64,000 bases of DNA, taken from assembly GCA_018242545.1 (NCBI GenBank), contig JAFEBT010000002.1, positions 4,973 to 68,972 of the forward strand. The letters are read 5' to 3'. Positions 1-64,000 of the stretch are shown here, one piece after another. Each line of letters begins with the position of its first letter. Positions within the stretch are counted from its first letter, which is position 1. The stretch is from Pseudomonadota bacterium (GTDB lineage: Bacteria > Pseudomonadota > Alphaproteobacteria > 16-39-46). The notes beneath the pieces are model-generated. The model was not told the DNA's origin, did not search any database, and was given only the letters and a program-made list of their open reading frames with translations. Both the position numbers and the translations under genes were made by a program.

Positions 1-203
1 GTTACCGCAGAAGTTATAATAAGATGGATATTCCCTTGCTCCAAAATATAAGAGACTTCGTCATAAGAATCTGAAGCTTTTTCTTTGTATCCTATAATAT
101 TAAATCCAAACCCCTGCTTAAGAAAATATACAAATTGAAAAGCATTTGCGACATAGAGTTCAATATAATCAAGTCCCTTAATTGATAAGTGTTCAGTTTG
201 CAT
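1..203 (-). CDS. 4-hydroxyphenylpyruvate dioxygenase family (HPPD or hydroxymandelate synthase HmaS), N-terminal fragment; gene runs off the window start
   Basis: Minus-strand translation from the ATG at 203 gives MQTEHLSIKGLDYIELYVANAFQFVYFLKQGFGFNIIGYKEKASDSYDEVSYILEQGNIHLIITSAV. This matches the HPPD N-terminal vicinal-oxygen-chelate pattern (fDHvEfyVgNA.q.a.fy...GF...ay.g.etg......vlrqg.i.fvltS). The ORF is open to position 1. Confidence 0.6.
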   Translation of the reverse strand, partial: MQTEHLSIKGLDYIELYVANAFQFVYFLKQGFGFNIIGYKEKASDSYDEVSYILEQGNIHLIITSAV

Positions 204-269
204 TAAAAATATCTTTATGAAGGTTATTTACTGAAAGGAAAGAAACTTTCTCTTTAAATAGATAAAAAA

Positions 270-503
270 TTAAGCTACCTCTATTTCATCTTTATTTGCA
301 GCCTTAGCCATTTGTTCTTTTAAGCTACGAGGTCTCATATCCGACCAATTCTCTTTAATATAAGCAAGACACTCCTCTTTCGTTCCAGTTGTCCCAACTT
401 CACTCCATCCATAAGGAATCTCTTTTCTAACAGGCCATATTGAATACTGATCTTCTATGTTAATAACGACTCTCCATACTTCATTAGAATCTGGTCCCCA
501 CAT
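270..503 (-). CDS. MbtH-like protein (NRPS accessory)
   Basis: 77 aa. Carries the MbtH signature: conserved Trp residues, SIWP and PYGW motifs ([27 protein letters not shown]). Confidence 0.85.
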
Positions 504-717
504 TTTTACTCCTATTTGTTCTGCATTATATAAAAACAGTTATATTTTCATTTTATGAAAATCTCGATGATCTTAATTTTTAGAATAATATGAAATTTAT
601 TTCAAACTATTTTTTATAAAGTAAAACTTTTCTTCTTTATTCCTTAGCTTCTTAAAAAGTTTTTCGTTATGTTAACTTAACGTGTTCATTAAAAATTAAG
701 GAACCATTAGGAAAAAG

Positions 718-2490
718 ATGCACGAGGTTCATGCAAAAGAAGCGCTTTTCTATATTTATAAAATGATTCGACCATTTTATTGGTCTTTTACTATTATGCT
801 CTTAGTTGCAATAGCATGGGCTATTGATTTATCTTTAAGGCCTTATCTTCTTAAAGTTATTTTAGACCGTCTTAACCAATCTCCTTCCCAAGAAGCTTTT
901 AAATATATAGCTTATCCTTTATTAATTTACTTTTTTTTATCATTTTTTCATACAAGTATGTTTCGTCTCTATAATTATTTTGTAGAGATCAAAATGATAC
1001 CTGCTTTGCATAAAAAAATAACAAATTCCATATTTTCTTATATGATAAAGCATGATCATTCTTATTACCAAAATAATTTTTCTGGAAGCTTAGCAAATAA
1101 AATTAATGACTTAAAAAACAGTATACCCGACATCGTACGAATTTTTATTGATCGATTTTTAAGTCATATTTTAGGGCTTGCAGTTGCAATTTTTACTCTT
1201 TGGCATGTGCGAATTGAATTTGCTTTAGCTATGCTTACTTGGACACTTTTATTCATTGGGGTCGCATTTTTTTGTTCAAAAAGAATCCAACATCTTGCAG
1301 ATAAACAGTCAGAGTTAGGATCAACAGTAACTGGAAAACTTGTTGACATATTGTCAAATATACTTTCAGTAAAGTTATTTTCAAGGCAACGCAAAGAAAA
1401 AGAATCTCTTAATGAAACTCTCCAAGAAGCCCTTAAAGCAGAGAGAAAACTCCAATGGTTTTATTTCTGGATGTGGATTTTTTACGGATATTCTTTTCTT
1501 ATAACACAAGGAATATGTCTTTACTTTCTTATAAAAGGACGAGAACAAGGAATAATCTCTATCGGAGATTTTGCGCTTGTTATGAGTCTTAATATCTCCA
1601 TTGTTGATTTCTTGTGGGGATTAATGCAAGAGTTTTCTCAATTTTCTAAACTCTTAGGGGTAACGATACAAGCACTGCGTACGACAACAATGCCTCATAA
1701 AATTAAAGATAGTCCGAAGGCTTTAGAACTTATGGTTACTAAAGGTAAAATTGTCTTTGACAAAGTTCAATTTTATTATAAAGGTGCAGAACCTTTATTT
1801 AATAAGAGTTCTATTACTATCTTTCCTAGTCAAAAAGTTGGACTTGTAGGCTTTTCAGGCAGCGGTAAATCTACTTTTGTAAATTTAATTTTAAGATTAT
1901 TTGATGTTACAGAAGGACGCATTCTTATTGATGATCAAGATATAAAAAATGTGACTCAAGATAGTTTAAGAGAAGCTATCTCTATAATTCCTCAGGATCC
2001 ATCTTTATTCCATCGAACCTTAATGGAAAACATTCGTTACGGAAAATTAGAAGCTTCTGATGAAGAAGTCATAGAGGCTTCTCAACGTGCTCATGCACAT
2101 GAGTTCATATCTAAGCTGCCTTTAAGGTATGACTCTCTTGTTGGTGAAAGAGGCATAAAACTTTCAGGGGGGCAACGTCAACGTATTGCAATGAGTCGGG
2201 CTATTTTAAAAAATGCCCCTATCCTTATTTTAGATGAAGCCACAAGTCAACTTGATTCTGTAACAGAACATGAGATTCAAGAAAGTCTTTGGAATTTAAT
2301 GAAAGAAAAAACGACCATTATTATTGCTCATCGCCTCTCAACTCTTCTTCGTATGGATCGAATTCTTGTTTTTGATCAAGGTAAAATCATTCAGGATGGA
2401 CCACATAAAGAACTCTTAAAAGGAGGTTTCTATAAAACTTTATGGGAGACGCAAATTGGTGGATTTTTGCCAGAGAAAAAAGATTTGTAA
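718..2490 (+). CDS. ABC transporter, fused permease/ATP-binding exporter (MsbA/cyclic-peptide exporter type)
   Basis: 590 aa. N-terminal 6-TM region, then Walker A GFSGSGKST, ABC signature LSGGQRQRIAMSRA, Walker B ILILDEATS and an H-loop (IAHRLS). Confidence 0.9.
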   Translation: MHEVHAKEALFYIYKMIRPFYWSFTIMLLVAIAWAIDLSLRPYLLKVILDRLNQSPSQEAFKYIAYPLLIYFFLSFFHTSMFRLYNYFVEIKMIPALHKKITNSIFSYMIKHDHSYYQNNFSGSLANKINDLKNSIPDIVRIFIDRFLSHILGLAVAIFTLWHVRIEFALAMLTWTLLFIGVAFFCSKRIQHLADKQSELGSTVTGKLVDILSNILSVKLFSRQRKEKESLNETLQEALKAERKLQWFYFWMWIFYGYSFLITQGICLYFLIKGREQGIISIGDFALVMSLNISIVDFLWGLMQEFSQFSKLLGVTIQALRTTTMPHKIKDSPKALELMVTKGKIVFDKVQFYYKGAEPLFNKSSITIFPSQKVGLVGFSGSGKSTFVNLILRLFDVTEGRILIDDQDIKNVTQDSLREAISIIPQDPSLFHRTLMENIRYGKLEASDEEVIEASQRAHAHEFISKLPLRYDSLVGERGIKLSGGQRQRIAMSRAILKNAPILILDEATSQLDSVTEHEIQESLWNLMKEKTTIIIAHRLSTLLRMDRILVFDQGKIIQDGPHKELLKGGFYKTLWETQIGGFLPEKKDL

Positions 2491-2937
2491 GTCACTCTAA
2501 AATTACTTTACTTCGTAAATAAGATTAACTACCTTTAAATCATTCTCTAATAACGGTAGAGCCTTGGTTTCAATTCACTTAATTAAAAAATGAAGAGTCT
2601 GAAAATGAATCTGTCAAAACATGCTTGTATCCCTTGTCAAGGGGTTGTTTTTCCTTTATCTCTGAAAGAAATTAAACTTTTCTAACAGCTTTAAGGAGAT
2701 TGGAGTCTCAATAAACAAGGCCATCTTGAAAAAACATATTTTTTTGAAAACCTTATAGATCCTATGAATTTTGCGAATAAAATTTGTAAAATTGAAGAGA
2801 AAGAAAGACATCACCCAGATCTTTTTATAAGCTGAGAAAAATGTCGCGTTGAAATCTGGACGCATAAAGCAAATAATCTTACAAAAAGTGACTTTTATTT
2901 AGTAGCTAAAATTGAAGATAAGCTTAATAGTTAAAAA

Positions 2938-3681
2938 ATGAATGCCCTTAAAAAGATAAATTTCTCTAAGAATCTTGTAGAATTGTTTACTATTAATCTT
3001 AAAAAGTTAGACTCTTATCTTCCAAAACTCCTAATGTATCTTTCAGAGAAAGAAAAAATTCAAGCAGATAAATTTCAATTTGAACATTTAAAAAGTAGTT
3101 ATGTTGCTTCACATGGACTTCTAAGAATTTTAATTGGAAATTATCTTTCTTGTTCTCCTTCACAAGTTGAATATACACATAATGAGTTTCAAAAACCTTT
3201 ATGCAAAAATAATCAAAACTTATATTTTAATATGTCGCACTCTCATGAATATGCTTGTTATGCCTTTTCTTTTGGTCATGAGGTCGGAGTTGACATTGAA
3301 TTTATGGATAGTACGATTGGAATAGACGATTTATTGCCTTTAATAACAACTCAAGAAGAGCTACTTATTTTCAATACATTCAATAAAAAAGACAAATCTT
3401 ATTTATTTTATAAAACATGGACTATCAAAGAAGCTTTCGTAAAAGCTTTAGGATTTGGATTGTCATGTCCTCTTTCCAATATAGACACAACTATTTTACC
3501 AAGAAAAAAATTCGAAGTTGTGAGGTACAATACAATACGTAAAAAAGAAATAGATAAAGAATGGACTTTTTCTTCTATCGATCTGATTCCTGATTATCTG
3601 GGAGCGGTTGCTGTTAAAAAGAATAACTCTTACATAAATATGAGGTCCCTTGATTCCTTGGACTTCTCTAAACTAAGTTAG
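2938..3681 (+). CDS. 4'-phosphopantetheinyl transferase, Sfp/EntD type
   Basis: 247 aa with PPTase motifs GVDIE and FYKTWTIKEAFVKALG (W/KEA motif). It sits directly beside the MbtH and ABC exporter genes. Confidence 0.8.
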   Translation: MNALKKINFSKNLVELFTINLKKLDSYLPKLLMYLSEKEKIQADKFQFEHLKSSYVASHGLLRILIGNYLSCSPSQVEYTHNEFQKPLCKNNQNLYFNMSHSHEYACYAFSFGHEVGVDIEFMDSTIGIDDLLPLITTQEELLIFNTFNKKDKSYLFYKTWTIKEAFVKALGFGLSCPLSNIDTTILPRKKFEVVRYNTIRKKEIDKEWTFSSIDLIPDYLGAVAVKKNNSYINMRSLDSLDFSKLS

Positions 3682-4080
3682 AAAAAAATAAGTTTCATAT
3701 TAAACTTTATATTAAGAAAAATTATCCTTATTTTGATGACTATATGATGACTAATTTTTTACAAGGAAATTTATTGTTACTTTAACTAATTGAAAAATAA
3801 GTAATTTTTTGAGAACTTTGAGAAAATATTAACAGACTTAAAATCTGTGGGGTTCTGGCCACCTAGTTTAGTATGATCAATAGAGCATCCCCCTTTAATC
3901 AATATAGTAAATCAAAGAGTGAAAGAGTTCGAAAGGCTTTTACTCTAAAGCTCAATCAATATAAATAGAAGAACAACTATGAAACTATTTTTTTAAAACC
4001 TTATATAAACCTTTTTTATTTTTTAAAAATTAAAAAAGTCTTAGCTTAAACAAAAATCCAAGGAATTTCTCTACTTTTTA

Positions 4081-4155
4081 TGGTGCCGCCGGCGAGGATC
4101 GAACTTGCGACCTCACCCTTACCAAGGGTGTGCTCTACCACTGAGCTACGGCGGC
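4081..4155 (-). tRNA. tRNA-Thr (anticodon GGU)
   Basis: Reverse complement is GCCGCCGTAGCTCAGTGGTAGAGCACACCCTTGGTAAGGGTGAGGTCGCAAGTTCGATCCTCGCCGGCGGCACCA. It forms a cloverleaf with a 7-bp acceptor stem, D-arm GCTC/GAGC, anticodon loop TTGGTAA (GGT), T-arm GTTCGATCC and an encoded CCA. Confidence 0.9.
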
Positions 4156-4471
4156 TCATTAACGTCTAACCTTGTCTATATGGGGTGCACAATGCCATAC
4201 TCCTCAAAAAGATGCAAGATAGGAGTTAAAAAGGAATGATGCTTCCAGAGAAAATAAATTTTAAGCTCCTTTAACCACACTGCTTTACATCAAATAGATT
4301 TAATTCTTCTAAGAGTAGCCAAAAATTCCCTGCCGTCTTATTTTAGATTTCTATGTGGTGGTAGTCTGTTCTTATAATTTTTTGAACGCCTTTAATTTTT
4401 TATTCTTTTCATTTCTTCTCAATTTATGTTTGTTTTTTCTTCTTAAATTTAATGAGCTCTTACAATAAGAA

Positions 4472-4828
4472 TTATCGCGTAGAACAAGGAAAAGAGCTAT
4501 GCCAACAGCCACTTGCAAAGTTGCCTATAAAAGAAATTCCAAATGCCGGAGTTACTTTTTTAGGATCACCAGAAGTAGAAGTATTTCTTTGAACATCCTT
4601 ATTGTCCTTCCTTTTTCCATCACGATCAAAAATCATGGCGCCGGCTTTTATGGATGCATACAAACTTCTATCCCTATAACCATCTATTCCCTCAGAATTT
4701 GCGTTCTCTTGCTTTCTTGAAAGCTTTGTACTTGCGGCATCTAAACCTTTGTCCTCAAGAGAGAAGACAGCATTTTCTCCTAAAATCATCGCTAAAAGAG
4801 AAACCATAATAATCTTTATGTTTTTCAT
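4472..4828 (-). CDS. hypothetical small secreted protein
   Basis: 118 aa with an N-terminal signal peptide (MKNIKIIMVSLLAMILGENAVFS). No recognisable domain. Confidence 0.45.
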   Translation of the reverse strand: MKNIKIIMVSLLAMILGENAVFSLEDKGLDAASTKLSRKQENANSEGIDGYRDRSLYASIKAGAMIFDRDGKRKDNKDVQRNTSTSGDPKKVTPAFGISFIGNFASGCWHSSFPCSTR

Positions 4829-5181
4829 TCTTTTTTTTTATTTTTTATTTTTTTACTTCTTATGAAAAAATCTTTTCTTTTCCTTGTTTTTTTAGACTTC
4901 TCAGAAAAATCTCAGAATGAAATAAGAGGTTTAAATATAAGAGAGAATAGTAAAGTAAACATATTCTATTAAATACCTCATGTCTTTAAAATACAAAAAA
5001 GTTAAAAATTTGTCTAATGTTTTCTAAAATGACTTAAATCTGAGACAAAAGAAAAAGTAAAATAAGGCCTTCTATCTCTATAGTTGCGAAAGACCCTTTT
5101 AGTCTGTATATATTGAGAAGGAATTCAACTTATAAATTCCGTTCAACTTTTTCTTAACTTTAACTTAAAAAAGCTCTTTTT

Positions 5182-5325
5182 ATGACAGAAAAACCTCCCC
5201 TTTCCAAGGACCGAAAGCAACGAGAAGCAGACGCTTTGCGCGCTAATTTACAACGCCGAAAAGAACAAGCACGTGCACGTGTCAAAAAATTAAACCCTCT
5301 AGAACCTTCTTCTTTTCATAGCTAA
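5182..5325 (+). CDS. small basic hypothetical protein (47 aa), possibly DUF4169-like
   Basis: ATG..TAA ORF below the ORF-track threshold, translating to MTEKPPLSKDRKQREADALRANLQRRKEQARARVKKLNPLEPSSFHS. It is Arg/Lys-rich and sits immediately upstream of dcd in a coding-free gap. Confidence 0.3.
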   Translation: MTEKPPLSKDRKQREADALRANLQRRKEQARARVKKLNPLEPSSFHS

Positions 5326-5337
5326 AGGATAAAGATT

Positions 5338-5904
5338 ATGTCGATTCTTTCTGATCATTGGATCCGAGAAATGGCCTTAAACCATGGAATGATTGAACCT
5401 TTTATTGAATCTCAAACAACACGTAATACAATTTCCTTCGGTCTTTCTTCCTATGGGTATGATGCGCGTGTGGCTCCAGAGTTTAAAATTTTTACCAATG
5501 TAGACAATGCTCTTATTGACCCTAAAAATTTTTCTCCAACAAGCTTTGTAGATCGCGAAACAGATGTATGCATCATCCCAGCGAACAGCTTTGTGCTCGC
5601 ACGTACCGTAGAATATTTTCGTATTCCACGGGATGTTCTTGTTATTTGTCTTGGAAAATCCACCTATGCTCGTTGTGGTATTATCGTGAATGTTACACCT
5701 CTTGAGCCTGAATGGGAAGGGCATGTAACTCTTGAGTTTTCCAATACAACGCCTCTTCCTGCAAAAATTTATGCAAATGAAGGCGTCTGTCAATTTCTCT
5801 TTTTTAAAGGAGAACAACCTTGTGATGTTTCTTATAAAGACCGCTCTGGAAAATACATGCATCAACGCGGAATTACGCTTCCAAAATTAAAAACACTTAC
5901 ATAA
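5338..5904 (+). CDS. dcd: dCTP deaminase
   Basis: 188 aa. [14 protein letters not shown]...GYDARV...CQFLFF is a typical Dcd (dUTPase-fold) sequence. Confidence 0.93.
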
Positions 5905-5925
5905 TTTTTTTAAAGGATTTCATTT

Positions 5926-7215
5926 ATGGATAAAATTCATATTCACGGAGGTATCCCTCTTAAAGGCTCCATTCAAATTGCAGGCGCGAAGAATGCGACA
6001 CTTCCACTCATGACCGCCTGTTTGCTCACAGAAGATCCTCTGGTTCTTTCGAATGTTCCAAAACTTGCTGACATCCATTGCCTGCTAAACATTTTAAAAG
6101 ATTTAGGGGTCGACACCTCTTTTATAGAAAACGGAACATCCTCTAGTATACCTCAAGAGCAAACCTTAAAGCTTTCTGCCAAAAAGATTACAAGTACGAA
6201 GGCATCTTATGATCTTGTTCGTAAAATGCGGGCTTCTATTCTTGTGTTAGGACCCCTTTTGGCGCGCATGAGAACAGCAACTGTTTCTTTGCCTGGCGGA
6301 TGTGCAATTGGAACGAGACCGGTTGATATTCATATAAAAGGTCTAGAACACTTAGGAGCAAAAATTTCTCTTGAACAAGGATATATTCATGCCCAAGCAC
6401 CTCAAGGTCTTAAAGGAAAAGATTTTACCTTCCCAATGGTAACCGTAACAGGCACCGAAAATCTTCTCATGGCAGCTTGTTTAGCAAAAGGAACAACGCG
6501 CCTTATTAATGCTGCGCGAGAACCTGAAATCATAGACCTTGCAAACTGCCTCGTCAGCATGGGCGCTCATATTGAAGGAATTGGAACAGATACACTTGTT
6601 ATCGAAGGACAGGAAACCTTAAAAGGAGCTCATCATCGTGTTGTTTCAGACCGCATTGAGCTTGGAACTTACGCGATTGCAGCAGCCATTACAAGAGGAG
6701 AGCTTGATCTTTTGGGAGGTAAAAAATCTCTTATTCCTTCTTTTCTTCCAAAATTAGAAGAAATCGGTGTGACAATTGAAGAACTTCCAAATGGCCTTCG
6801 TGTTTCAGGTAAAAATGCTTCTTTAAATGCTGTTGATATTACAACAGGTCCTTTTCCAGGGTTTGCAACAGACTTACAGGCTCAAATGATGGCTCTTCTT
6901 TGTATTTCAGAGGGCTCATCTCTCATAACGGAAACAATTTTTGAAAATCGATTTATGCACGTGCCTGAACTCATGCGTATGGGAGCCCAAATCAGCATAC
7001 AAGGAAAATCTGTAATGATTCGGGGTGTAAAGAATCTTATTGGAGCAGAAGTTATGGCAACAGACTTGAGAGCTTCTTTTTCTCTTGTTTTAGCAGGCCT
7101 CGTTGCTGAAGGAGAAACAATTCTAAATCGCGTTTATCATCTTGACCGCGGCTATGAATATGTGGAAGCTAAGTTAAGAGCATGTGGTGCTCAAATTGAA
7201 CGAATTCATACTTAA
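5926..7215 (+). CDS. murA: UDP-N-acetylglucosamine 1-carboxyvinyltransferase
   Basis: 429 aa. [32 protein letters not shown]...[15 protein letters not shown] is the canonical MurA sequence, including the active-site Cys loop. Confidence 0.95.
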
Positions 7216-7235
7216 TAAATAAAATAGGCTCGATT

Positions 7236-7712
7236 ATGACCTTTAAAAATTCAACACCATCAAATACTTCTCTTACTTTCTCTGATGCACCGCCTTTAAA
7301 GCTTAAAGCCGAAAATTTAGAAGATCTTTCAATTCTCTCTACATTTCTTCAAGATGCTCTTGTTCCTTTTTCAAGCATAACATACAACCCAAAAGAGCAA
7401 ACATTTTCTCTTCTCACACATCGTTTTCGCTGGGAAAATAATCCTGTTATTGAAAATGAGAGTACGCTTTATGAACGCATTCATTCCCTCTTAAATATTA
7501 ACCATGTCAAAAACGTCCATAAAAAAGGATTAAAAGATTCCTTTGATCCAAACCAAATTTTAAATCTTTTATGCATTACGTCCGAAGATAATACTCTTAT
7601 TTTAACTTTTTCAGGTGCCATTCAACTTCAACTTGAAATTGAAAAAATGTTCGTTTTACTTGGAGATCAAAATATTTCATGGCCAACTTCCCATAAACCA
7701 GAGCACTTTTAA
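7236..7712 (+). CDS. conserved hypothetical protein (possibly DUF2948; such a gene often follows murA in alphaproteobacteria)
   Basis: 158-aa ORF with coding-like composition immediately downstream of murA. The family assignment is from memory of synteny, not a motif match. Confidence 0.55.
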   Translation: MTFKNSTPSNTSLTFSDAPPLKLKAENLEDLSILSTFLQDALVPFSSITYNPKEQTFSLLTHRFRWENNPVIENESTLYERIHSLLNINHVKNVHKKGLKDSFDPNQILNLLCITSEDNTLILTFSGAIQLQLEIEKMFVLLGDQNISWPTSHKPEHF

Positions 7713-7930
7713 AATACTATTTTCTTAAAAAAGTATGCTAATTTCTTCTATTTACAATACCTACATAAAAAAACTCCTCTTGACGATAATTAAAACATCT
7801 CTTAGGATATGTCTTAGTAATTCTGCTAAACAGTTAAGAATATCTTCCCAAAACTTTAAAATTTCTTAGAAATAATCACCCGATAAAGAAATAATTACGT
7901 CTATATATTAAATGTAAAAAGAGGTTTTTT

Positions 7931-9271
7931 ATGTCTATATTCTCAGCTCTTAACAGAGAGCAAAAGGAAGCTGTTGGTCTTCTACAAATTGGAACATTTT
8001 TAGAGTATTTTGACTTGATGCTCTATGTTCATATGGCCGTCTTATTAAATGATTTATTTTTTCCAAAAGCAGATCCTAAAACAGCCGGTCTTCTTACAGC
8101 TTTAGCTTTTTGTTCAACCTATGTTCTTAGACCTTTTGGGGCTCTCTTATTTGGATATATTGGGGATCATATAGGACGTAAAACAACTGTTATTATGACA
8201 ACCATGATGATGGCAACCTCATGCATTATCATGGCCACTCTTCCGACCTATGCTCAAATCGGTATTGTTGCAGCATGGCTTGTTACAATCTGTCGTATTA
8301 TCCAGGGCCTCTCCTCAATGGGAGAAATTATTGGCGCTGAAATATACGTTACGGAAATCACAAAGCCTCCTGTAAGATATCCTGCCGTAGGCTTAATTGG
8401 ATGTGCCTCACGTTTTGGGACAATGGTTGCTCTTGGAATTGCTTATCTTGTTACCTCTTTTGGTTTTGACTGGAGAAACGGTTTTTGGATTGGTGCTGCG
8501 ATTGCCGTTGTTGGGTCTGTTGCACGAACACGGCTTAGGGAAACACCCGACTTTGTGGATATGAAACGCAATGTTAAACAAGCACTTGAACAAGCAAAAG
8601 AACAAGGCATCGGTAAAACTGAAGAACTGCTTAAAATAGAAAAAAAATTTCAAAAAGATACACTTGGATGGAAAATTCTCTTAGCTATTTTCCTTGTTTA
8701 TTCTGGTGCCCCCGTTTGTCTTTATTTTAGTTATATGCACTGCGGAAGCATTTTAAAAACTTCTTTGGGATTAAGCCCAGAAGCTATTATTCATCAAAAT
8801 TTTATTGTTTCTGTTGTTGAATTTCTTTTTATGGTTCTTACTGTTTATCTCAGCTATACAATACACCCCTTAAAAATATTAAAATTTAAAGGGGCCTTAT
8901 TCCTTCCTTTTTTAGTCTTATTTCCTTTTGTTACCAACGATCTCAATTCTTCCTTTATCATGCTTTTAATGCAATGTATAAGTGTATCGTTAACATTAAC
9001 CCCAATTCCAGCTACAGCTGTTTTTATGCAGCACATGCCTGTATTTAGGAGATTTACTTATGCAAGCCTTATCTATGCTCTTTCAAGAGCTCTTATGGCT
9101 GTATTAACATCATTTGGACTCGTTTTTTTAACAGATATTTTGGGACAATGGGGAATCTATTTTATTATGATTCCTGTCACAATCGGATTTCTATGGGGTG
9201 TTTCTCATTTTGAAGAACTTGAACATATTTCTAAGAAATCAGCTTTTTCTAAAATCTTCAAATTCTCTTAA
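7931..9271 (+). CDS. MFS transporter (metabolite:H+ symporter/ProP-like), paralog 1
   Basis: 446 aa with 12 predicted TM segments and the MFS loop motif GYIGDHIGRKTT. Roughly 55-60% identical to the next ORF. Confidence 0.85.
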   Translation: MSIFSALNREQKEAVGLLQIGTFLEYFDLMLYVHMAVLLNDLFFPKADPKTAGLLTALAFCSTYVLRPFGALLFGYIGDHIGRKTTVIMTTMMMATSCIIMATLPTYAQIGIVAAWLVTICRIIQGLSSMGEIIGAEIYVTEITKPPVRYPAVGLIGCASRFGTMVALGIAYLVTSFGFDWRNGFWIGAAIAVVGSVARTRLRETPDFVDMKRNVKQALEQAKEQGIGKTEELLKIEKKFQKDTLGWKILLAIFLVYSGAPVCLYFSYMHCGSILKTSLGLSPEAIIHQNFIVSVVEFLFMVLTVYLSYTIHPLKILKFKGALFLPFLVLFPFVTNDLNSSFIMLLMQCISVSLTLTPIPATAVFMQHMPVFRRFTYASLIYALSRALMAVLTSFGLVFLTDILGQWGIYFIMIPVTIGFLWGVSHFEELEHISKKSAFSKIFKFS

Positions 9272-9330
9272 ATTAAACTCTGTCTTTTGATACTCATATT
9301 TTGATCTTCAGACAAGAAAAGGAACTTTAA

Positions 9331-10632
9331 ATGGACCTCTCTGTACCTCTCAATAAAGAACAAAAAGAAGCTGCTGGCCTCTTACAAGCAGGAACATTTT
9401 TAGAATATTTTGATCTCATGCTTTATGTTCACATGGCTGTGGTTTTAAATGAACTCTTCTTCCCAAAAACAGATCCAAAAACAGCGAGCCTCCTAACAGC
9501 TTTTACCTTCAGTTCGATCTATGTTTTAAGACCTTTGGGAGCTCTTTTATTTGGATATATTGGAGACTGTATTGGTCGAAAAACAACTGTTATTTTAACG
9601 ATGATGCTTATGGCGACATCCTGTATCCTTATTGCAAGTCTTCCCACCTATGACCAAATTGGGATTACAGCTGCATGGCTTGTAACAGCTTGTCGCGTTA
9701 TTCAAGGCATTTCTTCCATGGGAGAAATCATTGGAGCTGAAATTTACCTTACTGAGCTTATCCCTCTTCCTTTAAGATATTGCATTGTAGGACTGATAAG
9801 TTGTGCGTCACGTTTAGGAATGGTAGCGGCCTTAGCAGTTGCTATGCTGATGACGTCCCATGAAATGTTTAATTGGCGTTATGCGTTTTGGGCTGCCGCT
9901 GGGCTTGCCCTTGTTGGCTCTGTTTCAAGAATGAGACTTCGCGAAACCCCCGACTTTTTAAGCCAGAAAAGAGTCCACACTAAAAATGAGATTAAAACCG
10001 AGTCTTCTTCTAAACTTACTTTCATTTCTCAAAAGGTGAATTTTAAGCTTATTATGGCGTCTTTTTTAATTTATTCAGGCCCTCCTGCCTGTCTTTATTT
10101 TATTTATATTTTTTGTGCAGAGATTCTTAAGCAATTGGGACAAACAGGACAACAAATTATTCATCAAAATTTTCTTATTTCAATTGTTGAGTTTATGGTT
10201 CTTTTAGCAACCGTTCTTTTAAGTATTCGTATCCACCCTTTGAAAATTATAAAACTAAAATCCATCTTTTTTCTTATTTTTGCGATCAGCCTTCCTTTCT
10301 TAATGATGCATGCGTTATCTCCCTCTCTCCTTTTTATCATTCAGCTTATAGGGGTTTCTTTGATTTTAACAGCTGTGCCTGCTGTTGCCGCCCTCATTGT
10401 TCATTATCCTATTTATCAACGGTTTAGATATACGAGCATTATTTATGCTCTTGCCCGTGCCTTAATGTCAGTCATCATTGCTTTCGGACTTGTTTTTTTA
10501 ACAGATGCCTTTGGATATTGGGGACTTTCAATGCTTTTAATCCCAGTAACGCTTGGATTTATTTGGGGTGTGACGCACTTTGAAAAGCTTGAAGGACTAA
10601 GAATCCGTTCTCTCAATCCTGAAGTGACCTAA
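9331..10632 (+). CDS. MFS transporter (ProP-like), paralog 2
   Basis: 433 aa. Same architecture and motif (GYIGDCIGRKTT) as the upstream paralog, so this is a tandem duplication. Confidence 0.85.
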   Translation: MDLSVPLNKEQKEAAGLLQAGTFLEYFDLMLYVHMAVVLNELFFPKTDPKTASLLTAFTFSSIYVLRPLGALLFGYIGDCIGRKTTVILTMMLMATSCILIASLPTYDQIGITAAWLVTACRVIQGISSMGEIIGAEIYLTELIPLPLRYCIVGLISCASRLGMVAALAVAMLMTSHEMFNWRYAFWAAAGLALVGSVSRMRLRETPDFLSQKRVHTKNEIKTESSSKLTFISQKVNFKLIMASFLIYSGPPACLYFIYIFCAEILKQLGQTGQQIIHQNFLISIVEFMVLLATVLLSIRIHPLKIIKLKSIFFLIFAISLPFLMMHALSPSLLFIIQLIGVSLILTAVPAVAALIVHYPIYQRFRYTSIIYALARALMSVIIAFGLVFLTDAFGYWGLSMLLIPVTLGFIWGVTHFEKLEGLRIRSLNPEVT

Positions 10633-10763
10633 AATTTCAAATCAATCAATGTTATTGATATTAAAATTATTGACTTATTTAGAACCTCTGTCTTAAAAAG
10701 AGAGGAGTCTTCTGATCAAAAAGTTAAGCATTTTTATTTTACTCCTAACCTTTTAATTGTTTA

Positions 10764-11588
10764 ATGACACATACTCAAGCTGACATTGATACTTTTTTGT
10801 ACGAGGAAGGTCAAATTCCTCTTCATCTTCCTTCTGATTATGAAGGAATGCGCAAAGCAGGGCGTTTGGCTGCAGAGGTTTTAGATTATATTACACCTTA
10901 TGTTAAGCCGGGCATCACAACTGAACATTTAGATTCACTATGTCATGCTTTTATTATAGATCATAAGGCCATTCCCGCCCCTTTAGGATATAAAGGATTT
11001 CCAAAATCTATTTGCACCTCCTTAAATCACGTCGTTTGTCACGGAATCCCTGGACCGCGTACTCTCATAAAAGGAGATATATTGAATATCGATGTCACCG
11101 TTATTTTGGAAGGTTGGCATGGTGACACAAGTCGTATGTTTTATGTAGGAGATGTCGGTATAAAAGCACAACGTCTTGTAGAAGTAACCTATGCAGCAAT
11201 GATGCGCGGGATTTCAAAGATAAGACCCGGATCTACAATTGGCGATATTGGACATGCGATTCAATCTTATGTAGAAGAAAATAAATACTCCGTCGTGCGA
11301 GATTTTTGTGGCCATGGCATCGGTCAGTTTTTTCATGGTCCTCCAACTATTCTCCACTATGGCGAAAAAGAAGCAGGTATCGTTTTAAAAGAAGGAATGT
11401 TTTTTACTGTGGAACCCATGGTTAATGCGGGACGTTATGCTGTTAAAGTTCTTTCTGATGGATGGACAGCTGTAACGCGGGACCAATCTTTATCAGCTCA
11501 GTTTGAACATACGGTTGGTGTTACAAAAACAGGCGTCGAAATATTTACACTTTCCCCTAAAAATTACACGCTCCCTCCTTATGCTTAA
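10764..11588 (+). CDS. map: type I methionine aminopeptidase
   Basis: 274 aa with metal-binding residues in conserved context (HGIPG, DIGH, FCGHGIG, TVEPM). Confidence 0.93.
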   Translation: MTHTQADIDTFLYEEGQIPLHLPSDYEGMRKAGRLAAEVLDYITPYVKPGITTEHLDSLCHAFIIDHKAIPAPLGYKGFPKSICTSLNHVVCHGIPGPRTLIKGDILNIDVTVILEGWHGDTSRMFYVGDVGIKAQRLVEVTYAAMMRGISKIRPGSTIGDIGHAIQSYVEENKYSVVRDFCGHGIGQFFHGPPTILHYGEKEAGIVLKEGMFFTVEPMVNAGRYAVKVLSDGWTAVTRDQSLSAQFEHTVGVTKTGVEIFTLSPKNYTLPPYA

Positions 11589-11726
11589 CTTCTTTATTTC
11601 TTAATAAAAAACCGTAAAATCCTTAAAATTTGTACCATTAAAAGCAGTTTAGTGTGTCCCTTAACACCGCTTGATTTCTATCCTTAAGAGAGGAAGCTAT
11701 TTTTTCTTAAAAAACCCTAAAATTCC

Positions 11727-12092
11727 TCAAGAGAAAATTTCATCCCTCTTTTCAAAAAGAGGCCGAGGGTCATAAAAAAGTTCTATCCTTGAAATAAGCC
11801 CTTTTTCCACTTTCATAAGAACAGCTGCAGGAAGCTTCCCAATCGGATCTTGAAACTCAAAATCATAAGCCAGCATAACTTCATGGCCTGCTTCGAACTT
11901 GGCACGTATGGTTATCTTTTTTAAAAGATCACAAAGGTGCTTGGCAGCCTCAATAACAGCTTCTTTCCCTGTCATTTTTGCAAGAGGTCCAATGAATTGC
12001 ACATCAGGATGTAGGTATTGTCCAAGAACTTGAATGTTTTTTTCATCCATTGCTTTATAATAAGCTTCGACAACAGCGAGATTAGTTTCCAT
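11727..12092 (-). CDS. NTF2-like/SnoaL-like (ketosteroid-isomerase fold) protein
   Basis: 121 aa. The N-terminus (LAVVEAYYKAMDEKNIQVLGQYLHPDVQFIGP) is typical of the SnoaL_2 family. The gene is divergent from a TetR regulator. Confidence 0.6.
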   Translation of the reverse strand: METNLAVVEAYYKAMDEKNIQVLGQYLHPDVQFIGPLAKMTGKEAVIEAAKHLCDLLKKITIRAKFEAGHEVMLAYDFEFQDPIGKLPAAVLMKVEKGLISRIELFYDPRPLFEKRDEIFS

Positions 12093-12150
12093 AAGATTAT
12101 TCCTTTATTTGATTGACACATCATATTGGTTATAGTAAACTATATTCAAT

Positions 12151-12816
12151 ATGTCAAATCAAAAAAAGAGACCTTATTCTTCCGAAACGAGACGTGTGCA
12201 GGCCGCACAAACGAGAAATCGTATCCTTCTTTCTGCACGTGAGCTTTTTCAGGAAGAAGGCTTTGAAGCCGTCACCATTGAAAAAATTGCTCATTTATCA
12301 GATGTTTCAATTCCAACAGTTTATGCGCTTTTTCAATCAAAGCGTGGTATTCTACGCACACTCATGGATTTGGCACTTCCAAAAGAAAAGCATGACGCTC
12401 TTGTCGAGAAAGTCTATCAAGAGAAATCAGTCAAAAAACGCCTCCTCCTTGCAGCTCAGATTTCAAGACAACTTTATGATGCTGAAAGATCCCAACTTGA
12501 TCTCTTCCGAGGCGCAGAAGTTTTAGCGCCAGAATTTAAAGAACTTGAGAAAGAAAGAGAAGAGCGTCGCTATAAAAGATTAGAAAAGAGCATTAAAATA
12601 ATGGCAGAAGAAAAAGTTCTGCCAAAGGAATTAAGCATATCAAAAGCCCATGATATTTTCTGGACTTTCACAGGGCACGATATCTATCGTATGCTTGTGA
12701 TTGACCAAGGATGGGCATCTGAGGAATACGAACAATGGCTTGGTCAAACATTAATAAAAATGTTGCTGAGAGAAGAGTTGAAAAATCCCATCGATACGCT
12801 CATTTATGAAACTTAA
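12151..12816 (+). CDS. TetR/AcrR family transcriptional regulator
   Basis: 221 aa with an N-terminal HTH (RILLSARELFQEEGFEAVTIEKIAHLSDVSIPTVYALFQSKRGIL). Confidence 0.85.
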   Translation: MSNQKKRPYSSETRRVQAAQTRNRILLSARELFQEEGFEAVTIEKIAHLSDVSIPTVYALFQSKRGILRTLMDLALPKEKHDALVEKVYQEKSVKKRLLLAAQISRQLYDAERSQLDLFRGAEVLAPEFKELEKEREERRYKRLEKSIKIMAEEKVLPKELSISKAHDIFWTFTGHDIYRMLVIDQGWASEEYEQWLGQTLIKMLLREELKNPIDTLIYET

Positions 12817-13012
12817 AGCTAATAGGAATTTTATGATGCTTCTGCAAAATGGAAAATCTGTACGTAATTTAGTTTGCTCTTCTGACAATCATTTTACGCC
12901 TGAAAAAGATAGATTTGTTGAATCTATTCAAAAAGGACTTTCAGATGCAACAAAAGAACATTTAATAAGCACGAAAGAAATTAAAAGACGTCTTTTAAAT
13001 AAAGAGAATTAA
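12806..13012 (+). CDS. hypothetical small protein (68 aa)
   Basis: ORF overlaps the TetR stop by 11 nt. No motif was found, and its composition is only weakly coding-like. Confidence 0.2.
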   Translation: MKLKANRNFMMLLQNGKSVRNLVCSSDNHFTPEKDRFVESIQKGLSDATKEHLISTKEIKRRLLNKEN

Positions 13013-13256
13013 AAATACCTCTCAGATAATAAAGCACTTTTTCCATTTTACTTTAAATCTAAAAAGGTCTCCTCAATCTGAATTTTTAAGGTAAATCCAT
13101 CTTAAACTTAAAATTCTTTCATAAGAAAATAAGAATCATTGTAAAATGAATGAAAAAAAGAAACTTTTCTCTCTATATCTCTTCTACAAAATAGGGTACA
13201 AAAACGCACTACATCTCTAGTTTAGGGAGTAACGAAATTCTTAAATATATTTTATT

Positions 13257-14213
13257 TTGGAGATTCTTAAAATGAAATGTGCATTTGTTTTTCCAGGACA
13301 AGGTTCTCAAACCGTTGGAATGGGACGTGAAATATACGATGCGTTCCCAGAAGCCCGAGACGTTTTTCAAGAAGTTGATGAAGCGTTAGGACAAAACCTC
13401 ACACGATTGATTTTTGAAGGCCCTCAGGAAACACTTACCTTAACTGAAAATGCACAGCCGGCTCTTATGGCTGTGAGTATAGCTCTCTTACGTGTTCTTG
13501 AAAAGGCAAAGTTTGATCTTAAAACATATGTTCAATATTTAGCAGGTCATTCTTTAGGGGAATATTCAGCTCTTTGCGCTGCTCAAACCTTTTCACTCAA
13601 AGAAACAGCAAAACTTCTGCGCCTGCGAGGACAAGCTATGCAAGAAGCCGTGCCTCTTGGAGAAGGAAGCATGGCAGCTCTCCTTGGTCTTGAGCTTGAA
13701 ACAGTCGAAGACTTATTGAAAAATATATCTCTAAAGGATGAAGTTTGTATTATTGCAAATGACAATTCAATGGGTCAGGTTGTTATTAGTGGCCATACAA
13801 AAGCAATTGAGAGCGCTCTCACAGAGGCTACAAATCGCGGCGCCAAACGATGTGTCCTTCTCCCTGTAAGCGCTCCCTTTCATAGCCCTTTAATGGAAAA
13901 AGCAGCTTTAAAAATGAAAGAAGCTCTCGCGCACGTCTCTGGGAAAGATCCAATTATTCCTGTTTTTTCAAATGTTACAGCAGAGCCTATTTCAGATTTT
14001 AAAAAGATACGAGAGCTCCTTTATGAGCAAATCACACATCGTGTTCGGTGGCGCGAAACAATTCTTAATATGGCAACGCTTGGAACGCATACATTAATAG
14101 AAGTTGGGGCTGGAAAAGTTCTCACGGGACTTACAAAACGCATCGATCCTGATATAACAACATATGCACTTAATACCCCTCAAGACATTGAAATCTTTTT
14201 AAAAACACTTTAA
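13257..14213 (+). CDS. fabD: malonyl-CoA:ACP transacylase
   Basis: FVFPGQGSQ and the GHSLGEYSAL active-site motif are present. The true start is probably the MKC at 13272. Confidence 0.95.
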   Translation: MEILKMKCAFVFPGQGSQTVGMGREIYDAFPEARDVFQEVDEALGQNLTRLIFEGPQETLTLTENAQPALMAVSIALLRVLEKAKFDLKTYVQYLAGHSLGEYSALCAAQTFSLKETAKLLRLRGQAMQEAVPLGEGSMAALLGLELETVEDLLKNISLKDEVCIIANDNSMGQVVISGHTKAIESALTEATNRGAKRCVLLPVSAPFHSPLMEKAALKMKEALAHVSGKDPIIPVFSNVTAEPISDFKKIRELLYEQITHRVRWRETILNMATLGTHTLIEVGAGKVLTGLTKRIDPDITTYALNTPQDIEIFLKTL

Positions 14214-14248
14214 TAAAACCAATAACATCTTTAAATAAAGGAGAAGAC

Positions 14249-14986
14249 ATGTTTAATCTTTCGCATAAAATAGCCCTTGTAACAGGAGCTTCGGGAGCCC
14301 TGGGAGCCGCCATTGCCACGCTTTTTCATGAAAGAGGTGCTTTTGTTATTCTTTCAGGAACACGCCAAGACGCTCTTGATTCTTTAGCACAAACACTCGC
14401 TGAACGGGTTCTTGTCTTACCTTGTGACCTCTCAAAAGCAGAAGAAACCAATACCCTTATTGCGCGCGCTGAAGAAAGTGTTGGCCATATTGATATTCTT
14501 GTCAATAACGCCGGATTGACAGCTGATGGGCTTCTTATGCGTATGAAAGATGAAGATTGGGCTCGGGTTTTAGAAGTTAATTTAACAGCCACTTTCAGGC
14601 TTACACGTGCCGTTTTAAGGTCCATGATGAAAAATCGTTTTGGACGGATTTTGAATATTACTTCTGTCGTGGGCGTTTCTGGCAATGCAGGCCAAACAAA
14701 TTATGCTGCAAGCAAAGCAGGCCTCATTGGATTTTCTAAATCTCTTGCTCTTGAAGTTGCCTCGAGAGGAATTACTGTCAATTGTATTGCGCCAGGATTT
14801 ATTGGCTCTCCGATGACGGAAGTTCTTTCAGAAACCATAAAAGACCAAATTCTTAAATCCATTCCCATGGGACAAATGGGGGTAGCAAAGGATATTGCAA
14901 ATGCAGCTTTATTTCTTGCAAGTGATGAATCATCTTATATAACAGGACAAACACTTCATGTGAATGGTGGGATGTTAATGGTATAG
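14249..14986 (+). CDS. fabG: 3-oxoacyl-ACP reductase
   Basis: SDR fold with TGASGALG Rossmann motif and catalytic YAASKAG. Confidence 0.95.
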   Translation: MFNLSHKIALVTGASGALGAAIATLFHERGAFVILSGTRQDALDSLAQTLAERVLVLPCDLSKAEETNTLIARAEESVGHIDILVNNAGLTADGLLMRMKDEDWARVLEVNLTATFRLTRAVLRSMMKNRFGRILNITSVVGVSGNAGQTNYAASKAGLIGFSKSLALEVASRGITVNCIAPGFIGSPMTEVLSETIKDQILKSIPMGQMGVAKDIANAALFLASDESSYITGQTLHVNGGMLMV

Positions 14987-15163
14987 TTTTTTGGGTCTAT
15001 CTCATTTAAAAAGTCTTTACAAAAAGTGTTTGAAGCGTCATAAAGGGCAATATGCTTAAATTTTACATTTATCTTAAGCATGAAACCATGCTTAAATGAA
15101 ACAAGCAGCTGAGCCTTAAAGGCTTAGCATTGATATAATTTTTAATGAAAAAGGACGAACGAG

Positions 15164-15394
15164 ATGAGTGATGTTACTGAAAGAGTCAAGAAAATTGTTG
15201 TTGAACATTTAGGCGTAGATGCCTCAAAAGTAACCGAGAACGCAAGCTTCATTGATGATTTAGGTGCAGACAGTCTTGATACCGTTGAACTTGTCATGGC
15301 CTTCGAAGAAGAATTTGGATGTGAAATTCCAGATGAAGCTGCTGAAAAAATCTTAACTGTTCGTGATGCTATCGCATTCTTAGAACAAAAGTAA
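15164..15394 (+). CDS. acpP: acyl carrier protein
   Basis: 76 aa containing [20 protein letters not shown], with the phosphopantetheine-attachment Ser in DSLD. Confidence 0.97.
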
Positions 15395-15437
15395 AAAGTC
15401 CCATTTTTTAATCCGAACGGGAAAATGTACTTAAAAA

Positions 15438-15477
15438 TTTTGATTAAAAAACCCACAAACGAAGTTTTTTAATCAAA
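15438..15477 (+). terminator. perfect 13-bp inverted repeat (TTGATTAAAAAAC / GTTTTTTAATCAA) between acpP and fabF; candidate acpP terminator/attenuator
   Basis: The hairpin is read directly from the sequence. Partial termination after acpP is well established in E. coli. Confidence 0.45.
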
Positions 15478-15528
15478 AGAATTCTAAGATACTTAGATTT
15501 TGGGTATTTATTTTTTTAAGGAACAATC

Positions 15529-16794
15529 ATGCGACGTGTTGTTATTTCAGGTCTTGGTCTTGTAACTCCACTTGGAGTAGGCGTCCCTTATGTATGGGAG
15601 CGCCTTATTTCTGGGCACTCCGGTATTCAAAAAATAACCTCTTTTGAGACCGAAGACCTTCCGACTAAAATTGCAGGACAAGTCCCGCGCGGAACCACCC
15701 CAGGGTCTCTCAACATTGAAGATTTTGTAAGCCCAAAAGATCAAAAAAAGATGGGGGGTTTTATTCTATATGCTTTAGCAGCCGCAAGTGAGGCCTTAAA
15801 AGATGCCAATTGGGCTCCAACAGATTCAGAATCTTTGGAACGCACAGGTGTGCTTATTGGAGCGGGCATCGGGGGACTTCTTGAAATTGCAAATAATGCT
15901 CTTGCGCTTGAGTCTCAAGGTCCGCGCAGAGTAAGTCCTTTTTTTATTGTTTCTTCTCTTATTAACTTAGCTTCCGGCCAAGTTTCTATTAAGTATGGGT
16001 TTAAAGGGCCCAATCATTCCGTTGTCACTGCCTGTGCGACAGGTGCGCATGCCATTGGAGATGCTGCAAGACTGATCCAATATGGAGACGCTGATGTTAT
16101 GATTGCAGGGGGAGCTGAATCTACCGTATGTCGACTTGGGATTTCAGGGTTTAACGCTGCACGGGCTCTTTCAACGCAATACAATGATATGCCTACAAAA
16201 GCATCGCGTCCTTGGGATAAAGGTCATGATGGGTTTGTTATGGGAGAAGGAGCGGGTATTGTCGTTCTTGAAGAGTATGAACATGCCAAAAAACGGGGAG
16301 CTCCTATTTATGCTGAAGTTTTAGGGTATGGTCTTTCGAGCGATGCCCATCATATAACTGCTCCTGCAGAAGATGGAGATGGCGCTTTCCGAGCCATGAA
16401 AAACGCTCTCAGAAATGCAAATCTTTCGTCCGAAACAATTAATTACATTAATGCACATGGCACAGCGACACCGCCCGGTGATCGTGCTGAACTCCAAGCC
16501 GTGGGAAGGCTCATGGGAAACAATCGTCATCAGGTTTCCATGTCTTCTACAAAATCTTCCATCGGACACCTTTTAGGTGCTGCAGGAGGTGTAGAAGCCA
16601 TTTTTACAATTTTAGCGCTTAAACACCAAATTGTGCCTCCTACACTTAATCTTGAAAACCCACTAGATGAAGCTCAAGGATTTGATCTTGTTCCTTTAAA
16701 AGCAAAAGAAAGAAAGGTTCAATTTGCAATTTCAAATTCATTTGGATTTGGAGGGACAAATGCTGCTCTTGTTCTTGGGAACTTAATATCATAA
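15529..16794 (+). CDS. fabF: 3-oxoacyl-ACP synthase II
   Basis: 421 aa with the active-site TACATGAHAIG, plus HGTATPPGD and GHLLGAAGG motifs. Confidence 0.95.
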   Translation: MRRVVISGLGLVTPLGVGVPYVWERLISGHSGIQKITSFETEDLPTKIAGQVPRGTTPGSLNIEDFVSPKDQKKMGGFILYALAAASEALKDANWAPTDSESLERTGVLIGAGIGGLLEIANNALALESQGPRRVSPFFIVSSLINLASGQVSIKYGFKGPNHSVVTACATGAHAIGDAARLIQYGDADVMIAGGAESTVCRLGISGFNAARALSTQYNDMPTKASRPWDKGHDGFVMGEGAGIVVLEEYEHAKKRGAPIYAEVLGYGLSSDAHHITAPAEDGDGAFRAMKNALRNANLSSETINYINAHGTATPPGDRAELQAVGRLMGNNRHQVSMSSTKSSIGHLLGAAGGVEAIFTILALKHQIVPPTLNLENPLDEAQGFDLVPLKAKERKVQFAISNSFGFGGTNAALVLGNLIS

Positions 16795-16885
16795 GATCTT
16801 TAAGATCTCTTCTTCTCGAAATATATAAAAAGCTTTTGCTTAAGATTAAAGAGAACACTGAAAGGGCCTGTTTGGGATTTTATAA

Positions 16886-17905
16886 ATGAACATACCCCCT
16901 AAAATTTCCTTCTTTATAAAACTTCTAAAGGGTCAAGGAAGTGTTCTATGTTACTTTTTTGCTTTTACAATTCTCCTCATGACTGTTTTCTTTTGTTATA
17001 AGAAAACGTTTGCGCCAGGTCCTTTAAAAAGCTCTTTTACACTCGTTATTCCGAAAGGCACACGTACCCTTCAAATCGTCCATCTCCTTGCAGAAAAAAA
17101 AATTATTGATAGTCCAAATTTTTTTCATCTTTTATGCCGCCTTAATCATAAACCCCTTAAAGCTGGAGAGTATACTTTTTATCCTTGGATTAGCGCGTGG
17201 GAAGTTCTTAAAATTCTCAATGAAGGACGTGTCGTTGTTCATAAATTCCGCGTTCCTGAAGGGCTATCCTCCTTTGAAATCGTCACAAAGTTAAATATGA
17301 CACCTTCTCTTTCTGGATACATTATTGATATTCCCCCAGAAGGAACTCTCTTTCCCAGTACTTATTTTTTTCAATATGGAGAAGACCGACATACACTTTT
17401 GAATCGTATGGAAAAAGCCATGCAAGAAACATTAAAAGTATTATGGGAAGGAAGAATACCTAATCTTCCTTTAAAATCTCCAGAAGAGGCCCTTATTCTT
17501 GCCTCTATCGTTGAAAAAGAAACTGGCCAAAAAGACGAACGCAGACGTATCGCTTCAGTCTTTCTAAATCGTTTAAGAAAAGGAATGCCTCTTCAAGCAG
17601 ATCCAACAGTTATTTATGGGTTAACCTATGGGCGAAAACTTTTGAATCGTTCTTTATTAAGAGGAGACCTAAAACAAGAATCCTCTCATAACACCTATCT
17701 TCTTTTAAGTCTTCCTCCAACCCCTATTTGTAATCCAGGAAAAGCTTCTTTAGAAGCTGTTTTGCATCCCCTTGAAACAAAAGAATTATTTTTTGTCTCA
17801 AATGGTACAGGGGGCCATCACTTTTCACATACATATGCAAAACATGCAAAACATCATGCTGACCTTCGCAAACTTCGAAAAACTTTTGCCCGTCCTCAAG
17901 ATTAA
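16886..17905 (+). CDS. mltG: endolytic murein transglycosylase MltG (YceG family)
   Basis: 339 aa with an N-terminal TM segment and YceG-like domain. It follows fabF as in the conserved fab-yceG arrangement. Confidence 0.85.
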   Translation: MNIPPKISFFIKLLKGQGSVLCYFFAFTILLMTVFFCYKKTFAPGPLKSSFTLVIPKGTRTLQIVHLLAEKKIIDSPNFFHLLCRLNHKPLKAGEYTFYPWISAWEVLKILNEGRVVVHKFRVPEGLSSFEIVTKLNMTPSLSGYIIDIPPEGTLFPSTYFFQYGEDRHTLLNRMEKAMQETLKVLWEGRIPNLPLKSPEEALILASIVEKETGQKDERRRIASVFLNRLRKGMPLQADPTVIYGLTYGRKLLNRSLLRGDLKQESSHNTYLLLSLPPTPICNPGKASLEAVLHPLETKELFFVSNGTGGHHFSHTYAKHAKHHADLRKLRKTFARPQD

Positions 17906-17966
17906 GGATTTTCAAAAGAGCATAAAATAGGTATTGTAAAGACAAAGATTCATATTTCTTTTTATC

Positions 17967-18668
17967 TTGTCGCTTCCTTTCTCTTTTTGTAATTCGGATC
18001 TCTTATCTATGTTGAATGCCTCTCTTTCTTCTTCCACGTTTTCCATTCAACGACGTGGAATTATGTTTATTCTTTCATCTCCTTCAGGCGCAGGAAAAAG
18101 CTCCATTTCACGTGCTCTTCTTTCAAGTGTTAAAAACTTAAAGATGTCTGTTTCGATGACAACAAGACCTAAAAGACCGAAAGAAATTCATGGATTGGAT
18201 TATGACTTTGCTGACATTGAAACATTTTCAAAAATGATTTCCGAAAATAAATTCTTAGAATACGCTAAAGTTTTCGGCCATTATTATGGAACGCCACAGG
18301 CTCCTATTGCAGATTCTCTTGCATGTGGACAAGACGTTCTTTTTGACATTGACTGGCAAGGAACACAGCAAATTGCACAGCATTCACGGGGGGACATGGT
18401 AAGTATTTTTGTCCTCCCCCCTTCAACAGCGGAACTTGAGAAAAGACTTAAAACACGTGCTCAAGATAGCGATGATGTTGTTGCCAAACGCATGGAAAAG
18501 GCAGCCGATGAAATGAGTCATTGGGCTGAATATGACTATGTCATCATCAATGAAGATCTCGATCACAGCATTGAAGCTGTAAAATCCATTATTCAAGGAG
18601 AACGGTTTCGAAAGTCCCGCCAGGTAGGTCTTTCAAATTTCGTAAAAGACCTACGCTCTGGCAAATAA
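17967..18668 (+). CDS. gmk: guanylate kinase
   Basis: P-loop SPSGAGKSS and the GMP-binding region are present. The likely true start is the internal Met at ~18063. Confidence 0.88.
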   Translation: MSLPFSFCNSDLLSMLNASLSSSTFSIQRRGIMFILSSPSGAGKSSISRALLSSVKNLKMSVSMTTRPKRPKEIHGLDYDFADIETFSKMISENKFLEYAKVFGHYYGTPQAPIADSLACGQDVLFDIDWQGTQQIAQHSRGDMVSIFVLPPSTAELEKRLKTRAQDSDDVVAKRMEKAADEMSHWAEYDYVIINEDLDHSIEAVKSIIQGERFRKSRQVGLSNFVKDLRSGK

Positions 18669-18669
18669 C

Positions 18670-19230
18670 CTAAGGTTTTGGTGCACCTTCTGCATCTTTT
18701 GAAACTTGAGCTCCTTTTTCGTAAAGCTCTAAAAAGTTAACGGGCGCCAAAAGAACAGGAGGAAGACCGCTATCTTTTGTGATGTCCGAAATAATGCCAC
18801 GCACAAAAGGAAATAAAAGTCTTGGACATTCAATGAGGAGAAAAGGCTTTAAAATTTCTGCAGGAAGCTTTGGAAGAGAAAAAACACCTCCATATGAAAG
18901 TTCAATTAAAAAAAAGAGATCATCTGATTCTTTTTCACCTTTCTTGTTTTCTTTTTTTTGGTCCCCATTTGGAGCACCCGTTGCTTTAACATGCGTATTT
19001 AAAATCACTTCAAAATGATTTTCTCCAACCCCTTGTGCTTGAACTTCAATGTTCACAGAAAGTTGAGGAGGCGTTGTAAGGCCTTTTCCTAAAATTTCAA
19101 GAACACGGGGGTTTTCAAAAGAAAGATCTTTAATATATTGCGCTTGAACCTGAAGAGGCGTCGCAAGAAGCGCATTTAACGCCTGATTAAGGTCTTGGTT
19201 TGGTTGATCTACGGGTGGTGGCGTTGACAT
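18670..19230 (-). CDS. secB: protein-export chaperone SecB (carries a Lys/Glu-rich insertion)
   Basis: 186 aa. The N-terminal region (QVQAQYIKDLSFENP) and the C-terminal helix are SecB-like. An insert GDQKKENKKGEKESDD is present. Confidence 0.75.
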   Translation of the reverse strand: MSTPPPVDQPNQDLNQALNALLATPLQVQAQYIKDLSFENPRVLEILGKGLTTPPQLSVNIEVQAQGVGENHFEVILNTHVKATGAPNGDQKKENKKGEKESDDLFFLIELSYGGVFSLPKLPAEILKPFLLIECPRLLFPFVRGIISDITKDSGLPPVLLAPVNFLELYEKGAQVSKDAEGAPKP

Positions 19231-19530
19231 CTCTACCTCTTTCTTTTGATTTCTAATATTAAAATTTCATACAATCTCTACAGTCTTCTAAAAGAGTATC
19301 GATAAGGACTCAAAAAATCAAGGTGTTACCCCTTTTTTGCCTCAACAATACAATCCTTTTTTCAAATTTTAGAAGTATACGTCCAAGAAAGTGGTATAAA
19401 ATTGAAAAAAGGCCTCCGAAAAGGGATCGTAGAGCGAATTGGAAAGCGTAAAAATGTGTATAGACTGAAGAAGGTGACTCTTGTCGAGATTTAAAAATTC
19501 AGGCTTTAGGCTCTTATTTCCAAATTACAA

Positions 19531-19564
19531 GCTCTGAAGTAGCTCTGAAGCAACTCTGAAAAAT
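19531..19564. repeat. three tandem ~11-bp units containing CTCTGAAG, immediately 3' of the AlbA_2-family gene
   Basis: gCTCTGAAGta gCTCTGAAGcaa CTCTGAAaaat, read directly from the sequence. Confidence 0.7.
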
Positions 19565-19568
19565 GAGT

Positions 19569-20972
19569 TCAGAATCCCCTTAAAAAATATTTCTTTTCTG
19601 GATCATTATCGTTTCTTTTGATTTCTAGGATGACCCCTTTGTTAAGAAGCTCTATAAGGGATGCCCGCACTTGTCGAGTTGACATACCAATGGAATCTGC
19701 TATTTGCTTTGTTGAAAGGCCAGATGAATCTTCTAATAAATCTCTGATTTTTTGCTCAGTTGAAGAAAGTTTTTCTTCATGAATTTTTTTCTTAAACAAT
19801 GTAACTCGAAAAGATGTTCCAATTTCTTCAAACGTTGGCTTTTGCAAGCCTGCTGATTCACATGCGTCTATAATGCGATGAACTCCGCTTCCCCAACGTT
19901 CAATAAGTTTTAATTCATGAAAAACTCTAGAAATTACTCGATTCCTAATTTTGGACACTCCTGAATAAAAGTTATCGAAAGTCATTCCAAATGGCAAAAG
20001 CCCAGGATTTTCAATTTCAAGTCGGTCATTGTAAAGAGCAATTCTAATAGGAGATCCACCGAGACTATAATCACAATGCAAAAGTGCATTTATCAGGCTT
20101 TCTCTCACTGCAACTTGTGGCAAAGACCATTCTTCTTTGTGTTGCAGATCATTAATATGAATAGAAACGTTTAAATGTTTGCGTATAAACATCATCGCTT
20201 CTGGAATAGCGATCACAAAAGGAACATGGATTTCTTGAGAATCAATAATATGAGCTCTTGTTTCCCCTTGGAAACTACCAGCTTGAATCCACGCATCAGG
20301 TAGGTATCGAGCTTTGTTTTTTGAAAACAAAAGAACTCCACCATAAGTGACAGGACATGATTTTGCAGAATCATGCTCTCTATCTGCAAGAACGCCCATA
20401 GTCATCAGGTTTTCTGTCTTAAGTTTTCGAACAGTGGGAAAAGCACCTTTGACAAGATCCATATCAATATCTTTTATAGAAGACCCAGGAGCCTCTAGCT
20501 CATCAAAGAGTTTGGGACTTTTAGTGCGTCTTAAAGACTCAATCATGAAAGAATCCGCCACTCTATTGGTGGACCCGACACGTACATAAGTTGAAGAGGA
20601 CTCTCCCTTAAGCTTGAAATGGTAAGGACGAGAATTTCCAGGAAATACCTCGATTATCAACAAGTCTTTCCCTTGGTAAGAAATAGTTTCAATATTTGGA
20701 ACAACGAGGGGTTCAATAGAATCATATATAGAAGATGCTAGTTTTTCTTCTGCTTGCTGAACATTCTCAATCCCTTTGATTACTTTAGTTTTATCTTCAA
20801 TTCCCAATACTATTTTTCCACCAGATGTATTAGAAAAAGAGATGATCGTTGTCAGAATTTTTTGAATAGGATCGACTGTTTCCTTGAATTCAAGGACTTT
20901 ACTTTCATTTTGAGTAAGAGTTTTTTCTATATTCATACTCTGAAATTTACTCTGAAGTAACTCTGAAGTCAA
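19569..20972 (-). CDS. ATP-binding putative transcriptional regulator (AlbA_2 divergent-AAA DNA-binding domain + HATPase_c_4/RecG-C-terminal-like + C-terminal winged HTH)
   Basis: 467 aa. The N-terminus (ESKVLEFKETVD...ISFSNTSGGKIVLGIEDKTKVIKGI) matches the AlbA_2 pattern. The C-terminus (LSTKQIADSIGMSTRQVRASLIELLNKGVILE) is an HTH. Confidence 0.75.
   Translation of the reverse strand: MTSELLQSKFQSMNIEKTLTQNESKVLEFKETVDPIQKILTTIISFSNTSGGKIVLGIEDKTKVIKGIENVQQAEEKLASSIYDSIEPLVVPNIETISYQGKDLLIIEVFPGNSRPYHFKLKGESSSTYVRVGSTNRVADSFMIESLRRTKSPKLFDELEAPGSSIKDIDMDLVKGAFPTVRKLKTENLMTMGVLADREHDSAKSCPVTYGGVLLFSKNKARYLPDAWIQAGSFQGETRAHIIDSQEIHVPFVIAIPEAMMFIRKHLNVSIHINDLQHKEEWSLPQVAVRESLINALLHCDYSLGGSPIRIALYNDRLEIENPGLLPFGMTFDNFYSGVSKIRNRVISRVFHELKLIERWGSGVHRIIDACESAGLQKPTFEEIGTSFRVTLFKKKIHEEKLSSTEQKIRDLLEDSSGLSTKQIADSIGMSTRQVRASLIELLNKGVILEIKRNDNDPEKKYFLRGF
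20937..20972. repeat. three tandem 11-13-bp units containing CTCTGAAG at the 5' end (first codons) of the AlbA_2-family gene
   Basis: aCTCTGAAattta CTCTGAAGtaa CTCTGAAGtcaa. This is the same motif and orientation as the block at 19531-19564. Confidence 0.7.
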
Positions 20973-21279
20973 CTTCTTTTAATTCTCGCTGTTTTATGAT
21001 TTTCATGAGTTCTTGGGCATTTAATACCATTTCCCTTTGACCTCCATTTATTCCTGGATAATCTGTAAGAGTAATAACAGCATTATAAATATCTAAACGT
21101 GTAAATTTTTTTGTTTTTAAAACCCATACAAATTCCAAAAGAGTATAAGAGGAAATAAAAGCTTCACCTTTTTTAGAAAATATCTTTAAAAAAATTTTGG
21201 GATTTTTTTGCTTGATTTAAATCATCTTCTAAAAAAGCTTGGGCGAGAATATTCGTACGACACCTATCATCTTAAGTTT
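20973..21279 (-). pseudogene. disrupted ORF (toxin-like remnant) spread over three frames
   Basis: Minus-strand translation gives MIGVVRIFSPKLF* / LEDDLNQAKKSQNFFKDIF* / KKGEAFISSYTLLEFVWVLKTKKFTRLDIYNAVITLTDYPGINGGQREMVLNAQELMKIIKQRELKEVDFRVTSE*. The final piece is track ORF 20947..21138. The whole lies directly downstream of a small antitoxin-like ORF. Confidence 0.25.
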
Positions 21280-21447
21280 TCATTCCATAGTAGATACTGC
21301 TTGGGCAATAGCATCATCAATCTCTTCTATTGACATAGGAGACATCTTTTGATGTTTTCCTTGCCCAAAAAATTCCCTAATGTTTCTTGTTTTTGGATAT
21401 ATTTCTACTATTTTGTCTTTTCTTAAGTTAAGTAAGTTTTGATTCAT
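21280..21447 (-). CDS. small antitoxin-like protein (55 aa)
   Basis: MNQNLLNLRKDKIVEIYPKTRNIREFFGQGKHQKMSPMSIEEIDDAIAQAVSTME, an ATG..TGA ORF. Its size, the FFGqgk...IEEID C-terminus and its position upstream of a broken ORF suggest a VapB/MazE-type antitoxin. Confidence 0.3.
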   Translation of the reverse strand: MNQNLLNLRKDKIVEIYPKTRNIREFFGQGKHQKMSPMSIEEIDDAIAQAVSTME

Positions 21448-22288
21448 GATTTAACCCTAAAGATTCTCTGACATTTCTAGGAATAACAATCTGACCTTTT
21501 CAAGAAACAGTAGCTTTAATCTGCAGAGCATACTTTTAATTAATAATCCATTAATAAAACAAATTAACACAGCTTAATTAAGATTTAAAAGCAATCTCTA
21601 TATCCTTACCACAAAAGGCTATTCCTATCTTTATTATTTTTTTTGACAGCGGGATAAGATTTAAGTTTATCTTCATAATTTTTTGCCTCTATTTGATGGA
21701 ATGGAGTGCACCCTCTGCAGCTTTCTTTAAATTATCTTCTTTTTGTGCAATTTTATATTCTAAAATAAGACCAATCAGATTTTTGAGAAAGGTATTTGTG
21801 GCATGCTAAATCCTTTAATATACCTCATTAACCTCTGTATCTTTTACTTTTCATTAAGTCACTTAAAATGACTTATTGAGGAGAAGATGACGTTGCCTCT
21901 TATAAACGAATAACTTTAAAAAGAAAGTCGCGTTTAGGGAAAAATATACCGTAAAACTTAGAGAATAGGAAAGAAAAGAATTATAAGGGATCAGAGCTGC
22001 TTCAAAGATATATGAGAAAGCATCTAAATTTACTGATTTTTTGAGTTTATAGAACGCACACTACATTTTAAAATGGTTAAGGTAAAATTTATTTTTTTGG
22101 CCCTCTTTAAAAAGAAAATTTAAAAGGTTTTTATTTTTTTATGTTATTTTAACTTGATTTCTCCAAAAAAGAGGTAGAATATAATAATTAATACATAATA
22201 GTTCGGAATATCTTTTATAATATCGTAAACAAAAATGTAAAAGATATAAACAAAGTAGAAACAAACAATAAAAATACTGGGAGCTGCT

Positions 22289-22837
22289 ATGACAGAAAGT
22301 ACCCAACATCTTCTTGAAAAAATTCGTCCACCACGTGTCGAAATTACATACGACGTTGAAATTGGTGATGCCATTATTATGAAACAACTTCCTTTTGTTG
22401 TTGGAATTATGGCTGATCTTTTGGGCGTTCCTTTAAATCCACCCACCAAACTTAAAGACCGAAAATTCATAGAAATTGATTCCGGTAGCTTTAATACTGT
22501 TATGGGAAAAATGGCACCTACGCTTCCTTTGCGCGTTCCAAACGTGCTTACGAATGAGGGAGGAGACCTTAATATACTCCTTACATTCAATACAATGGAT
22601 GATTTTAACCCTATCAATATCGCAGGGCAAGTTCCCGAGCTCAATCAACTTTTGACAGCGCGTCAACATCTTTCTGATCTCTTAACAAAGTTAGACGGAA
22701 ATGATACGTTAGATGGGTATCTCCAGGAAATTATTGCAAGCTCAGCTCTCCAAAAGAGCCTCCAAGGCGAGGTTCAAGCTGAAACCGCACAAGCAGACGC
22801 AAAGCCAGGTGATGTTCAACCAAAATCATCTACTTAA
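22289..22837 (+). CDS. tssB: type VI secretion contractile sheath small subunit TssB (VipA)
   Basis: 182 aa. PRVEITYDVEIGDAIIMKQLPFVVGIMADL...LLTFNTMDDFNPINI is a typical TssB (DUF770) sequence. Confidence 0.9.
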   Translation: MTESTQHLLEKIRPPRVEITYDVEIGDAIIMKQLPFVVGIMADLLGVPLNPPTKLKDRKFIEIDSGSFNTVMGKMAPTLPLRVPNVLTNEGGDLNILLTFNTMDDFNPINIAGQVPELNQLLTARQHLSDLLTKLDGNDTLDGYLQEIIASSALQKSLQGEVQAETAQADAKPGDVQPKSST

Positions 22838-22898
22838 TAAGTTACATTCGTCATTTAAATAAAGTAAAAAATCTAAACGAGACGGGGAGTACGAAAGA

Positions 22899-24380
22899 AT
22901 GGCCGATCCAACACAAGCTCCAGGGACAACAACTTCAGCACCCGCTGGAAATTTTTTAGACCAAATGATCCAAACTGGTAAACTCGCCAGGGATCCTTCT
23001 CAAGTGCCGTATGCACGTCAGATGGTTCAAGAGTTCCTTAATCAAATCCAAGAACAAGAACCCGTGTCAACAACTGATTGTGTTGCGTTTATAAATCAAC
23101 GTATCCAAGCTATTGACACTCTTTTGTCCAATCAGATTAATTTAATTCTACATGATCCACAGTTCTCAAAGTTAGAAGGTTCTTGGCGCGGTCTTAATTA
23201 TCTCGTCATGAATACTTTTACAGGAACAGAATTAAAGTTACGTGTTCTTCATGCAACAAAAGAAGAACTTCTTGATGATCTTCAAAAAGCCGTTGAATTC
23301 GACCAAAGTCAATTGTTTAAAAAGATTTATGAAGAAGAATACGGTACTTTTGGTGGGAATCCTTATTCTTGTTTAGTTGGAGACTATTATTTTGGACCCA
23401 ATCCTCAAGATATGGCCTTTTTAAGCAAAATGTCTGGCGTCGCTGCTGCTGCTTTTGCACCTTTCATTGCAGCTGCAGATCCAACAATGTTCAACTTGGA
23501 TACATTTACGAATCTTGGTGTTCCGCGCGACTTAGCAAGTATCTTTGATAGTGTTGAATATGCAGAATGGAATGCTTTGCGCCAAACAGAAGATTCTCGA
23601 TATATTGTTTTGACACTCCCACGCGTGCTCATGCGTCTTCCTTATGGTCCCAATACTGTTCCTGTTGACGGGATGAATTTTGTGGAAGATGTTACAGGAA
23701 CCGATAATTCAAAATTCTGTTGGGGAAATACGGCTTATGCCTATGGGCAACGTATTACAAACGCTTTCTTCCTTTATAACTGGACAGCTGCCATACGTGG
23801 CGTTGAAGGGGGCGGGCTTGTGGAAGGTCTTCCTGCTTATACCTTCAAAACAACAGAAGGTGATATTGCTCTGAAATGCCCAACTGAAATCGCAATTACA
23901 GATCGGCGCGAAAAAGAATTAAGTGACTTAGGCTTTGTCGCACTTTGTTATTGTAAAGGAACAAATAAAGCTGCCTTCTTTGGAGCACAAACGATCCAAC
24001 AACCGATTGTTTATAACACAGCAGAAGCAAACTCAAATGCTCAACTTTCTGCACGAATCACCTATATGCTTGCAGCTTGCCGTTTTGCCCATTATATCAA
24101 GTCCATTATGCGGGATAAAATTGGCAGTTTCATGACAAAAGATAATGTTGAAAATTATCTTCAAACATGGATCGCAAATTATGTGCTTTTGAATGACAAT
24201 GCACCCGAAGAGTTAAAGGCTGAATATCCTTTAAGAGAAGCACGCGTCGATGTTTTTGACGTTCCTGGAAGTCCAGGCAACTACAAAGCAACCGTCTTCT
24301 TAAGACCTCACTTCCAACTCGAAGAACTGACAGCTTCCTTAAGGCTCGTTGCAACCCTTCCACCTCCTGCAGGAGGTTGA
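22899..24380 (+). CDS. tssC: type VI secretion contractile sheath large subunit TssC (VipB)
   Basis: 493 aa with conserved TssC blocks (LDQMIQT..., GNPYSCLVGDYYFG, LPRVLMRLPYGP, ARITYMLAACRFAHYIK). It sits directly downstream of tssB. Confidence 0.9.
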   Translation: MADPTQAPGTTTSAPAGNFLDQMIQTGKLARDPSQVPYARQMVQEFLNQIQEQEPVSTTDCVAFINQRIQAIDTLLSNQINLILHDPQFSKLEGSWRGLNYLVMNTFTGTELKLRVLHATKEELLDDLQKAVEFDQSQLFKKIYEEEYGTFGGNPYSCLVGDYYFGPNPQDMAFLSKMSGVAAAAFAPFIAAADPTMFNLDTFTNLGVPRDLASIFDSVEYAEWNALRQTEDSRYIVLTLPRVLMRLPYGPNTVPVDGMNFVEDVTGTDNSKFCWGNTAYAYGQRITNAFFLYNWTAAIRGVEGGGLVEGLPAYTFKTTEGDIALKCPTEIAITDRREKELSDLGFVALCYCKGTNKAAFFGAQTIQQPIVYNTAEANSNAQLSARITYMLAACRFAHYIKSIMRDKIGSFMTKDNVENYLQTWIANYVLLNDNAPEELKAEYPLREARVDVFDVPGSPGNYKATVFLRPHFQLEELTASLRLVATLPPPAGG

Positions 24381-24462
24381 TCCTCACCTTTAAAAAAATT
24401 CTAAAAAATAAAAAATGCTCACCAACTTATAGATTTTCTAAAATCGATGCGGGAGAAATACC

Positions 24463-24960
24463 ATGGGTAATAATGTTAACATTGTCTTACAGTCCTCACA
24501 AGCAAGTCTGCTTGCCGGAAATGTTGCAACAACAGGATATACAAATGCGGTCCGGGTAGAAAGCTTTCCTGCTGTTATTATTAAAAATCCTTTTCGTCCA
24601 ACACGCTCTGGAAATCGTAATCTTACAAACCCAGGAATATCACCGATTACAGTTATTGCACCTTTTGGAAGCGTGACACCCATGGCGTTTCAAGCTCTCT
24701 GTAATGGAAACAACGTTGGAACAATTACAATTACAGAACTTATCTCTGATGGCAAAACAGCTCAAACCCAACGTGTTTTAGTTCTAACCAATGTTTATCT
24801 TATTGAATGGGCTATGCAAGGAGATCGGGATGGAGGGTTATGCTCTTTTACGATGACATTTGACAGTCTAAAGCAGACACGTTCCTCCATAGGTCAAAAT
24901 CAAAAAGCAGCTGGAAAAACCTCAGCCTCAACAAACATTAATACCTCCGCCACGGGTTAA
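24463..24960 (+). CDS. hcp: Hcp-like tube protein, divergent paralog
   Basis: 165 aa. Its blocks align with P. aeruginosa Hcp1: SPITVIAPFGSVTPMAFQALCNGNNVGTITITEL with QDLSFTKYIDKSTPNLMMACSSGKHYPQAKLTIRK; VLVLTNVYLIEWAMQGD with YLIITLKEVLVSS; SFTMTFDSLKQT with NVTLNFAQVQVDY. Confidence 0.55.
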   Translation: MGNNVNIVLQSSQASLLAGNVATTGYTNAVRVESFPAVIIKNPFRPTRSGNRNLTNPGISPITVIAPFGSVTPMAFQALCNGNNVGTITITELISDGKTAQTQRVLVLTNVYLIEWAMQGDRDGGLCSFTMTFDSLKQTRSSIGQNQKAAGKTSASTNINTSATG

Positions 24961-25001
24961 AGAGGACAAACAAAAATAAGAAATATATTCATGAAAACCA
25001 T

Positions 25002-25637
25002 ATGGAGACTACCATGGCTACCTTAACTGTTCCAAATCCCTCTTTTCTTTTAAATCAAACACTTACTGAAGCAAGTAATTTTGCTTCCACACTTGAAGAT
25101 CCTGATTTACCAGCTGCCATTAAGAAAGTTATCGCGCTTTCCAATAAAGATGAAGGCATTAACGAAGCACCCTCGATTCTTATGACGATTGCCAATATTC
25201 CCGGCGTATCAAAGGCAGGATCGATTTCAAAAGCGATTGAAGTTTATGGGTTTTCGTTTGCTGCCCGCAGAAAATCAGTTGAAGGAAAAGATGGGCAGCT
25301 TCAAGCAAGTGGGAATGTTATTGTTGAAGATCTCATTGTTGTTTGTCCAGATGACGCTTATGTTGAAACAGGCATTCAAAGTATTTGTACCGGAGCGAAT
25401 GTTGGAAACGTCTCGCTTTACTTTCTGAGAAATATTGGAACAACGGCACAAATTGACTCTCAAATTGACCTCACCAATTGTCGTCTCTCTTCTTTCTATG
25501 AAAACCAATATGTTTCCACAATGGGGTTTGGATTTGATACAATAAAAGTAACTTATTTTCCTGTGGCAGATACGGGGACAGCAAGTGGTAAAGTTTCAGC
25601 TGGATTTGATCTTACAACGAATGCCCCTGTCAAATAG
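25002..25637 (+). CDS. hcp: Hcp (TssD) tube protein with ~50-aa N-terminal extension
   Basis: 211 aa. KAIEVYGFSFAARR, EDLIVVCPDDAYVETGIQSICTGANVGNVSLYFLR and DTIKVTYFPVADTG...KVSAGFDLTTN align with the Hcp1 core blocks. Confidence 0.7.
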   Translation: METTMATLTVPNPSFLLNQTLTEASNFASTLEDPDLPAAIKKVIALSNKDEGINEAPSILMTIANIPGVSKAGSISKAIEVYGFSFAARRKSVEGKDGQLQASGNVIVEDLIVVCPDDAYVETGIQSICTGANVGNVSLYFLRNIGTTAQIDSQIDLTNCRLSSFYENQYVSTMGFGFDTIKVTYFPVADTGTASGKVSAGFDLTTNAPVK

Positions 25638-25651
25638 AATTTTGTTCTTCC

Positions 25652-26185
25652 ATGACATCAGATGTTATTCCTTTAAAAAAAAATACGGATCCTCTTTTTA
25701 AAAAATGGAAGAAAGAGGGCAGTTTTGTCCCTTTATTTGTAAAACTTCAAGATCTTAATACGGATCAAAAAGAAGAAGCACCTCCTTTAAGATATTTCTC
25801 AAAAGAAGAGCTTCAAGCTTCTGTTATTACAAATATTTCTGATTTATTAAATACACGTGTTACCCTACCCGCTCATGTTTTTAATGCAATTATTCAAAAT
25901 GATCAATTTGAAGGATATCCAGAGCTTTATGGTCTTCCTGATTTTTCCTATTTTGATGCGAGCAATCAAGCCACTTGGAGTTATTATACCTTTCTAATTA
26001 AGACGGCCATTGAACGCAATGAATCTCGATTAACAAATGTTAGTGTTGTTCTTGAAAAATTTATGCCCCCTTTTCAAACGCTACAAGCTACAATTAGCGG
26101 AGATTTGATTATAAATGAAATGACGGAACCTCTTTCTTTCAATGTTACTTTAACATCTTCCCATACACAACGATCACCTTCATGA
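25652..26185 (+). CDS. tssE: type VI secretion baseplate protein TssE (gp25-like)
   Basis: 177 aa with the GPW_gp25/TssE signature ISDLLNTRV. Its stop overlaps the tssF start (ATGA). Confidence 0.8.
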   Translation: MTSDVIPLKKNTDPLFKKWKKEGSFVPLFVKLQDLNTDQKEEAPPLRYFSKEELQASVITNISDLLNTRVTLPAHVFNAIIQNDQFEGYPELYGLPDFSYFDASNQATWSYYTFLIKTAIERNESRLTNVSVVLEKFMPPFQTLQATISGDLIINEMTEPLSFNVTLTSSHTQRSPS

Positions 26186-27996
26186 AAAACTCTTTTTTAA
26201 ATTTATTAACCTATTATGAACGGGAAAGAAGCTATCTCAAAAACATGGGGGCTATTTTTGCTGCTCAATATCCTAAAGTAGCCAGACGGCTAGATATTGG
26301 GCACGATGAAATTTCAGATCCCCATGTCAGCAGGCTTATCGATTCGTTTGCATTTTTAACAGCATCCTTGCAACAAGATATTGACAATGAATTTCCAAGA
26401 ATTTCAACGGCATTGCTCGAAGCTCTTTATCCTCAATTTTCAAACCCTATTCCTTCTTTCAGCATTGCACAATTCCAAGTCGATCCTTCCAAAGGAAAAT
26501 TAACTTCAGGATTCTCAGTTCCAAAAGAGACCTCTGTCTTTGCCTATGCAAGCGAAGGGGTTACATGTCAATTTCAAACAGGATATGATGTTGAATTATG
26601 GCCTATTGAAGTCTCAGAAGCTTCTCTCGTCAAAACAAATATTTATAATTTTCCAAATTTTTTTACAAATGATCCTTATTGTCTTCGAATTCGGCTCACA
26701 ACCCTCGAGGAGCCTTTAAAAACGCTTGGATGCACGTCCTTACGTTTTTATATCAAAGGAACAAATGCCTTTCAAACAAGTCTTTATGAATCTCTTTTTT
26801 TAGGAGAGAAACCTTTAGGAGTTGCTCTTAAAGAAGGAGATCAAGTTAAAATTCTTCCAAAAAACTCCTTAAATCCCGTCGGTTTTTCACAAGAAGAGAC
26901 TGTTCTTCCTCTTTCAAGCCGCACACATCCAGCCTATGGTCTTCTTCTTGAATATTATTATTGCACAGACAAATTTTTCTTTTTTGATATTTCAAATCTC
27001 GATATGTCACTTGCAGAAACAAATATAGATCTTCTGATCCCTGTATCAAATGTAGAAATACTTTTAAAACTAAGTCTTTCAAAAGACAATTTTTGTCTAG
27101 GATGTACCCCTATTATTAACATTTTTAAAAAAATTTCAGAGCCTTTTAAATTATCACAATACACAACAGAGCATCGCCTTGTTGCAGATCAAAGACGTGA
27201 ACTTACCACTGAAATTCACTCCCTTATTTCTGTTCAAGGCATCGCGCCAGATGGGCTTACAACACAAACCATTCCTCCTTATTTTTCTTTTGATTATGAA
27301 GCGTCAACAACCTCTCAAGAATTTTTTTGGTATGCACGACGTACTCCAAGCACAAGATCTGGCCTTCCAGGAACCGACATTGAACTTTCTTTCGTAAATC
27401 TTGATTTTAATCCCGCGACGCCATCTCGTTTTGAAACGATTTTTGCTTATACTTTGTGCACGAATCGTTCTCTTGCTCCAGAACTTCCTGCAGGAACTCT
27501 TTTAGAAGTAAATGAATCTTTTCCCATTCACAACGTTGTTTGTCTAAAATCTCCAACATCCCCTGTTTACCCGCCAACAGAGGGAGCAACACTCTGGGGT
27601 TTAATTTCGCAACTTTCTTTAAATAAACTTTCCCTTTCAAATTCTCCTCAAAGCATAGAAAGACTTCAGGGAATTCTTAATCTTTATACTAAATTTGGGA
27701 ATGCTGAAAGTAATTCTGAAATAGAATCTCTCGTTGGAATGGCATGCTCTTATAATGTTGAAAGAATGGGAAATGAAGCATGGCGAAATTTTGCACGTGG
27801 AATCTCAATTACATTAACCCTTGATGAAAGTAAAACAGGAGGAAAATCTCCTTTTCTCTTTACAGCCGTTTTAAATCAATTTTTTGGTCTTTATGTTTCA
27901 TTAAATTCTTTCACACAACTTAATATTCAGAAACTTAATCAAGAAGGATATTGGAAACAATGGGCGCCTCTCTCCGGAACACAACCCCTTCTTTAG
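26182..27996 (+). CDS. tssF: type VI secretion baseplate protein TssF
   Basis: 604 aa. The N-terminus (LLTYYERERSYLKNMGAIFAAQYPKVARRLDIGHDEISDPHVSRLIDSFAFLTASL) matches the TssF N-terminal consensus. Confidence 0.85.
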   Translation: MKNSFLNLLTYYERERSYLKNMGAIFAAQYPKVARRLDIGHDEISDPHVSRLIDSFAFLTASLQQDIDNEFPRISTALLEALYPQFSNPIPSFSIAQFQVDPSKGKLTSGFSVPKETSVFAYASEGVTCQFQTGYDVELWPIEVSEASLVKTNIYNFPNFFTNDPYCLRIRLTTLEEPLKTLGCTSLRFYIKGTNAFQTSLYESLFLGEKPLGVALKEGDQVKILPKNSLNPVGFSQEETVLPLSSRTHPAYGLLLEYYYCTDKFFFFDISNLDMSLAETNIDLLIPVSNVEILLKLSLSKDNFCLGCTPIINIFKKISEPFKLSQYTTEHRLVADQRRELTTEIHSLISVQGIAPDGLTTQTIPPYFSFDYEASTTSQEFFWYARRTPSTRSGLPGTDIELSFVNLDFNPATPSRFETIFAYTLCTNRSLAPELPAGTLLEVNESFPIHNVVCLKSPTSPVYPPTEGATLWGLISQLSLNKLSLSNSPQSIERLQGILNLYTKFGNAESNSEIESLVGMACSYNVERMGNEAWRNFARGISITLTLDESKTGGKSPFLFTAVLNQFFGLYVSLNSFTQLNIQKLNQEGYWKQWAPLSGTQPLL

Positions 27997-28991
27997 AAGA
28001 ACAAATTTATAAAGAAGCGTATGCTTTTGAATTTGTGCAAATGGTTCATATCTTAAATCATCTTACACCAGGAACCATATCGCCTGGAGAGACAGCTGAT
28101 CCTCAAAAAGAATCTGTTTTTTTTAAATCAAATGCTTCTTTTGAATTCACATCAAGTGACCTCTCGTCGCTTATTCCACGTGAGAATGCTCCGCCTATTT
28201 TAAACGTCAATTTTTTAGGCATCGCAGGTGCGCAAGGACCCCTGCCGGCTCCTTATACACAAATTCTTTTAGATCGAATGCGTTCAAGAGATTACACCTT
28301 TCGGGATTTCTTAGATATTTTTAACCATCGGCTTATCTCTCTTCTTTATCGAATCCGTAAAAAATATAGAACAGAACTTTCTGATGTAAAAGCTTCTGAT
28401 TCAACAATCGGAAAAATGCTCCGTACTTTTTTAGGATTTGGATTTAAAAATACACTTTTCGAAAATCAGTTTAGTCTTTCAGATTCTGCTCTTATTGGAA
28501 TGGCTGGTTTATTCTGGGAAGCTTATCCTTCTAAAGCAGGACTTCAAAATGTTATAAAACATTATTTTAAGGTCCCCACTCAGGTTAAAGATTTTAGAGG
28601 AAGATGGGTATCTTTTAAAGATTCTCAACAAACACGCTTAGGAACACTTGCTGGAAAATTTAATGCTCTTGGAGAAAACAGCATCCTCGGTAAATCCGAA
28701 TGGGATAAAATTGGAGCTATTACACTTGTTCTTGGACCTCTTTCTTTTTCTCAATTCACTTCTTTTTTTCGAGGACAAAACGCTTTTCAAAATCTTTGTG
28801 ATTTAACGACGCTTTATGTAAGATTCGGAATTACTTTTGATTTAAATCTTATCCTTAAAAAAGAAGAAGTTCCGGATCTTCTTCTTGGAAAATCTTCTTA
28901 TCTTGGATGGAGTACTTGGCTTAAATTACAACCCTTTACCAAGGATGATCAACAAGTTTACATTCATCCCTTAAATTCAGATGTTTTATAA
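27951..28991 (+). CDS. tssG: type VI secretion baseplate protein TssG
   Basis: 346 aa. The N-terminal block (EAYAFEFVQMVHILNHL) and downstream position match TssG. It overlaps the tssF 3' end. Confidence 0.8.
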   Translation: METMGASLRNTTPSLEEQIYKEAYAFEFVQMVHILNHLTPGTISPGETADPQKESVFFKSNASFEFTSSDLSSLIPRENAPPILNVNFLGIAGAQGPLPAPYTQILLDRMRSRDYTFRDFLDIFNHRLISLLYRIRKKYRTELSDVKASDSTIGKMLRTFLGFGFKNTLFENQFSLSDSALIGMAGLFWEAYPSKAGLQNVIKHYFKVPTQVKDFRGRWVSFKDSQQTRLGTLAGKFNALGENSILGKSEWDKIGAITLVLGPLSFSQFTSFFRGQNAFQNLCDLTTLYVRFGITFDLNLILKKEEVPDLLLGKSSYLGWSTWLKLQPFTKDDQQVYIHPLNSDVL

Positions 28992-29393
28992 AAAGATATA
29001 AGTCTCTTTCCTTCTTTATTTAAATATATTTAATATTTGCTTAAGATATTTTGAAAGATTATTCAAATTAATTAAAATCAAAAAATAAAATTTTTCATTA
29101 GAACCATCAATAAGTTAATTAATTTCGAAGCTTAGATTTATTATTAAAGAAAAAATATTTTCAGTTTATAGAGTAAAAATTTTTGCATTTATCCTCTTTT
29201 TAAGCTAAAGTTAAGAATTTTACGTATCCTAAAATTCTTTTTCTGAGGGTTGTAACATAGAAACCAGTAATTTCATGTAAAGAGTATAGTATATAATTTT
29301 TTATATTTTTGGTTGTTGAAATTTTATTAATGAATCCATATATTAAAGTCATTAATACACTTTTTTTAAATTAATTTGGATAATTTCAAAATT

Positions 29394-29480
29394 ATGAAAA
29401 AGAATTTTTTAGTGCAATTTTATAGCTTAATGCTTTCTTTAGTCATTGTCTCTTCCTCCCTTTTTGCAATGGAACCATGA
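29394..29480 (+). other. stand-alone Sec-type signal-peptide ORF (28 codons) ending in TGA, in the same frame as the downstream 702-aa ORF
   Basis: atg aaa aag ... gca atg gaa cca tga translates to MKKNFLVQFYSLMLSLVIVSSSLFAMEP*. It has a KK n-region, a hydrophobic core and an A-x cleavage context. The downstream ORF continues in frame 0 straight after the stop. Confidence 0.6.
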
Positions 29481-29516
29481 ACCCACACACCTGACGAATC
29501 TTTCAGAAGCCCGGTT

Positions 29517-39208: not shown

Positions 39209-40498
39209 TCACTCTTCAAAAGTTTTTTCATCCACGGGTGATGAAGGAGCAGTAACCCGCAATAATGTAATTTGATTGCGCGTTCTTTCTACAATTTCAA
39301 TCCGAAACCCATGAATCATAAAAACTTGCCCCTGTTCAGGGATCTTTGCTGTTTCATATAAAATGAGCCCAGCAAGGGTTGCAGCCTCTTCATCTGGGAG
39401 CTTCCATTCAAATTCACGATTTAAATCTCGAATTGTCACGAATCCAGCCACAAGAAATGAGCCACCTGGCTCAACCGTAACTCCTTTAATATTAACATCG
39501 TATTCATCAGCAATATCTCCAACGATTTCTTCTAAAATATCTTCAAGCGTTATCGTTCCTAATAAAGCACCATACTCATCAACAACCAATGAAAAATGTT
39601 CACGGCGATCACGAAAGGCCTGCAATTGTGCAAGGAGTGTTGTGGTCTCAGGAATGAACCAAGGTTTTGTTGCAACTTTTAAAATATCCATTTTATCGAG
39701 GGGTCCTTTATGAGACCGAACAGCTCTTAAGAGCTCTTTTACATGAAGAATTCCAATAATATTATCAGGATTATTTTTCCATATGGGAAGACGCGTATAG
39801 GGACTTTTTAAAACTTGATCTACAATTTCTGATGGTGGCAAGTCAGCATTAACCATCGTCACATTTTTCCGATGAACAATGATTTCATCCACTGTCACTG
39901 AATCAAGATCTAAGATGCTATTAATCATAGCGCGTTCATGAATAACCTCAACACGCGTTCCAACATGATAATCAATAATTCCTCTTAATTCTTCTCGAAC
40001 AGACGCAAAGGAAGCTTCTGGTTTAATTTCAACATTCAAAAAAGATAAAAATATCCGGGCAAGATACCTTAAAAGGCTTGTAATAGGACTTGCGATCCTC
40101 ACAAGAACCCCAACAATAGGCGCAACAAACAAACCAACTTTTTCTGGGTTATTCACAGCAAACATTTTTGGAACGACTTCTCCAAAAAATAAAACAAATA
40201 CCGTCATAACGACGGTTGTATAAGCAATACCAGCTTCTCCTGCAAGCGTCATAAAAACACCTGTCGCCAAAGAAGAAGCGCATGTATTTGCAAGTGTATT
40301 ATAAAGGAGAACTGATCCAATAACTTGCTCAATACGGTCTTGTAAGGATTCAACCAAGGCAGCTTTTTTAGAGCCCTTTTTTCGAAGCTGAAATAATTTA
40401 AAACGTGACGCAGACAAAAGAGCTGTTTCAGAAGCTGAAAGATAGGCAGAAATTCCAAGCAGCCCAAATATAATTAATGAGGATATTAAAATAGCCAT
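39209..40498 (-). CDS. hemolysin-family/CNNM (DUF21-CBS pair-CorC_HlyC) membrane protein, TlyC-like
   Basis: 429 aa with N-terminal TM helices, tandem CBS-like segments and a C-terminal transporter-associated domain. Confidence 0.8.
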   Translation of the reverse strand: MAILISSLIIFGLLGISAYLSASETALLSASRFKLFQLRKKGSKKAALVESLQDRIEQVIGSVLLYNTLANTCASSLATGVFMTLAGEAGIAYTTVVMTVFVLFFGEVVPKMFAVNNPEKVGLFVAPIVGVLVRIASPITSLLRYLARIFLSFLNVEIKPEASFASVREELRGIIDYHVGTRVEVIHERAMINSILDLDSVTVDEIIVHRKNVTMVNADLPPSEIVDQVLKSPYTRLPIWKNNPDNIIGILHVKELLRAVRSHKGPLDKMDILKVATKPWFIPETTTLLAQLQAFRDRREHFSLVVDEYGALLGTITLEDILEEIVGDIADEYDVNIKGVTVEPGGSFLVAGFVTIRDLNREFEWKLPDEEAATLAGLILYETAKIPEQGQVFMIHGFRIEIVERTRNQITLLRVTAPSSPVDEKTFEE

Positions 40499-40507
40499 GA
40501 GATTTTC

Positions 40508-41908
40508 TTACTCCTTATTTTTTAGTGTATGATCATTTTTTTCTAAGAGAACGTCAAGATCCTCGGCAGCAGAAGACATTTGGGTATTGCGAATGTGATG
40601 ATCAAGTGGTTTTAAAATGTCAATTCCTTCACCCTCAGGAACAGCTTCAAGGTCTTTAAACTTCCGTGCTGTAACAAGAATCCTGCTTTCAAAAGTTCCA
40701 ACTGTTTGGTTATAGGCATCAACAGCCCCACCCAATGACCGCCCTAAACGTGTTAAATATTTTCCCATCCCCTCAAGCCGATTATAAAGATCTTTGCCAA
40801 GGTCCGATATTTTTCGAGCATTTTCAGCAATTTTTTCTTGTCGCCATCCATAACTTACAGCTCTAAGCAAAGCAATGAGCGTTGTCGGCGTTGAAAGAAT
40901 AACTTTTTGATCAACACCAAGCTCGATAAGAGTTGGGTCTTGATCAAGTGCTGCACTAAAAAAAGACTCTCCTGGCAAAAACAAAACAACAAATTCAGGA
41001 GAATGGGAGAATTGATCCCAATAACTCCGTTGAGAAAGAGCGTAAATGTGTGATTTAACTTGACGCGCATGCTCTCTCAACTTTTCAAGACGCGTTGCTT
41101 CATCGTGCGCCTCAAGAGATTCAAGATATGCCATAAGAGGAACTTTTGAGTCAATAATGATACTCTTTCCCCCTGGGAGTTTTACAATCATATCAGGGCG
41201 CGTTCGACGCATGTTTTCGTCTTCACCTTGGACTTGCTCTAAAAAATCGCATTGAGAAACCATGCCTGCCATTTCGACAACACGTCGAAGTTGTATTTCC
41301 CCCCATCGTCCGCGCACATGAGGCGTTCTGAGTGCTTTCACAAGATTTGTCGTTTCTTTTTTTAAATCTCTTTGTGTCTCAACAAGATCATGAATCTGCT
41401 GCTTTATAGATTCATAAGCCCCAATACGTGACTTTTCAACTTCATGAATTTTATGATCTAAGACCCCAAGTGTTTCTTTTAAAGGAATCATCATTTCTTC
41501 AATGGATTTATGCCGTTGTGCCATATCTCCTATAGATTTATCATGAAATTTCTCAAACACACTTTGCGCAAGATCCAAAAAGGACTGGTTGTTTGCACGC
41601 AAAGCATCTGCAGAAAGGCCTTTAAAGGTTGTCATTAAACGCTGTTCTGCTTCTTCCAAAAGCTTAATTTTATCCTGAAAATTTTGACACTGAGTTTCAA
41701 AAATTGTTCTTTTTTCAATTTCTTCTAAAATTTTTGAATGAAGAAGAGCATTGGATGCTTGTTCTCTTTCTAATTGACCTTCTGTCTCCGTTAAAATATG
41801 TTTTATACTGGAATATTTAAAATGCAGATAGATCCATAAAAAAAGTCCTCCTCCACAAAAGCATAGGAGTCCAAAGACAATCTCGTAAAAATTACCTATT
41901 ATCGACAC
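40508..41908 (-). CDS. rmuC: DNA recombination protein RmuC
   Basis: 466 aa with an N-terminal TM and coiled coil, plus RmuC C-terminal nuclease-like domain blocks ([30 protein letters not shown]). Confidence 0.85.
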
Positions 41909-42109
41909 GATATATTTCTTTCTTCATTTTTGGATCTTTCTTTTAAAACACTTATGGTCTATTAACTTAATAGAGTGAGGAGAAAAGTACAATCTTTCTT
42001 AGTGATTTCTCTTCAAAAAAGGTTTTTTAACGCGTGCATCTTCTTCTAATTTCTTTTCGGTTCAAAATCGATTCTTACTTTAACATATCAATTTTAACAT
42101 GAGGGACAC

Positions 42110-43366
42110 ATGTATATCCAAGGACTTTTTGGTATTTTATTTTTTGTAAGTTTATGTTGGATTCTGAGTGAAGATCGAAAAAAAGTAAGTCTTAAAGCAA
42201 TTCTTATTGGCCTTTTTACCCAATTTATTCTTGCCCTTGCTTTAACTGAAATTAGTTTTATTCGAGATTTTTTCTTAACACTTGGACGGGGCGTTACCAT
42301 TTTGAAAGAAGCAACACTTCAAGGAACAAGCTTTGTTTTTGGATATATCGGAGGAGGCGCTGTTCCTTTTCATGTCGTCGAAAATGGAAATACCTTTAGT
42401 ATGGCGTTTCAAGCTCTTCCGCTTATTTTTGTTGTAAGTGCGATTTCAATGCTTCTTTTTTATTGGCGTATTCTGCCTGCTGTTGTGCGTGGACTTTCTT
42501 GGTTTCTTCAACGAATTATGGGCATTGGAGGAGCTTTGGGTGTCTGTGGTGCTGCAAAAGTTTTTTTAGGGCAAACCGAAGCTCCCCTTCTGATTCGTCC
42601 TTATCTAAATGATCTTTCGAGAAGTGAACTTTTTACAGTCATGACGCTCGGGATGGCAACAACTTCGGGAACCATTATGGCTTTGTATGCAGCGATTTTA
42701 GAATCTTCAGTTCCAAATGTTCTCTCTCATATTTTAACAGCTTCCATTATTAGCGTGCCGGCTGCTATTACCCTCTCACGCATTATGATCCCTCAAGTAG
42801 GCGCTGTTACATCTGGGAATCTTGTTATGCCTTATGAATTTACGAGTACCATGGATGCCATTTCAAGAGGGGCCTCCGATGGAATTCGTCTCTTTATCAA
42901 TATCGTCGCGGTTTTAATTGTCTTTGTTGCCCTCGTTGCTCTTCTTAATAAAGGACTGACGTATTTTGTTCCAAATATTTATGGGGAACCTTTAACACTT
43001 CAAAGAATTTTAGGAACCATCATGGCTCCTTTTACATGGCTTATGGGGATACCTTGGGCAGACGCGAAAATCGCTGGAAGTCTTTTAGGAACCAAAACAA
43101 TTTTAAATGAAATTTATGCATTCAGTGAACTTTCAAAAATGTCCCATGAAACCTTAAGCCCTCACAGCCGTTTAATTATGGTTTATGCTTTGTGTGGATT
43201 TGCAAACTTTTCAAGTATTGGAATCCAAATTGGAGGCCTTGGCATGATGGCCCCAGAAAGAAGGAAAGACATTATTTCTCTCGGATTTAAGGCTGTATTT
43301 GCTGGAACCCTGTCAACGATGTTGTCAGGGACAATTGTTGGACTTTTGTCTTATCTTCACCCCTGA
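42110..43366 (+). CDS. NupC/CNT family nucleoside transporter
   Basis: 418 aa, multi-TM, with NupC-family blocks (GTSFVFGY, MTLGMATTSGT, LCGFANFSSIGIQIGG). Confidence 0.85.
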   Translation: MYIQGLFGILFFVSLCWILSEDRKKVSLKAILIGLFTQFILALALTEISFIRDFFLTLGRGVTILKEATLQGTSFVFGYIGGGAVPFHVVENGNTFSMAFQALPLIFVVSAISMLLFYWRILPAVVRGLSWFLQRIMGIGGALGVCGAAKVFLGQTEAPLLIRPYLNDLSRSELFTVMTLGMATTSGTIMALYAAILESSVPNVLSHILTASIISVPAAITLSRIMIPQVGAVTSGNLVMPYEFTSTMDAISRGASDGIRLFINIVAVLIVFVALVALLNKGLTYFVPNIYGEPLTLQRILGTIMAPFTWLMGIPWADAKIAGSLLGTKTILNEIYAFSELSKMSHETLSPHSRLIMVYALCGFANFSSIGIQIGGLGMMAPERRKDIISLGFKAVFAGTLSTMLSGTIVGLLSYLHP

Positions 43367-43387
43367 GCATGAGGAGGATTAAAATAC

Positions 43388-45580
43388 ATGAACCATGACA
43401 TTTTATCCTCTTTTTCTTTTTTGGAAACCTTAAACACGCCTCAACAACAAGCTGTCCTAAATCTTGATGGGCCCCTTCTTGTTCTTGCAGGAGCTGGCAC
43501 CGGAAAAACACGTGTTTTGATTTCACGTATTGTCCATATTCTCAATACCCAGAGAGCCTATCCTTCCGAAATTCTTGCCGTTACATTTACAAATAAAGCA
43601 GCACAAGAAATGAAACAACGGGTTGGAGATCTCCTTGGTCATTCTGTTGAAGGGCTTTGGCTTGGAACTTTTCATTCACTTTGTTCGCGTATACTCAGAA
43701 GTCATGCTGAACTCTTGGGCCTTGAAACTTCGTTTACAATTTTAGATAAAGATGATCAACTTCGTCTTATCAAAGAGCTTTTAAAGCTTGAAAATATAGA
43801 TGATAAACACTATCCAGCACGTGCTTATGAATATGCAATTAGCCGTTTAAAAGATCAAGCTTTAACACCTGAACAAATATCCCATGCTCCGAAAGAGCTT
43901 TTAACGCTTCCCAAAGTCTCTCATATATACACGCTCTATCAACAACGATTGAAAATTTTAAATGCTGTCGATTTTGGAGATCTTATTCTTCATACCATAA
44001 CACTCTTTAGATCATTTCCGGATGTTTTAGAGCATTATCAGAATAAATTTAAATTCATTCTTGTTGATGAATACCAAGATACGAATATTGCACAGTATCT
44101 ATGGCTGCGTCTTCTTGCTCAAAAAACACATTCCATTTGTTGCGTTGGAGATGATGATCAATCTATTTATGGTTGGCGTGGCGCTGAAGTTGGTAATATT
44201 TTGCGCTTTGAACAAGACTTTAAAGACGCCCAAATTATAAGACTTGAGCAAAATTATAGATCGACTCCCCATATTCTCAAAGCAGCATCCCATCTTATCT
44301 CCCATAATGAAGGCCGACTTGGCAAAACCCTTTGGACAGAAGAAAGTAGTGGCCATAAAATTAAGGTTAAAGGAATGTGGGATGGAAGCGAAGAAGCCCG
44401 CTTTGTAAGCGATGAAATTGAAAATCTTCACCTCAAGGGATATCCTTTGTCAGAAATGGCAATTTTAGTAAGAGCGGGGTTTCAAACACGTTCTTTTGAA
44501 GAACGTCTTTTAAATATCGCGATTCCTTATCGCGTAATTGGTGGACTTCGTTTTTACGAACGTCTTGAAATTAGAGATGCCATTGCTTACTTACGAATTG
44601 TGGTTCAGCCCCGAGACAGTCTTGCTTTTGAGCGTATTTTAAATACACCCCGTCGAGGCATTGGAGAAACAACGGTTCAACTTTTGCATGAAACAGCCCG
44701 TGAGCAGAATTTAAGCTTGCTGGAGGCGGCTCGATTTTTGCTCCAAACCGTTATGATTAAAGGGGCAGCTCAACGTGGGCTAACAACACTTCTTTCAAAC
44801 CTTTCGCAGTGGAGCAGTCTTCTTTCTCAAGAAGAGCCTTCTCTGTTAGCCAAGCGTATTTTAGAAGAATCAGGGTACACTGATTTTTGGGCGCAAGACA
44901 AATCTCCCGATGCCCCTGGCCGCCTTGAAAACCTTAAAGAACTCGTGACTGCAATTCAGGAGTTTCCGAGCCTTACAGGATTCTTAGAGCATATCTCACT
45001 TATTATGGACAATGCCGCTCAAACGCAAGGGGATCAAGTCACCCTTATGACACTCCACAGTGCGAAAGGTTTAGAGTTTCAAACTGTCTTTCTTGTGGGG
45101 TGGGAAGAAAATGTGTTTCCCCATGCAAGGTCTCTCAATGAGCAAGGTAAAAAAGGCTTAGAAGAAGAACGTCGGCTTGCTTATGTCGGAATCACCCGGG
45201 CGCGATCAAATGTCTACATTACATATGCAGCCAACCGACAGATCTACAATCAATGGCAGTCTTCTTATCCTTCTCGCTTTATTCAAGAGCTTCCAAACGA
45301 AGATATTGAACATGAAGGTCTCCAAGGCATGCATTTTTCCCAAAGTTTTCAAGAAAAGCCCGCTTTCTCTTCAACTTTCACAAAATTTTCTGAAAAAAGA
45401 AGCTTTTCATTTCCCTCATCAACACAAAAACAGAGTCTGTACAAGATTAGAGAACGTGTCTTTCATGAAAAGTTTGGTTATGGCATCATCCAATCTATTG
45501 AGGGTGATCGATTAGAAATTGATTTTGATAAAGCAGGCCTTAAGAAAATAATCTCTGACTTTATCTCCAAGGCTTCTTAA
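43388..45580 (+). CDS. uvrD: UvrD/PcrA-family ATP-dependent DNA helicase
   Basis: 730 aa. Motif I LAGAGTGKT, motif II VDEYQDTN and downstream UvrD helicase motifs are present. Confidence 0.9.
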   Translation: MNHDILSSFSFLETLNTPQQQAVLNLDGPLLVLAGAGTGKTRVLISRIVHILNTQRAYPSEILAVTFTNKAAQEMKQRVGDLLGHSVEGLWLGTFHSLCSRILRSHAELLGLETSFTILDKDDQLRLIKELLKLENIDDKHYPARAYEYAISRLKDQALTPEQISHAPKELLTLPKVSHIYTLYQQRLKILNAVDFGDLILHTITLFRSFPDVLEHYQNKFKFILVDEYQDTNIAQYLWLRLLAQKTHSICCVGDDDQSIYGWRGAEVGNILRFEQDFKDAQIIRLEQNYRSTPHILKAASHLISHNEGRLGKTLWTEESSGHKIKVKGMWDGSEEARFVSDEIENLHLKGYPLSEMAILVRAGFQTRSFEERLLNIAIPYRVIGGLRFYERLEIRDAIAYLRIVVQPRDSLAFERILNTPRRGIGETTVQLLHETAREQNLSLLEAARFLLQTVMIKGAAQRGLTTLLSNLSQWSSLLSQEEPSLLAKRILEESGYTDFWAQDKSPDAPGRLENLKELVTAIQEFPSLTGFLEHISLIMDNAAQTQGDQVTLMTLHSAKGLEFQTVFLVGWEENVFPHARSLNEQGKKGLEEERRLAYVGITRARSNVYITYAANRQIYNQWQSSYPSRFIQELPNEDIEHEGLQGMHFSQSFQEKPAFSSTFTKFSEKRSFSFPSSTQKQSLYKIRERVFHEKFGYGIIQSIEGDRLEIDFDKAGLKKIISDFISKAS

Positions 45581-45581
45581 G

Positions 45582-46487
45582 ATGACATCTCACCCCTCTC
45601 TTATAACGCTTTCTTTTGAAACCACTGAGTCTCAAGCTTCCTTTTTTCTTGAGACTTTAGATCCTTTTTGTCTTTCTCTGTCTTGTTTTGAAAATATAGA
45701 AAACCCACTTAAATGGACTGTGGAAGCTCTTTTAGAAGACTCTGAAGAAATGCACCATCTGTTTATGAGCGCCCTTGAAAATATTTCTCAGAGTCAACAA
45801 TATGAAATTCCAAAAATTAAAGTGACCTCAGTTCCTTCAAAAAATTGGGTTCTTGAAACATACCAGGCATTTCCTCCTCTCATGATTGGACCGTTCTATA
45901 TTCATGGAAGCCATACAACAGATGCTTGCCCTGAAGGGCTTATCCCACTTCAAATTAATGCCGCAACCGCTTTTGGATCTGGCGAACATGCTACAACAAA
46001 AGGATGCCTTATGCTCCTTTATGACCTTTGGATCTTAAAGAAAGTCTCTTCTGATCCTCCTCTTTCTTTTTTAGATGTGGGAACGGGCTCTGGAATTTTA
46101 GCCTTTGCGATGGCCGGCCTTTTTAAAACAAGGGTAATTGCCCTTGATAATGATCCTGAATCCATTCGTGTAACAAACGAAAACACCCATTTAAATAATC
46201 TATCTGATAAAATTGAGACATATCTGAGCGAAGGATTCGACATTCTTAAAAAAAGAAACGCACCTCCCTTCAGTGTAATCATGGCGAATATTTTAAAAGA
46301 CCCGCTTCTTGAAATGGCTGAAGACATGGGTTTTTATACACAAAAAAACGGCTATATTATTCTCTCTGGGCTTCTCACAACACAAGCCTTAGAGGTTATT
46401 AAACACTATGAAAAAGCAGGGTTTAAGTTTCTAAAAAGTTATGAAGAAAAAGAATGGTCTGCTCTTTTGCTTCAAAAAAGCACTTAA
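45582..46487 (+). CDS. prmA: ribosomal protein L11 methyltransferase
   Basis: SAM-binding motif LDVGTGSGILA and the overall PrmA length and architecture. Confidence 0.8.
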   Translation: MTSHPSLITLSFETTESQASFFLETLDPFCLSLSCFENIENPLKWTVEALLEDSEEMHHLFMSALENISQSQQYEIPKIKVTSVPSKNWVLETYQAFPPLMIGPFYIHGSHTTDACPEGLIPLQINAATAFGSGEHATTKGCLMLLYDLWILKKVSSDPPLSFLDVGTGSGILAFAMAGLFKTRVIALDNDPESIRVTNENTHLNNLSDKIETYLSEGFDILKKRNAPPFSVIMANILKDPLLEMAEDMGFYTQKNGYIILSGLLTTQALEVIKHYEKAGFKFLKSYEEKEWSALLLQKST

Positions 46488-46509
46488 AACATCTTTTGAG
46501 CTGTCTCTT

Positions 46510-47256
46510 TTATTTTAAAGTTTCTGGATGATATCTAAAATAAATAGCACTTTCGTTCTTTAGATCTCTCAAGATAATTTTCCAGATACCGTCTCCTGAT
46601 TCTAAATTTGCATAGAATTGAACTGATCCTTCTTCCATTTTACTCTCTAAAACTCCATCAAATGTTCTGAAGAATAACTTCAAAAAAATTTGATCTCTAT
46701 CATTTTCTAGGGGAGGCTTAATAAGACTTGAAATGGATTTAAGTCGTGTATTTAACTTCGCCACTTTCTGGCATTCAGCTTCAGAAAATGTCTGCATAAA
46801 AAGCATTTCTATTAACGGTTTTTGATCTGTGTACTTATCTTTTTTAAAGAGAATTCTAAAAGAAGGATTTGCTCCTTTCGTAAGAGAAGAAATATCTAAG
46901 CAGCCAAAACGTGTGATCAAAGAGCGTCGATAAAAATTAAAAAGTTTCAAAAAATCTTCTGGATTTTGAAATCCTTCCGTTAAAAGACGTTCCTCTTCCT
47001 CTAAAGTTATCTCTTCTTCTTCAGGTAATTTTGCACCTGAAACCATTGCATATTCTGAGGAACCTTCTTGCACAATCTTATTCATCTCTTCTCGTAAAGG
47101 TTTTCTTTTTTTTACAGGACTTCTACGCGTCAGACGCGAAGGCCCATCCGTTTTTCCTGGATCATCAAAACCAAAACACGTTTCTCCTAAAAAGAATAGG
47201 AATAAAACACTTAAAGCCAATCTTAAAGCAAAGATATTTTGTTTTTTATGCATCAT
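46510..47256 (-). CDS. hypothetical secreted protein (248 aa)
   Basis: Signal peptide (LALSVLFLFFLGETCFG). No known motif. Confidence 0.55.
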   Translation of the reverse strand: MMHKKQNIFALRLALSVLFLFFLGETCFGFDDPGKTDGPSRLTRRSPVKKRKPLREEMNKIVQEGSSEYAMVSGAKLPEEEEITLEEEERLLTEGFQNPEDFLKLFNFYRRSLITRFGCLDISSLTKGANPSFRILFKKDKYTDQKPLIEMLFMQTFSEAECQKVAKLNTRLKSISSLIKPPLENDRDQIFLKLFFRTFDGVLESKMEEGSVQFYANLESGDGIWKIILRDLKNESAIYFRYHPETLK

Positions 47257-47307
47257 TTAGAATTTCCTTTTTTATTTATTTTTATACCCAAGGGAGATCT
47301 CAATGTT

Positions 47308-48258
47308 TCAAGGATATTCAAAACCTCCTGCACCATCTCCCACATATAAATATTCTCCTTCGGAAGAAGATGAGTCACCGTCCTGCGCGGCACCTGCAGT
47401 TGACATATATTCAGACTCTTCTTCATCTTCAGCCACCCTCATGTCTTCTTTGTGTGCCGGATATTCACTTTTTAGAGAAAGATTCTTAAGGCCCATTACT
47501 TCTGGAGCAACAAAATCATTTTGCGTTAAAACATCTTTAAAATATGTAACCTTTACAGCTCTATTGTTATCACTTTTTATAAGAACCGTACGCGTCTTTT
47601 TTTCTTCTGGAATACCATACCATGATAAAACATGTTGATGATTTAGAATGATACCGTCAAGCGCATTTAGGAAGAGCTTTATAGTAGAATAATCATTTAA
47701 ATTCCTTAAAGGCCGACGTAGAATACGAGAAAAATTATAAGGGTTTTTTTGCTTTACAAACGCCTTTTTCTGCTCTCCTTTTTCTTTCTTAGAAAATTCA
47801 GAAAAGTTACTTATAAATTCAATACTTACTAAAACTTTGCTCTGAGAAGCCTTATCTTCTTTGTTTTGATAGAGGAGTTCAAAAAGAGGATGCTCTCCAG
47901 GGGTAACATCTAATCTGAAAGCACTTTTCTCTGATTTGAGGTCGTCTGCAATTAAATGATTCACAATTTTCTGAAAATCTGTCGATGCTTCAAAAGCAGA
48001 ACTCCACAATGCTTGTATAGTTGGTACTTCTTTTTGACGTCGCACTTCTATTTGAGCATTTACTGCTTTTAATTTTTCCAAAAATTCATCTCTGTTCCTG
48101 CTTCTAATCGTAGAGTTTGTTTTGCGTCTCAAAGCCGTACCTGGTCGCGTTGCATCCGCAGAATCTTCCTCCAGGCATTGTCCCTCTTTTACAAAAAAAA
48201 GAAGTGAACACATCCAAATTCCGATAAAAATAAATAAAGAATGTTTTATATATGTCAT
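47308..48258 (-). CDS. hypothetical secreted protein (316 aa)
   Basis: Signal peptide (MTYIKHSLFIFIGIWMCSLLFFV). No known motif. Confidence 0.55.
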   Translation of the reverse strand: MTYIKHSLFIFIGIWMCSLLFFVKEGQCLEEDSADATRPGTALRRKTNSTIRSRNRDEFLEKLKAVNAQIEVRRQKEVPTIQALWSSAFEASTDFQKIVNHLIADDLKSEKSAFRLDVTPGEHPLFELLYQNKEDKASQSKVLVSIEFISNFSEFSKKEKGEQKKAFVKQKNPYNFSRILRRPLRNLNDYSTIKLFLNALDGIILNHQHVLSWYGIPEEKKTRTVLIKSDNNRAVKVTYFKDVLTQNDFVAPEVMGLKNLSLKSEYPAHKEDMRVAEDEEESEYMSTAGAAQDGDSSSSEGEYLYVGDGAGGFEYP

Positions 48259-48658
48259 CTACGCTTCTCCTTATTTTTTATTCCTATATGCTAATCTGCT
48301 CTTTTTCAAAAATCAACCTCTCTTAAGAAAGAAGCCTTAAAGAAGGCTCAAATACTTTAAAATATTTGAACATCTCGTTTCTATGTACAAAATTTTAAAA
48401 CTCTTTGCGATGAGTCATATTACCTTTTTTAAATGCGGGAAGAAAAAGGAGGCGAGATTATGAGAAGATGCATGTCCATATGGAGAAAACATGATGACGA
48501 TAATTAATAAAGAGGGCATGTTTATAAATGAAAAAAGAATATTTGATTAAAAAAGCCTGCTTTTAGGTATCTCAAAGACCAAAAGCTTTTTCTTTAAAAT
48601 AAGGACGATGAAGATTGTTCTTTTAGCGTTCTAGATTTTTAATTTTTCTGAGAAAGGA

Positions 48659-48703
48659 GAAATACCCTTAGAATAAAAAACTATTTTATTCTAAGGGTAT
48701 TTC
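48659..48703 (-). terminator. perfect 20-bp inverted repeat (GAAATACCCTTAGAATAAAA / TTTTATTCTAAGGGTATTTC, 5-nt loop), ~30 nt after the stop of the 48733..49383 gene
   Basis: Read directly. This is the strongest hairpin in the window. Confidence 0.55.
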
Positions 48704-48732
48704 TTATACATTGTGAATTAAACTTAATTTTC

Positions 48733-49383
48733 TTAAGGAAGCTCCCCAATTGCATAGAATCTTTTTACAACAGCTTCCGCTGGATAAAAAAATCTTAAAT
48801 TAAGTGTGCTCTCGTTAATTTCAGCCGCAAGCGGAGCAGCAGACATAACATTATTCTCAGGTCTTTCCCCTGAATGAAACAAGGTGCCTTCAATATAAAA
48901 ATCTTTTACGGCTCCATCTGGTAAAGAATACCTTATCTTTCCTTTTATGAATCCATTACCCATTTGAGAAACATTAAGATCACGTGCCTCATTAAATTGT
49001 GGATATTCAGAAAAATACGAGGCCACCCTAGTCCTAAAATTTATGGGATGTTGAAGCGCGAAAATCTCTCCTTCATTAGAATTAATTTCAATAAAATTTT
49101 CACAAGGAAGATTAAGCAGCGCCTTAAATCTTATTCCATTTCTCTGAGCATTGTCATTCCGATTGGCTTCCGCTTCACCCTGCACGGGCCCCACTTGGCC
49201 TGCATAAAGTTGCGCTTGTTCGTCACCAAGAAAAGCACGAATTGATTCCATTGGAAGAGGGAGAACCCTAATATGCGTTATCTCTTCGACGGGGTCCCTG
49301 TCCATAGCTTGCAGAGATTCCGTGATAAAGAAGCAGCCACTTAAAAGAGCAAGAAGAGATGTGTATAATAGAGGTTTTTTCAT
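48733..49383 (-). CDS. hypothetical secreted protein (216 aa)
   Basis: Signal peptide MKKPLLYTSLLALLSGCFFITESLQA. No known motif. Confidence 0.55.
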   Translation of the reverse strand: MKKPLLYTSLLALLSGCFFITESLQAMDRDPVEEITHIRVLPLPMESIRAFLGDEQAQLYAGQVGPVQGEAEANRNDNAQRNGIRFKALLNLPCENFIEINSNEGEIFALQHPINFRTRVASYFSEYPQFNEARDLNVSQMGNGFIKGKIRYSLPDGAVKDFYIEGTLFHSGERPENNVMSAAPLAAEINESTLNLRFFYPAEAVVKRFYAIGELP

Positions 49384-49575
49384 TATATTAATCCTTAAAA
49401 TAATTGTAAAACGAATAAAATATCATAAGGCATTATCGCTTATTCAGATATATAAATGTTCTATTTTCAAAATCAAGTTCTTTTGATTTTATTCAAGGTA
49501 AGTGAATGTAAATTCAAGAAAAAATAAAAGGCTTCAATCGCCTTTCACAGTTTTCTAAGACTATTTCTTTAAAAA

Positions 49576-50475
49576 CTAATCTTGCACTCTTTTCGGGCTA
49601 TCAACATTTTTATCAAATTGAATGCTAAGAGTTCCGGCAAGAATCACAACAATTCCAATAATTTGGATCCAACTTAACGATTCATGTAATAATAAAACGC
49701 CTATAATTACTGTCACAACAGGCTCTAAAACGGAAACAATAGAGGCTTTCGTCGAGTTAATATATTTTAAACTCATGAGGAGCAAAAAGAGAGGAAAAAC
49801 AGTTGCAATGATACTTACACCAAAAATATTTATCCAAATAAGAGAGGTCGTGGGGATAAAAAAACTATGATTAAAAAGAGAAAGTCCTAAAAAAAGAATC
49901 GCATTTCCGATAGAAATAACAAAAGAAGATAAAATGGGATTAAGATTTTGTGCCTGCTTTTTTGTAATCAGCATATAAAAAGAATAACTTATCCCTGCCA
50001 AAAACGCGAGAAAGATTCCATAAAAATCAAAAGTCATTTGACTGCGATCGCTGAGCAAAAAGATTCCAACCGCCGTTAAAATAAAAGAAATATAATAAAA
50101 AAGCGTAATTTTATAACGGTGAAAAAACCAATTTAAAAGAGCGACAATTGTGGGATAGGTGAAAAAAATCACCATTGCGAGTCCAGTTCCAATGTACTCA
50201 CTTGCAACAAAATAAAGCGCCGCACAGGCCCCATAGAAAAAAGCGCCCCCAAAAGCATAGAGGATTTGGCGTTTATCATATATAACCTCTTGAGCTGGAA
50301 TTAAAATCACTAAAAAAGCAAGTGTTGTTACAAAAAATCGCCAAAACAACATGTTAAAAACAGAAGAATGTCCTTCTGTTATAATCATCATTCCAAAATA
50401 AGCAAGAAACCCATAGAGCATTCCAGAAAGACTGGCGTAAAAGATTCCCTTATGTTGGCTTGATAATAATCTCAT
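49576..50475 (-). CDS. EamA/DMT-family transporter
   Basis: 299 aa with 10 TM segments and an EamA-like duplicated architecture. Confidence 0.8.
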   Translation of the reverse strand: MRLLSSQHKGIFYASLSGMLYGFLAYFGMMIITEGHSSVFNMLFWRFFVTTLAFLVILIPAQEVIYDKRQILYAFGGAFFYGACAALYFVASEYIGTGLAMVIFFTYPTIVALLNWFFHRYKITLFYYISFILTAVGIFLLSDRSQMTFDFYGIFLAFLAGISYSFYMLITKKQAQNLNPILSSFVISIGNAILFLGLSLFNHSFFIPTTSLIWINIFGVSIIATVFPLFLLLMSLKYINSTKASIVSVLEPVVTVIIGVLLLHESLSWIQIIGIVVILAGTLSIQFDKNVDSPKRVQD

Positions 50476-50540
50476 TTTTCTTAACTTTCTAAAAAATCTT
50501 TAATCTTCCAATAAAGAAACTTAAATTTTTTTCTTTTACC

Positions 50541-51623
50541 TCAGTCTCCAAAACAAATTCCAAGCCCACGTGCTGTTGCCATCATTGTTCCATGAATGTT
50601 TACAGCTTGATAATGAGCAATTGCTTCTTCTATAGAAACATCAATCACCTTACGATTTTGCCAGGCAACCATACGATTAAATTTTTGCTCTGCCACGAGA
50701 TCCACAGCATGCACACCAAAGGCAGAAGCAAGAAGCCGGTCTCTAAAGTCTGGTTGCCCTCCTCTTTGCAAATGGCCTAAAACCGTCACACGGGTTTCAG
50801 CTCCTGTAATTTGTGAAATTTTTTCACCGAGATAATGTCCAATTCCTCCATAACGTTCTTTTCCTGTAATGTCATGGATAACAACGGAATCTCCATTCTC
50901 TTTTTTAACAGCCTCCGCAACAATAACAAGTGCAGACCGCTGCCCTCTTTTCTGAAGTTGTTTGATTTTATCAGCAATCACGGACATACGATAGGGGATT
51001 TCCGGAATAAGAATAACATCAGCTCCCCCCGCGATGCCACTAATAAGAGCGATATGACCTGCATCCCGCCCCATGACTTCCAATATCATGACGCGATCAT
51101 GGCTCGCTGCCGTGGGTTGCAAGCGATCTAACGCTTCTGTTGCAACTTGAACGGCCGTCGAAAATCCAATTGAGTTTTCCGTAATACCAAGATCATTATC
51201 AATGGTTTTTGGGATTGCCACAAAATTTATATTTCCTTGGGCAGCAAGTTCAGACAAAATTTTTAAACTTCCATCCCCTCCGACCCCAATTAATGCATCA
51301 ATTTTAAGACTGCGATAGCCTTCAATGATTTCCTGAGATCTATTTAAAAAAGTACCATCTGGCATTGGATAATGGAAAGGATTTCCTTTATTTGTTGTTC
51401 CTAAAATTGTCCCACCCATACGTAACAAGCGATCTTCAAACCCTCTTAATGAAAGGGTTAATGTCTCGTATTCTAAAGGCCTCGCTAAAAGGCCTTGTGT
51501 TCCATTACGAATTCCAAGAACCTCCCATCCATATCCTTGTATGGCCCGATATGTAACTGCACGAATAACAGCATTGAGGCCAGCACAATCACCACCACTT
51601 GTTAAAATTGCAATTCGTTTCAA
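50541..51623 (-). CDS. pfk: 6-phosphofructokinase (PfkA family)
   Basis: N-terminal ILTSGGDCAGLNAVIRAV, the GGDGS motif and MGRDAGH are present. Confidence 0.85.
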   Translation of the reverse strand: MKRIAILTSGGDCAGLNAVIRAVTYRAIQGYGWEVLGIRNGTQGLLARPLEYETLTLSLRGFEDRLLRMGGTILGTTNKGNPFHYPMPDGTFLNRSQEIIEGYRSLKIDALIGVGGDGSLKILSELAAQGNINFVAIPKTIDNDLGITENSIGFSTAVQVATEALDRLQPTAASHDRVMILEVMGRDAGHIALISGIAGGADVILIPEIPYRMSVIADKIKQLQKRGQRSALVIVAEAVKKENGDSVVIHDITGKERYGGIGHYLGEKISQITGAETRVTVLGHLQRGGQPDFRDRLLASAFGVHAVDLVAEQKFNRMVAWQNRKVIDVSIEEAIAHYQAVNIHGTMMATARGLGICFGD

Positions 51624-51915
51624 AACATACTCCTCTTTTCTTTATATATCTCAGTGCTTACTTTGGTCTAAATCCTAAAAACCTTCAAGCCCTTAAAAAC
51701 ACAAAAAAAAGAGAATATTTACTTTTAGACTTATCTTTTAAAAGATTTGTGAAAGTGCATTTGTCTTTATATTTTTTAAACTCTTTTATTATTAAACTGG
51801 TTGCCTTTTTTTAAAAGATCATGATAAATTTTGAAAAGTTATAAGAAGTATATATATCCTTTTTATAAAAACCAAATCTGACATTTTATGACATAAGCTT
51901 TCTTTTCATTTCTTC

Positions 51916-52149
51916 TTGGATCCATTGCACTCAAAGATATCTCAAATGTCCGAAAAACAATGCGACTTACGTCAAAAACTTCTTGATCTACAAACTGAAC
52001 ATCAAGCTTTGGAGTGTTTTATTAAAGAAGAACAAATCAAGCCTTTACCTGATCAACTTCTTCTTCAAAGATACAAACGAAAGAAGCTTCATCTTAAAGA
52101 ACAAATCGTGACTCTTGAGAATGAACTTCTTCCAGATATTATTGCTTAA
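51916..52149 (+). CDS. DUF465 (YdcH-like) small protein
   Basis: 77 aa. The motif LQRYKRKKLHLKEQI fits the DUF465 consensus (LKkrKLaLKDEI). Confidence 0.65.
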   Translation: MDPLHSKISQMSEKQCDLRQKLLDLQTEHQALECFIKEEQIKPLPDQLLLQRYKRKKLHLKEQIVTLENELLPDIIA

Positions 52150-52395
52150 TACTTCTTATATATTTTTTATAGTAAAAAGACGAAACATTCAATAATTCAA
52201 TAGAAATAATCCTTTTCATAAACAGGCCATGAACTCCCCCACCTGAAACAAACCAGACACAATTGCAAATCCCCATGTGTTAGTAAAAAATGCTCAATAT
52301 ATCGATCTTGCGTATCTTAAATTAACTTTTGACAATTTAGTAAATTTATATATATTATACGTTTTTACATTCTTTTTTTACATAAGGAGAAATAA

Positions 52396-52824
52396 ATGTG
52401 GATGAGAACCTATAGTCAGACCTTTCAGAACGTTACAAAAGAAGCCATTTGGGAGCTCTGGACAGATATAAATCAATGGCCAACCTGGCACAATGATCTC
52501 TATTTCTGCACATTCGATGGCCCTTTTGAAGTTGGAAATTATTTTATGTTAAAGCCCAAAGGAATGAGAGCTGTTAAAATTATCCTGACAGAAATCGAAA
52601 AAGGCCATAAATTTACCGATTGTACTTCCTTTTTTGGTGCCAAAATGTATGATACACATGAACTTGAAGAAACGAGCAAAGGGCATCTAAAGCTCACAAA
52701 CACACTCAAAGTCACAGGTCCTCTCAAATGGCTTTGGATTAAATTTGTTGCTCAAAACGTTGCTAATACAGTTCCTGAAGAAATGGAGGCTCTTGTCAAT
52801 CTTGCACGAAAAAAATACCCCTAA
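52396..52824 (+). CDS. SRPBCC-superfamily (polyketide cyclase/AHSA1-like) protein
   Basis: 142 aa. WELWTDINQWPTWHNDL is typical of SRPBCC ligand-binding domains. Confidence 0.55.
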   Translation: MWMRTYSQTFQNVTKEAIWELWTDINQWPTWHNDLYFCTFDGPFEVGNYFMLKPKGMRAVKIILTEIEKGHKFTDCTSFFGAKMYDTHELEETSKGHLKLTNTLKVTGPLKWLWIKFVAQNVANTVPEEMEALVNLARKKYP

Positions 52825-52885
52825 TCTTCCTTTTGGGTTTGAAGAACCTCAAGACAGCCCCGGCTTCCTGCTCTGGCAAACAACA

Positions 52886-53272
52886 ATGACTTGGCAAAGG
52901 CTTATCAAAAAAGAGCTCGAGCCTTTTGGAGTGTCCCACGCACAATTTGTCATTATGGCGCTTCTTCTGTGGTTTAAAGCCCATCACTATGACACAACAC
53001 AAACACTTATTGTAGAATGGTCAAAGCTTGATAAAATGACGGTTTCTAAAGCCCTTAAAAAGCTCGTAGAAGAAAAGCTTGTGGAGCGCTTTGAACATAA
53101 GATCGACACGCGCTCTAAAAGCGTTTTTCTAACCGAAAAAGGAAAAGAGCTTATACATCAACTCGTTCCGCGTGTTGAACATATCGATGAAACTTTTTTT
53201 GAAAAACTTGGTCAAACTCAACCGATTTTTATTCAAACCTTAAAAAAACTTATAAAAGGATCTAACCAATGA
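52886..53272 (+). CDS. MarR-family transcriptional regulator
   Basis: MarR wHTH (LSPAQFVIMALL...TQTLIVEWSKLDKMTVSKALKKLVEEKLVER). The first in-frame ATG after the upstream stop is at 52886; the track ORF from 52745 would overlap the upstream gene by 80 nt. Confidence 0.7.
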   Translation: MTWQRLIKKELEPFGVSHAQFVIMALLLWFKAHHYDTTQTLIVEWSKLDKMTVSKALKKLVEEKLVERFEHKIDTRSKSVFLTEKGKELIHQLVPRVEHIDETFFEKLGQTQPIFIQTLKKLIKGSNQ

Positions 53273-53676
53273 CCAATTCCTCAGAAGTACCCGGCTCTGT
53301 GACTGGATTTTTAAGAATACTCCTTCGATTAGAAGGACTGGCTGTTTTTTGCACGATGTTAATGGCCTATAGGTATTTTGACTATTCTTGGAAAACATTT
53401 TTCTTTTTGTTTTTATTTCCTGATATAAGTTTTACAGGTTATCTTTTTGGAAAAACACCTGGCGCTTTTGCCTATAATACATTTCACTCTTACATCTTTC
53501 CTCTCATTTTAGGAATATTATGTTGGCAATTTGAGCCTCATTTCTTCTATATCCCTCTTATTTGGGGAGCTTACATTGGCTTTGACCGAAGCTTAGGTTT
53601 TGGCCTTAAGTATTCAAAAGGTTTTAAATATACCCATTTAGGAATGATTAAAGGTTGGGAAAAAGGGGGGAAGTAA
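53269..53676 (+). CDS. small integral membrane protein (DUF4260-like)
   Basis: 135 aa with 4 predicted TM segments. Its ATGA start overlaps the MarR stop. Confidence 0.5.
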   Translation: MTNSSEVPGSVTGFLRILLRLEGLAVFCTMLMAYRYFDYSWKTFFFLFLFPDISFTGYLFGKTPGAFAYNTFHSYIFPLILGILCWQFEPHFFYIPLIWGAYIGFDRSLGFGLKYSKGFKYTHLGMIKGWEKGGK

Positions 53677-53684
53677 AAGCACTC

Positions 53685-53850
53685 TTAACTTAATTTGCGC
53701 TGAAATTTTTTATAGACATCACCATCATTCCTTAATCCTATAAGAACAATCTTAAGCATGCCTTTTTTAATTTTATAGGTAATTTTATGCTCCCAACATC
53801 CATAGGATACTATTTCGTATACTCTACAAGAGTTCGAGATAAGCTCAGTA
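53685..53850 (-). pseudogene. C-terminal fragment of a RelE/ParE-family toxin gene (paralog of 55737..56012)
   Basis: Minus-strand translation ...SYGCWEHKITYKIKKGMLKIVLIGLRNDGDVYKKFQRKLS* matches the last ~40 aa of the intact toxin (...EYRIIYKVEKDMIMLVLIGLRNDDNVYKKFQRKLS). About 70 nt are near-identical at DNA level, and no N-terminal half is present. Confidence 0.6.
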
Positions 53851-54034
53851 GATTGTGCTTCTTACTATACTTAAAAAGCTCTTCTTTTTTACCAACTATG
53901 TTTTTTACATAAATAAAAATATCTGCTATATTGAATCTTTAAAAAGAGATTTTCCATTTTACAGATGTAAAAAAAGATTCTATTTTGGATCTGTAAAAAG
54001 TAATTTTACTATTTGTAGATGAAAGAGTACAAAT

Positions 54035-55471
54035 ATGGCAAAGTTTATTGGACGAAAAAGAGAACTAGAAATTCTTCACGGGCTCACTCAAAAAAAGACT
54101 GCGAGTCTTATTGTCATAAAAGGTCGACGCCGCATTGGCAAGAGTCGCCTTATTAAAGAATTTGGAGAGACGCATAAGCCTTATTATATTTTCTCAGGTC
54201 TTCCCCCTACTCCCCAAACAACAAAACAATCACAGATTAATGAATTTGTCAGACAGTTACGAGAATATTTTCGGCTTCCAAATATTCGGTTTAGTGACTG
54301 GGGAGACGTTTTTTATTTCTTAGCAGATAAAGTTAAAACTGGCAAAGTCATCGTTGTATTTGATGAAATTTCTTGGATCGGATCCAAAGATTCAGACTTT
54401 TTGGGAAAATTAAAGAATGCATGGGATCTTCACTTTAAAGAAAATGATAACCTCATTCTAATATTATGTGGGTCGGTCTCTTCCTGGATTGAAAAAAATA
54501 TTTTAAATAGCACAGGATTTGTTGGAAGAACTTCCGCTCCTATTACCATAGGAGAACTTTCTTTAAGCGAATGCAATGAATTTTTTGGATCAAAAGGAAA
54601 ACTTATTTCTGCTTATGAGAAGTTTAAAATTTTAGCAATTACGGGAGGAATTCCTAAATATCTTGAAGAAATTCGACCAGAATTAACAGCAGACCAAAAC
54701 ATAAAGAACCTGTGCTTTATCAAAGAAGGATTTTTATTTAATGAATTTGACCAAATGTTTTCTGACCTCTTTTTAAGCAAAAGCAGCTTTTATAAAAAAG
54801 CTTTAGAACTCTTAGTTAATGGAAATATAGAAGGAACAACTTTATGCAAAGCGATAAAATTTACACAAAATAATACCACATCAGATTATTTGTATGAACT
54901 TATGCAAGCAGGCTTTATAAGTCGAGATTATACCTGGAATTTAGCAACTCAAACGGAAGCTAAATTAAGCCATTATCGACTCAAAGATAACTATACCCGA
55001 TTTTATTTAAAGTATATACTGCCCAATAAAAATAGGATTTCAGATGGCGCTTTTGAATCCAAAGCTTTAAGCAGTTTACCAAATTGGAATACGATAATGG
55101 GCCTTCAATTTGAAAATCTTGTCCTGAATAATCGCAAAAGAATTCAAGAACTTCTTCAAATTTCTCCTGATGAAATTATATGGGACAATCCATTTTTTCA
55201 AAATAAAACATCTAAACAACCAGGCTGTCAAATCGATTATCTAATAAATACAAAGTTTTCAAATCTGTATCTTTGTGAGATTAAATTTTCACAGTCTGAA
55301 ATTAAAAAAGATATCATAGAAGAAATGGAACAAAAAATTAAAAATCTTCAAAAGCCTAAAGGATTTTCTTGTCGTCCTATTTTAATCCATGTTAATGGTG
55401 TCCACGAAGAAGTAAAAGAGTTAGATTATTTTTTTCATATTATAGATTTCAGTGATCTTCTAAAAAAGTAA
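54035..55471 (+). CDS. AAA+ ATPase of the Arch_ATPase/DUF234 family
   Basis: 478 aa. N-terminus FIGRKRELEILHG...LIVIKGRRRIGKSRLIKEF (Walker A) and Walker B VVFDEISW, plus the DUF234-type C-terminal region. Confidence 0.8.
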   Translation: MAKFIGRKRELEILHGLTQKKTASLIVIKGRRRIGKSRLIKEFGETHKPYYIFSGLPPTPQTTKQSQINEFVRQLREYFRLPNIRFSDWGDVFYFLADKVKTGKVIVVFDEISWIGSKDSDFLGKLKNAWDLHFKENDNLILILCGSVSSWIEKNILNSTGFVGRTSAPITIGELSLSECNEFFGSKGKLISAYEKFKILAITGGIPKYLEEIRPELTADQNIKNLCFIKEGFLFNEFDQMFSDLFLSKSSFYKKALELLVNGNIEGTTLCKAIKFTQNNTTSDYLYELMQAGFISRDYTWNLATQTEAKLSHYRLKDNYTRFYLKYILPNKNRISDGAFESKALSSLPNWNTIMGLQFENLVLNNRKRIQELLQISPDEIIWDNPFFQNKTSKQPGCQIDYLINTKFSNLYLCEIKFSQSEIKKDIIEEMEQKIKNLQKPKGFSCRPILIHVNGVHEEVKELDYFFHIIDFSDLLKK

Positions 55472-55736
55472 AAATTATAAGGAGGTTTTTTCTGATTTTG
55501 TTTCTTTAAACATTTTTATGCTGAGCTTCAAAAGTCTTATTGTAAATTTCTTTTTGCAACCTAAATTCTTTCCCATCTTCTAAATAGAAGTGCAACACCT
55601 TGAAGTTTTTTTGAAAGGATAAACACAAAAAGCTATTACAGATGAAAGGATATAAGAAATTAAGTTACGGAGAAAGAGTAAAATGACCACAATTAAAGCT
55701 TATATTCTTCCAAATTCTTTAATAATTGAAAAAATA

Positions 55737-56012
55737 TTAACTTAATTTACGCTGAAATTTTTTATAGACATTATCATCATTTCTTAACCCTATAAGAACA
55801 AGCATAATCATGTCTTTTTCGACTTTGTAAATAATTCGATATTCTCCAGCATCTATACGATAATACTCAGAATATCCTATAAGGGATTTTGAATCATGCG
55901 GATAAGGATCGAACAAAAGCGAAAGAACCTTACGTGCAACCTGCCTATATAGCTTAGCATCTAAAGTTTCCCAAAAATCCAAAGCATCTTTTGTTAAGTT
56001 AAGCTTAAACAT
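55737..56012 (-). CDS. type II toxin, RelE/ParE (YoeB/Txe-like) family
   Basis: 91 aa with a RelE-fold C-terminus (YRIIYKVEKDMIMLVLIGLRNDDNVYKK). Overlaps the upstream antitoxin by 8 nt. Confidence 0.8.
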   Translation of the reverse strand: MFKLNLTKDALDFWETLDAKLYRQVARKVLSLLFDPYPHDSKSLIGYSEYYRIDAGEYRIIYKVEKDMIMLVLIGLRNDDNVYKKFQRKLS

Positions 56013-56253
56013 TAATAAGCTTCTCTATAATTTTTGCGCTTTCTTCTTCTCCAAGATACCCTTTTTTTTCAGCCTGACGTGCACGCATTCCCCAATAGGC
56101 ATCTTCACAGGCTTCTAGACGATTAAGTTCTTCTTTTGAAATCATAACGATTGCCTCATGTCCAGCTTTACTAATGACAACGGGCTCAGATATAGCTATT
56201 GAAAGATATTTTCCAAAATTTGTTTTGGCTTCTGTTGCAGAAACAGTCTTCAT
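56005..56253 (-). CDS. type II antitoxin, Phd/YefM family
   Basis: 82 aa. N-terminus MKTVSATEAKTNFGKYLSIAISEPVVISKAGHEAIVMISKEELNRLE is the canonical YefM pattern. Confidence 0.8.
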   Translation of the reverse strand: MKTVSATEAKTNFGKYLSIAISEPVVISKAGHEAIVMISKEELNRLEACEDAYWGMRARQAEKKGYLGEEESAKIIEKLINV

Positions 56254-56411
56254 TATACCCTCTATTAATCAATTTAGTTATTTTAACCGATTTAATTATA
56301 ATGGTCAATGCCATAAATATTTTTATTGATATCTCTATTTTACCTAAGGTAAAGAAAATAATGATGAAGAAAAAACTTAACTTGAAGTCATTAAAAAACT
56401 TCATCTAGCTT

Positions 56412-56885
56412 CTATGGACGCTCTAAATATGGAAAATCCTCTAAAATCATTGCAATAACTTTTTTTAGATCTTCTTTTTTGTGAATAATTAAAAGAACCG
56501 TATCATCACCTGCAATTGTTCCAAGGATACCATATGTTTTCTGAGTTTTACTTTTAGGAGAATTATAGGAATAGGGAACATATTTTTGATCCAAAAAATA
56601 CGCCAAACTATTTCCATGCCCTGGATATGTATGCAAAACAATAAGTCCAAAATCCGAAACTTGCATATTCAAAACCAACGGAAAATGAGATTGATGAGAA
56701 TCAGTTGCTTTATAAATCCCAGATACTTTAGCGATTTTCAGTTTTTTGAGGCGTCTTGATAAGGTTGCTTGCGGAATCTCATAACCTCTTTCTTTCAAAT
56801 GTTTTTGAAGTTCGCTTTGTTCAAGAATCTCATAGTTTTGAATAATACTAAGAATGTGGCCTTCAAGTGTTCTATCTTCTAACAT
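56412..56885 (-). CDS. argR: arginine repressor
   Basis: 157 aa with an N-terminal wHTH (TQSELQKHLKERGYEIPQATLSRRLKKL) and the C-terminal oligomerisation motif GTIAGDDTVLL. Confidence 0.8.
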   Translation of the reverse strand: MLEDRTLEGHILSIIQNYEILEQSELQKHLKERGYEIPQATLSRRLKKLKIAKVSGIYKATDSHQSHFPLVLNMQVSDFGLIVLHTYPGHGNSLAYFLDQKYVPYSYNSPKSKTQKTYGILGTIAGDDTVLLIIHKKEDLKKVIAMILEDFPYLERP

Positions 56886-56943
56886 CTTTAGCTCCTCAAA
56901 AAGATTTATGGCGTACTTATTATGAAACTATATTCATTTTTTG

Positions 56944-56997
56944 TTGACACAACAAGAGAATACCAATATATTCAAATAATGAATATAATTTGAATAT
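56944..56997 (+). promoter_or_regulatory. sigma70-like promoter (TTGACA-17 nt-TATATT) overlapped by ARG-box-like TGAAT/ATTCA half-site cluster, upstream of the arginine ABC transporter operon and divergent from argR
   Basis: ttgTTGACAcaacaagagaataccaaTATATTcaaataaTGAATataattTGAATAtgg, read directly. The E. coli ARG box consensus is TNTGAATWWWWATTCANW. Confidence 0.45.
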
Positions 56998-57007
56998 GGA
57001 GCCAATT

Positions 57008-57751
57008 ATGAAAAAAGCTTTTACCTGCCTCTTATTCCTTTCGGTTTTAAGTCTTTTGGGATGCAAAGAAGAAAGGTCCAAAAATATACTCACATTTGCT
57101 GTTTCAGGAGATTATCCTCCTTTTGAATATTATCAAGATGGAAAATTAACAGGGTTTGATATTGAACTTGCACAACTCATTGCGAAAGAGCTTGGGAAAG
57201 AAGCAAAATTTGAGGATATGCAATTTAGCACACTTTTAGCTGCGCTTCAGAGCAATACTGTGGATGCAGCCATTTCAACCCTCACAATTACAAAAGACCG
57301 ACAAGAAAATTTTACATTTTCAGATCCCTATTATACGGGAACACTCGTAGCTGTTTATTATAAAGAAAAGCCTATTACAGATCAAAGTCAACTTTCCAAG
57401 AAAAAAATTGGATGTTTACTTGGAGCATCCATGGAAATATGGCTTAAGAAGCATGTACCAGATGCTGAAATTATCTCTATGGATAACAACAATCAGGTTA
57501 TTGAGGCATTAAAAGCAGGCCATGTGGATTTGGCTTTTATGGATAATAGCCAAGGCGCAATTTATAGCAAAAATAATCCCGAGCTTTCTTATACAATTAT
57601 TGCAAAATCCGATGATGGATATGGGATTGCAGTTCAGAAACCTTCGCCTCTTAAAGATGAGATTAATCAGGCTCTCAAAGCTTTAAAAGAAAACGGAGAT
57701 CTCCAAAAATTACAGAAAAAATGGATGGGTAGGACAGAATGGAAAAATTAA
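57008..57751 (+). CDS. polar amino-acid (arginine-type) ABC transporter substrate-binding lipoprotein
   Basis: MKKAFTCLLFLSVLSLLGC (lipobox) followed by an SBP_bac_3 fold. The track ORF begins at a TTG at 56990; the ATG at 57008 is more likely. Confidence 0.85.
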   Translation: MKKAFTCLLFLSVLSLLGCKEERSKNILTFAVSGDYPPFEYYQDGKLTGFDIELAQLIAKELGKEAKFEDMQFSTLLAALQSNTVDAAISTLTITKDRQENFTFSDPYYTGTLVAVYYKEKPITDQSQLSKKKIGCLLGASMEIWLKKHVPDAEIISMDNNNQVIEALKAGHVDLAFMDNSQGAIYSKNNPELSYTIIAKSDDGYGIAVQKPSPLKDEINQALKALKENGDLQKLQKKWMGRTEWKN

Positions 57752-58368
57752 TATCTCATATCCTCTTTATAGGAAGCGGAGTTATTCTAACGCTCCAGCT
57801 TCTTATCGGAGGGTTATCCATGGGCCTTTTGCTCGGAAGCCTTTTCTCAATTCTCCGCTATAAGAGAATTGCAAAGGGTTTGATTAATCACCTTGTTTCA
57901 GTTTTACGTGGAACTCCTGTTATTTTACAACTAAGCTTAATTTATTTTGCCGTACCCGGACTTCTCAATATTAAGCTCAGCATTTTAGAAGCTGGCATCA
58001 TAACATTTGGGTTCAATAGTTCTGCCTACATTGCAGAAATCTTAAGAGCTGGAATTGAAAGCCTTCCAAAAGGGCAGTTTGAAGCCGCTAAAACGCTTCA
58101 AATTCCTTCCTTTTACACTTGGAAAGATATTATTCTTCCCCAAGTTATACGGAATGTTTTCCCCTCTCTTGTTAATGAAGTTATTGCTCTTTTAAAAGAA
58201 ACAGCCCTTATTGCAACCATCGGGGGAATGGATATCCTCAGAAAATCACAAATTTTAGGAGCCGAGCACTTTACGTATTTTATCCCGCTTTGTATTGCGG
58301 GGTGTTATTATTATGCGCTTGTTATTTTAATTGAATATTTTGGAAAGAAGATTGAACAAAGGGGTTAG
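57739..58368 (+). CDS. amino-acid ABC transporter permease (HisM/ArtM-like)
   Basis: 209 aa with 5 TM segments and an EAA-like loop (EAAKTLQIPSFYTWKDIILPQ). Confidence 0.85.
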   Translation: MEKLISHILFIGSGVILTLQLLIGGLSMGLLLGSLFSILRYKRIAKGLINHLVSVLRGTPVILQLSLIYFAVPGLLNIKLSILEAGIITFGFNSSAYIAEILRAGIESLPKGQFEAAKTLQIPSFYTWKDIILPQVIRNVFPSLVNEVIALLKETALIATIGGMDILRKSQILGAEHFTYFIPLCIAGCYYYALVILIEYFGKKIEQRG

Positions 58369-58369
58369 T

Positions 58370-59026
58370 ATGCTTAAAATTCAAAATGTTTGTAAAAAAT
58401 TTGACACATTGGATGTCCTTAAAAACATCACTTTAAACATTCCTGAAAACAAGATTATTGGCCTTGCTGGACCTTCAGGAAGCGGAAAATCAACCCTTCT
58501 TCGGTGTCTGCAAAAATTAGAGACCATCGACTCTGGACTGATTGACTATAAAAAACAAACTGGATTTATGTTTCAAGATTTTCAATTGTTTCCCCATATG
58601 ACAGTTTTACAAAATCTAACCTATGCTCCAGCCTTCCATAAAAAAGATAAAGATCTTCAAGCAGAAGCTCTCACGCTTCTTAAAACACTTGGACTTGAAG
58701 GCAAAGAACATGTCTTTCCAAGCCAACTTTCTGGTGGACAAAAGCAACGCGTTGCGCTCGCACGTAGTCTTATGATGCACCCACAAATTCTTCTATGTGA
58801 TGAGCCCACATCTGGCCTTGATGTTGCAACTGTTCTTGATGTTGTCTCTTTGCTTAAATCAGTTCAAAGTATGGGAGTTACCATGATCATTGCTTCACAC
58901 GATCTTGATTTTTTAACAAAGATCGCAGATCAAATCATTCTCCTAAAGGACGGAGAAATTGTGCTCAATACAAATCTTCATTCTTTAAAAGAAGATCCCA
59001 TTCCCTATTTGAAGAGATATTATTAA
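58370..59026 (+). CDS. amino-acid ABC transporter ATP-binding protein
   Basis: Walker A GPSGSGKST, signature LSGGQKQRVALARS and Walker B LLCDEPTSGLD. The start at MLKIQNV abuts the permease stop. Confidence 0.9.
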   Translation: MLKIQNVCKKFDTLDVLKNITLNIPENKIIGLAGPSGSGKSTLLRCLQKLETIDSGLIDYKKQTGFMFQDFQLFPHMTVLQNLTYAPAFHKKDKDLQAEALTLLKTLGLEGKEHVFPSQLSGGQKQRVALARSLMMHPQILLCDEPTSGLDVATVLDVVSLLKSVQSMGVTMIIASHDLDFLTKIADQIILLKDGEIVLNTNLHSLKEDPIPYLKRYY

Positions 59027-59041
59027 TTAAAAGAAAATTTT

Positions 59042-59334
59042 TTAACCCAACAAGTCTATGAGATTACGATGGCCACTAAGTATACGAACAATTTCTAAAG
59101 GAAATGTTTCAGCTTTATAGATAATAAGGTAGTTATAAATCGGCCAAAATAAGACCGGATACTCCGTTAAGTCTCGACGAACATGTCCCATTTTGGATAA
59201 CAACTGAGCATTTCAAATTTTTCTTGAATAGAGCCAATAACTTTATCAGCTGCTGCTTGATTATCTTCAGCAATAAATTCCCATATCTTTATGAGATCTT
59301 CCCGAGCAAGCTCTGAAATAATATAAGAGGACAT
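59042..59334 (-). pseudogene. ParE-family toxin gene with a -1 frameshift in an A5 run
   Basis: Minus-strand frame 1 gives MSSYIISELAREDLIKIWEFIAEDNQAAADKVIGSIQEKFEMLSCYPKW..* After the run ccaaaa the reading continues in another frame: MGHVRRDLTEYPVLFWPIYNYLIIYKAETFPLEIVRILSGHRNLIDLLG*. Joined, they give a canonical ~97-aa ParE. Confidence 0.6.
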
Positions 59335-59341
59335 ATTATTT

Positions 59342-59629
59342 CTAAACGCTCATTGTTTTATGTCTGTTATCACTCATCTTCTTAATTTCTTCAAAAACTT
59401 GAGGTCCAGAGATGCTTTCTCCATTCTGAAGCTGTCGTAAGCCCGCTTCAATCTCATGATTAAGTTTTTGTATTTGTTGCTGAAAGAGCATATCTCTTTC
59501 CATAAGAAGCCTTATTCCTTCACGGACAACCTCACTGGCAGAGTTATAAAGCCCAGTTTCTATTTTTTTTTGAATAAATTTTTCCAGCGTATTATTTAAT
59601 GAGATATTCATTCGATTTTTTCCTTTCAC
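59342..59629 (-). CDS. ParD/CopG-family antitoxin
   Basis: MNISLNNTLEKFIQKKIETGLYNSASEVVREGIRLLMERD fits the ParD consensus (SASEVVRaGLRLLee). The likely start is the internal Met at 59611. Confidence 0.7.
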   Translation of the reverse strand: MKGKNRMNISLNNTLEKFIQKKIETGLYNSASEVVREGIRLLMERDMLFQQQIQKLNHEIEAGLRQLQNGESISGPQVFEEIKKMSDNRHKTMSV

Positions 59630-60011
59630 TTACAATTTATTTAATATCAAAAATAACAAAAAATGTCAAATATTGTTACAAAAGAATCTTAAACAAGAAT
59701 GCTTCTCTTAGCTTAAAGATGTCTCTAAAGAAAAATAAAATGGCTCTAATTTTAAGACGTCAAAGACCTTACCCATATTTTTCTTCTTTTTATTTTTGCC
59801 AAGTATTACAGAGTAGAAATATTTTTATCAAAGTTCTTGGACTCCTTATTAATTAAGGTAAACTATTTTAATATTGATCTCTTAATGCCTCTCCTTAATC
59901 TCTCCTTAATATAGAATTAAAAGAAGATACATTTTAGCAATCAATTCGATTCATAAGATAGTTCTTTGAGGCTATTGAATTAATTTAAATAAATAAAACA
60001 GGAGGTTTTGT

Positions 60012-60911
60012 ATGTTTAAAAATTTTTTTCGAATATTTTTACTTTTTGGGACAGTACTCTTAATAATATCTCCTGTGAAATCTCTTCATGCGGGTGGGTT
60101 TTGGCGACCATTCATGTGTATTATGTGTGAGGATGAAGATGTTACACCCCATGGACTTAAGCGTCGTCAGAACGTTATAGATGACGAAGACCAGAGGGGC
60201 CAAAAACCTTATTACATGGAGAGGCAGCTCACCGACTTTGAGAGATCTCGAATGAAGCTACCTACATTACATGCCTGTAATCTTGATCCTTCCAAGCTTT
60301 GTTGTGATTGTGCCCTATTTCCTTGCTTAAACAATGATTGGAGCGATTTTGTATGTGAAAGAGGAGATGCTGATGTTGTTCGTATCATGAATATAGAAAT
60401 GAAACGAAAAGATGTGCCGGCTTGGTGGAGAACGAACGTGGATTATAGAGCTGAAACTTTGAATACGTCGGCTGATCGTGAATGTGAAATGCCGTGCATA
60501 TTGGCGTGCTTGCCAATTGCTCTTCTGGAATGTGTGCTCTGTCCAGTGACATGTTATGCGACGTTTCGGTACGAAGCCCGACATCCCATTGCTGCTCCTT
60601 ATGCTCCTTCACTTCATACACCTCTCATCCCGAAGAGCTCGGAGCAGGACGAACCAAGTCTGGCAGGAGGCTCCTATAATGACGACCTTGATGATCGATT
60701 AAGAAGCCAACAGGCATTGAGCAAATGGGCTATGGAGAACGTCAAACACAGTCTGCTTGACCCCGCTGATCGTAATTACCGTGCTCAAATCCTAACAGAG
60801 AGTTCAATTACCTACAAGATGACACGCGCTCAAGCTCAAAAGCTGGTAAGTGACATACAGAACGGCCAAATCTATGGGTTACGTTGTCAACCAAAGGTAT
60901 GGAAGGAATAA
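60012..60911 (+). CDS. secreted cysteine-rich hypothetical protein (299 aa), GC-elevated
   Basis: Signal peptide MFKNFFRIFLLFGTVLLIISPVKSLHA. About 20 Cys in clusters (CIMCED, CCDCALFPC, CEMPCILACLPIALLECVLCPVTC). Local GC is visibly higher (about 45%) than in neighbouring genes (about 35%). Confidence 0.65.
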   Translation: MFKNFFRIFLLFGTVLLIISPVKSLHAGGFWRPFMCIMCEDEDVTPHGLKRRQNVIDDEDQRGQKPYYMERQLTDFERSRMKLPTLHACNLDPSKLCCDCALFPCLNNDWSDFVCERGDADVVRIMNIEMKRKDVPAWWRTNVDYRAETLNTSADRECEMPCILACLPIALLECVLCPVTCYATFRYEARHPIAAPYAPSLHTPLIPKSSEQDEPSLAGGSYNDDLDDRLRSQQALSKWAMENVKHSLLDPADRNYRAQILTESSITYKMTRAQAQKLVSDIQNGQIYGLRCQPKVWKE

Positions 60912-61146
60912 TCTTTAATGAAGCGAAAGAATAACATGAGATCATTCTGGCAAATACGATGGGATGCTGTAAAACTTTTTATAAATTGTATTTTAGCAAT
61001 AATTTTCCTGTGGTATGATCCTAAATGTCAAAAGATAGGGAGAGCTTGAAAATGCCTCTTACACCTCTTAGAGCGAAGAAGATTCTTAAGAAGAATATGA
61101 ATAGAGGAAGTAAGCTATAGGTTTTTGCATATAGCTTTATGAAATT

Positions 61147-62829
61147 TTAACGTCTTTTGAAATGCCTTAAATTTTCTTTAAACAGCTTTGGCGACTCTTC
61201 AAAAAGAGTTTTTCCAAGTGTTTCTGCAGATTTTAAAGTAATAGAATTTGGATAAAGCCGTGTCACATCATGCCCAATTCCAATTGCAAATAATTGAAAT
61301 TGAGGAAGGTGACTTAAACTTTTAATAACACTTTTAAGATGCTGTTCCAAATATCCTTGCGGATTATGCGCAAGTGTCATGTCATCAATACTTGCCCCAT
61401 CAGAAATCATAATGAGGATTTTTTTGCGTTCTTCAGTTCGAAAAAGTCTTTTGCTTGCCCATAAAAGGGCCTCGCCATCAATATTTTCTTTTAAAATACC
61501 TTCTTTCTGCATAACGCCTAGAGACGTGCGTCCACGCAGCCAAGGTGTTTCAAAAGATTTGTAGATAATATGACGTGTTTCATTAAGCCGGCCAGGATAA
61601 GGAGGTTTTCCTCTTTGAACCCATTCTTGAAAACTTTTGCCCCCTTGCCAAGAAACTGTTGTAAACCCCAAGATTTCTACGCGCACACCACATCTTTCAA
61701 GGGTTTGAGCTAAAAAAGAAGCACTCAAAGCAGCAAGCGTAATTGGACGTCCTCGCATGGACCCCGAATTATCAACAAGGACGGTTACAGCAGTCCCCAA
61801 AGAATCATCTAACTGTCTTGATTTATAGATATAAGGAAAAGTCGGATTAATTATTTTTTGAGAAAGCTTAGCGCCATTTAAGTATCCTTCTTCTTCCTCG
61901 AATTTCCAACATAGAGGACTCTGTGTCTTCAGAAATCTATAGAGCTTTTGAGCTAAAGGTGTAATTTTTTCTTTAAAAAGGTTTGCTTTTGTCTCAAGAT
62001 CATTAAAAAGAGCTTCCCTCTCTTTATGGGAAGCCAGGCGAGAAGCTTCTATGATTTCATCATACTTTTTTGTAAATATTTTATACCCTTCTTCCGATAT
62101 GCTTATTTCTTGAGCCATGGGAACTTCTTTAACACTTGTCTTTAGCGATTTATGTCTTTGAGAAGAATGAGAAACAAATCCGTCAGATTTTCTCTCCTTC
62201 ATCGAATTTGCTTCGAAAGCAGGAATTATCTTTTCCTGCTGAGAAGATCTCTCAAATGTAGATTTTTCGTGCTCTAAAGTTTGAAAAGGAGACTGTTGCA
62301 ATTCTTTTTTGGTCTTAAAATTAGGACGCGCTTTAAGAAGTTTTACGAGACACTCAAAAAAAAGAGCCTGATTTTTGATTGCATTTTTTAATTTCTTTAA
62401 CTGAGAGGTCTTTTGAAGAGAAAGAGAGGAGGGAAGGTTTTCAGCCCCTTCAAGAAAAGAAACAACATTAAAATAGAGATCTCTTAAGTACGTATCCTCA
62501 ATTTTTAAAAGTGACTCTCGAAATATCTTTAAAGAAATCCTCGTTCCCCGATAAAACTCACTACCCAATGCGTGATACCGAAAGCGCTCTAAGGCTTCTA
62601 TAAAAGCAATCTTCTCTGAAGATAATGCATATGTTTCAAGTCCCTCTCTCAGAAGGCAGGCATCGTGAAACCGGTGAGCAAAAGCGGCATCATTGAAAGC
62701 CCCAAGCATCAAGGTTGTATTTTCTTGCCTTAAAAGGTCTTTTGAAGGATGAAAGGTTATATCATGGGACAAAGCACGTGTTGCAGATAAAAGATGTCGC
62801 TGCGTTAAATCATTTTTCAGAATCAACAT
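61147..62829 (-). CDS. CobT-like protein with C-terminal von Willebrand factor A domain
   Basis: 560 aa with a charged low-complexity middle region and a C-terminal vWA MIDAS (VLVDNSGSMRGRPI), matching the architecture of alphaproteobacterial CobT-annotated proteins. Confidence 0.6.
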   Translation of the reverse strand: MLILKNDLTQRHLLSATRALSHDITFHPSKDLLRQENTTLMLGAFNDAAFAHRFHDACLLREGLETYALSSEKIAFIEALERFRYHALGSEFYRGTRISLKIFRESLLKIEDTYLRDLYFNVVSFLEGAENLPSSLSLQKTSQLKKLKNAIKNQALFFECLVKLLKARPNFKTKKELQQSPFQTLEHEKSTFERSSQQEKIIPAFEANSMKERKSDGFVSHSSQRHKSLKTSVKEVPMAQEISISEEGYKIFTKKYDEIIEASRLASHKEREALFNDLETKANLFKEKITPLAQKLYRFLKTQSPLCWKFEEEEGYLNGAKLSQKIINPTFPYIYKSRQLDDSLGTAVTVLVDNSGSMRGRPITLAALSASFLAQTLERCGVRVEILGFTTVSWQGGKSFQEWVQRGKPPYPGRLNETRHIIYKSFETPWLRGRTSLGVMQKEGILKENIDGEALLWASKRLFRTEERKKILIMISDGASIDDMTLAHNPQGYLEQHLKSVIKSLSHLPQFQLFAIGIGHDVTRLYPNSITLKSAETLGKTLFEESPKLFKENLRHFKRR

Positions 62830-64000
62830 AAGGATTTTCAGATGTTTTAAAATTTAATCGCAAAGGAACTCCTTCAAAATGAAAGGTCTCTCTTAAGCTA
62901 TTCAGGAGATATCTTTTATAAGATTCTGGCCAAACTTCTTCTTGTCTATTTGAGAAGGCTAAGAAAGTTGGAGGCCGCGTTTTTATCTGCGTAACATATC
63001 TAATTTTACAAGCACGTCCCTGCATAAGAGGTGGCGGATGTTGCGCAAGAACACCATCCAACCAACGGTTTAAATCCGCCGTTCCCAACCTTTTATTCCA
63101 AAGAGGATAAAGATCTAAAACCGCTTTCAAAACATCTTGGACTTGATGTTTTTTCAGGGCAGACATAGGAACACACACAAGTCCTCTTACCTGAGGAAGA
63201 ACATATTTTAGATTTTCTTGAATTTCTTTTAAATGCGCTTTTGGCTCTTTTACGAGATCCCATTTATTTAAGGCAACAACGAGGATACGTCCTTCTTCTA
63301 AAACATGACGCGCAATTGTAAGATCTTGTTTTTCAAGAGGAATCAATGCATCTAAAACAAGAATAACGCCTTGGGAGAGACGGATTGCTTCAAGCGTATC
63401 TTTCGTTGAAAGACGTTCAAGAGATTCAACAACACGTGCTTTTTTCCGAAGGCCTGCGGTATCAATTAAACGAAAATCTCGACCTTTATAGGAAAATGGA
63501 ACAGCGATAGCATCGCGGGTAAGACCAGCTTCTTCTCCGGTTAAAAGGCGATCCTCTGCCAAGAGCGCATTTATAAATGTTGATTTTCCAGCATTTGGCC
63601 TCCCAACAACAGCAAGATCAATCACCATTGTTTCATCTTCCTTTTTAAATCCTTTAACGGCACGTTCTTTTTTAGATACTTCTTCTCTTTCATAACCTTG
63701 CGAAGAAGAGTATTTCTTAAGCGCTTCATAAAGTTCTAAAAGTCCAAGCCCATGTTCTGCAGAAAGTAAAATTGGATCACCCAGACCTAAAGAAAAAAAA
63801 TCATATGCATTTAACCGCTCTTTTGAATTTTCACTTTTATTAGCAATAAGAAGAACAGGCTTATTTTGGGTGCGAATCCATCGTGCCATTTGCATATCAA
63901 CAGGCGTAAGTCCTTCTTTTACATCAACAACAAACAAAAGAACATTTGCATGATTTAAAGCTTTTACACTTTGCGACCACATGCGCGATGCAAGTGTTCC
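62810..64000 (-). CDS. der: ribosome-biogenesis GTPase Der (EngA), partial: N-terminus lies beyond the window end
   Basis: Second GTPase domain VVGRPNAGKSTFINALL...DTAGLRKK plus a KH-like C-terminus. The end of the first G-domain (NKSEN) is at the ORF start. The reading frame is open to 64000. Confidence 0.85.
   Translation of the reverse strand, partial: GTLASRMWSQSVKALNHANVLLFVVDVKEGLTPVDMQMARWIRTQNKPVLLIANKSENSKERLNAYDFFSLGLGDPILLSAEHGLGLLELYEALKKYSSSQGYEREEVSKKERAVKGFKKEDETMVIDLAVVGRPNAGKSTFINALLAEDRLLTGEEAGLTRDAIAVPFSYKGRDFRLIDTAGLRKKARVVESLERLSTKDTLEAIRLSQGVILVLDALIPLEKQDLTIARHVLEEGRILVVALNKWDLVKEPKAHLKEIQENLKYVLPQVRGLVCVPMSALKKHQVQDVLKAVLDLYPLWNKRLGTADLNRWLDGVLAQHPPPLMQGRACKIRYVTQIKTRPPTFLAFSNRQEEVWPESYKRYLLNSLRETFHFEGVPLRLNFKTSENPYVDSEK

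Follow-up and report, generated by a model that had tools for sequence, protein, structure and literature searches.

Helper genes at the probable edge of a nonribosomal-peptide gene cluster in an uncultured alphaproteobacterium

Results

Genes in the first 3.7 kb

The window (the whole 64-kb stretch of DNA analyzed) comes from an uncultured, intracellular-type alphaproteobacterium. Its first 3.7 kb (1-3681) holds what appear to be helper genes of a nonribosomal-peptide pathway (Table 1). On the minus strand the gene for an MbtH-like protein stands in tandem with the start of a gene of the 4-hydroxyphenylpyruvate dioxygenase (HPPD) family; diverging from them on the plus strand are genes for an ABC exporter, a decayed pterin dehydratase and an Sfp-type phosphopantetheinyl transferase (PPTase). 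The HPPD-family, MbtH, ABC exporter, PPTase and tRNA-Thr genes are all found where a preliminary description of this DNA had placed them.

Table 1. Features at the start of the window.
Feature	Position	Strand	Evidence
HPPD-family gene, first 67 codons	1..203	-	TIGR01263 match; runs off window start
MbtH-like protein, 77 aa	270..503	-	PF03621
AT-rich divergent intergenic region, MbtH/ABC	504..717		sequence
Fused TMD-NBD ABC exporter, ABCB/MsbA-like half-transporter, 590 aa	718..2490	+	PF00664 + PF00005
Pterin-4a-carbinolamine dehydratase (PCD) pseudogene	2605..2935	+	comparison with intact L082 gene
Sfp-type (group II) 4'-phosphopantetheinyl transferase, 247 aa	2938..3681	+	PF01648 + PF22624
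tRNA-Thr (anticodon GGU)	4081..4155	-	ARAGORN; Rfam RF00005, 68.2 bits

The MbtH-like protein scores 68.3 bits against its Pfam model (cut-off 27; E 3.9e-19), carries the signature NxExQxSxWP...PxGW...WxDxRP, and is named 'MbtH family NRPS accessory protein' in NCBI record MBS0184838.1. The HPPD-family reading frame starts with an ATG at 203-201 and stays open to base 3, giving 67 residues (MQTEHLSIKGLDYIELYVANAF...); comparison with the NCBIfam 4HPPD model matched positions 2-55 (E 1.9e-6), and a Pfam search with the 67-residue fragment returned no match. Since the MbtH gene stands 66 bp upstream of this gene on the same strand, the two are probably co-transcribed. A scan of the divergent intergenic region for consensus promoters gave no more sites than shuffled sequence.

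The ABC protein, which is 100% identical to MBS0184839.1, consists of ABC_membrane and ABC_tran domains; its best NCBIfam models are MsbA-related (MsbA_rel, 340.8 bits), none reaching the equivalog cut-off. The PPTase combines ACPS (E 4e-15) and AASDHPPT_N (E 2e-7) domains, shows the motifs GVDIE and WTIKEAFVKA, and finds its best NCBIfam model in HetI. A gene for a fatty-acid acyl carrier protein is also present in the window, at about 15 kb. The PCD pseudogene, which the preliminary description did not list, is 76% identical over 107 amino acids to the intact gene of a related locus, L082 (PF01329, E 2.1e-26), relative to which it has three in-frame stops (TTA to TAA, CAA to TAA, TGG to TGA) and one deleted codon.

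Related loci carry the synthetases

L082 is the closest relative, with 83% nucleotide identity over window positions 265-3669. Its genes run PPTase, PCD, ABC and then, divergently, MbtH, CmlA_N and a nonribosomal peptide synthetase (NRPS) with Formyl_trans_N/C and Condensation domains; the ABC/MbtH junction is kept. Two further loci, L086 and L087, match window positions 7-509 at 78-86% nucleotide identity. Recurrent partners in related loci are MbtH, an Sfp-type PPTase, a CmlA-like beta-hydroxylase, TauD, a type II thioesterase and megasynthases with C, A, PCP and TE domains; the megasynthases are confirmed in L001, L004, L007 and L086. A PPTase gene adjoins the cluster in L002, L003, L005, L006, L008, L014, L037, L082 and L096. 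These recurring arrangements support the assignment of the MbtH and PPTase genes, proposed in the preliminary description, to a family of NRPS-type clusters.

The whole 64-kb window contains no C, A, PCP, TE, CmlA, TauD, aminotransferase or FMN-dependent dehydrogenase (FMN_dh) gene, and its position 1 is probably a contig end. On the basis of the comparisons among loci we consider it likely that positions 1-3681 are one edge of an NRPS cluster, belonging to a family common to uncultured, probably intracellular alphaproteobacteria (Holosporales-like organisms and Rickettsiales MAGs).

The HPPD-family gene probably encodes 4-hydroxymandelate synthase

Because only 67 N-terminal residues fall within the window, the catalytic C-terminal domain lying outside it, we infer the diagnostic residues for this genome from those read in orthologues. 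The fragment has a single close homologue, P0138, which is also its best match (69% identity, E 2.4e-22; next best, 50%); window positions 256-7 share 78% nucleotide identity with the start of the P0138 gene in L086 and L087. In both loci aminotransferase and FMN_dh genes follow P0138, the full order in L086 being NRPS (A-PCP-TE), MbtH, P0138, Aminotran_1_2, FMN_dh, and then CmlA_N and TauD. The trio of HPPD-like, aminotransferase and FMN_dh genes recurs beside MbtH, CmlA and a formyl-domain NRPS in L006, L008, L014/L106, L133 and L144.

P0138 and eight other cluster-linked homologues all preserve His187, His270 and Glu349 as metal ligands, and all nine have Val in place of Asn245 and Ile in place of Phe364 (SaHPPD numbering). 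Canonical HPPD matches retain Asn245 and Phe364; both positions are Ile in the solved structures of 4-hydroxymandelate synthase (HmaS), 2r5v and 3zgj. This active site, together with the adjoining aminotransferase and FMN_dh genes, lends good support to the earlier guess of HmaS, and the gene probably encodes that enzyme.

A genuine HPPD, active in tyrosine catabolism or in the formation of pyomelanin, with the PCD as a remnant of phenylalanine/tyrosine degradation, would account for the match of the N-terminus to the 4HPPD equivalog model and for the higher scores of cluster-linked homologues against the solved HPPD 1t47 (230 bits) than against the HmaS 2r5v (194 bits). Phenylalanine hydroxylase is, moreover, the normal partner of PCD. 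We regard this reading as very improbable: against it stand the HmaS-like substitutions at positions 245 and 364, the short distance to MbtH on the same strand, and the neighbors of P0138, which are not hmgA or fahA. Neither a homogentisate-pathway nor a phenylalanine hydroxylase gene occurs among the scanned ORFs of the window (a set that leaves aside six ORFs of 180 aa or more at 56990-63982).

The ABC exporter: cluster gene or neighbor

The family of the ABC exporter is as first described, but its proposed role in export of the product is weakened. Homologues do stand beside NRPS genes in L082 (88% identity), L081 (69%), and L003 and L007 (52-53%); others, at 65% identity (L083, L085), lie among housekeeping genes, and source names at about 62% are those of Wolbachia proteins. 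The housekeeping contexts of the approximately 65%-identical orthologues make a role as product exporter doubtful, and membership of the gene in the cluster is uncertain.

The ABC gene, and perhaps the PCD, may instead be ordinary chromosomal neighbors, with biosynthesis confined to the MbtH-HmaS operon and the PPTase; this possibility, which concerns one part of the block and is compatible with its being a cluster edge, falls somewhat short of an even chance. It is favored by the existence of about 120 ABC homologues at 58-70% identity, some source-named Wolbachia, and by the surroundings of the 65%-identical P0005 and P0006, which adjoin MazG, LysR, GroES/EL, ATP synthase and RecO genes and have no NRPS gene closer than 10 kb. 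In less closely related versions of the cluster the ABC gene is of a different family (about 30% identity), and a nonsense codon in the L082 copy is apparently tolerated. On the other side, the divergent ABC/MbtH junction is kept in L082, L003 and L007 despite ABC identities of 52-88%, and the closest homologue outside the species group, P0002 (69%), sits at the end of an NRPS cluster.

A working cluster or an eroded one

This lineage may have lost or fragmented its synthetase, leaving MbtH, HPPD-like and PPTase genes as orphans that are pseudogenising or reused (the PPTase, for example, priming the fatty-acid acyl carrier protein). Decay is evident in the PCD pseudogene within the block and in several relatives: the ABC gene of L082 has a premature TGA, L091 retains a thioesterase and CmlA between four transposase fragments with no NRPS, in L086 the thioesterase is truncated and an IS1595 transposase is present, and the HPPD-like and PPTase genes are split in L005 and L014. 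No cluster gene occurs elsewhere in the 64-kb window, and among the best 120 matches no CmlA orthologue carries the NCBI organism name of this MAG.

Nevertheless, MbtH, ABC, PPTase and the 67 visible HPPD-like codons are all intact. The ratio dN/dS is 0.06-0.08 for MbtH (against L082 and L086), 0.24 for the PPTase (against L082) and 0.29 for the HmaS N-terminus (against relatives); this range of 0.06-0.29 indicates continuing purifying selection. In addition, MAG binning and short-read assembly often drop NRPS contigs (PMC10132079). We judge erosion to be unlikely.

The tRNA-Thr gene

The block ends as first noted, with 400 bp between the PPTase stop and the tRNA-Thr gene. The suggestion that this gene marks the insertion point of a genomic island, the block being the island's end, found no specific support, and we hold it to be quite unlikely. 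The comparison covers the near side, the distal end of the putative island lying outside the available sequence. Consistent with an island, the cluster is on the 3' side of the tRNA, synteny with L082 ends at the PPTase stop (window 3669), and backbone synteny with 'Alphaproteobacteria bacterium 16-39-46' begins only at window 5074, the contigs of the latter ending about 0.4 kb beyond; three integrase-family genes adjoin the L081 cluster. Yet positions 1-5400 contain neither an integrase nor a repeat of the tRNA 3' end, and a tRNA gene is found in none of the 17 related cluster loci.

Composition, which the preliminary description had proposed as a check, deviates mildly. GC-content of the PPTase and ABC genes is 0.29-0.33, against 0.38 +/- 0.03 in 38 other ORFs (2-3 SD below the window mean), as an island might show; GC3 is approximately 0.22 against 0.27 +/- 0.03, no more than about 1.5 SD apart, and equal AT-richness occurs in some housekeeping genes.

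Discussion

Proposed pathway

If the block is indeed a cluster edge, orthologues, together with what is already established about these families, suggest a pathway. HmaS would convert 4-hydroxyphenylpyruvate to 4-hydroxymandelate, which an FMN-dependent oxidase (Hmo-like) and an aminotransferase (HpgT-like) would take on to 4-hydroxyphenylglycine (Hpg); the genes for these two are predicted to lie downstream of HmaS, outside the window, in the arrangement seen in L086 and L087. MbtH would bind and activate NRPS adenylation domains, and the PPTase would convert apo carrier domains to the holo form. The synthetase, which in relatives begins with a formyltransferase domain and is partnered by CmlA-like and TauD-like hydroxylases and a type II thioesterase, is expected either on the far side of window position 1 or on a separate contig. 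The product may be exported by the ABC protein, or that protein may be no more than a conserved neighbor.

Comparison with known systems

That such a cluster is unexpected in a genome of this kind, as the preliminary description held, is an overstatement: NRPS clusters are already known from Rickettsiales symbionts, having been published for Ca. Megaira, Ca. Tisiphia and Rickettsia buchneri (PMC9098888, PMC10132079). Those clusters, of NRPS or NRPS/PKS type (Ca. Megaira MegNEIS296, Ca. Tisiphia RiCimp and R. buchneri), resemble the present case in placing secondary-metabolite synthetases in alphaproteobacteria that are reduced and host-associated, with products unknown and a role in defense proposed; the two papers give no gene-level description that can be matched to this cluster family. 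The CmlA-like protein of L082 shares 84% identity with one source-named Ca. Tisiphia. A T6SS makes the present genome look Holosporales-like (PMC11909080); the terms 'ribosomal peptide' and 'polyketide' are never used in a 2025 Holosporales review.

The MbtH-like protein resembles others of PF03621 in length (77 aa), Pfam score and conserved Trp/Pro signature, and in all close relatives it adjoins NRPS genes, as expected of a partner of adenylation domains; it differs in that the available sequence of this genome holds no adenylation domain. The PPTase shares with Sfp/HetI-type (group II) enzymes the two-domain, 247-aa architecture, the GxD and WxxKEA motifs and HetI as best model, but its 118 bits fall far short of the 370 bits required for a HetI equivalog. 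Like linear gramicidin synthetase LgrA (PDB 5es5, 6mfy), the first NRPS gene of relatives opens with Formyl_trans_N and Formyl_trans_C followed by condensation-like and adenylation domains; this start belongs to relatives only (L003, L007, L008, L014, L082), outside the window, and their gene content (CmlA, TauD, HmaS) is unlike that of the gramicidin locus.

A close parallel would be the HmaS-Hmo-HpgT pathway for Hpg in NRPS clusters of actinomycetes (chloroeremomycin/vancomycin, CDA). Shared features are the HPPD fold, the 2-His-1-Glu ligands, a hydrophobic residue at Asn245 and Ile at Phe364 (as read in orthologues), the FMN-dependent dehydrogenase and class I/II aminotransferase adjoining in L086 and L087, and the location of the genes within an NRPS cluster with MbtH. 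An adenylation domain with an Hpg-type specificity code, by contrast, was not found among the few sampled from relatives. Compared with the HmaS structures of Amycolatopsis orientalis (2r5v) and Streptomyces coelicolor (3zgj), the alphaproteobacterial proteins have Val rather than Ile at 245 and VxV or PxV in place of TLI. Their overall scores are also higher with HPPD 1t47 than with actinomycete HmaS, and they may therefore represent an independent HmaS-like lineage.

Genes of the block

The family matches and coordinates establish the identity and order of the genes in the block, and every feature that the preliminary description had named in the first 4.2 kb is present where it had been placed. 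The HPPD-family fragment matches model positions 2-55 of TIGR01263 (the NCBIfam 4-hydroxyphenylpyruvate dioxygenase model; E 1.9e-6), while a Pfam scan of the same 67 codons gave no match; the gene begins 66 bp downstream of MbtH, on the same strand. The MbtH protein scores 68.3 bits against its Pfam family (cut-off 27, E 3.9e-19), covers profile positions 7-53 of 53 and shows in translation the signature with three invariant tryptophans, NxExQxSxWP ... PxGW ... WxDxRP. The two domains of the phosphopantetheinyl transferase (PPTase) are AASDHPPT_N (PF22624, residues 31-109) and ACPS (PF01648, residues 116-224). At 118.2 bits against the HetI equivalog model NF042922, under the cut-off of 370, this protein is HetI-like and not the HetI equivalog; for the ABC exporter no NCBIfam model reaches its equivalog cut-off. 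Identical proteins of the metagenome-assembled genome (MAG) are deposited at NCBI for ABC (MBS0184839), MbtH (MBS0184838), dcd (MBS0184843) and MurA (MBS0184844), and the NCBI record already labels the accessory genes correctly, for example as 'MbtH family NRPS accessory protein'.

Features of the block and of the remainder of the window (window positions)
Feature	Position	Strand	Basis or remark
HPPD-family gene, start	203-201 (ATG), open to window edge	minus	67 codons, MQTEHLSIKGLDYIELYVANAF...; NCBIfam model match
MbtH, 77 aa	270-503	minus	PF03621
ABC exporter, fused TMD-NBD, 590 aa	718-2490	plus (divergent from MbtH)	best models MsbA-related
PCD pseudogene	2605-2935	plus	protein comparison with intact gene of a relative
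PPTase, two-domain, Sfp/HetI-like, 247 aa	2938-3681		PF22624 + PF01648
tRNA-Thr(GGU)	4081-4155	minus	
ORF, 118 aa	4472-4828	minus	hydrophobic N-terminus (possible signal peptide)
Two tandem MFS transporter paralogues	7931-10632	plus	
fabD, fabG, fabF	13257-16794	plus	gap where acpP is expected, between fabG and fabF
Schlafen/AlbA_2 + HATPase_c_4 protein	19569-20972	minus	
Type VI secretion gene set	22289-28991	plus	TssB/VipA, TssC/VipB, Hcp-like gene, TssF, TssG
Four large ORFs (702, 780, 533, 507 aa)	after the type VI genes, to 37910		no Pfam match
ATPase_2 (AAA) protein	54035-55471	plus	AT-rich, GC 0.32

Relatives of the block

The block had been read as the tail of a nonribosomal peptide synthetase (NRPS) cluster. 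Comparison with homologous loci from other genomes (L-handles) and homologous proteins (P-handles) indicates from the relatives' gene content that this reading is largely right but incomplete; a pseudogene described below had been overlooked. The closest relative, L082, is a 9.9-kb contig of GCA_964881915.1 with 83% DNA identity to window 265-3669. Its genes run in the order MFS, PPTase, intact PCD (pterin-4a-carbinolamine dehydratase) and ABC, followed divergently by MbtH, a CmlA-type diiron beta-hydroxylase and an NRPS gene in which formyltransferase domains come first and a condensation-like region follows. Collinearity with the window ends just past the MbtH stop codon, CmlA standing in L082 where the window has the HPPD-like gene. 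In L086 the order is an NRPS A-PCP-TE terminal module, MbtH, the HPPD-like protein P0138, a class I/II aminotransferase, an FMN-dependent dehydrogenase, CmlA, an IS1595 transposase, a thioesterase fragment, TauD and HtpG.

A recurrent set of genes (MbtH, CmlA, a formyl-domain NRPS, TauD, a type II thioesterase, an HPPD-like protein, an aminotransferase, FMN_dh, PPTase and an ABC transporter) is found in L003, L005, L006, L008, L014/L106, L058, L133 and L144. True megasynthases are confirmed in the relatives L001, L004, L007 and L086, and MbtH has an NRPS adenylation-domain partner in L081, L082 and L086. The best match to MbtH in a scan of GTDB genomes is 77%, and matches in a metagenome scan are 79% or less. 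MbtH and CmlA have relatives under the labels Alphaproteobacteria, Paracaedibacteraceae and Rickettsiaceae. Identity of the CmlA-like protein ranges from 70 to 88% over many MAGs and is 84% for a protein named Ca. Tisiphia, which hints at horizontal spread.

Two further features of these neighborhoods were noted. In four lineages (L003, L085, L086 and L091) the cluster genes, or the ABC orthologue, have an HtpG (HSP90) gene no more than a few kb away. The MFS gene of L082, which directly follows the PPTase, is 39-40% identical to the window's MFS genes, and the more distant clusters of L006 and L008 carry an MFS gene inside.

A probable HmaS-type enzyme

Two enzymes are candidates for the truncated gene: catabolic HPPD and 4-hydroxymandelate synthase (HmaS). 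A full HMMER search of 1.8 billion representatives with the 67-aa fragment returned only one close homologue, P0138 (359 aa, 69% identity, E 2.4e-22), which is encoded on both L086 and L087; the next best match is at 50%. Nothing was found in a metagenome scan of JGI contigs, and the fragment has no match in a collection of 5.8 billion proteins; the full-length HPPD-like protein is therefore not on record, and the source contig probably ends at window base 1. Across window 7-509 the DNA identity to L086/L087 is 86% for MbtH and 78% for the HPPD-like start together with the 50 bp upstream.

Gunsior 2004, O'Hare 2006 and Brownlee 2008 are said to have found that HmaS differs from HPPD at a few active-site positions. 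Conserved residues tell the two enzymes apart, Ile236 and Ile355 being listed in the pocket of S. coelicolor Hms (PMC3720870). The corresponding positions (245 and 364 in SaHPPD numbering) were read in nine cluster-linked homologues, P0138 among them, in solved structures and in canonical HPPD matches to the same query. The cluster-linked homologues have Val at 245 and Ile at 364, the solved HmaS structures 2r5v and 3zgj have Ile at both, and the canonical HPPD matches (P0142, P0143 and P0230) have Asn and Phe. In the solved sequences, HPPD 1t47 reads KFPINEP and GNFKALF, and the two HmaS read TLIEP and SNIKAL. The iron ligands His187, His270 and Glu349 are kept in all nine cluster-linked homologues.

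Immediately after P0138, L086 and L087 carry genes of the Hmo (FMN-dependent oxidase) and HpgT (aminotransferase) type, which also occur in L006, L008, L014, L133 and L144; for the window's gene they would lie beyond window position 1. Taken together, the HmaS-type residues and the adjoining aminotransferase and FMN_dh genes point to the HmaS-HpgT-Hmo route to 4-hydroxyphenylglycine (Hpg). We infer that the window's gene, of which residues 1-67 are present, encodes HmaS, the diagnostic residues being those of its homologues; the choice of HmaS over catabolic HPPD is backed by relatives of a protein whose N-terminus alone lies in the window. A search for a catabolic context found no hmgA, fahA or phhA among the scanned ORFs of the window; six ORFs with lengths of 180 aa or more, at 56990-63982, fall outside that set. 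Most known hydroxyphenylglycine pathways come from actinomycete antibiotics. Overall, the cluster-linked HPPD-like proteins give better scores with HPPD than with actinomycete HmaS, and therefore may form an independent HmaS-like lineage.

Adenylation-domain codes in the relatives

Among the relatives, the readable codes are those predicted for Gln (DAWQFGLIDK) and Thr (DFWNIGMVHK), for an Asn-like residue and for a terminal residue of beta-Ala-like type (VDAVFSIADK); the starter module of L007 has an unassigned code, DSALTAEVA-. No Hpg-type code occurs among the readable adenylation domains, which are few. In the terminal A domain of L086 (2-2407, adjoining MbtH) and the stand-alone A-PCP of L081 (421-2244) the code Asp is shifted by one (FVDH). 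The codes of these domains are VDAVFSIADK and VDGFESRAIK, with YGSSE or FGSTE in place of YGPTE; we take them to resemble beta-alanine-type codes.

The ABC exporter

That the ABC gene encodes an exporter of fused TMD-NBD type agrees with the preliminary description; the role in product export assigned to it there is less secure, orthologues being found also in housekeeping contexts. Homologues adjoining NRPS genes include P0002 (69% identity) and those of L082 (88%) and L003/L007 (52-53%), with the same divergent ABC/MbtH junction, and the gene is cluster-adjacent in L003, L007, L081 and L082. However, the family is large and well conserved, with about 120 matches at 58-70% identity, some of them named Wolbachia. 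P0005 and P0006 (65% to the window's protein) lie among housekeeping genes, a context found at L083, L084 and L085, and more distant clusters carry an unrelated ABC of about 30% identity. From these comparisons a role in product export is possible but unproven.

A PCD pseudogene, and the state of the cluster

What looks like a 450-bp 'spacer' separating the PPTase gene from the ABC gene is a PCD pseudogene. Its protein identity to the intact gene of L082 is 76%, and relative to that gene two codons have become TAA (from TTA and from CAA), one has become TGA (from TGG) and one is deleted. PCD genes adjoin MbtH/ABC/PPTase genes in three other lineages (L082 3354-3692; L093, which equals L001, 6992-7306; and L096 82-357), one of them labelled Gammaproteobacteria; no pterin-dependent hydroxylase was seen. 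At codon 251 of the L082 ABC gene (about L082 4837), TGG for a conserved Trp has changed to TGA, so that the gene is called in two parts; the change is either decay or a sequencing error. Changes from TGG to TGA at a conserved Trp in both genes raised the possibility that TGA is read as Trp. This was rejected because, besides the TGA, two TAA stops and a deletion occur in the window's PCD, and because TGA terminates 7 of 42 long ORFs, the long ORFs being intact under table 11.

No C-A-PCP synthetase or adenylation domain is present in the 64-kb window. A tblastn search of the window with NRPS, CmlA, TauD, thioesterase, aminotransferase and FMN_dh queries found only the HPPD-like start and PCD, the other matches being MFS and short-chain dehydrogenase paralogues. 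As far as the evidence goes, the window carries accessory genes only. A real, if unlikely, alternative is that the block is the remnant of a cluster. This reading stays live because the neighborhood is eroding in the group. PCD is dead in the window, the L082 ABC gene is interrupted, genes are split in L005 and L014, and L091 retains only a thioesterase and CmlA amid transposase fragments; moreover, none of the 120 best CmlA matches bears this MAG's NCBI organism name. Against it, dN/dS relative to L082 and L086 is low (0.06-0.08 for MbtH, 0.24 for PPTase and 0.29 for the HPPD-like N-terminus), and the intact genes are therefore under purifying selection.

For a working cluster, the comparisons suggest the following scheme. 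MbtH and HmaS would be co-transcribed; HmaS, Hmo and HpgT would convert 4-hydroxyphenylpyruvate to 4-hydroxyphenylglycine; MbtH would serve as chaperone of the adenylation domains, and the PPTase would prime the carrier domains. An NRPS that starts with a formyl domain would build the peptide, together with hydroxylases of the CmlA and TauD types and an editing thioesterase. A consensus promoter scan gave site numbers no higher than those of shuffled sequence.

The tRNA-Thr gene and the island hypothesis

The tRNA-Thr gene had been pointed out as a common kind of insertion point for islands. Some features fit an island that comprises the block: the PPTase stop marks the end of synteny with L082, the backbone is syntenic with 'Alphaproteobacteria bacterium 16-39-46' (79% nt) only from window 5074 on, and the ABC and PPTase genes have a GC 2-3 SD below average (0.29-0.33 against 0.38 +/- 0.03). 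However, GC3 is only about 1.5 SD low (0.22 against 0.27 +/- 0.03), MbtH does not depart from the genome mean, and AT content is as high in some housekeeping genes. Window 1-5400 contains neither an integrase ORF nor a repeat derived from the 3' end of the tRNA, the search for direct and inverted repeats gave only AT-rich chance matches, and none of the 17 related loci carries a tRNA. Mobility genes adjoining the relatives' clusters, where present, are transposases and tyrosine recombinases. The island reading is unlikely, and tRNA-Thr is best treated as a neighbor of the block.

Two independent contigs of 'Alphaproteobacteria bacterium 16-39-46', L089 (424-) and L090 (355-), both end about 0.4 kb beyond window 5074, which suggests a variable or repeat-rich junction. 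The 118-aa ORF, which falls between the tRNA and dcd in a stretch without synteny, has no family match.

The rest of the window and the source organism

Outside the block the window consists of housekeeping genes, among them dcd, murA, two MFS genes, map, fabD-fabG-fabF, gmk and secB. An AcpS-type PPTase was not seen in it, and the Sfp-type enzyme might also prime the fatty-acid ACP. Domains of the Schlafen/AlbA_2, HATPase_c_4 and ATPase_2 types, present in two proteins (Table), often occur in defence or mobile contexts. The four large ORFs after the type VI secretion (T6SS) genes may encode effectors or divergent parts of that system. According to a 2025 review (PMC11909080), nearly all Holosporales genomes share a conserved T6SS, and the window's genes fit the system reported there as typical. 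The bacterium is most likely of a Holosporales-like lineage, and its earlier designation as a host-associated alphaproteobacterium is reasonable.

A possible cluster family shared among symbionts

A more tentative reading, in which we place less than even confidence, is that the block is the visible edge of an undescribed, horizontally mobile family of NRPS clusters. The family would comprise a formyl-domain starter, CmlA/TauD beta-hydroxylases, a distinct proteobacterial HmaS lineage supplying 4-hydroxyphenylglycine, MbtH, PPTase and often PCD. It would move between Holosporales-like and Rickettsiaceae endosymbionts, its copies being in many stages of IS-mediated rearrangement and decay, and its product would be a peptide common to the symbionts and directed at hosts or competitors. 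We found no published description of this MbtH/CmlA/formyl-domain-NRPS/HmaS-like family, and the terms 'ribosomal peptide' and 'polyketide' are absent from the 2025 Holosporales review (PMC11909080).

If the synthetase is intact, an uncultured symbiont-type alphaproteobacterium makes a nonribosomal peptide, probably with 4-hydroxyphenylglycine and beta-hydroxylated residues, alongside the T6SS encoded in the window. If the lineage is truly separate, enzymology would gain a second, sequence-distinct HmaS. NRPS and NRPS/PKS clusters with unknown products have already been described from Ca. Megaira, Ca. Tisiphia and Rickettsia buchneri (PMC9098888, PMC10132079). A conserved hydroxyphenylglycine pathway in reduced intracellular bacteria would strengthen the case for chemically mediated defensive or host-manipulating symbioses, of the kind already proposed for Ca. 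Megaira and Ca. Tisiphia.

What the first reader, a model, noticed from the sequence alone, without database searches (positions are those of the whole stretch)
22289..28991. Type VI secretion sheath-tube-baseplate block without membrane complex, spike, ClpV or TssK in the window
tssB-tssC-hcp-hcp-tssE-tssF-tssG lie contiguous and co-oriented with overlapping stop/start codons (tssE/tssF ATGA; tssF/tssG overlap), so they are one operon. None of tssA, clpV (tssH), vgrG (tssI), tssJ, tssK, tssL or tssM occurs anywhere in the remaining 57 kb. Either the system is split across the chromosome, or this is a reduced contractile apparatus lacking the canonical membrane complex. A T6SS of any kind is uncommon in low-GC obligate-intracellular-type alphaproteobacteria. 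The ~800-bp non-coding, AT-rich region upstream (21450-22288) is a candidate regulated promoter.
Basis: partly seen in the sequence, partly recalled or inferred. Interest (0 to 1): 0.7.

Follow-up and report, generated by a model that had tools for sequence, protein, structure and literature searches.

The report
One fragment of a scattered T6SS
This is a real and well-maintained operon for the sheath, tube and baseplate of a type VI secretion system in an uncultured Holosporales-type alphaproteobacterium, but having the remaining parts elsewhere in the genome is the normal, already published arrangement for this bacterial group, so it is ordinary.

Summary
Window 22289-28991 (+) encodes tssB, tssC, two Hcp paralogs, tssE, tssF and tssG, tightly packed. 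No other T6SS gene is detectable in the 64 kb by Pfam on all ORFs of 60 aa or more, tblastn, or custom profile HMMs in six frames.

The source is an NCBI MAG whose nearest named TssC relatives are Holosporales (Paracaedibacter, Finniella). In that group the T6SS is reported as nearly universal and its core genes as scattered over four or more loci (PMC8163844, PMC11909080).

Fetched relatives show stepwise fragmentation of an ancestral K-L-M-A-B-C-hcp-E-F-G-clpV-vgrG cluster:
- one keeps clpV-vgrG after tssG;
- one has vgrG 5 kb upstream;
- closer relatives have lost tssEFG from beside hcp;
- tssA and tssM sit alone among housekeeping genes.

All seven genes are under purifying selection (dN/dS 0.04-0.27). 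The region downstream of tssG differs even in a near-identical strain.

The most likely reading is a canonical-type T6SS encoded at several loci. I could not show that the source genome itself holds tssK/L/M/A or vgrG. Novelty: new member of a known kind. Interest is low.

The parts
22147..22199 (+). Conserved upstream block, about 90-140 nt before the tssB start, containing TATAAT at 22180-22185. Candidate promoter or 5' leader.
   Evidence: 89% identical over 53 nt to the equivalent position in L001, while the rest of the intergenic region is not alignable. The promoter scan as a whole is not above shuffles. Inference only.
22289..22837 (+). tssB (small sheath subunit, 182 aa)
   Evidence: PF05591 6.8e-50; TIGR03358 166.9 bits against cut-off 97.25. 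NCBI MBS0184861.1.
22899..24380 (+). tssC (large sheath subunit, 493 aa). The N-terminal helix region NFLDQMIQTGKLA is retained.
   Evidence: PF05943 plus PF18945; TIGR03355 667 bits against 271.5. N-terminal alignment with lineages that have clpV. dN/dS 0.04 against L001.
24463..24960 (+). hcp paralog 1 (tube protein, 165 aa)
   Evidence: PF05638 30.5 bits against 23.5. Profile of orthologs hits PDB Hcp3 3he1 at 1.9e-4. Orthologous group in L001, L002 and L006. dN/dS 0.135.
25002..25637 (+). hcp paralog 2 (211 aa; Hcp domain preceded by an N-terminal extension of about 55 aa)
   Evidence: PF05638 40.3 bits, residues 61-185. Profile hits P. aeruginosa Hcp1 1y12 at 8e-5. hhalign against paralog 1 gives 96.5% probability. 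dN/dS 0.116.
25652..26185 (+). tssE (gp25-like baseplate wedge, 177 aa)
   Evidence: PF04965 4e-10; TIGR03357 68.1 bits against 53.2.
26182..27996 (+). tssF (baseplate wedge, 604 aa). Its start overlaps the tssE stop (ATGA).
   Evidence: PF05947 1.4e-171; TIGR03359 558.9 bits against 260.3. Junction.
27951..28991 (+). tssG (baseplate wedge, 346 aa from TTG 27951; alternative ATG at 27960). Overlaps tssF by 37-46 nt.
   Evidence: PF06996 1.2e-79; TIGR03347 271.4 bits against 143.3. The same kind of overlap is seen in L001 and L002.
28992..29148 (.). End of the conserved block, i.e. a rearrangement breakpoint. Similarity to the near-identical strain L094 stops about 157 nt after the tssG stop codon.
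   Evidence: blastn of L094 against the window: 90% identity over 27370-29148 and nothing beyond. L094 continues with a VapC/Phd pair and transposase fragments. L006 and canonical clusters have clpV-vgrG at this position.

Best explanation
The block is the central sheath-tube-baseplate operon of a canonical-type (T6SS-i) type VI secretion system in an uncultured Holosporales-type alphaproteobacterium. It keeps the ancestral core order tssB-tssC-hcp-tssE-tssF-tssG, with hcp duplicated.

The genes that flank this core in intact clusters are tssK-tssL-tssM-tssA upstream and clpV-vgrG downstream. Genome rearrangement has separated them from the core, and they are most likely encoded at other loci in the same genome.

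Inferred mechanism, from established T6SS biology:
1. TssE/F/G wedges, together with TssK and VgrG, form a baseplate docked on a TssJ/L/M-type envelope complex.
2. Hcp rings (here possibly from two paralogs) polymerise into a tube inside a TssB/C sheath.
3. Sheath contraction expels Hcp, VgrG and effectors, probably into the eukaryotic host cell.
4. The contracted sheath is recycled by ClpV or another Clp-type ATPase.

Shown here: gene identities, order, purifying selection, absence of the other parts from the window, and dispersal in relatives.
Inferred: presence of the remaining parts in this particular genome, single-operon transcription, and the target.
For: 1. Five of the seven genes match curated T6SS-i equivalog models above cut-off. 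Both Hcp paralogs pass Pfam's threshold and reach solved Hcp structures.
2. The nearest intact clusters (Bordetella L080, Nitrospina L016) read tssK-L-M-A-B-C-hcp-E-F-G-clpV-vgrG. Identities were confirmed by NCBIfam, with TssK, TssA, TssE, ClpV and VgrG above cut-off and TssL, TssM and Hcp as best hits below cut-off. The window block is exactly the middle of that order.
3. Relatives form a fragmentation series:
   - L006 (TssC 68%): B-C-hcp-hcp-E-F-G-clpV-vgrG, with no K-L-M-A upstream.
   - L002 (72%): the seven-gene block, with vgrG 5 kb upstream and polA between.
   - L001 (90%) and L094 (TssF 96%): the same seven-gene block.
   - L091-L093 (80-82%): only B-C-hcp-hcp, followed by housekeeping genes.
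   - About a dozen other Holosporales-type loci: tssBC(-hcp) without tssEFG.
   - tssA solitary in L084, L085, L087, L089 and L090, and a TssM gene alone in L086.
4. The literature reports that T6SS core genes lie at four or more loci in Bodocaedibacteraceae, Paracaedibacteraceae and Caedimonadaceae, that those genomes encode tssK/L/M/A and vgrG, and that the genes are transcribed (PMC8163844). It also reports the T6SS as conserved in almost all Holosporales (PMC11909080).
5. dN/dS of 0.04-0.27 for all seven genes against L001 means the apparatus is maintained.
6. The TssC N-terminal helix region used for ClpV recruitment (PMC5048182) is conserved between lineages with and without an adjacent clpV.
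Against: - No protein of the source MAG other than those in the window could be examined. The contig is not indexed.
- The TssA search returned nothing from the source MAG. The last protein search was lost to an apparent length filter.
- Accession checks found nothing in the MBS018xxxx range.
- The Holosporales affiliation rests on T6SS proteins and on names of nearest relatives, not on a marker-gene phylogeny.
- The review calls the Holosporales T6SS 'non-standard'. ClpV is not in the published Bodocaedibacter gene list, so some canonical parts may really be missing.
- dS is close to saturation (1.2-2.2), so the dN/dS values are approximate.
Confidence: 0.85

Rival explanations
1. A truly reduced contractile apparatus. 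This lineage has lost the TssJ/L/M membrane complex (and TssK, ClpV), and the sheath-tube-baseplate module works without envelope anchoring, as in extracellular contractile injection systems or the Amoebophilus T6SS-iv.
For: No membrane-complex, TssK, TssA, ClpV, VgrG or PAAR gene in 64 kb by any method. No direct evidence for them in the source genome. The review calls the Holosporales T6SS 'non-standard' (PMC11909080).
Against: - The proteins are T6SS-i equivalogs, not phage-type or eCIS sheath and baseplate proteins.
- Sister families with the same scattered layout do encode tssK/L/M/A and vgrG (PMC8163844).
- A TssM gene was seen in a Holosporales-type locus (L086) and vgrG in the two nearest genomes with enough context (L002, L006).
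- Absence from 64 kb says little when scattering is the rule. In L091-L093 even tssEFG is absent from beside tssBC-hcp.
- To my knowledge no T6SS-i working without TssM has been described.
Confidence: 0.08
2. A decaying remnant. The rest of the system was lost and these seven genes are on their way to becoming pseudogenes.
For: Reduced, host-associated genomes lose systems piecemeal. Mobile-element and toxin-antitoxin debris lies next to the block in a sister strain.
Against: - All seven reading frames are intact and full length against their family profiles.
- dN/dS is 0.04-0.27 over a divergence with dS above 1.
- The block is conserved from 96% down to 68% identical relatives.
Confidence: 0.03
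3. A canonical system in which the missing genes lie immediately outside the window on the same contig, i.e. an ordinary contiguous or nearly contiguous cluster cut by the window edge.
For: The source contig is 73,784 bp, so about 9.8 kb lies outside the window.
Against: The block is flanked by 22 kb and 35 kb of housekeeping and unrelated genes inside the window. Anything outside is at least that far away, which is still a split arrangement. About 9.8 kb cannot hold tssK-L-M-A plus clpV plus vgrG, which take roughly 12-13 kb in L080.
Confidence: 0.04

Closest known systems
Dispersed T6SS of Holosporales families (Ca. Bodocaedibacter vickermanii, Paracaedibacteraceae, Caedimonadaceae; PMC8163844, reviewed in PMC11909080)
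   Same: T6SS-i-type proteins in low-GC, host-associated alphaproteobacteria. Core genes are not in one cluster. There is a tssB-tssC-hcp block and the Hcp proteins are divergent. TssC is 62-70% identical to named Holosporales sequences.
   Different: - Here tssE-F-G are still fused to tssB-C-hcp in one seven-gene operon, whereas the published layout has [tssB-tssC-hcp] and [tssG-tssF] as separate blocks.
- Two Hcp paralogs are clearly present, whereas the review speaks of an apparent lack of the tube gene.
- In several relatives tssA and tssM are solitary rather than in a tssK-L-M-A block.
Intact T6SS-i clusters with the order tssK-L-M-A-B-C-hcp-E-F-G-clpV-vgrG (Bordetella L080, Nitrospina L016). 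The P. aeruginosa H1-T6SS has the same tssA-B-C-hcp-E-F-G-clpV-vgrG core (from memory, not tested).
   Same: Identical internal order and orientation of tssB, tssC, hcp, tssE, tssF and tssG. TssC is 60-67% and TssF 42-44% identical.
   Different: The window lacks the flanking tssK-L-M-A and clpV-vgrG, and hcp is duplicated.
Francisella T6SS-ii
   Same: An intracellular bacterium's T6SS that has no dedicated ClpV and uses ClpB for sheath recycling (from memory). This is a possible analogy if this lineage lacks clpV.
   Different: The protein families differ. The Francisella-type TssF/IglH model scores 14.9 bits against a cut-off of 75.
T6SS-iv of Amoebophilus and extracellular contractile injection systems
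   Same: Contractile sheath-tube-baseplate machines in symbionts that work without a TssJ/L/M membrane complex.
   Different: Those use phage-type single-chain sheath and Afp/PVC-type baseplate proteins. Here the sheath is the two-subunit TssB/TssC type and the wedge is TssE/F/G, all matching T6SS-i equivalogs.

Membership tests
T6SS-i (canonical proteobacterial type VI secretion system) | Two-subunit contractile sheath TssB/TssC | tested here: met
   TIGR03358 at 166.9 bits (cut-off 97.25) and TIGR03355 at 667.1 bits (cut-off 271.5).
T6SS-i (canonical proteobacterial type VI secretion system) | Hcp (TssD) tube protein | tested here: met
   Both ORFs pass Pfam PF05638 (30.5 and 40.3 bits against 23.5). 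Profiles hit solved Hcp structures at about 1e-4. No NCBIfam Hcp model is matched, so they are divergent members.
T6SS-i (canonical proteobacterial type VI secretion system) | Baseplate wedge TssE/TssF/TssG | tested here: met
   TIGR03357, TIGR03359 and TIGR03347 all above cut-off.
T6SS-i (canonical proteobacterial type VI secretion system) | Membrane complex TssL/TssM (and TssJ) encoded in the genome | not testable with these tools
   Absent from the window. The rest of the source genome could not be reached. Present in sister families according to PMC8163844, and a TssM gene was seen in L086.
T6SS-i (canonical proteobacterial type VI secretion system) | TssK, TssA and the VgrG spike encoded in the genome | not testable with these tools
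   Absent from the window. VgrG is present near the block in L002 and L006. tssA is present in Holosporales-type loci.
T6SS-i (canonical proteobacterial type VI secretion system) | ClpV (TssH) sheath-recycling ATPase | not testable with these tools
   Absent from the window. Present directly after tssG in L006. Not in the published Bodocaedibacter gene list (PMC8163844). The TssC N-terminal helix region is retained.
Holosporales-type dispersed T6SS (PMC8163844) | Core genes distributed over several loci rather than one cluster | tested here: met
   The block is flanked by 22 kb and 35 kb without any other T6SS gene. Relatives show solitary tssA and tssM and a displaced vgrG.
Holosporales-type dispersed T6SS (PMC8163844) | Published block structure with [tssB-tssC-hcp] separate from [tssG-tssF] | tested here: not met
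   Here and in L001, L002, L006 and L094, tssE-F-G directly follow hcp. The published split is seen in L091-L093 and in about 12 other loci. This is a layout variant, not a different system.
Holosporales-type dispersed T6SS (PMC8163844) | Organism belongs to Holosporales | tested here: inconclusive
   NCBI labels the MAG only 'Proteobacteria bacterium'. Nearest named TssB/TssC relatives are Alphaproteobacteria bacterium 16-39-46, Ca. Paracaedibacter, Ca. Finniella and Holosporales MAGs. No marker-gene phylogeny was possible.
T6SS-iv / extracellular contractile injection systems (no membrane complex) | Phage-type single-chain sheath and Afp/PVC-type tube and baseplate proteins | tested here: not met
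   No such Pfam families were hit. The sheath is TssB plus TssC and the wedge is TssE/F/G.
T6SS-ii (Francisella pathogenicity island type) | Igl-type components (e.g. the IglH/TssF exception model NF041246) | tested here: not met
   NF041246 scores 14.9 bits against a cut-off of 75, while the canonical TssF model scores 558.9 bits.

The most novel reading that the evidence does not exclude
This lineage runs a pared-down T6SS-i that truly lacks a dedicated ClpV and perhaps TssJ or other envelope parts, and builds its tube from two anciently diverged, co-maintained Hcp paralogs, one carrying an N-terminal extension of about 55 residues. That would make it a structurally distinct host-directed variant rather than a merely scattered standard system.
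Probability: 0.12. Interest if true: 0.55.

Novelty: new member of a known kind. Interest (0 to 1): 0.15.

Why it matters
It matters little beyond correct annotation. It adds an uncharacterised MAG lineage to the Holosporales-type bacteria that keep a T6SS, and shows that this lineage retains an intermediate, less fragmented gene layout.

The set of relatives gives a clear picture of how one ancestral T6SS cluster was broken up repeatedly and independently while staying under selection. That supports the published view that this system is central to the host-associated lifestyle of these bacteria.

The conserved pair of divergent Hcp genes corrects the impression that the tube gene is missing in this group. 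It would be the most interesting point to follow up experimentally.

Tried and rejected
1. Exact look-ups of the window's TssC, of P0001 and of the Finniella TssC in the contig index found nothing on record. The source contig could not be extended.
It was useful for synteny only.
3. A search with the Holosporales-type TssA from L034 gave 54 hits and none from the source MAG. TssA is too divergent for the word-based prefilter.
4. The last protein search used a chimeric query (VgrG of L002 joined to the partial TssM of L086). All 120 listed hits were 971 aa or longer (0.55 x query length), which points to a length filter. Normal-length VgrGs were excluded and no TssM appeared. This was a wasted search and should not be repeated.
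5. Accession checks of NCBI-sourced VgrG and TssA hits found none in the MBS018xxxx range.
6. The metagenome scan with TssF, meant to find relocated tssEFG blocks in the L091-like relatives, returned only 3 loci and could not test that idea. It did yield the near-identical strain L094.
7. I considered that the ORFs downstream of tssG (o702, o780, o533) might be divergent core parts or conserved effectors. This was rejected:
   - they have no family hits;
   - they are absent from all relatives, including the 96%-identical strain;
   - o780 and o533 carry Sec signal peptides.
8. I considered that the unknown 454-468 aa gene following solitary tssA in L084 and L087 might be a divergent TssK. It gave only coiled-coil-type noise in Pfam.
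9. Consensus promoter and terminator scans of the block were not above shuffled controls.
10. Rfam found only one tRNA in the window.
11. Structure prediction was not used.
Full report
**Observation**

The seven ORFs are present at the reported coordinates on the + strand. Pfam and NCBIfam identify them as follows:

| Gene | Coordinates | Evidence |
|---|---|---|
| tssB | 22289-22837 | TIGR03358, 166.9 bits (cut-off 97) |
| tssC | 22899-24380 | TIGR03355, 667 bits (cut-off 271) |
| hcp paralog 1 | 24463-24960 | PF05638, 30.5 bits (cut-off 23.5) |
| hcp paralog 2 | 25002-25637 | PF05638, 40.3 bits (cut-off 23.5) |
| tssE | 25652-26185 | TIGR03357, 68 bits (cut-off 53) |
| tssF | 26182-27996 | TIGR03359, 559 bits (cut-off 260) |
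| tssG | 27951-28991 | TIGR03347, 271 bits (cut-off 143) |

Gene spacing is 61, 82, 41 and 14 nt, followed by a 4-nt ATGA overlap (tssE/tssF) and a 37-46-nt overlap (tssF/tssG). Terminator-like hairpins inside the block are no more frequent than in shuffled sequence. A single operon is therefore plausible, but it has not been shown.

**Absence of other T6SS genes in the window**

- Every other ORF of 120 aa or more was scanned against Pfam. They are housekeeping or unrelated genes: fabD/G/F with acpP, mltG, gmk, secB, rpsI/rplM, corC, rmuC, uvrD, prmA, pfk, cobT, der, transporters and regulators.
- All remaining ORFs of 60 aa or more gave only toxin-antitoxin, MbtH, ACP, SnoaL and DUF465 hits. 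None matched PAAR, TssJ or Fha.
- tblastn with TssK/L/M/A, ClpV and VgrG from the two nearest intact clusters gave nothing better than E = 0.28.
- Profile HMMs that I built from 26-55 canonical sequences per family gave no six-frame hit at E <= 1.

**Source and relatives**

The window's proteins are NCBI entries MBS0184861-MBS0184871 from a MAG labelled 'Proteobacteria bacterium', with locus tags JSS34_xxxxx on a 73,784-bp contig. PGAP already names these genes as T6SS components.

TssC has unnamed metagenomic relatives at 80-94% identity. Below that there is a large group at about 66-72% identity. Its named members are Alphaproteobacteria and Holosporales MAGs, Ca. Paracaedibacter and Ca. Finniella inopinata. 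The 90% cluster of TssB includes 'Alphaproteobacteria bacterium 16-39-46'. I could not run a marker-gene phylogeny, so the Holosporales-type label rests on these proteins.

**What is already known**

[quoted passage not shown] It also shows that they are transcribed.
- PMC11909080 describes the T6SS as conserved in almost all sequenced Holosporales, including the smallest genomes and excepting Holospora. It calls the system probably non-standard because some components seem to be missing.
- PMC9992710 and bioRxiv 10.1101/2025.10.03.678719 say the same in brief.

A partial cluster in a 64-kb window is the expected picture.

**Evidence from fetched loci**

The nearest intact clusters among the 80 loci returned by the genome scan are a Bordetella locus (L080) and a Nitrospina locus (L016). 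Both read tssK-tssL-tssM-tssA-tssB-tssC-hcp-tssE-tssF-tssG-clpV-vgrG. The window block is the exact middle of that order.

Relatives fall into a series:

| Locus | TssC identity to window | Layout |
|---|---|---|
| L006 | 68% | B-C-hcp-hcp-E-F-G-clpV-vgrG; upstream K-L-M-A half absent |
| L002 (GCA_018401675.1) | 72% | seven-gene block; vgrG 5 kb upstream, beyond polA |
| L001 | 90% | seven-gene block next to secB, as in the window |
| L094 | TssF 96%, TssG 94% | same tssF-tssG end of the block (3.9-kb contig) |
| L091-L093 | 80-82% | only B-C-hcp-hcp, then housekeeping genes |
| about 12 other Holosporales-type loci | 59-66% | tssBC(-hcp) without tssEFG |

In addition, tssA is solitary among housekeeping genes in five loci (L084, L085, L087, L089, L090), and L086 has a TssM gene 6 kb from tssA on the other strand.

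L091-L093 are closer to the window than L002 and L006, yet they are more fragmented. The break after hcp2 must therefore have arisen independently. Scattering is recurrent and tolerated.

**Functional constraint**

Against L001, all seven genes show dN/dS of 0.04-0.27. dS is 1.2-2.2, close to saturation, so the ratios are approximate. Together with intact full-length matches to the family profiles, this rules out a decaying remnant.

**The Hcp pair**

The two paralogs form separate orthologous groups across the window, L001, L002 and L006, so the duplication predates the divergence of these lineages. Other Holosporales-type loci (L019, L028) also carry two copies.

- The paralogs are related to each other (hhalign probability 96.5%).
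- Each reaches solved Hcp structures at the profile level: 1y12 at 8e-5 and 3he1 at 1.9e-4.
- Paralog 2 has an N-terminal extension of about 55 residues.

The tube gene is therefore divergent rather than absent. This refines the review's remark about an apparent lack of it.

**Flanks**

*Upstream.* Relative to L001, the window has an inserted Schlafen/AlbA-HATPase-wHTH gene and two small ORFs between secB and tssB. The 841-nt AT-rich stretch has no promoter signal above background. It does share a 53-nt block containing a TATAAT with L001. That is the only support for a promoter, and it says nothing about regulation.

*Downstream.* Similarity to the near-identical strain L094 ends about 157 nt after tssG. 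L094 continues with a VapC/Phd pair and transposase fragments. The window instead has o702, followed by two paralogous signal-peptide proteins (o780 and o533, 41% identical) and a third signal-peptide protein on the other strand. None of these occurs in any relative. The site where clpV-vgrG once sat is a rearrangement hotspot. These ORFs are not conserved T6SS parts.

**Mechanism**

From established T6SS biology:
1. TssE/F/G wedges, with TssK and VgrG, form the baseplate on a TssJ/L/M complex.
2. Hcp polymerises inside a TssB/C sheath.
3. Contraction fires the tube.
4. A Clp-type ATPase recycles the sheath.

The TssC N-terminal helix region through which ClpV is recruited (PMC5048182) is conserved between lineages with and without an adjacent clpV. 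This is compatible with recycling by a ClpV or ClpB encoded elsewhere.

- Shown: gene identities, order, selection, absence of other parts from the window, and dispersal in relatives.
- Inferred: presence of the other parts in this genome, co-transcription, and a eukaryotic host target.

**Limits**

I could not examine any part of the source genome outside the window. One protein search was lost to a chimeric-query mistake. The 'reduced apparatus' reading therefore keeps a small probability, about 0.08.

**Verdict**

This is an ordinary fragment of a dispersed, Holosporales-type T6SS-i. It is a new member of a known kind, with a slightly less fragmented layout than the published one. Interest is 0.15.

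Noticed in passing
window 24463-25637; also L001, L002, L006, L019, L028, L091-L093: Two tandem, strongly diverged Hcp paralogs are conserved as separate orthologous groups across the clade, both under purifying selection. Paralog 2 carries an N-terminal extension of about 55 aa. The Holosporales review speaks of an apparent lack of the tube gene.
   Followed up: partly
window 32022-34364 and 34647-36248 (+); 36387-37910 (-): o780 and o533 are paralogs (41% identical, with internal repeats and near-identical N-termini MKSSL.RFALISLLSLSAG) carrying Sec signal peptides. o507 on the opposite strand also has a signal peptide. None has a Pfam family match or a homolog in any fetched relative. They look like lineage-specific exported proteins, possibly host-interaction factors.
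   Followed up: partly
window 29517-31625 (+): A 702-aa ORF lies 525 nt after tssG. It has no signal peptide and only a sub-threshold HicA-toxin-like match near the C-terminus (19.4 bits against cut-off 27). It is absent from L001 and from the 96%-identical strain L094. Whether it is a T6SS cargo is unknown.
   Followed up: partly
window 19569-21447 (-): A Schlafen/AlbA_2 plus HATPase_c_4 plus winged-helix protein (467 aa) and two small ORFs lie between secB and tssB. In L001, secB directly precedes the tssB upstream region. This looks like an insertion, possibly defence- or regulator-related.
   Followed up: no
L094 1749-3943: In a near-identical strain, the sequence right after tssG carries a VapC (PIN)/Phd toxin-antitoxin pair and fragments of two transposases instead of the window's o702. 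The end of tssG is a strain-level rearrangement hotspot.
   Followed up: partly
window 55737-56253 (-) and 59342-59629 (-): Type II toxin-antitoxin genes: a ParE toxin with a Phd/YefM antitoxin, and a ParD antitoxin. Toxin-antitoxin systems were highlighted in the related Bodo endosymbiont (PMC8163844).
   Followed up: no
window 270-503 (-), 718-2490 (+), 2938-3681 (+): An MbtH-like protein, an ABC exporter and a 4'-phosphopantetheinyl transferase lie together at the window edge. This hints at a non-ribosomal peptide or siderophore-type cluster just outside the window, which would be unexpected in a reduced symbiont genome.
   Followed up: no
L084 10001-12546; L087 10001-12502: In two Holosporales-type lineages a solitary tssA sits after dapF and is followed by a conserved 454-468 aa coiled-coil-rich protein with no family match. 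It could be an unrecognised T6SS accessory component.
   Followed up: partly
tool behaviour: the search for homologous proteins listed only hits of at least 0.55 x the query length, so concatenated queries silently exclude normal-length homologs.
   Followed up: no

What the first reader, a model, noticed from the sequence alone, without database searches (positions are those of the whole stretch)
53685..56253. DUF234 AAA+ ATPase inserted between a RelE-toxin fragment and an intact YefM-RelE pair, flanked by ~70-bp direct repeats
The last ~70 nt of the relE toxin gene (TTAACTTAATTT[A/G]CGCTGAAATTTTTTATAGACAT...CCTATAAGAACAA) occur twice in direct orientation. One copy is the 3' end of the intact toxin gene (55737-55805). 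The other is a toxin-gene fragment lacking its 5' half (53685-53760, protein-level similarity to ~53805). The 478-aa Arch_ATPase/DUF234 gene sits exactly between them. This looks like a duplication-mediated insertion or recombination footprint that placed an AAA+ ATPase next to a TA addiction module. Stand-alone DUF234 ATPases are poorly characterised and frequently occur in defence or mobile islands.
Basis: seen in the sequence. Interest (0 to 1): 0.55.

Follow-up and report, generated by a model that had tools for sequence, protein, structure and literature searches.

The report
Mobile ATPase-nuclease cassette beside toxin-antitoxin pair
A self-contained 1.5-kb gene for an ATPase fused to a DNA-cutting domain (an untested candidate anti-virus gene) sits just behind a toxin-antitoxin pair between two copies of the last ~146 bases of the toxin gene, while a close relative has the undisturbed site; this is ordinary accessory-gene turnover, but the cassette's sharp ends and its own palindromic control sites are worth a follow-up.

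Summary
Window 53685-53835 is a decayed copy of the last ~146 nt of relE (55737-55883): 147 nt, 79% identity, E=1.5e-30, with an in-frame TAG and a 1-nt deletion. A metagenomic relative (L007) has yefM-relE directly next to the DUF4260 gene, so 53831-55736 is extra DNA here.

The insert carries one gene, 54035-55471, 478 aa. Its architecture is AAA+ ATPase_2, winged helix, then a PD-(D/E)xK nuclease that resembles DUF234 but scores below Pfam's threshold. It matches PADLOC's untested candidate defence family PDC-S27 over its full length (E=2e-89).

Homologues 53-95% identical occur in unrelated contexts in Chlamydiae, Rickettsiales, Legionellales and Dependentiae. Shared DNA always runs from the outer edge of upstream palindromes to the stop codon. 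These palindromes overlap promoter-like hexamers and occur in 63 of 75 loci, against 8 of 75 shuffles.

Flanking target duplications of 45-251 nt recur in 7 of 56 loci, against 5 of 203 controls.

TA adjacency is incidental: none of 67 small neighbouring ORFs is RelE or YefM.

The locus is in flux. A second, paralogous cassette 1.5 kb away is intact in L006, a pseudogene in L007 and a 114-nt remnant here.

Verdict: a new member of a known candidate family. Its mobility mechanism is unknown.

The parts
53685..53835 (-). Displaced 3' fragment of relE (pseudogene). It corresponds to the last ~146 nt of the toxin gene including the stop codon. It has an in-frame TAG at 53810-53812 and a 1-nt deletion after 53793. 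It is contiguous with the native downstream flank.
   Evidence: 53671-53749 is 79/79 identical to the empty-site relative L007.
53836..53899 (.). Left spacer of the insert, origin unknown.
   Evidence: No relE homology. The interval searched, 53831-53927, has no relative in any fetched locus or in the rest of the window. That interval has GC 28%.
53901..53946 (+). Distal palindrome-like element (degenerate) marking the left end of the cassette. It overlaps a promoter-like site at 53904-53932 (TTTACA-17-TATATT with TG).
   Evidence: DNA homology to the cassettes in L001-L005 begins at 53928/53941. It aligns with the L003 palindrome at -134..-89. Promoter scan.
53955..54000 (+). Proximal palindrome (CATTTTACAGATGTAAAAAAAGATTCTATTTTGGATCTGTAAAAAG). 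It overlaps a promoter-like site at 53958-53986 (TTTACA-17-TATTTT). Proposed operator for the protein's own winged helix.
54035..55471 (+). 478-aa gene. Residues 1-215 are the AAA+ ATPase_2 domain (Walker A G30-S37, Walker B D110-E111). Residues ~247-316 are a winged helix. Residues ~350-478 are a PD-(D/E)xK nuclease (E360, D401, E415, K417). PADLOC family PDC-S27.
55475..55736 (.). Right spacer of the insert, origin unknown. Homology to other cassettes stops at 55474, 3 nt after the stop codon.
   Evidence: GC 26%.
55737..56012 (-). Intact relE/parE-family toxin gene (91 aa). Its last ~146 nt (55737-55883) form the second copy of the repeat. Homology to L007 ends exactly at the stop codon.
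56005..56253 (-). phd/yefM-family antitoxin gene (82 aa), overlapping relE by 8 nt. A promoter-like site lies at 56308-56280.
   Evidence: 99% aa identity to L007/L008.
52160..52272 (-). Remnant (last ~114 nt) of a second, paralogous cassette of the same family. It is intact in relative L006 and a pseudogene in L007.
   Evidence: Window 49601-52272 aligns without a break to L006 9026-6337, which runs into the L006 ATPase ORF 5008-6450. tblastn.

Best explanation
The region is a 1.9-kb accessory insertion (53831-55736) placed immediately after the stop codon of relE. It is bracketed by two copies of the last ~146 nt of relE. One copy completes the working yefM-relE operon. The other is a decaying fragment left attached to the native downstream DNA.

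The payload is a self-contained cassette of about 1.55 kb (about 53900-55474). It holds two palindromic elements that overlap promoter-like hexamers, followed by one gene for an AAA+ (ATPase_2) / winged-helix / PD-(D/E)xK-nuclease protein. The protein belongs to the untested candidate defence family PDC-S27.

The cassette is a unit of horizontal transfer among mostly intracellular or protist-associated bacteria. The TA pair is only the landing site.

Shown:
- the repeat, the empty site, the domain architecture and the intact catalytic motifs
- the cassette boundaries and the upstream palindromes
- the recurrence of flanking duplications and the turnover at this locus

Inferred:
- The winged helix binds the palindromes and represses the gene's own promoter.
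- On a trigger (foreign DNA or a phage product), ATP-dependent assembly licenses the nuclease to cut DNA, giving defence or abortive infection.
- Insertion happened by illegitimate or one-sided-homology recombination at a staggered break, which duplicated the target.
For: Repeat: 147 nt, 79% identity, E=1.5e-30; only two copies in the window.

Empty site: in L007/L008 one relE maps to both copies, and no ATPase lies between relE and the DUF4260 gene.

Family:
- PADLOC PDC-S27 at E=2.3e-89 over residues 1-460
- ATPase_2 at 62 bits
- more than 7000 homologues

Architecture:
- Invariant GRRRxGKS, DE, E360, D401 and K417, with E415 nearly invariant, in 51 sequences.
- AlphaFold model with pLDDT 89 and H-H-H-beta-beta topology at residues 247-316.
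- Foldseek hits to the ATPase_2 structures 2fna and 2qen, to Orc/Cdc6 and to NLR NB-ARC domains.
- For the C-terminal domain, the best hits are EndoMS/NucS (E=3.8e-4), then MspJI, Can2, Card1 and Cap4 nucleases.
- Among 51 homologues, DUF234 is hit in 20 and HTH_5 in 18.

Literature:
- PDC-S27 is described as an ATPase fused to a PD-(D/E)xK domain, is untested, and is listed among the most prevalent candidate systems (PMC12988326).
- PDC candidates were defined by being embedded in BREX, DISARM or type I RM loci (bioRxiv 10.1101/2024.01.29.577857).
- DUF234 is classed as a PD-(D/E)XK family (PMC3424549).

Mobility:
- The closest homologues (86% aa identity) lie in unrelated contexts. DNA homology to them covers only 53928/53941-55474.
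- Pairs 86-95% identical in nt share only -79..-153 before the ATG to -25..+9 around the stop. The pairs tested (L034/L035, L039/L079, L001/L003) have no translated similarity in their 6-kb flanks.
- ATPase GC is 31.9%, against 38.1 +/- 2.9% for 20 other ORFs.

Operators: palindromes with arms of at least 10 bp occur in 63 of 75 upstream regions. The controls are 8 of 75 dinucleotide shuffles and 3 of 71 regions at -770..-600. The arms differ between loci and mostly between paralogues in one genome, yet stay symmetric. Promoter-like hexamers lie inside them.

Flanking duplications of at least 40 nt occur in 7 of 56 loci, against 5 of 203 shifted controls (Fisher p=0.005). Clear cases are L014 (251 nt of an MFS-gene 3' end) and L076 (105 nt of the nfo 5' end plus the intergenic region).

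Turnover: the second cassette is intact in L006, decayed in L007 and a remnant here.
Against: - No experiment supports defence for PDC-S27.
- The neighbourhoods I surveyed are mostly housekeeping genes with only occasional TA or transposase fragments. Defence-island context is therefore not shown for this subfamily.
- The insert is larger than the cassette: about 70-97 nt extra on the left and 262 nt on the right, of unknown origin. This event was not a clean cassette-only insertion.
- Informative sites favour ((fragment, L007), intact copy) by 12 to 4 (one-sided p=0.04). The fragment's divergence from L007 rises from 0/45 to 13/37 towards the junction. A simple recent target duplication does not predict either pattern.
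- None of the flanking repeats in other loci is above 87% identical, so none looks freshly made.
- Operator binding by the winged helix is inferred, not tested.
- The window protein itself gives no Pfam HTH hit.
Confidence: 0.62

Rival explanations
1. The anatomy is the same but the polarity is reversed. The insertion with its repeats predates the split between the window organism and L007. L007 later lost the insert by homologous recombination between the two relE copies. This recreated a single hybrid relE that is like the intact copy at its 5' end and like the fragment at its 3' end.
For: L007 matches the intact copy where the fragment is most diverged. In columns 144-180 there are 11 changes unique to the fragment and 1 unique to the intact copy. 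L007 matches the fragment over the last 65 columns, where no change is unique to the fragment and about 6 are unique to the intact copy. Informative sites are 12 to 4 for (fragment, L007). 53671-53749 is 79/79 identical to L007, against about 85% for the flank as a whole. Direct repeats 2 kb apart are a classic deletion substrate (established knowledge).
Against: The middle 45 columns are an interleaved mosaic rather than a clean switch. The intact copy's distance to L007 is not significantly different between the 3' repeat (11%) and the rest of the operon (8%). No outgroup retains relE, because L006 has deleted it.
Confidence: 0.25
2. The cassette is primarily a selfish element or addiction module, not host defence. 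Its own DNA-binding ATPase-nuclease drives or stabilises its spread. For example, it might cut at or near target sites or at its palindromes. The long target duplications would then be the footprint of that process.
For: - The ends are sharp and reproducible, at the outer palindrome edge and at the stop codon, in unrelated contexts.
- Flanking duplications are enriched.
- Several divergent copies occur in single genomes.
- The nuclease domain's best structural match is EndoMS/NucS, which acts on distorted DNA.
- The cassette spreads across phyla that share an intracellular niche.
- PDC genes were defined by being found inserted inside other systems.
Against: - There are no terminal repeats. 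The ORF 3' end carries no operator-like site (rank-p 0.47).
- No transposase or integrase domain was found.
- Copies within one genome are under 78% identical in nt, so there has been no recent burst.
- In the window and in L014 and L076, extra non-cassette DNA lies between the cassette and the duplicated target, and the polarity is inconsistent.
- None of the repeats is near-identical.
Confidence: 0.12
3. The ancestor had two tandem yefM-relE modules. The ATPase gene replaced the antitoxin and the 5' half of the toxin of one module, and the orphaned toxin then decayed.
For: There is weak, eye-level protein resemblance upstream of 53835. TA modules do duplicate (established knowledge).
Against: Beyond 53835, identity to relE is at random level (22-23 of 60 and 30-31 of 83 columns). 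The reconstructed full-length pseudo-protein gives no Pfam hit even at E<=10. There is no yefM remnant in the region. L007 has a single module, and both flanks map onto it.
Confidence: 0.03

Closest known systems
PADLOC phage-defence candidate PDC-S27 (Payne et al., bioRxiv 10.1101/2024.01.29.577857; surveyed in PMC12988326)
   Same: Full-length HMM match (E=2.3e-89). Single-gene system with an ATPase fused to a PD-(D/E)xK domain. Found inserted next to or inside other conflict loci, here a RelE-type TA pair.
   Different: The family is untested. Its upstream palindromic promoter-operators, its fixed cassette ends and its flanking target duplications are not mentioned in the passages of the two papers I checked with term searches. 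This subfamily sits mostly among housekeeping genes of intracellular bacteria rather than in defence islands.
Archaeal ATPase_2 / DUF234 proteins (COG1672; structures SSO1545 2fna and PAB2304 2qen)
   Same: Pfam ATPase_2 above threshold. Among the top Foldseek hits, with TM 0.61-0.64 normalised to the target. Same AAA+ plus winged-helix core. DUF234 is classed as PD-(D/E)XK (PMC3424549).
   Different: The C-terminal nuclease scores below Pfam's DUF234 cut-off (14.5-16.3 against 22.5 bits). There is no sequence hit to any PDB chain.
Orc1/Cdc6 initiators and their origin-recognition boxes
   Same: An AAA+ domain plus a winged helix that binds repeated, partly symmetric DNA elements placed next to its own gene. 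Foldseek gives E of 1e-8 to 1e-6.
   Different: There is no nuclease in Orc1/Cdc6. Nothing here suggests an origin. The palindromes overlap promoter hexamers, which suggests autoregulation. The analogy is one of working principle only.
STAND NTPase defence proteins with nuclease effectors (Avs-like; the nSTAND clades of Kaur et al. 2020, cited from my own knowledge)
   Same: An NTPase switch joined to a PD-(D/E)xK effector. Weak nSTAND6 Pfam hits in 37 of 51 homologues. NLR NB-ARC domains top the Foldseek list.
   Different: There is no repeat-type sensor domain. The protein is much smaller (478 aa). The hits are below threshold, so membership is not established.
Genomic islands that integrate into the 3' end of a gene and carry a surrogate 3' end (tRNA/tmRNA-type attB duplication); homology-facilitated illegitimate recombination (both cited from my own knowledge)
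   Same: An intact target gene abuts the insert, and a displaced 3' fragment lies at the far end as an imperfect direct repeat. The repeats are 75-87% identical, as expected if one copy is imported.
   Different: There is no integrase in the insert. The target is a protein-coding gene end with no conserved core. The duplicated targets in other loci differ in kind: an MFS gene 3' end and an nfo 5' end.
Integron gene cassettes and pdif modules
   Same: Small promoter-bearing modules of one or a few genes with fixed ends, one of them at a palindromic site. TA and defence cargo is common.
   Different: There is no integron integrase. There is a palindrome at only one end, and it is present in 2-4 copies that carry promoter hexamers. 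The arm sequences differ from locus to locus, so a common host recombinase site is unlikely. attC structure was not formally tested.

Membership tests
PADLOC PDC-S27 | Match to the family HMM over most of its length | tested here: met
   PDLC04984, E=2.3e-89, 298 bits; protein residues 1-460 against profile positions 1-458 of 474.
PADLOC PDC-S27 | Single gene encoding an ATPase fused to a PD-(D/E)xK domain | tested here: met
   ATPase_2 over residues 4-213. Conserved E360, D401 and K417, with E415 nearly invariant. The C-terminal model matches EndoMS and other PD-(D/E)xK nucleases.
PADLOC PDC-S27 | Embedded in or next to known defence systems | tested here: inconclusive
   Here it is next to a RelE/YefM pair. 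Of 67 small ORFs adjacent to homologues in 45 loci, only 2 are TA-type (AbiEii, PIN) and 4 are transposase fragments. The larger neighbours look mostly housekeeping but were read by eye only.
PADLOC PDC-S27 | Protects against phage | not testable with these tools
   The family is listed among untested candidates.
Pfam ATPase_2 (PF01637) | Score above the gathering threshold, with P-loop motifs present | tested here: met
   62 bits against 33.2, covering the whole profile 1-225. GRRRIGKS and DE are invariant in the family alignment.
Pfam DUF234 (PF03008) | Score above the gathering threshold of 22.5 bits | tested here: not met
   14.5-16.3 bits (E=0.013-0.049) at residues 324-420, covering profile positions 1-91 of 100. 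20 of 51 homologues hit at E<0.1, best 1.1e-4. It is DUF234-like, not a threshold member.
PD-(D/E)xK nuclease superfamily | Alpha-beta-beta-beta-alpha-beta core carrying the E...D...(D/E)xK motif | tested here: met
   Predicted order is H-E-E-E-H-E, with pLDDT 85. Motif residues are Q358-F-E360, I-D401-Y and C-E415-I-K417. Foldseek top hits are 5gkj (EndoMS), 2vld, Cdn1, MspJI, Can2 and Cap4. TM-scores are modest, 0.44-0.51.
PD-(D/E)xK nuclease superfamily | Metal-dependent nucleic-acid cleavage | not testable with these tools
   Needs biochemistry.
Type II toxin-antitoxin RelE/ParE with Phd/YefM | Small antitoxin gene followed by an overlapping small toxin gene, both matching the family models | tested here: met
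   PhdYeFM_antitox at 47.1 against 29.8 bits. ParE_toxin at 28.1 against 23 bits. TIGR02385 RelE_StbE at 25.5, just under its 27.9 cut-off. The genes overlap by 8 nt.
Transposon / insertion sequence | A transposase, terminal inverted repeats and short target duplications of fixed length | tested here: not met
   No transposase domain. No operator-like or inverted repeat at the 3' end. The duplications are long (45-251 nt) and variable.
Integrase-mediated genomic island with a surrogate gene end | A tyrosine or serine recombinase within the element, and a short identical core at both junctions | tested here: not met
   The only gene in the 1.9-kb insert is the ATPase. The nearest tRNA is about 50 kb away.
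STAND NTPases (nSTAND6) | A match to the NTPase clade model, and a sensor repeat domain | tested here: inconclusive
   nSTAND6 is hit in 37 of 51 homologues at E<0.1, best 3.7e-4. NB-ARC structures are the top Foldseek hits. There is no repeat domain in the 478 aa.

The most novel reading that the evidence does not exclude
The PDC-S27-type gene, together with its upstream palindromes, is a previously unrecognised kind of single-gene mobile cassette. It carries a promoter that it regulates itself. It moves between unrelated genomes and phyla with fixed ends, at the outer palindrome edge and at the stop codon. It leaves long (about 50-250 bp), imperfect duplications of the target. Its own winged-helix/ATPase/structure-sensitive nuclease may take part in the process.
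Probability: 0.15. Interest if true: 0.75.

Novelty: new member of a known kind. Interest (0 to 1): 0.45.

Why it matters
PDC-S27 is reported among the most prevalent candidate immune genes of bacteria and archaea, yet nothing is known about how it is controlled, what it senses or how it spreads (PMC12988326).

This locus, with its relatives, gives concrete and testable anatomy:
- a filled site and an empty site
- a defined cassette of about 1.55 kb
- locus-specific palindromes over the promoter, which predict autorepression by the protein's own winged helix
- intact ATPase and nuclease motifs that can be mutated

The analysis also shows the gene being gained, lost and replaced within about 2 kb in three close relatives. 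It shows the gene shared at 53-95% identity among Chlamydiae, Rickettsiales, Legionellales and Dependentiae. This is one more sign of a common gene pool among bacteria that live inside protists.

If the fixed ends and the long target duplications reflect a dedicated mechanism, this would be a new route of gene mobility.

Tried and rejected
1. Full-length relE pseudogene or tandem TA duplication. Identity beyond 53835 is random, and the reconstructed pseudo-protein gives no Pfam hit at E<=10.
2. Right spacer as a remnant of an inverted ATPase N-terminus. There is only a 17-nt perfect inverted match (54150-54166 / 55709-55725). The local alignment score of 39 equals the maximum of 200 shuffles, and there is no colinear extension.
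3. Origin of the two spacers. blastn and tblastx against all 88 loci and the rest of the window gave nothing below E=0.05.
4. Terminal repeats or an operator copy at the 3' end of the cassette. None found.
5. TA genes as habitual neighbours. No RelE/ParE or Phd/YefM among 67 adjacent small ORFs.
6. Sequence relatives in the PDB. None for the whole protein or for a C-terminal profile.
7. NCBIfam. No model matches the ATPase.
8. Known RNA families and tRNA targets. No Rfam match in 51500-57000 at E<=0.1. The only tRNA is at 4081-4155.
9. More examples of the filled site. A metagenome scan with a 21-mer shared by both relE copies found only the L007 contig again. An exact look-up of the window ATPase found no contig on record.
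10. Phage carriage. Only 8 distant hits of at most 31% identity in 50,697 phage records. On plasmids there were 153 records, all under 60% identity, mostly non-mobilizable megaplasmids.
11. Literature searches for PF01637, Arch_ATPase and COG1672 returned only noise.
12. The integron-cassette idea was considered. It was set aside for lack of an integrase, the locus-specific arm sequences, and multiple promoter-bearing palindromes. attC structure was not formally modelled.


Full report
**Source and setting.** The window comes from a metagenome-assembled genome labelled 'Proteobacteria bacterium' (proteins MBS0184869-MBS0184891, locus-tag prefix JSS34, 73.8-kb contig). Its GC content is 36%. 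The gene order around the finding is:
- pfk
- a DUF465 gene (51916-52149)
- an SRPBCC gene (52396-52824)
- marR (to 53272)
- a DUF4260 gene (53269-53676)
- [the finding]
- argR (56412-56885, minus strand)
- an amino-acid ABC transporter

**1.
- The repeat finder reports a 100-nt direct repeat at 85% identity, 53685-53784 / 55737-55836. It is far longer than any other repeat in the region.
- blastn extends it to 147 columns at 78.9% identity (53685-53830 / 55737-55883). E is 1.5e-30 against the whole window, and there are no further copies.
- The right-hand copy is the 3' end of an intact 91-aa RelE/ParE-family toxin gene (55737-56012). This gene overlaps by 8 nt an 82-aa Phd/YefM antitoxin gene (56005-56253).
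- The left-hand copy is a fragment. RelE residues 57-91 align to 53792-53688 (E=2.7e-12). Homology continues to about 53835, with an in-frame TAG (53810-53812) and a 1-nt deletion after 53793. Beyond that point it falls to random level.
- A reconstructed 'full-length' pseudo-protein matches no Pfam family even at E<=10, so only the last ~146 nt are duplicated.
- The 478-aa ORF 54035-55471 lies between the copies.

**2. Relatives show that the ATPase is accessory DNA at this site.** Exact-protein look-ups retrieved two kinds of orthologous locus.

L007/L008 (metagenome contigs, 85-91% nt identity):
- Window 52396-53830 aligns to L007 3580-2145, and window 55737-56318 aligns to L007 2291-1702.
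- One relE in L007 therefore corresponds to both copies in the window, and nothing lies between relE and the DUF4260 gene.
- This is the empty site. The extra DNA in the window is 53831-55736.

L006 ('Alphaproteobacteria bacterium 16-39-46', GCA_002257235.1, about 78% nt identity):
- It keeps argR, yefM, the DUF4260 gene and marR.
- It has deleted relE (the equivalent of window 53664-55972 is missing).
- It has no ATPase at this site.

**3. Which lineage changed cannot be settled.** I compared three sequences over 152 columns: the fragment A, the intact 3' end B, and L007.
- Unique changes number 21 in A, 12 in B and 4 in L007.
- Informative sites group A with L007 by 12 to 4 (one-sided binomial p=0.04).
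- A's distance to L007 climbs from 0/45 next to the stop codon to 13/37 at the junction. 53671-53749 is 79/79 identical to L007, while the flank averages 85%.
- Reading one: B's 3' end came in with the insert, by a one-sided-homology or Campbell-type event.
- Reading two: the insertion is older than the split, and L007 lost it by recombination between the repeats, becoming B-like at its 5' end and A-like at its 3' end.
- I rank the first slightly higher but cannot decide between them. In both cases the ATPase is an insertion relative to the single-relE state.

**4. What the gene encodes.**
- Pfam gives ATPase_2 (PF01637) over residues 4-213 (62 bits against a cut-off of 33.2), plus generic AAA models.
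- PADLOC gives a full-length match to candidate system PDC-S27 (E=2.3e-89).
- NCBIfam has no matching model.
- An alignment of 51 homologues has these invariant residues: G30-R-R-R-x-G-K36, D110-E111, and in the C-terminal third Q358-F-E360, D401-Y and K417. E415 is nearly invariant. This is the E...D...ExK signature of PD-(D/E)xK nucleases.
- DUF234 (PF03008) is hit below threshold at residues 324-420 (14.5-16.3 bits against 22.5). The same position is hit in the 44%-identical paralogue of L006, and 20 of 51 homologues hit it at E<0.1. ArsR-type HTH_5 is hit in 18 of 51.
- The AlphaFold model (pLDDT 89, pTM 0.85) has an AAA+ core, a helical lid, an H-H-H-beta-beta unit at 247-316 (winged-helix topology) and an alpha/beta C-terminal domain.
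- Foldseek places the N-terminal two-thirds with NLR NB-ARC modules, the archaeal ATPase_2 proteins 2fna and 2qen, and Orc1/Cdc6.
- A separate model of residues 338-478 (pLDDT 85) matches EndoMS/NucS best (E=3.8e-4), followed by MspJI, Can2, Card1, Cap4, McrC and Cas4-like nucleases. All of these belong to the PD-(D/E)xK superfamily (per PMC3424549 and my own knowledge of these structures).
- The literature agrees on the architecture. PDC-S27 is 'an ATPase domain fused to a PD-(D/E)-X-K member', is abundant, and is experimentally untested (PMC12988326). The PDC set was defined by genes found embedded in BREX, DISARM or type I RM loci (bioRxiv 10.1101/2024.01.29.577857). DUF234/COG1672 is classed as PD-(D/E)XK (PMC3424549).

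**5. The gene travels as a discrete cassette.**
- More than 7000 homologues were found. The top 120 are 56-100% identical over the full length and come from Alpha- and Gammaproteobacteria, Verrucomicrobia, Rickettsia and Midichloriaceae.
- In one-genome-per-species contigs, the best 79 loci (52-69% aa identity) include at least 18 from Chlamydiae. Others come from Finniella, Midichloriaceae, Paracaedibacteraceae, Wolbachia, Coxiella, Legionellales, Francisellaceae and Dependentiae. Eight genomes contribute two or three copies.
- The closest relatives (86% aa identity) lie between unrelated genes (acetyltransferases; Fic proteins). They share DNA with the window only from 53928/53941 to 55474, which is about 100 nt upstream through 3 nt past the stop codon.
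- The same holds for other pairs. Cassettes 86-95% identical in nt (L034/L035, L031/L034, L019/L050, L039/L079, L001/L003) align only from -79..-153 before the ATG to -25..+9 around the stop.
- For the pairs inspected base by base, the left limit sits at the outer edge of the distal palindrome (L019/L050, L039/L079), and the right limit sits at the stop codon for most pairs.
- tblastx finds no similarity in their 6-kb flanks for L034/L035, L039/L079 and L001/L003.
- ATPase GC (31.9%) is below all 20 other long ORFs of the window (38.1 +/- 2.9%).
- On phages the family is rare and distant. On plasmids it is present but distant.

**6. Upstream palindromes.**
- Nearly every cassette has, within about 170 nt upstream of the ATG, one to four imperfect palindromes of 32-46 nt. 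They are often about 55 nt apart.
- Arms of at least 10 bp occur in 63 of 75 loci. The controls are 8 of 75 dinucleotide-preserving shuffles and 3 of 71 regions at -770..-600 in the same loci.
- Arm sequences differ between loci, and mostly between paralogues in one genome, yet remain symmetric. Examples are TACTAATAAT...ATTATTAGTA, ATCACCAAAT...ATTTGGTGAT and GGATCAATAAAAAG...CTTTATTGATCC.
- The centre often reads TTGACA or TTTACA, with a -10-like hexamer 17 nt downstream.
- In the window, the two promoter-like sites on the + strand upstream of the gene (53904-53932 and 53958-53986) fall inside the two palindromic elements. The scan as a whole is not above chance in this AT-rich DNA.
- My reading, which is an inference, is that each protein represses its own promoter through its winged helix, with locus-specific operators that insulate paralogues.
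- No such site occurs at the 3' end of the ORF, so these are not transposon-like terminal repeats.

**7. Flanking duplications recur.**
- In 56 loci with enough flank, 7 have direct repeats of at least 40 nt bracketing the gene. Only 5 of 203 shifted control positions do (Fisher p=0.005).
- In L014 the last 251 nt of an MFS-transporter gene are duplicated at 82% identity, with the intact gene on one side and a fragment carrying a stop codon on the other.
- In L076, 105 nt comprising the first 50 nt of nfo and the upstream intergenic DNA are duplicated at 86% identity.
- In these two loci and in the window, one junction lies at or within a few nt of a gene's stop codon, and the other lies 50-251 nt inside the neighbouring gene.
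- The cassette's orientation relative to these junctions is not constant, and extra non-cassette DNA (17-400 nt) separates the cassette from the target copies.
- No repeat exceeds 87% identity. This fits import of one copy, or old events, better than fresh staggered-cut duplications.
- I therefore commit only to illegitimate or one-sided-homology recombination with target duplication. A dedicated mechanism remains the less likely, more novel reading.

**8. The TA pair is a landing site, not a partner.**
- Among 67 small ORFs (60-150 aa) within 1.2 kb of homologous cassettes in 45 loci, none is RelE/ParE or Phd/YefM.
- Two are TA-type (AbiEii, PIN), and four are transposase fragments.
- The TA pair itself is resident. 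It is present in L007/L008, and yefM is present in L006.

**9. Turnover at the locus.**
- A second cassette of the same family (44% aa identity) sits between the SRPBCC and DUF465 genes in L006 (5008-6450).
- L007 has it truncated at the 5' end and frameshifted (3576-4068).
- The window keeps only its last ~114 nt (52160-52272, minus strand).
- L006 also carries an AAA_14+DUF4143 ATPase gene between uvrD and prmA, which are directly adjacent in the window.
- So three close relatives differ in three ATPase-type accessory genes and in relE, all within a few kb.

**Verdict.**
- The gene is a new member of a known but uncharacterised candidate defence family.
- The insertion itself is ordinary accessory-gene flux.
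- What goes beyond the ordinary is the family-wide anatomy uncovered on the way: fixed cassette ends, palindromes over the promoter, and recurrent long target duplications. The passages of the two PDC-S27 papers I checked with term searches do not mention these, and literature searches on the Pfam and COG names found nothing relevant.
- Defence function and autoregulation are inferences, and the mobility mechanism is unknown.

Noticed in passing
window 52160-52272 (-); L006 5008-6450; L007 3576-4068: Remnant of a second, paralogous ATPase_2/PD-(D/E)xK cassette (44% aa identity to the one in the finding) between the SRPBCC and DUF465 genes. It is intact in L006. In L007 it is truncated at the 5' end and frameshifted. 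In the window only the last ~114 nt are left.
   Followed up: yes
L009-L087 and window 53901-54000: Across the family, 32-46-nt palindromes lie upstream of the ATPase ORF, in 1-4 copies that are often ~55 nt apart. The arms are locus-specific but symmetric, and the centres look like -35 boxes. They occur in 63 of 75 loci, against 8 of 75 shuffles.
   Followed up: partly
L014 5184-5434 / 7451-7701; L076 5480-5584 / 7465-7569; also L020, L030, L036, L051, L075: Other genomes also have 45-251-nt imperfect direct repeats of target sequence bracketing the homologous ATPase gene. They occur in 7 of 56 loci, against 5 of 203 shifted controls. None is more than 87% identical.
   Followed up: partly
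L006 12176-13363, compared with window 45580/45582: Relative L006 has an AAA_14 + DUF4143 ATPase gene inserted between uvrD and prmA. In the window these two genes are directly adjacent. This is another solitary ATPase-type accessory gene in the same clade.
   Followed up: no
L006 3228-3510, compared with window 53664-55972: L006 has lost relE. Only its first ~40 nt remain. The orphan yefM now abuts a slightly shortened DUF4260 gene.
   Followed up: partly
L007/L088 1-1700, compared with window 56319-61144: In L007, the DNA upstream of yefM joins sequence homologous to window 61145-61860 (90% identity). The ~4.8 kb with argR and the amino-acid ABC transporter is therefore absent or elsewhere in that relative.
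   Followed up: no
window 54150-54166 and 55709-55725: A 17-nt perfect inverted match between the ATPase coding region (codons for LIKEFG) and the right spacer just before the relE stop codon. Its score equals the maximum of 200 shuffles. It is unexplained and may be microhomology from the insertion event or chance.
   Followed up: partly
window 53671-53749: A run of 79 nt identical to L007 spans the end of the DUF4260 gene, the intergenic DNA and the relE fragment's 3' end, while the surrounding flank is ~85% identical. It could reflect a shared 3' UTR or terminator function for the convergent genes, or recent recombination.
   Followed up: no
L023, L024, L051, L061: In Parachlamydiaceae the cassette is followed by a conserved metallophosphoesterase gene, and DNA homology extends 500-800 nt downstream. 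There the cassette appears to be vertically inherited at one site, unlike in most other pairs.
   Followed up: no
window 52745-53272: The longest marR ORF (175 aa, TTG start) overlaps the SRPBCC gene by 80 nt. The L006 orthologue is called at 155 aa, so the true start is probably further downstream.
   Followed up: no
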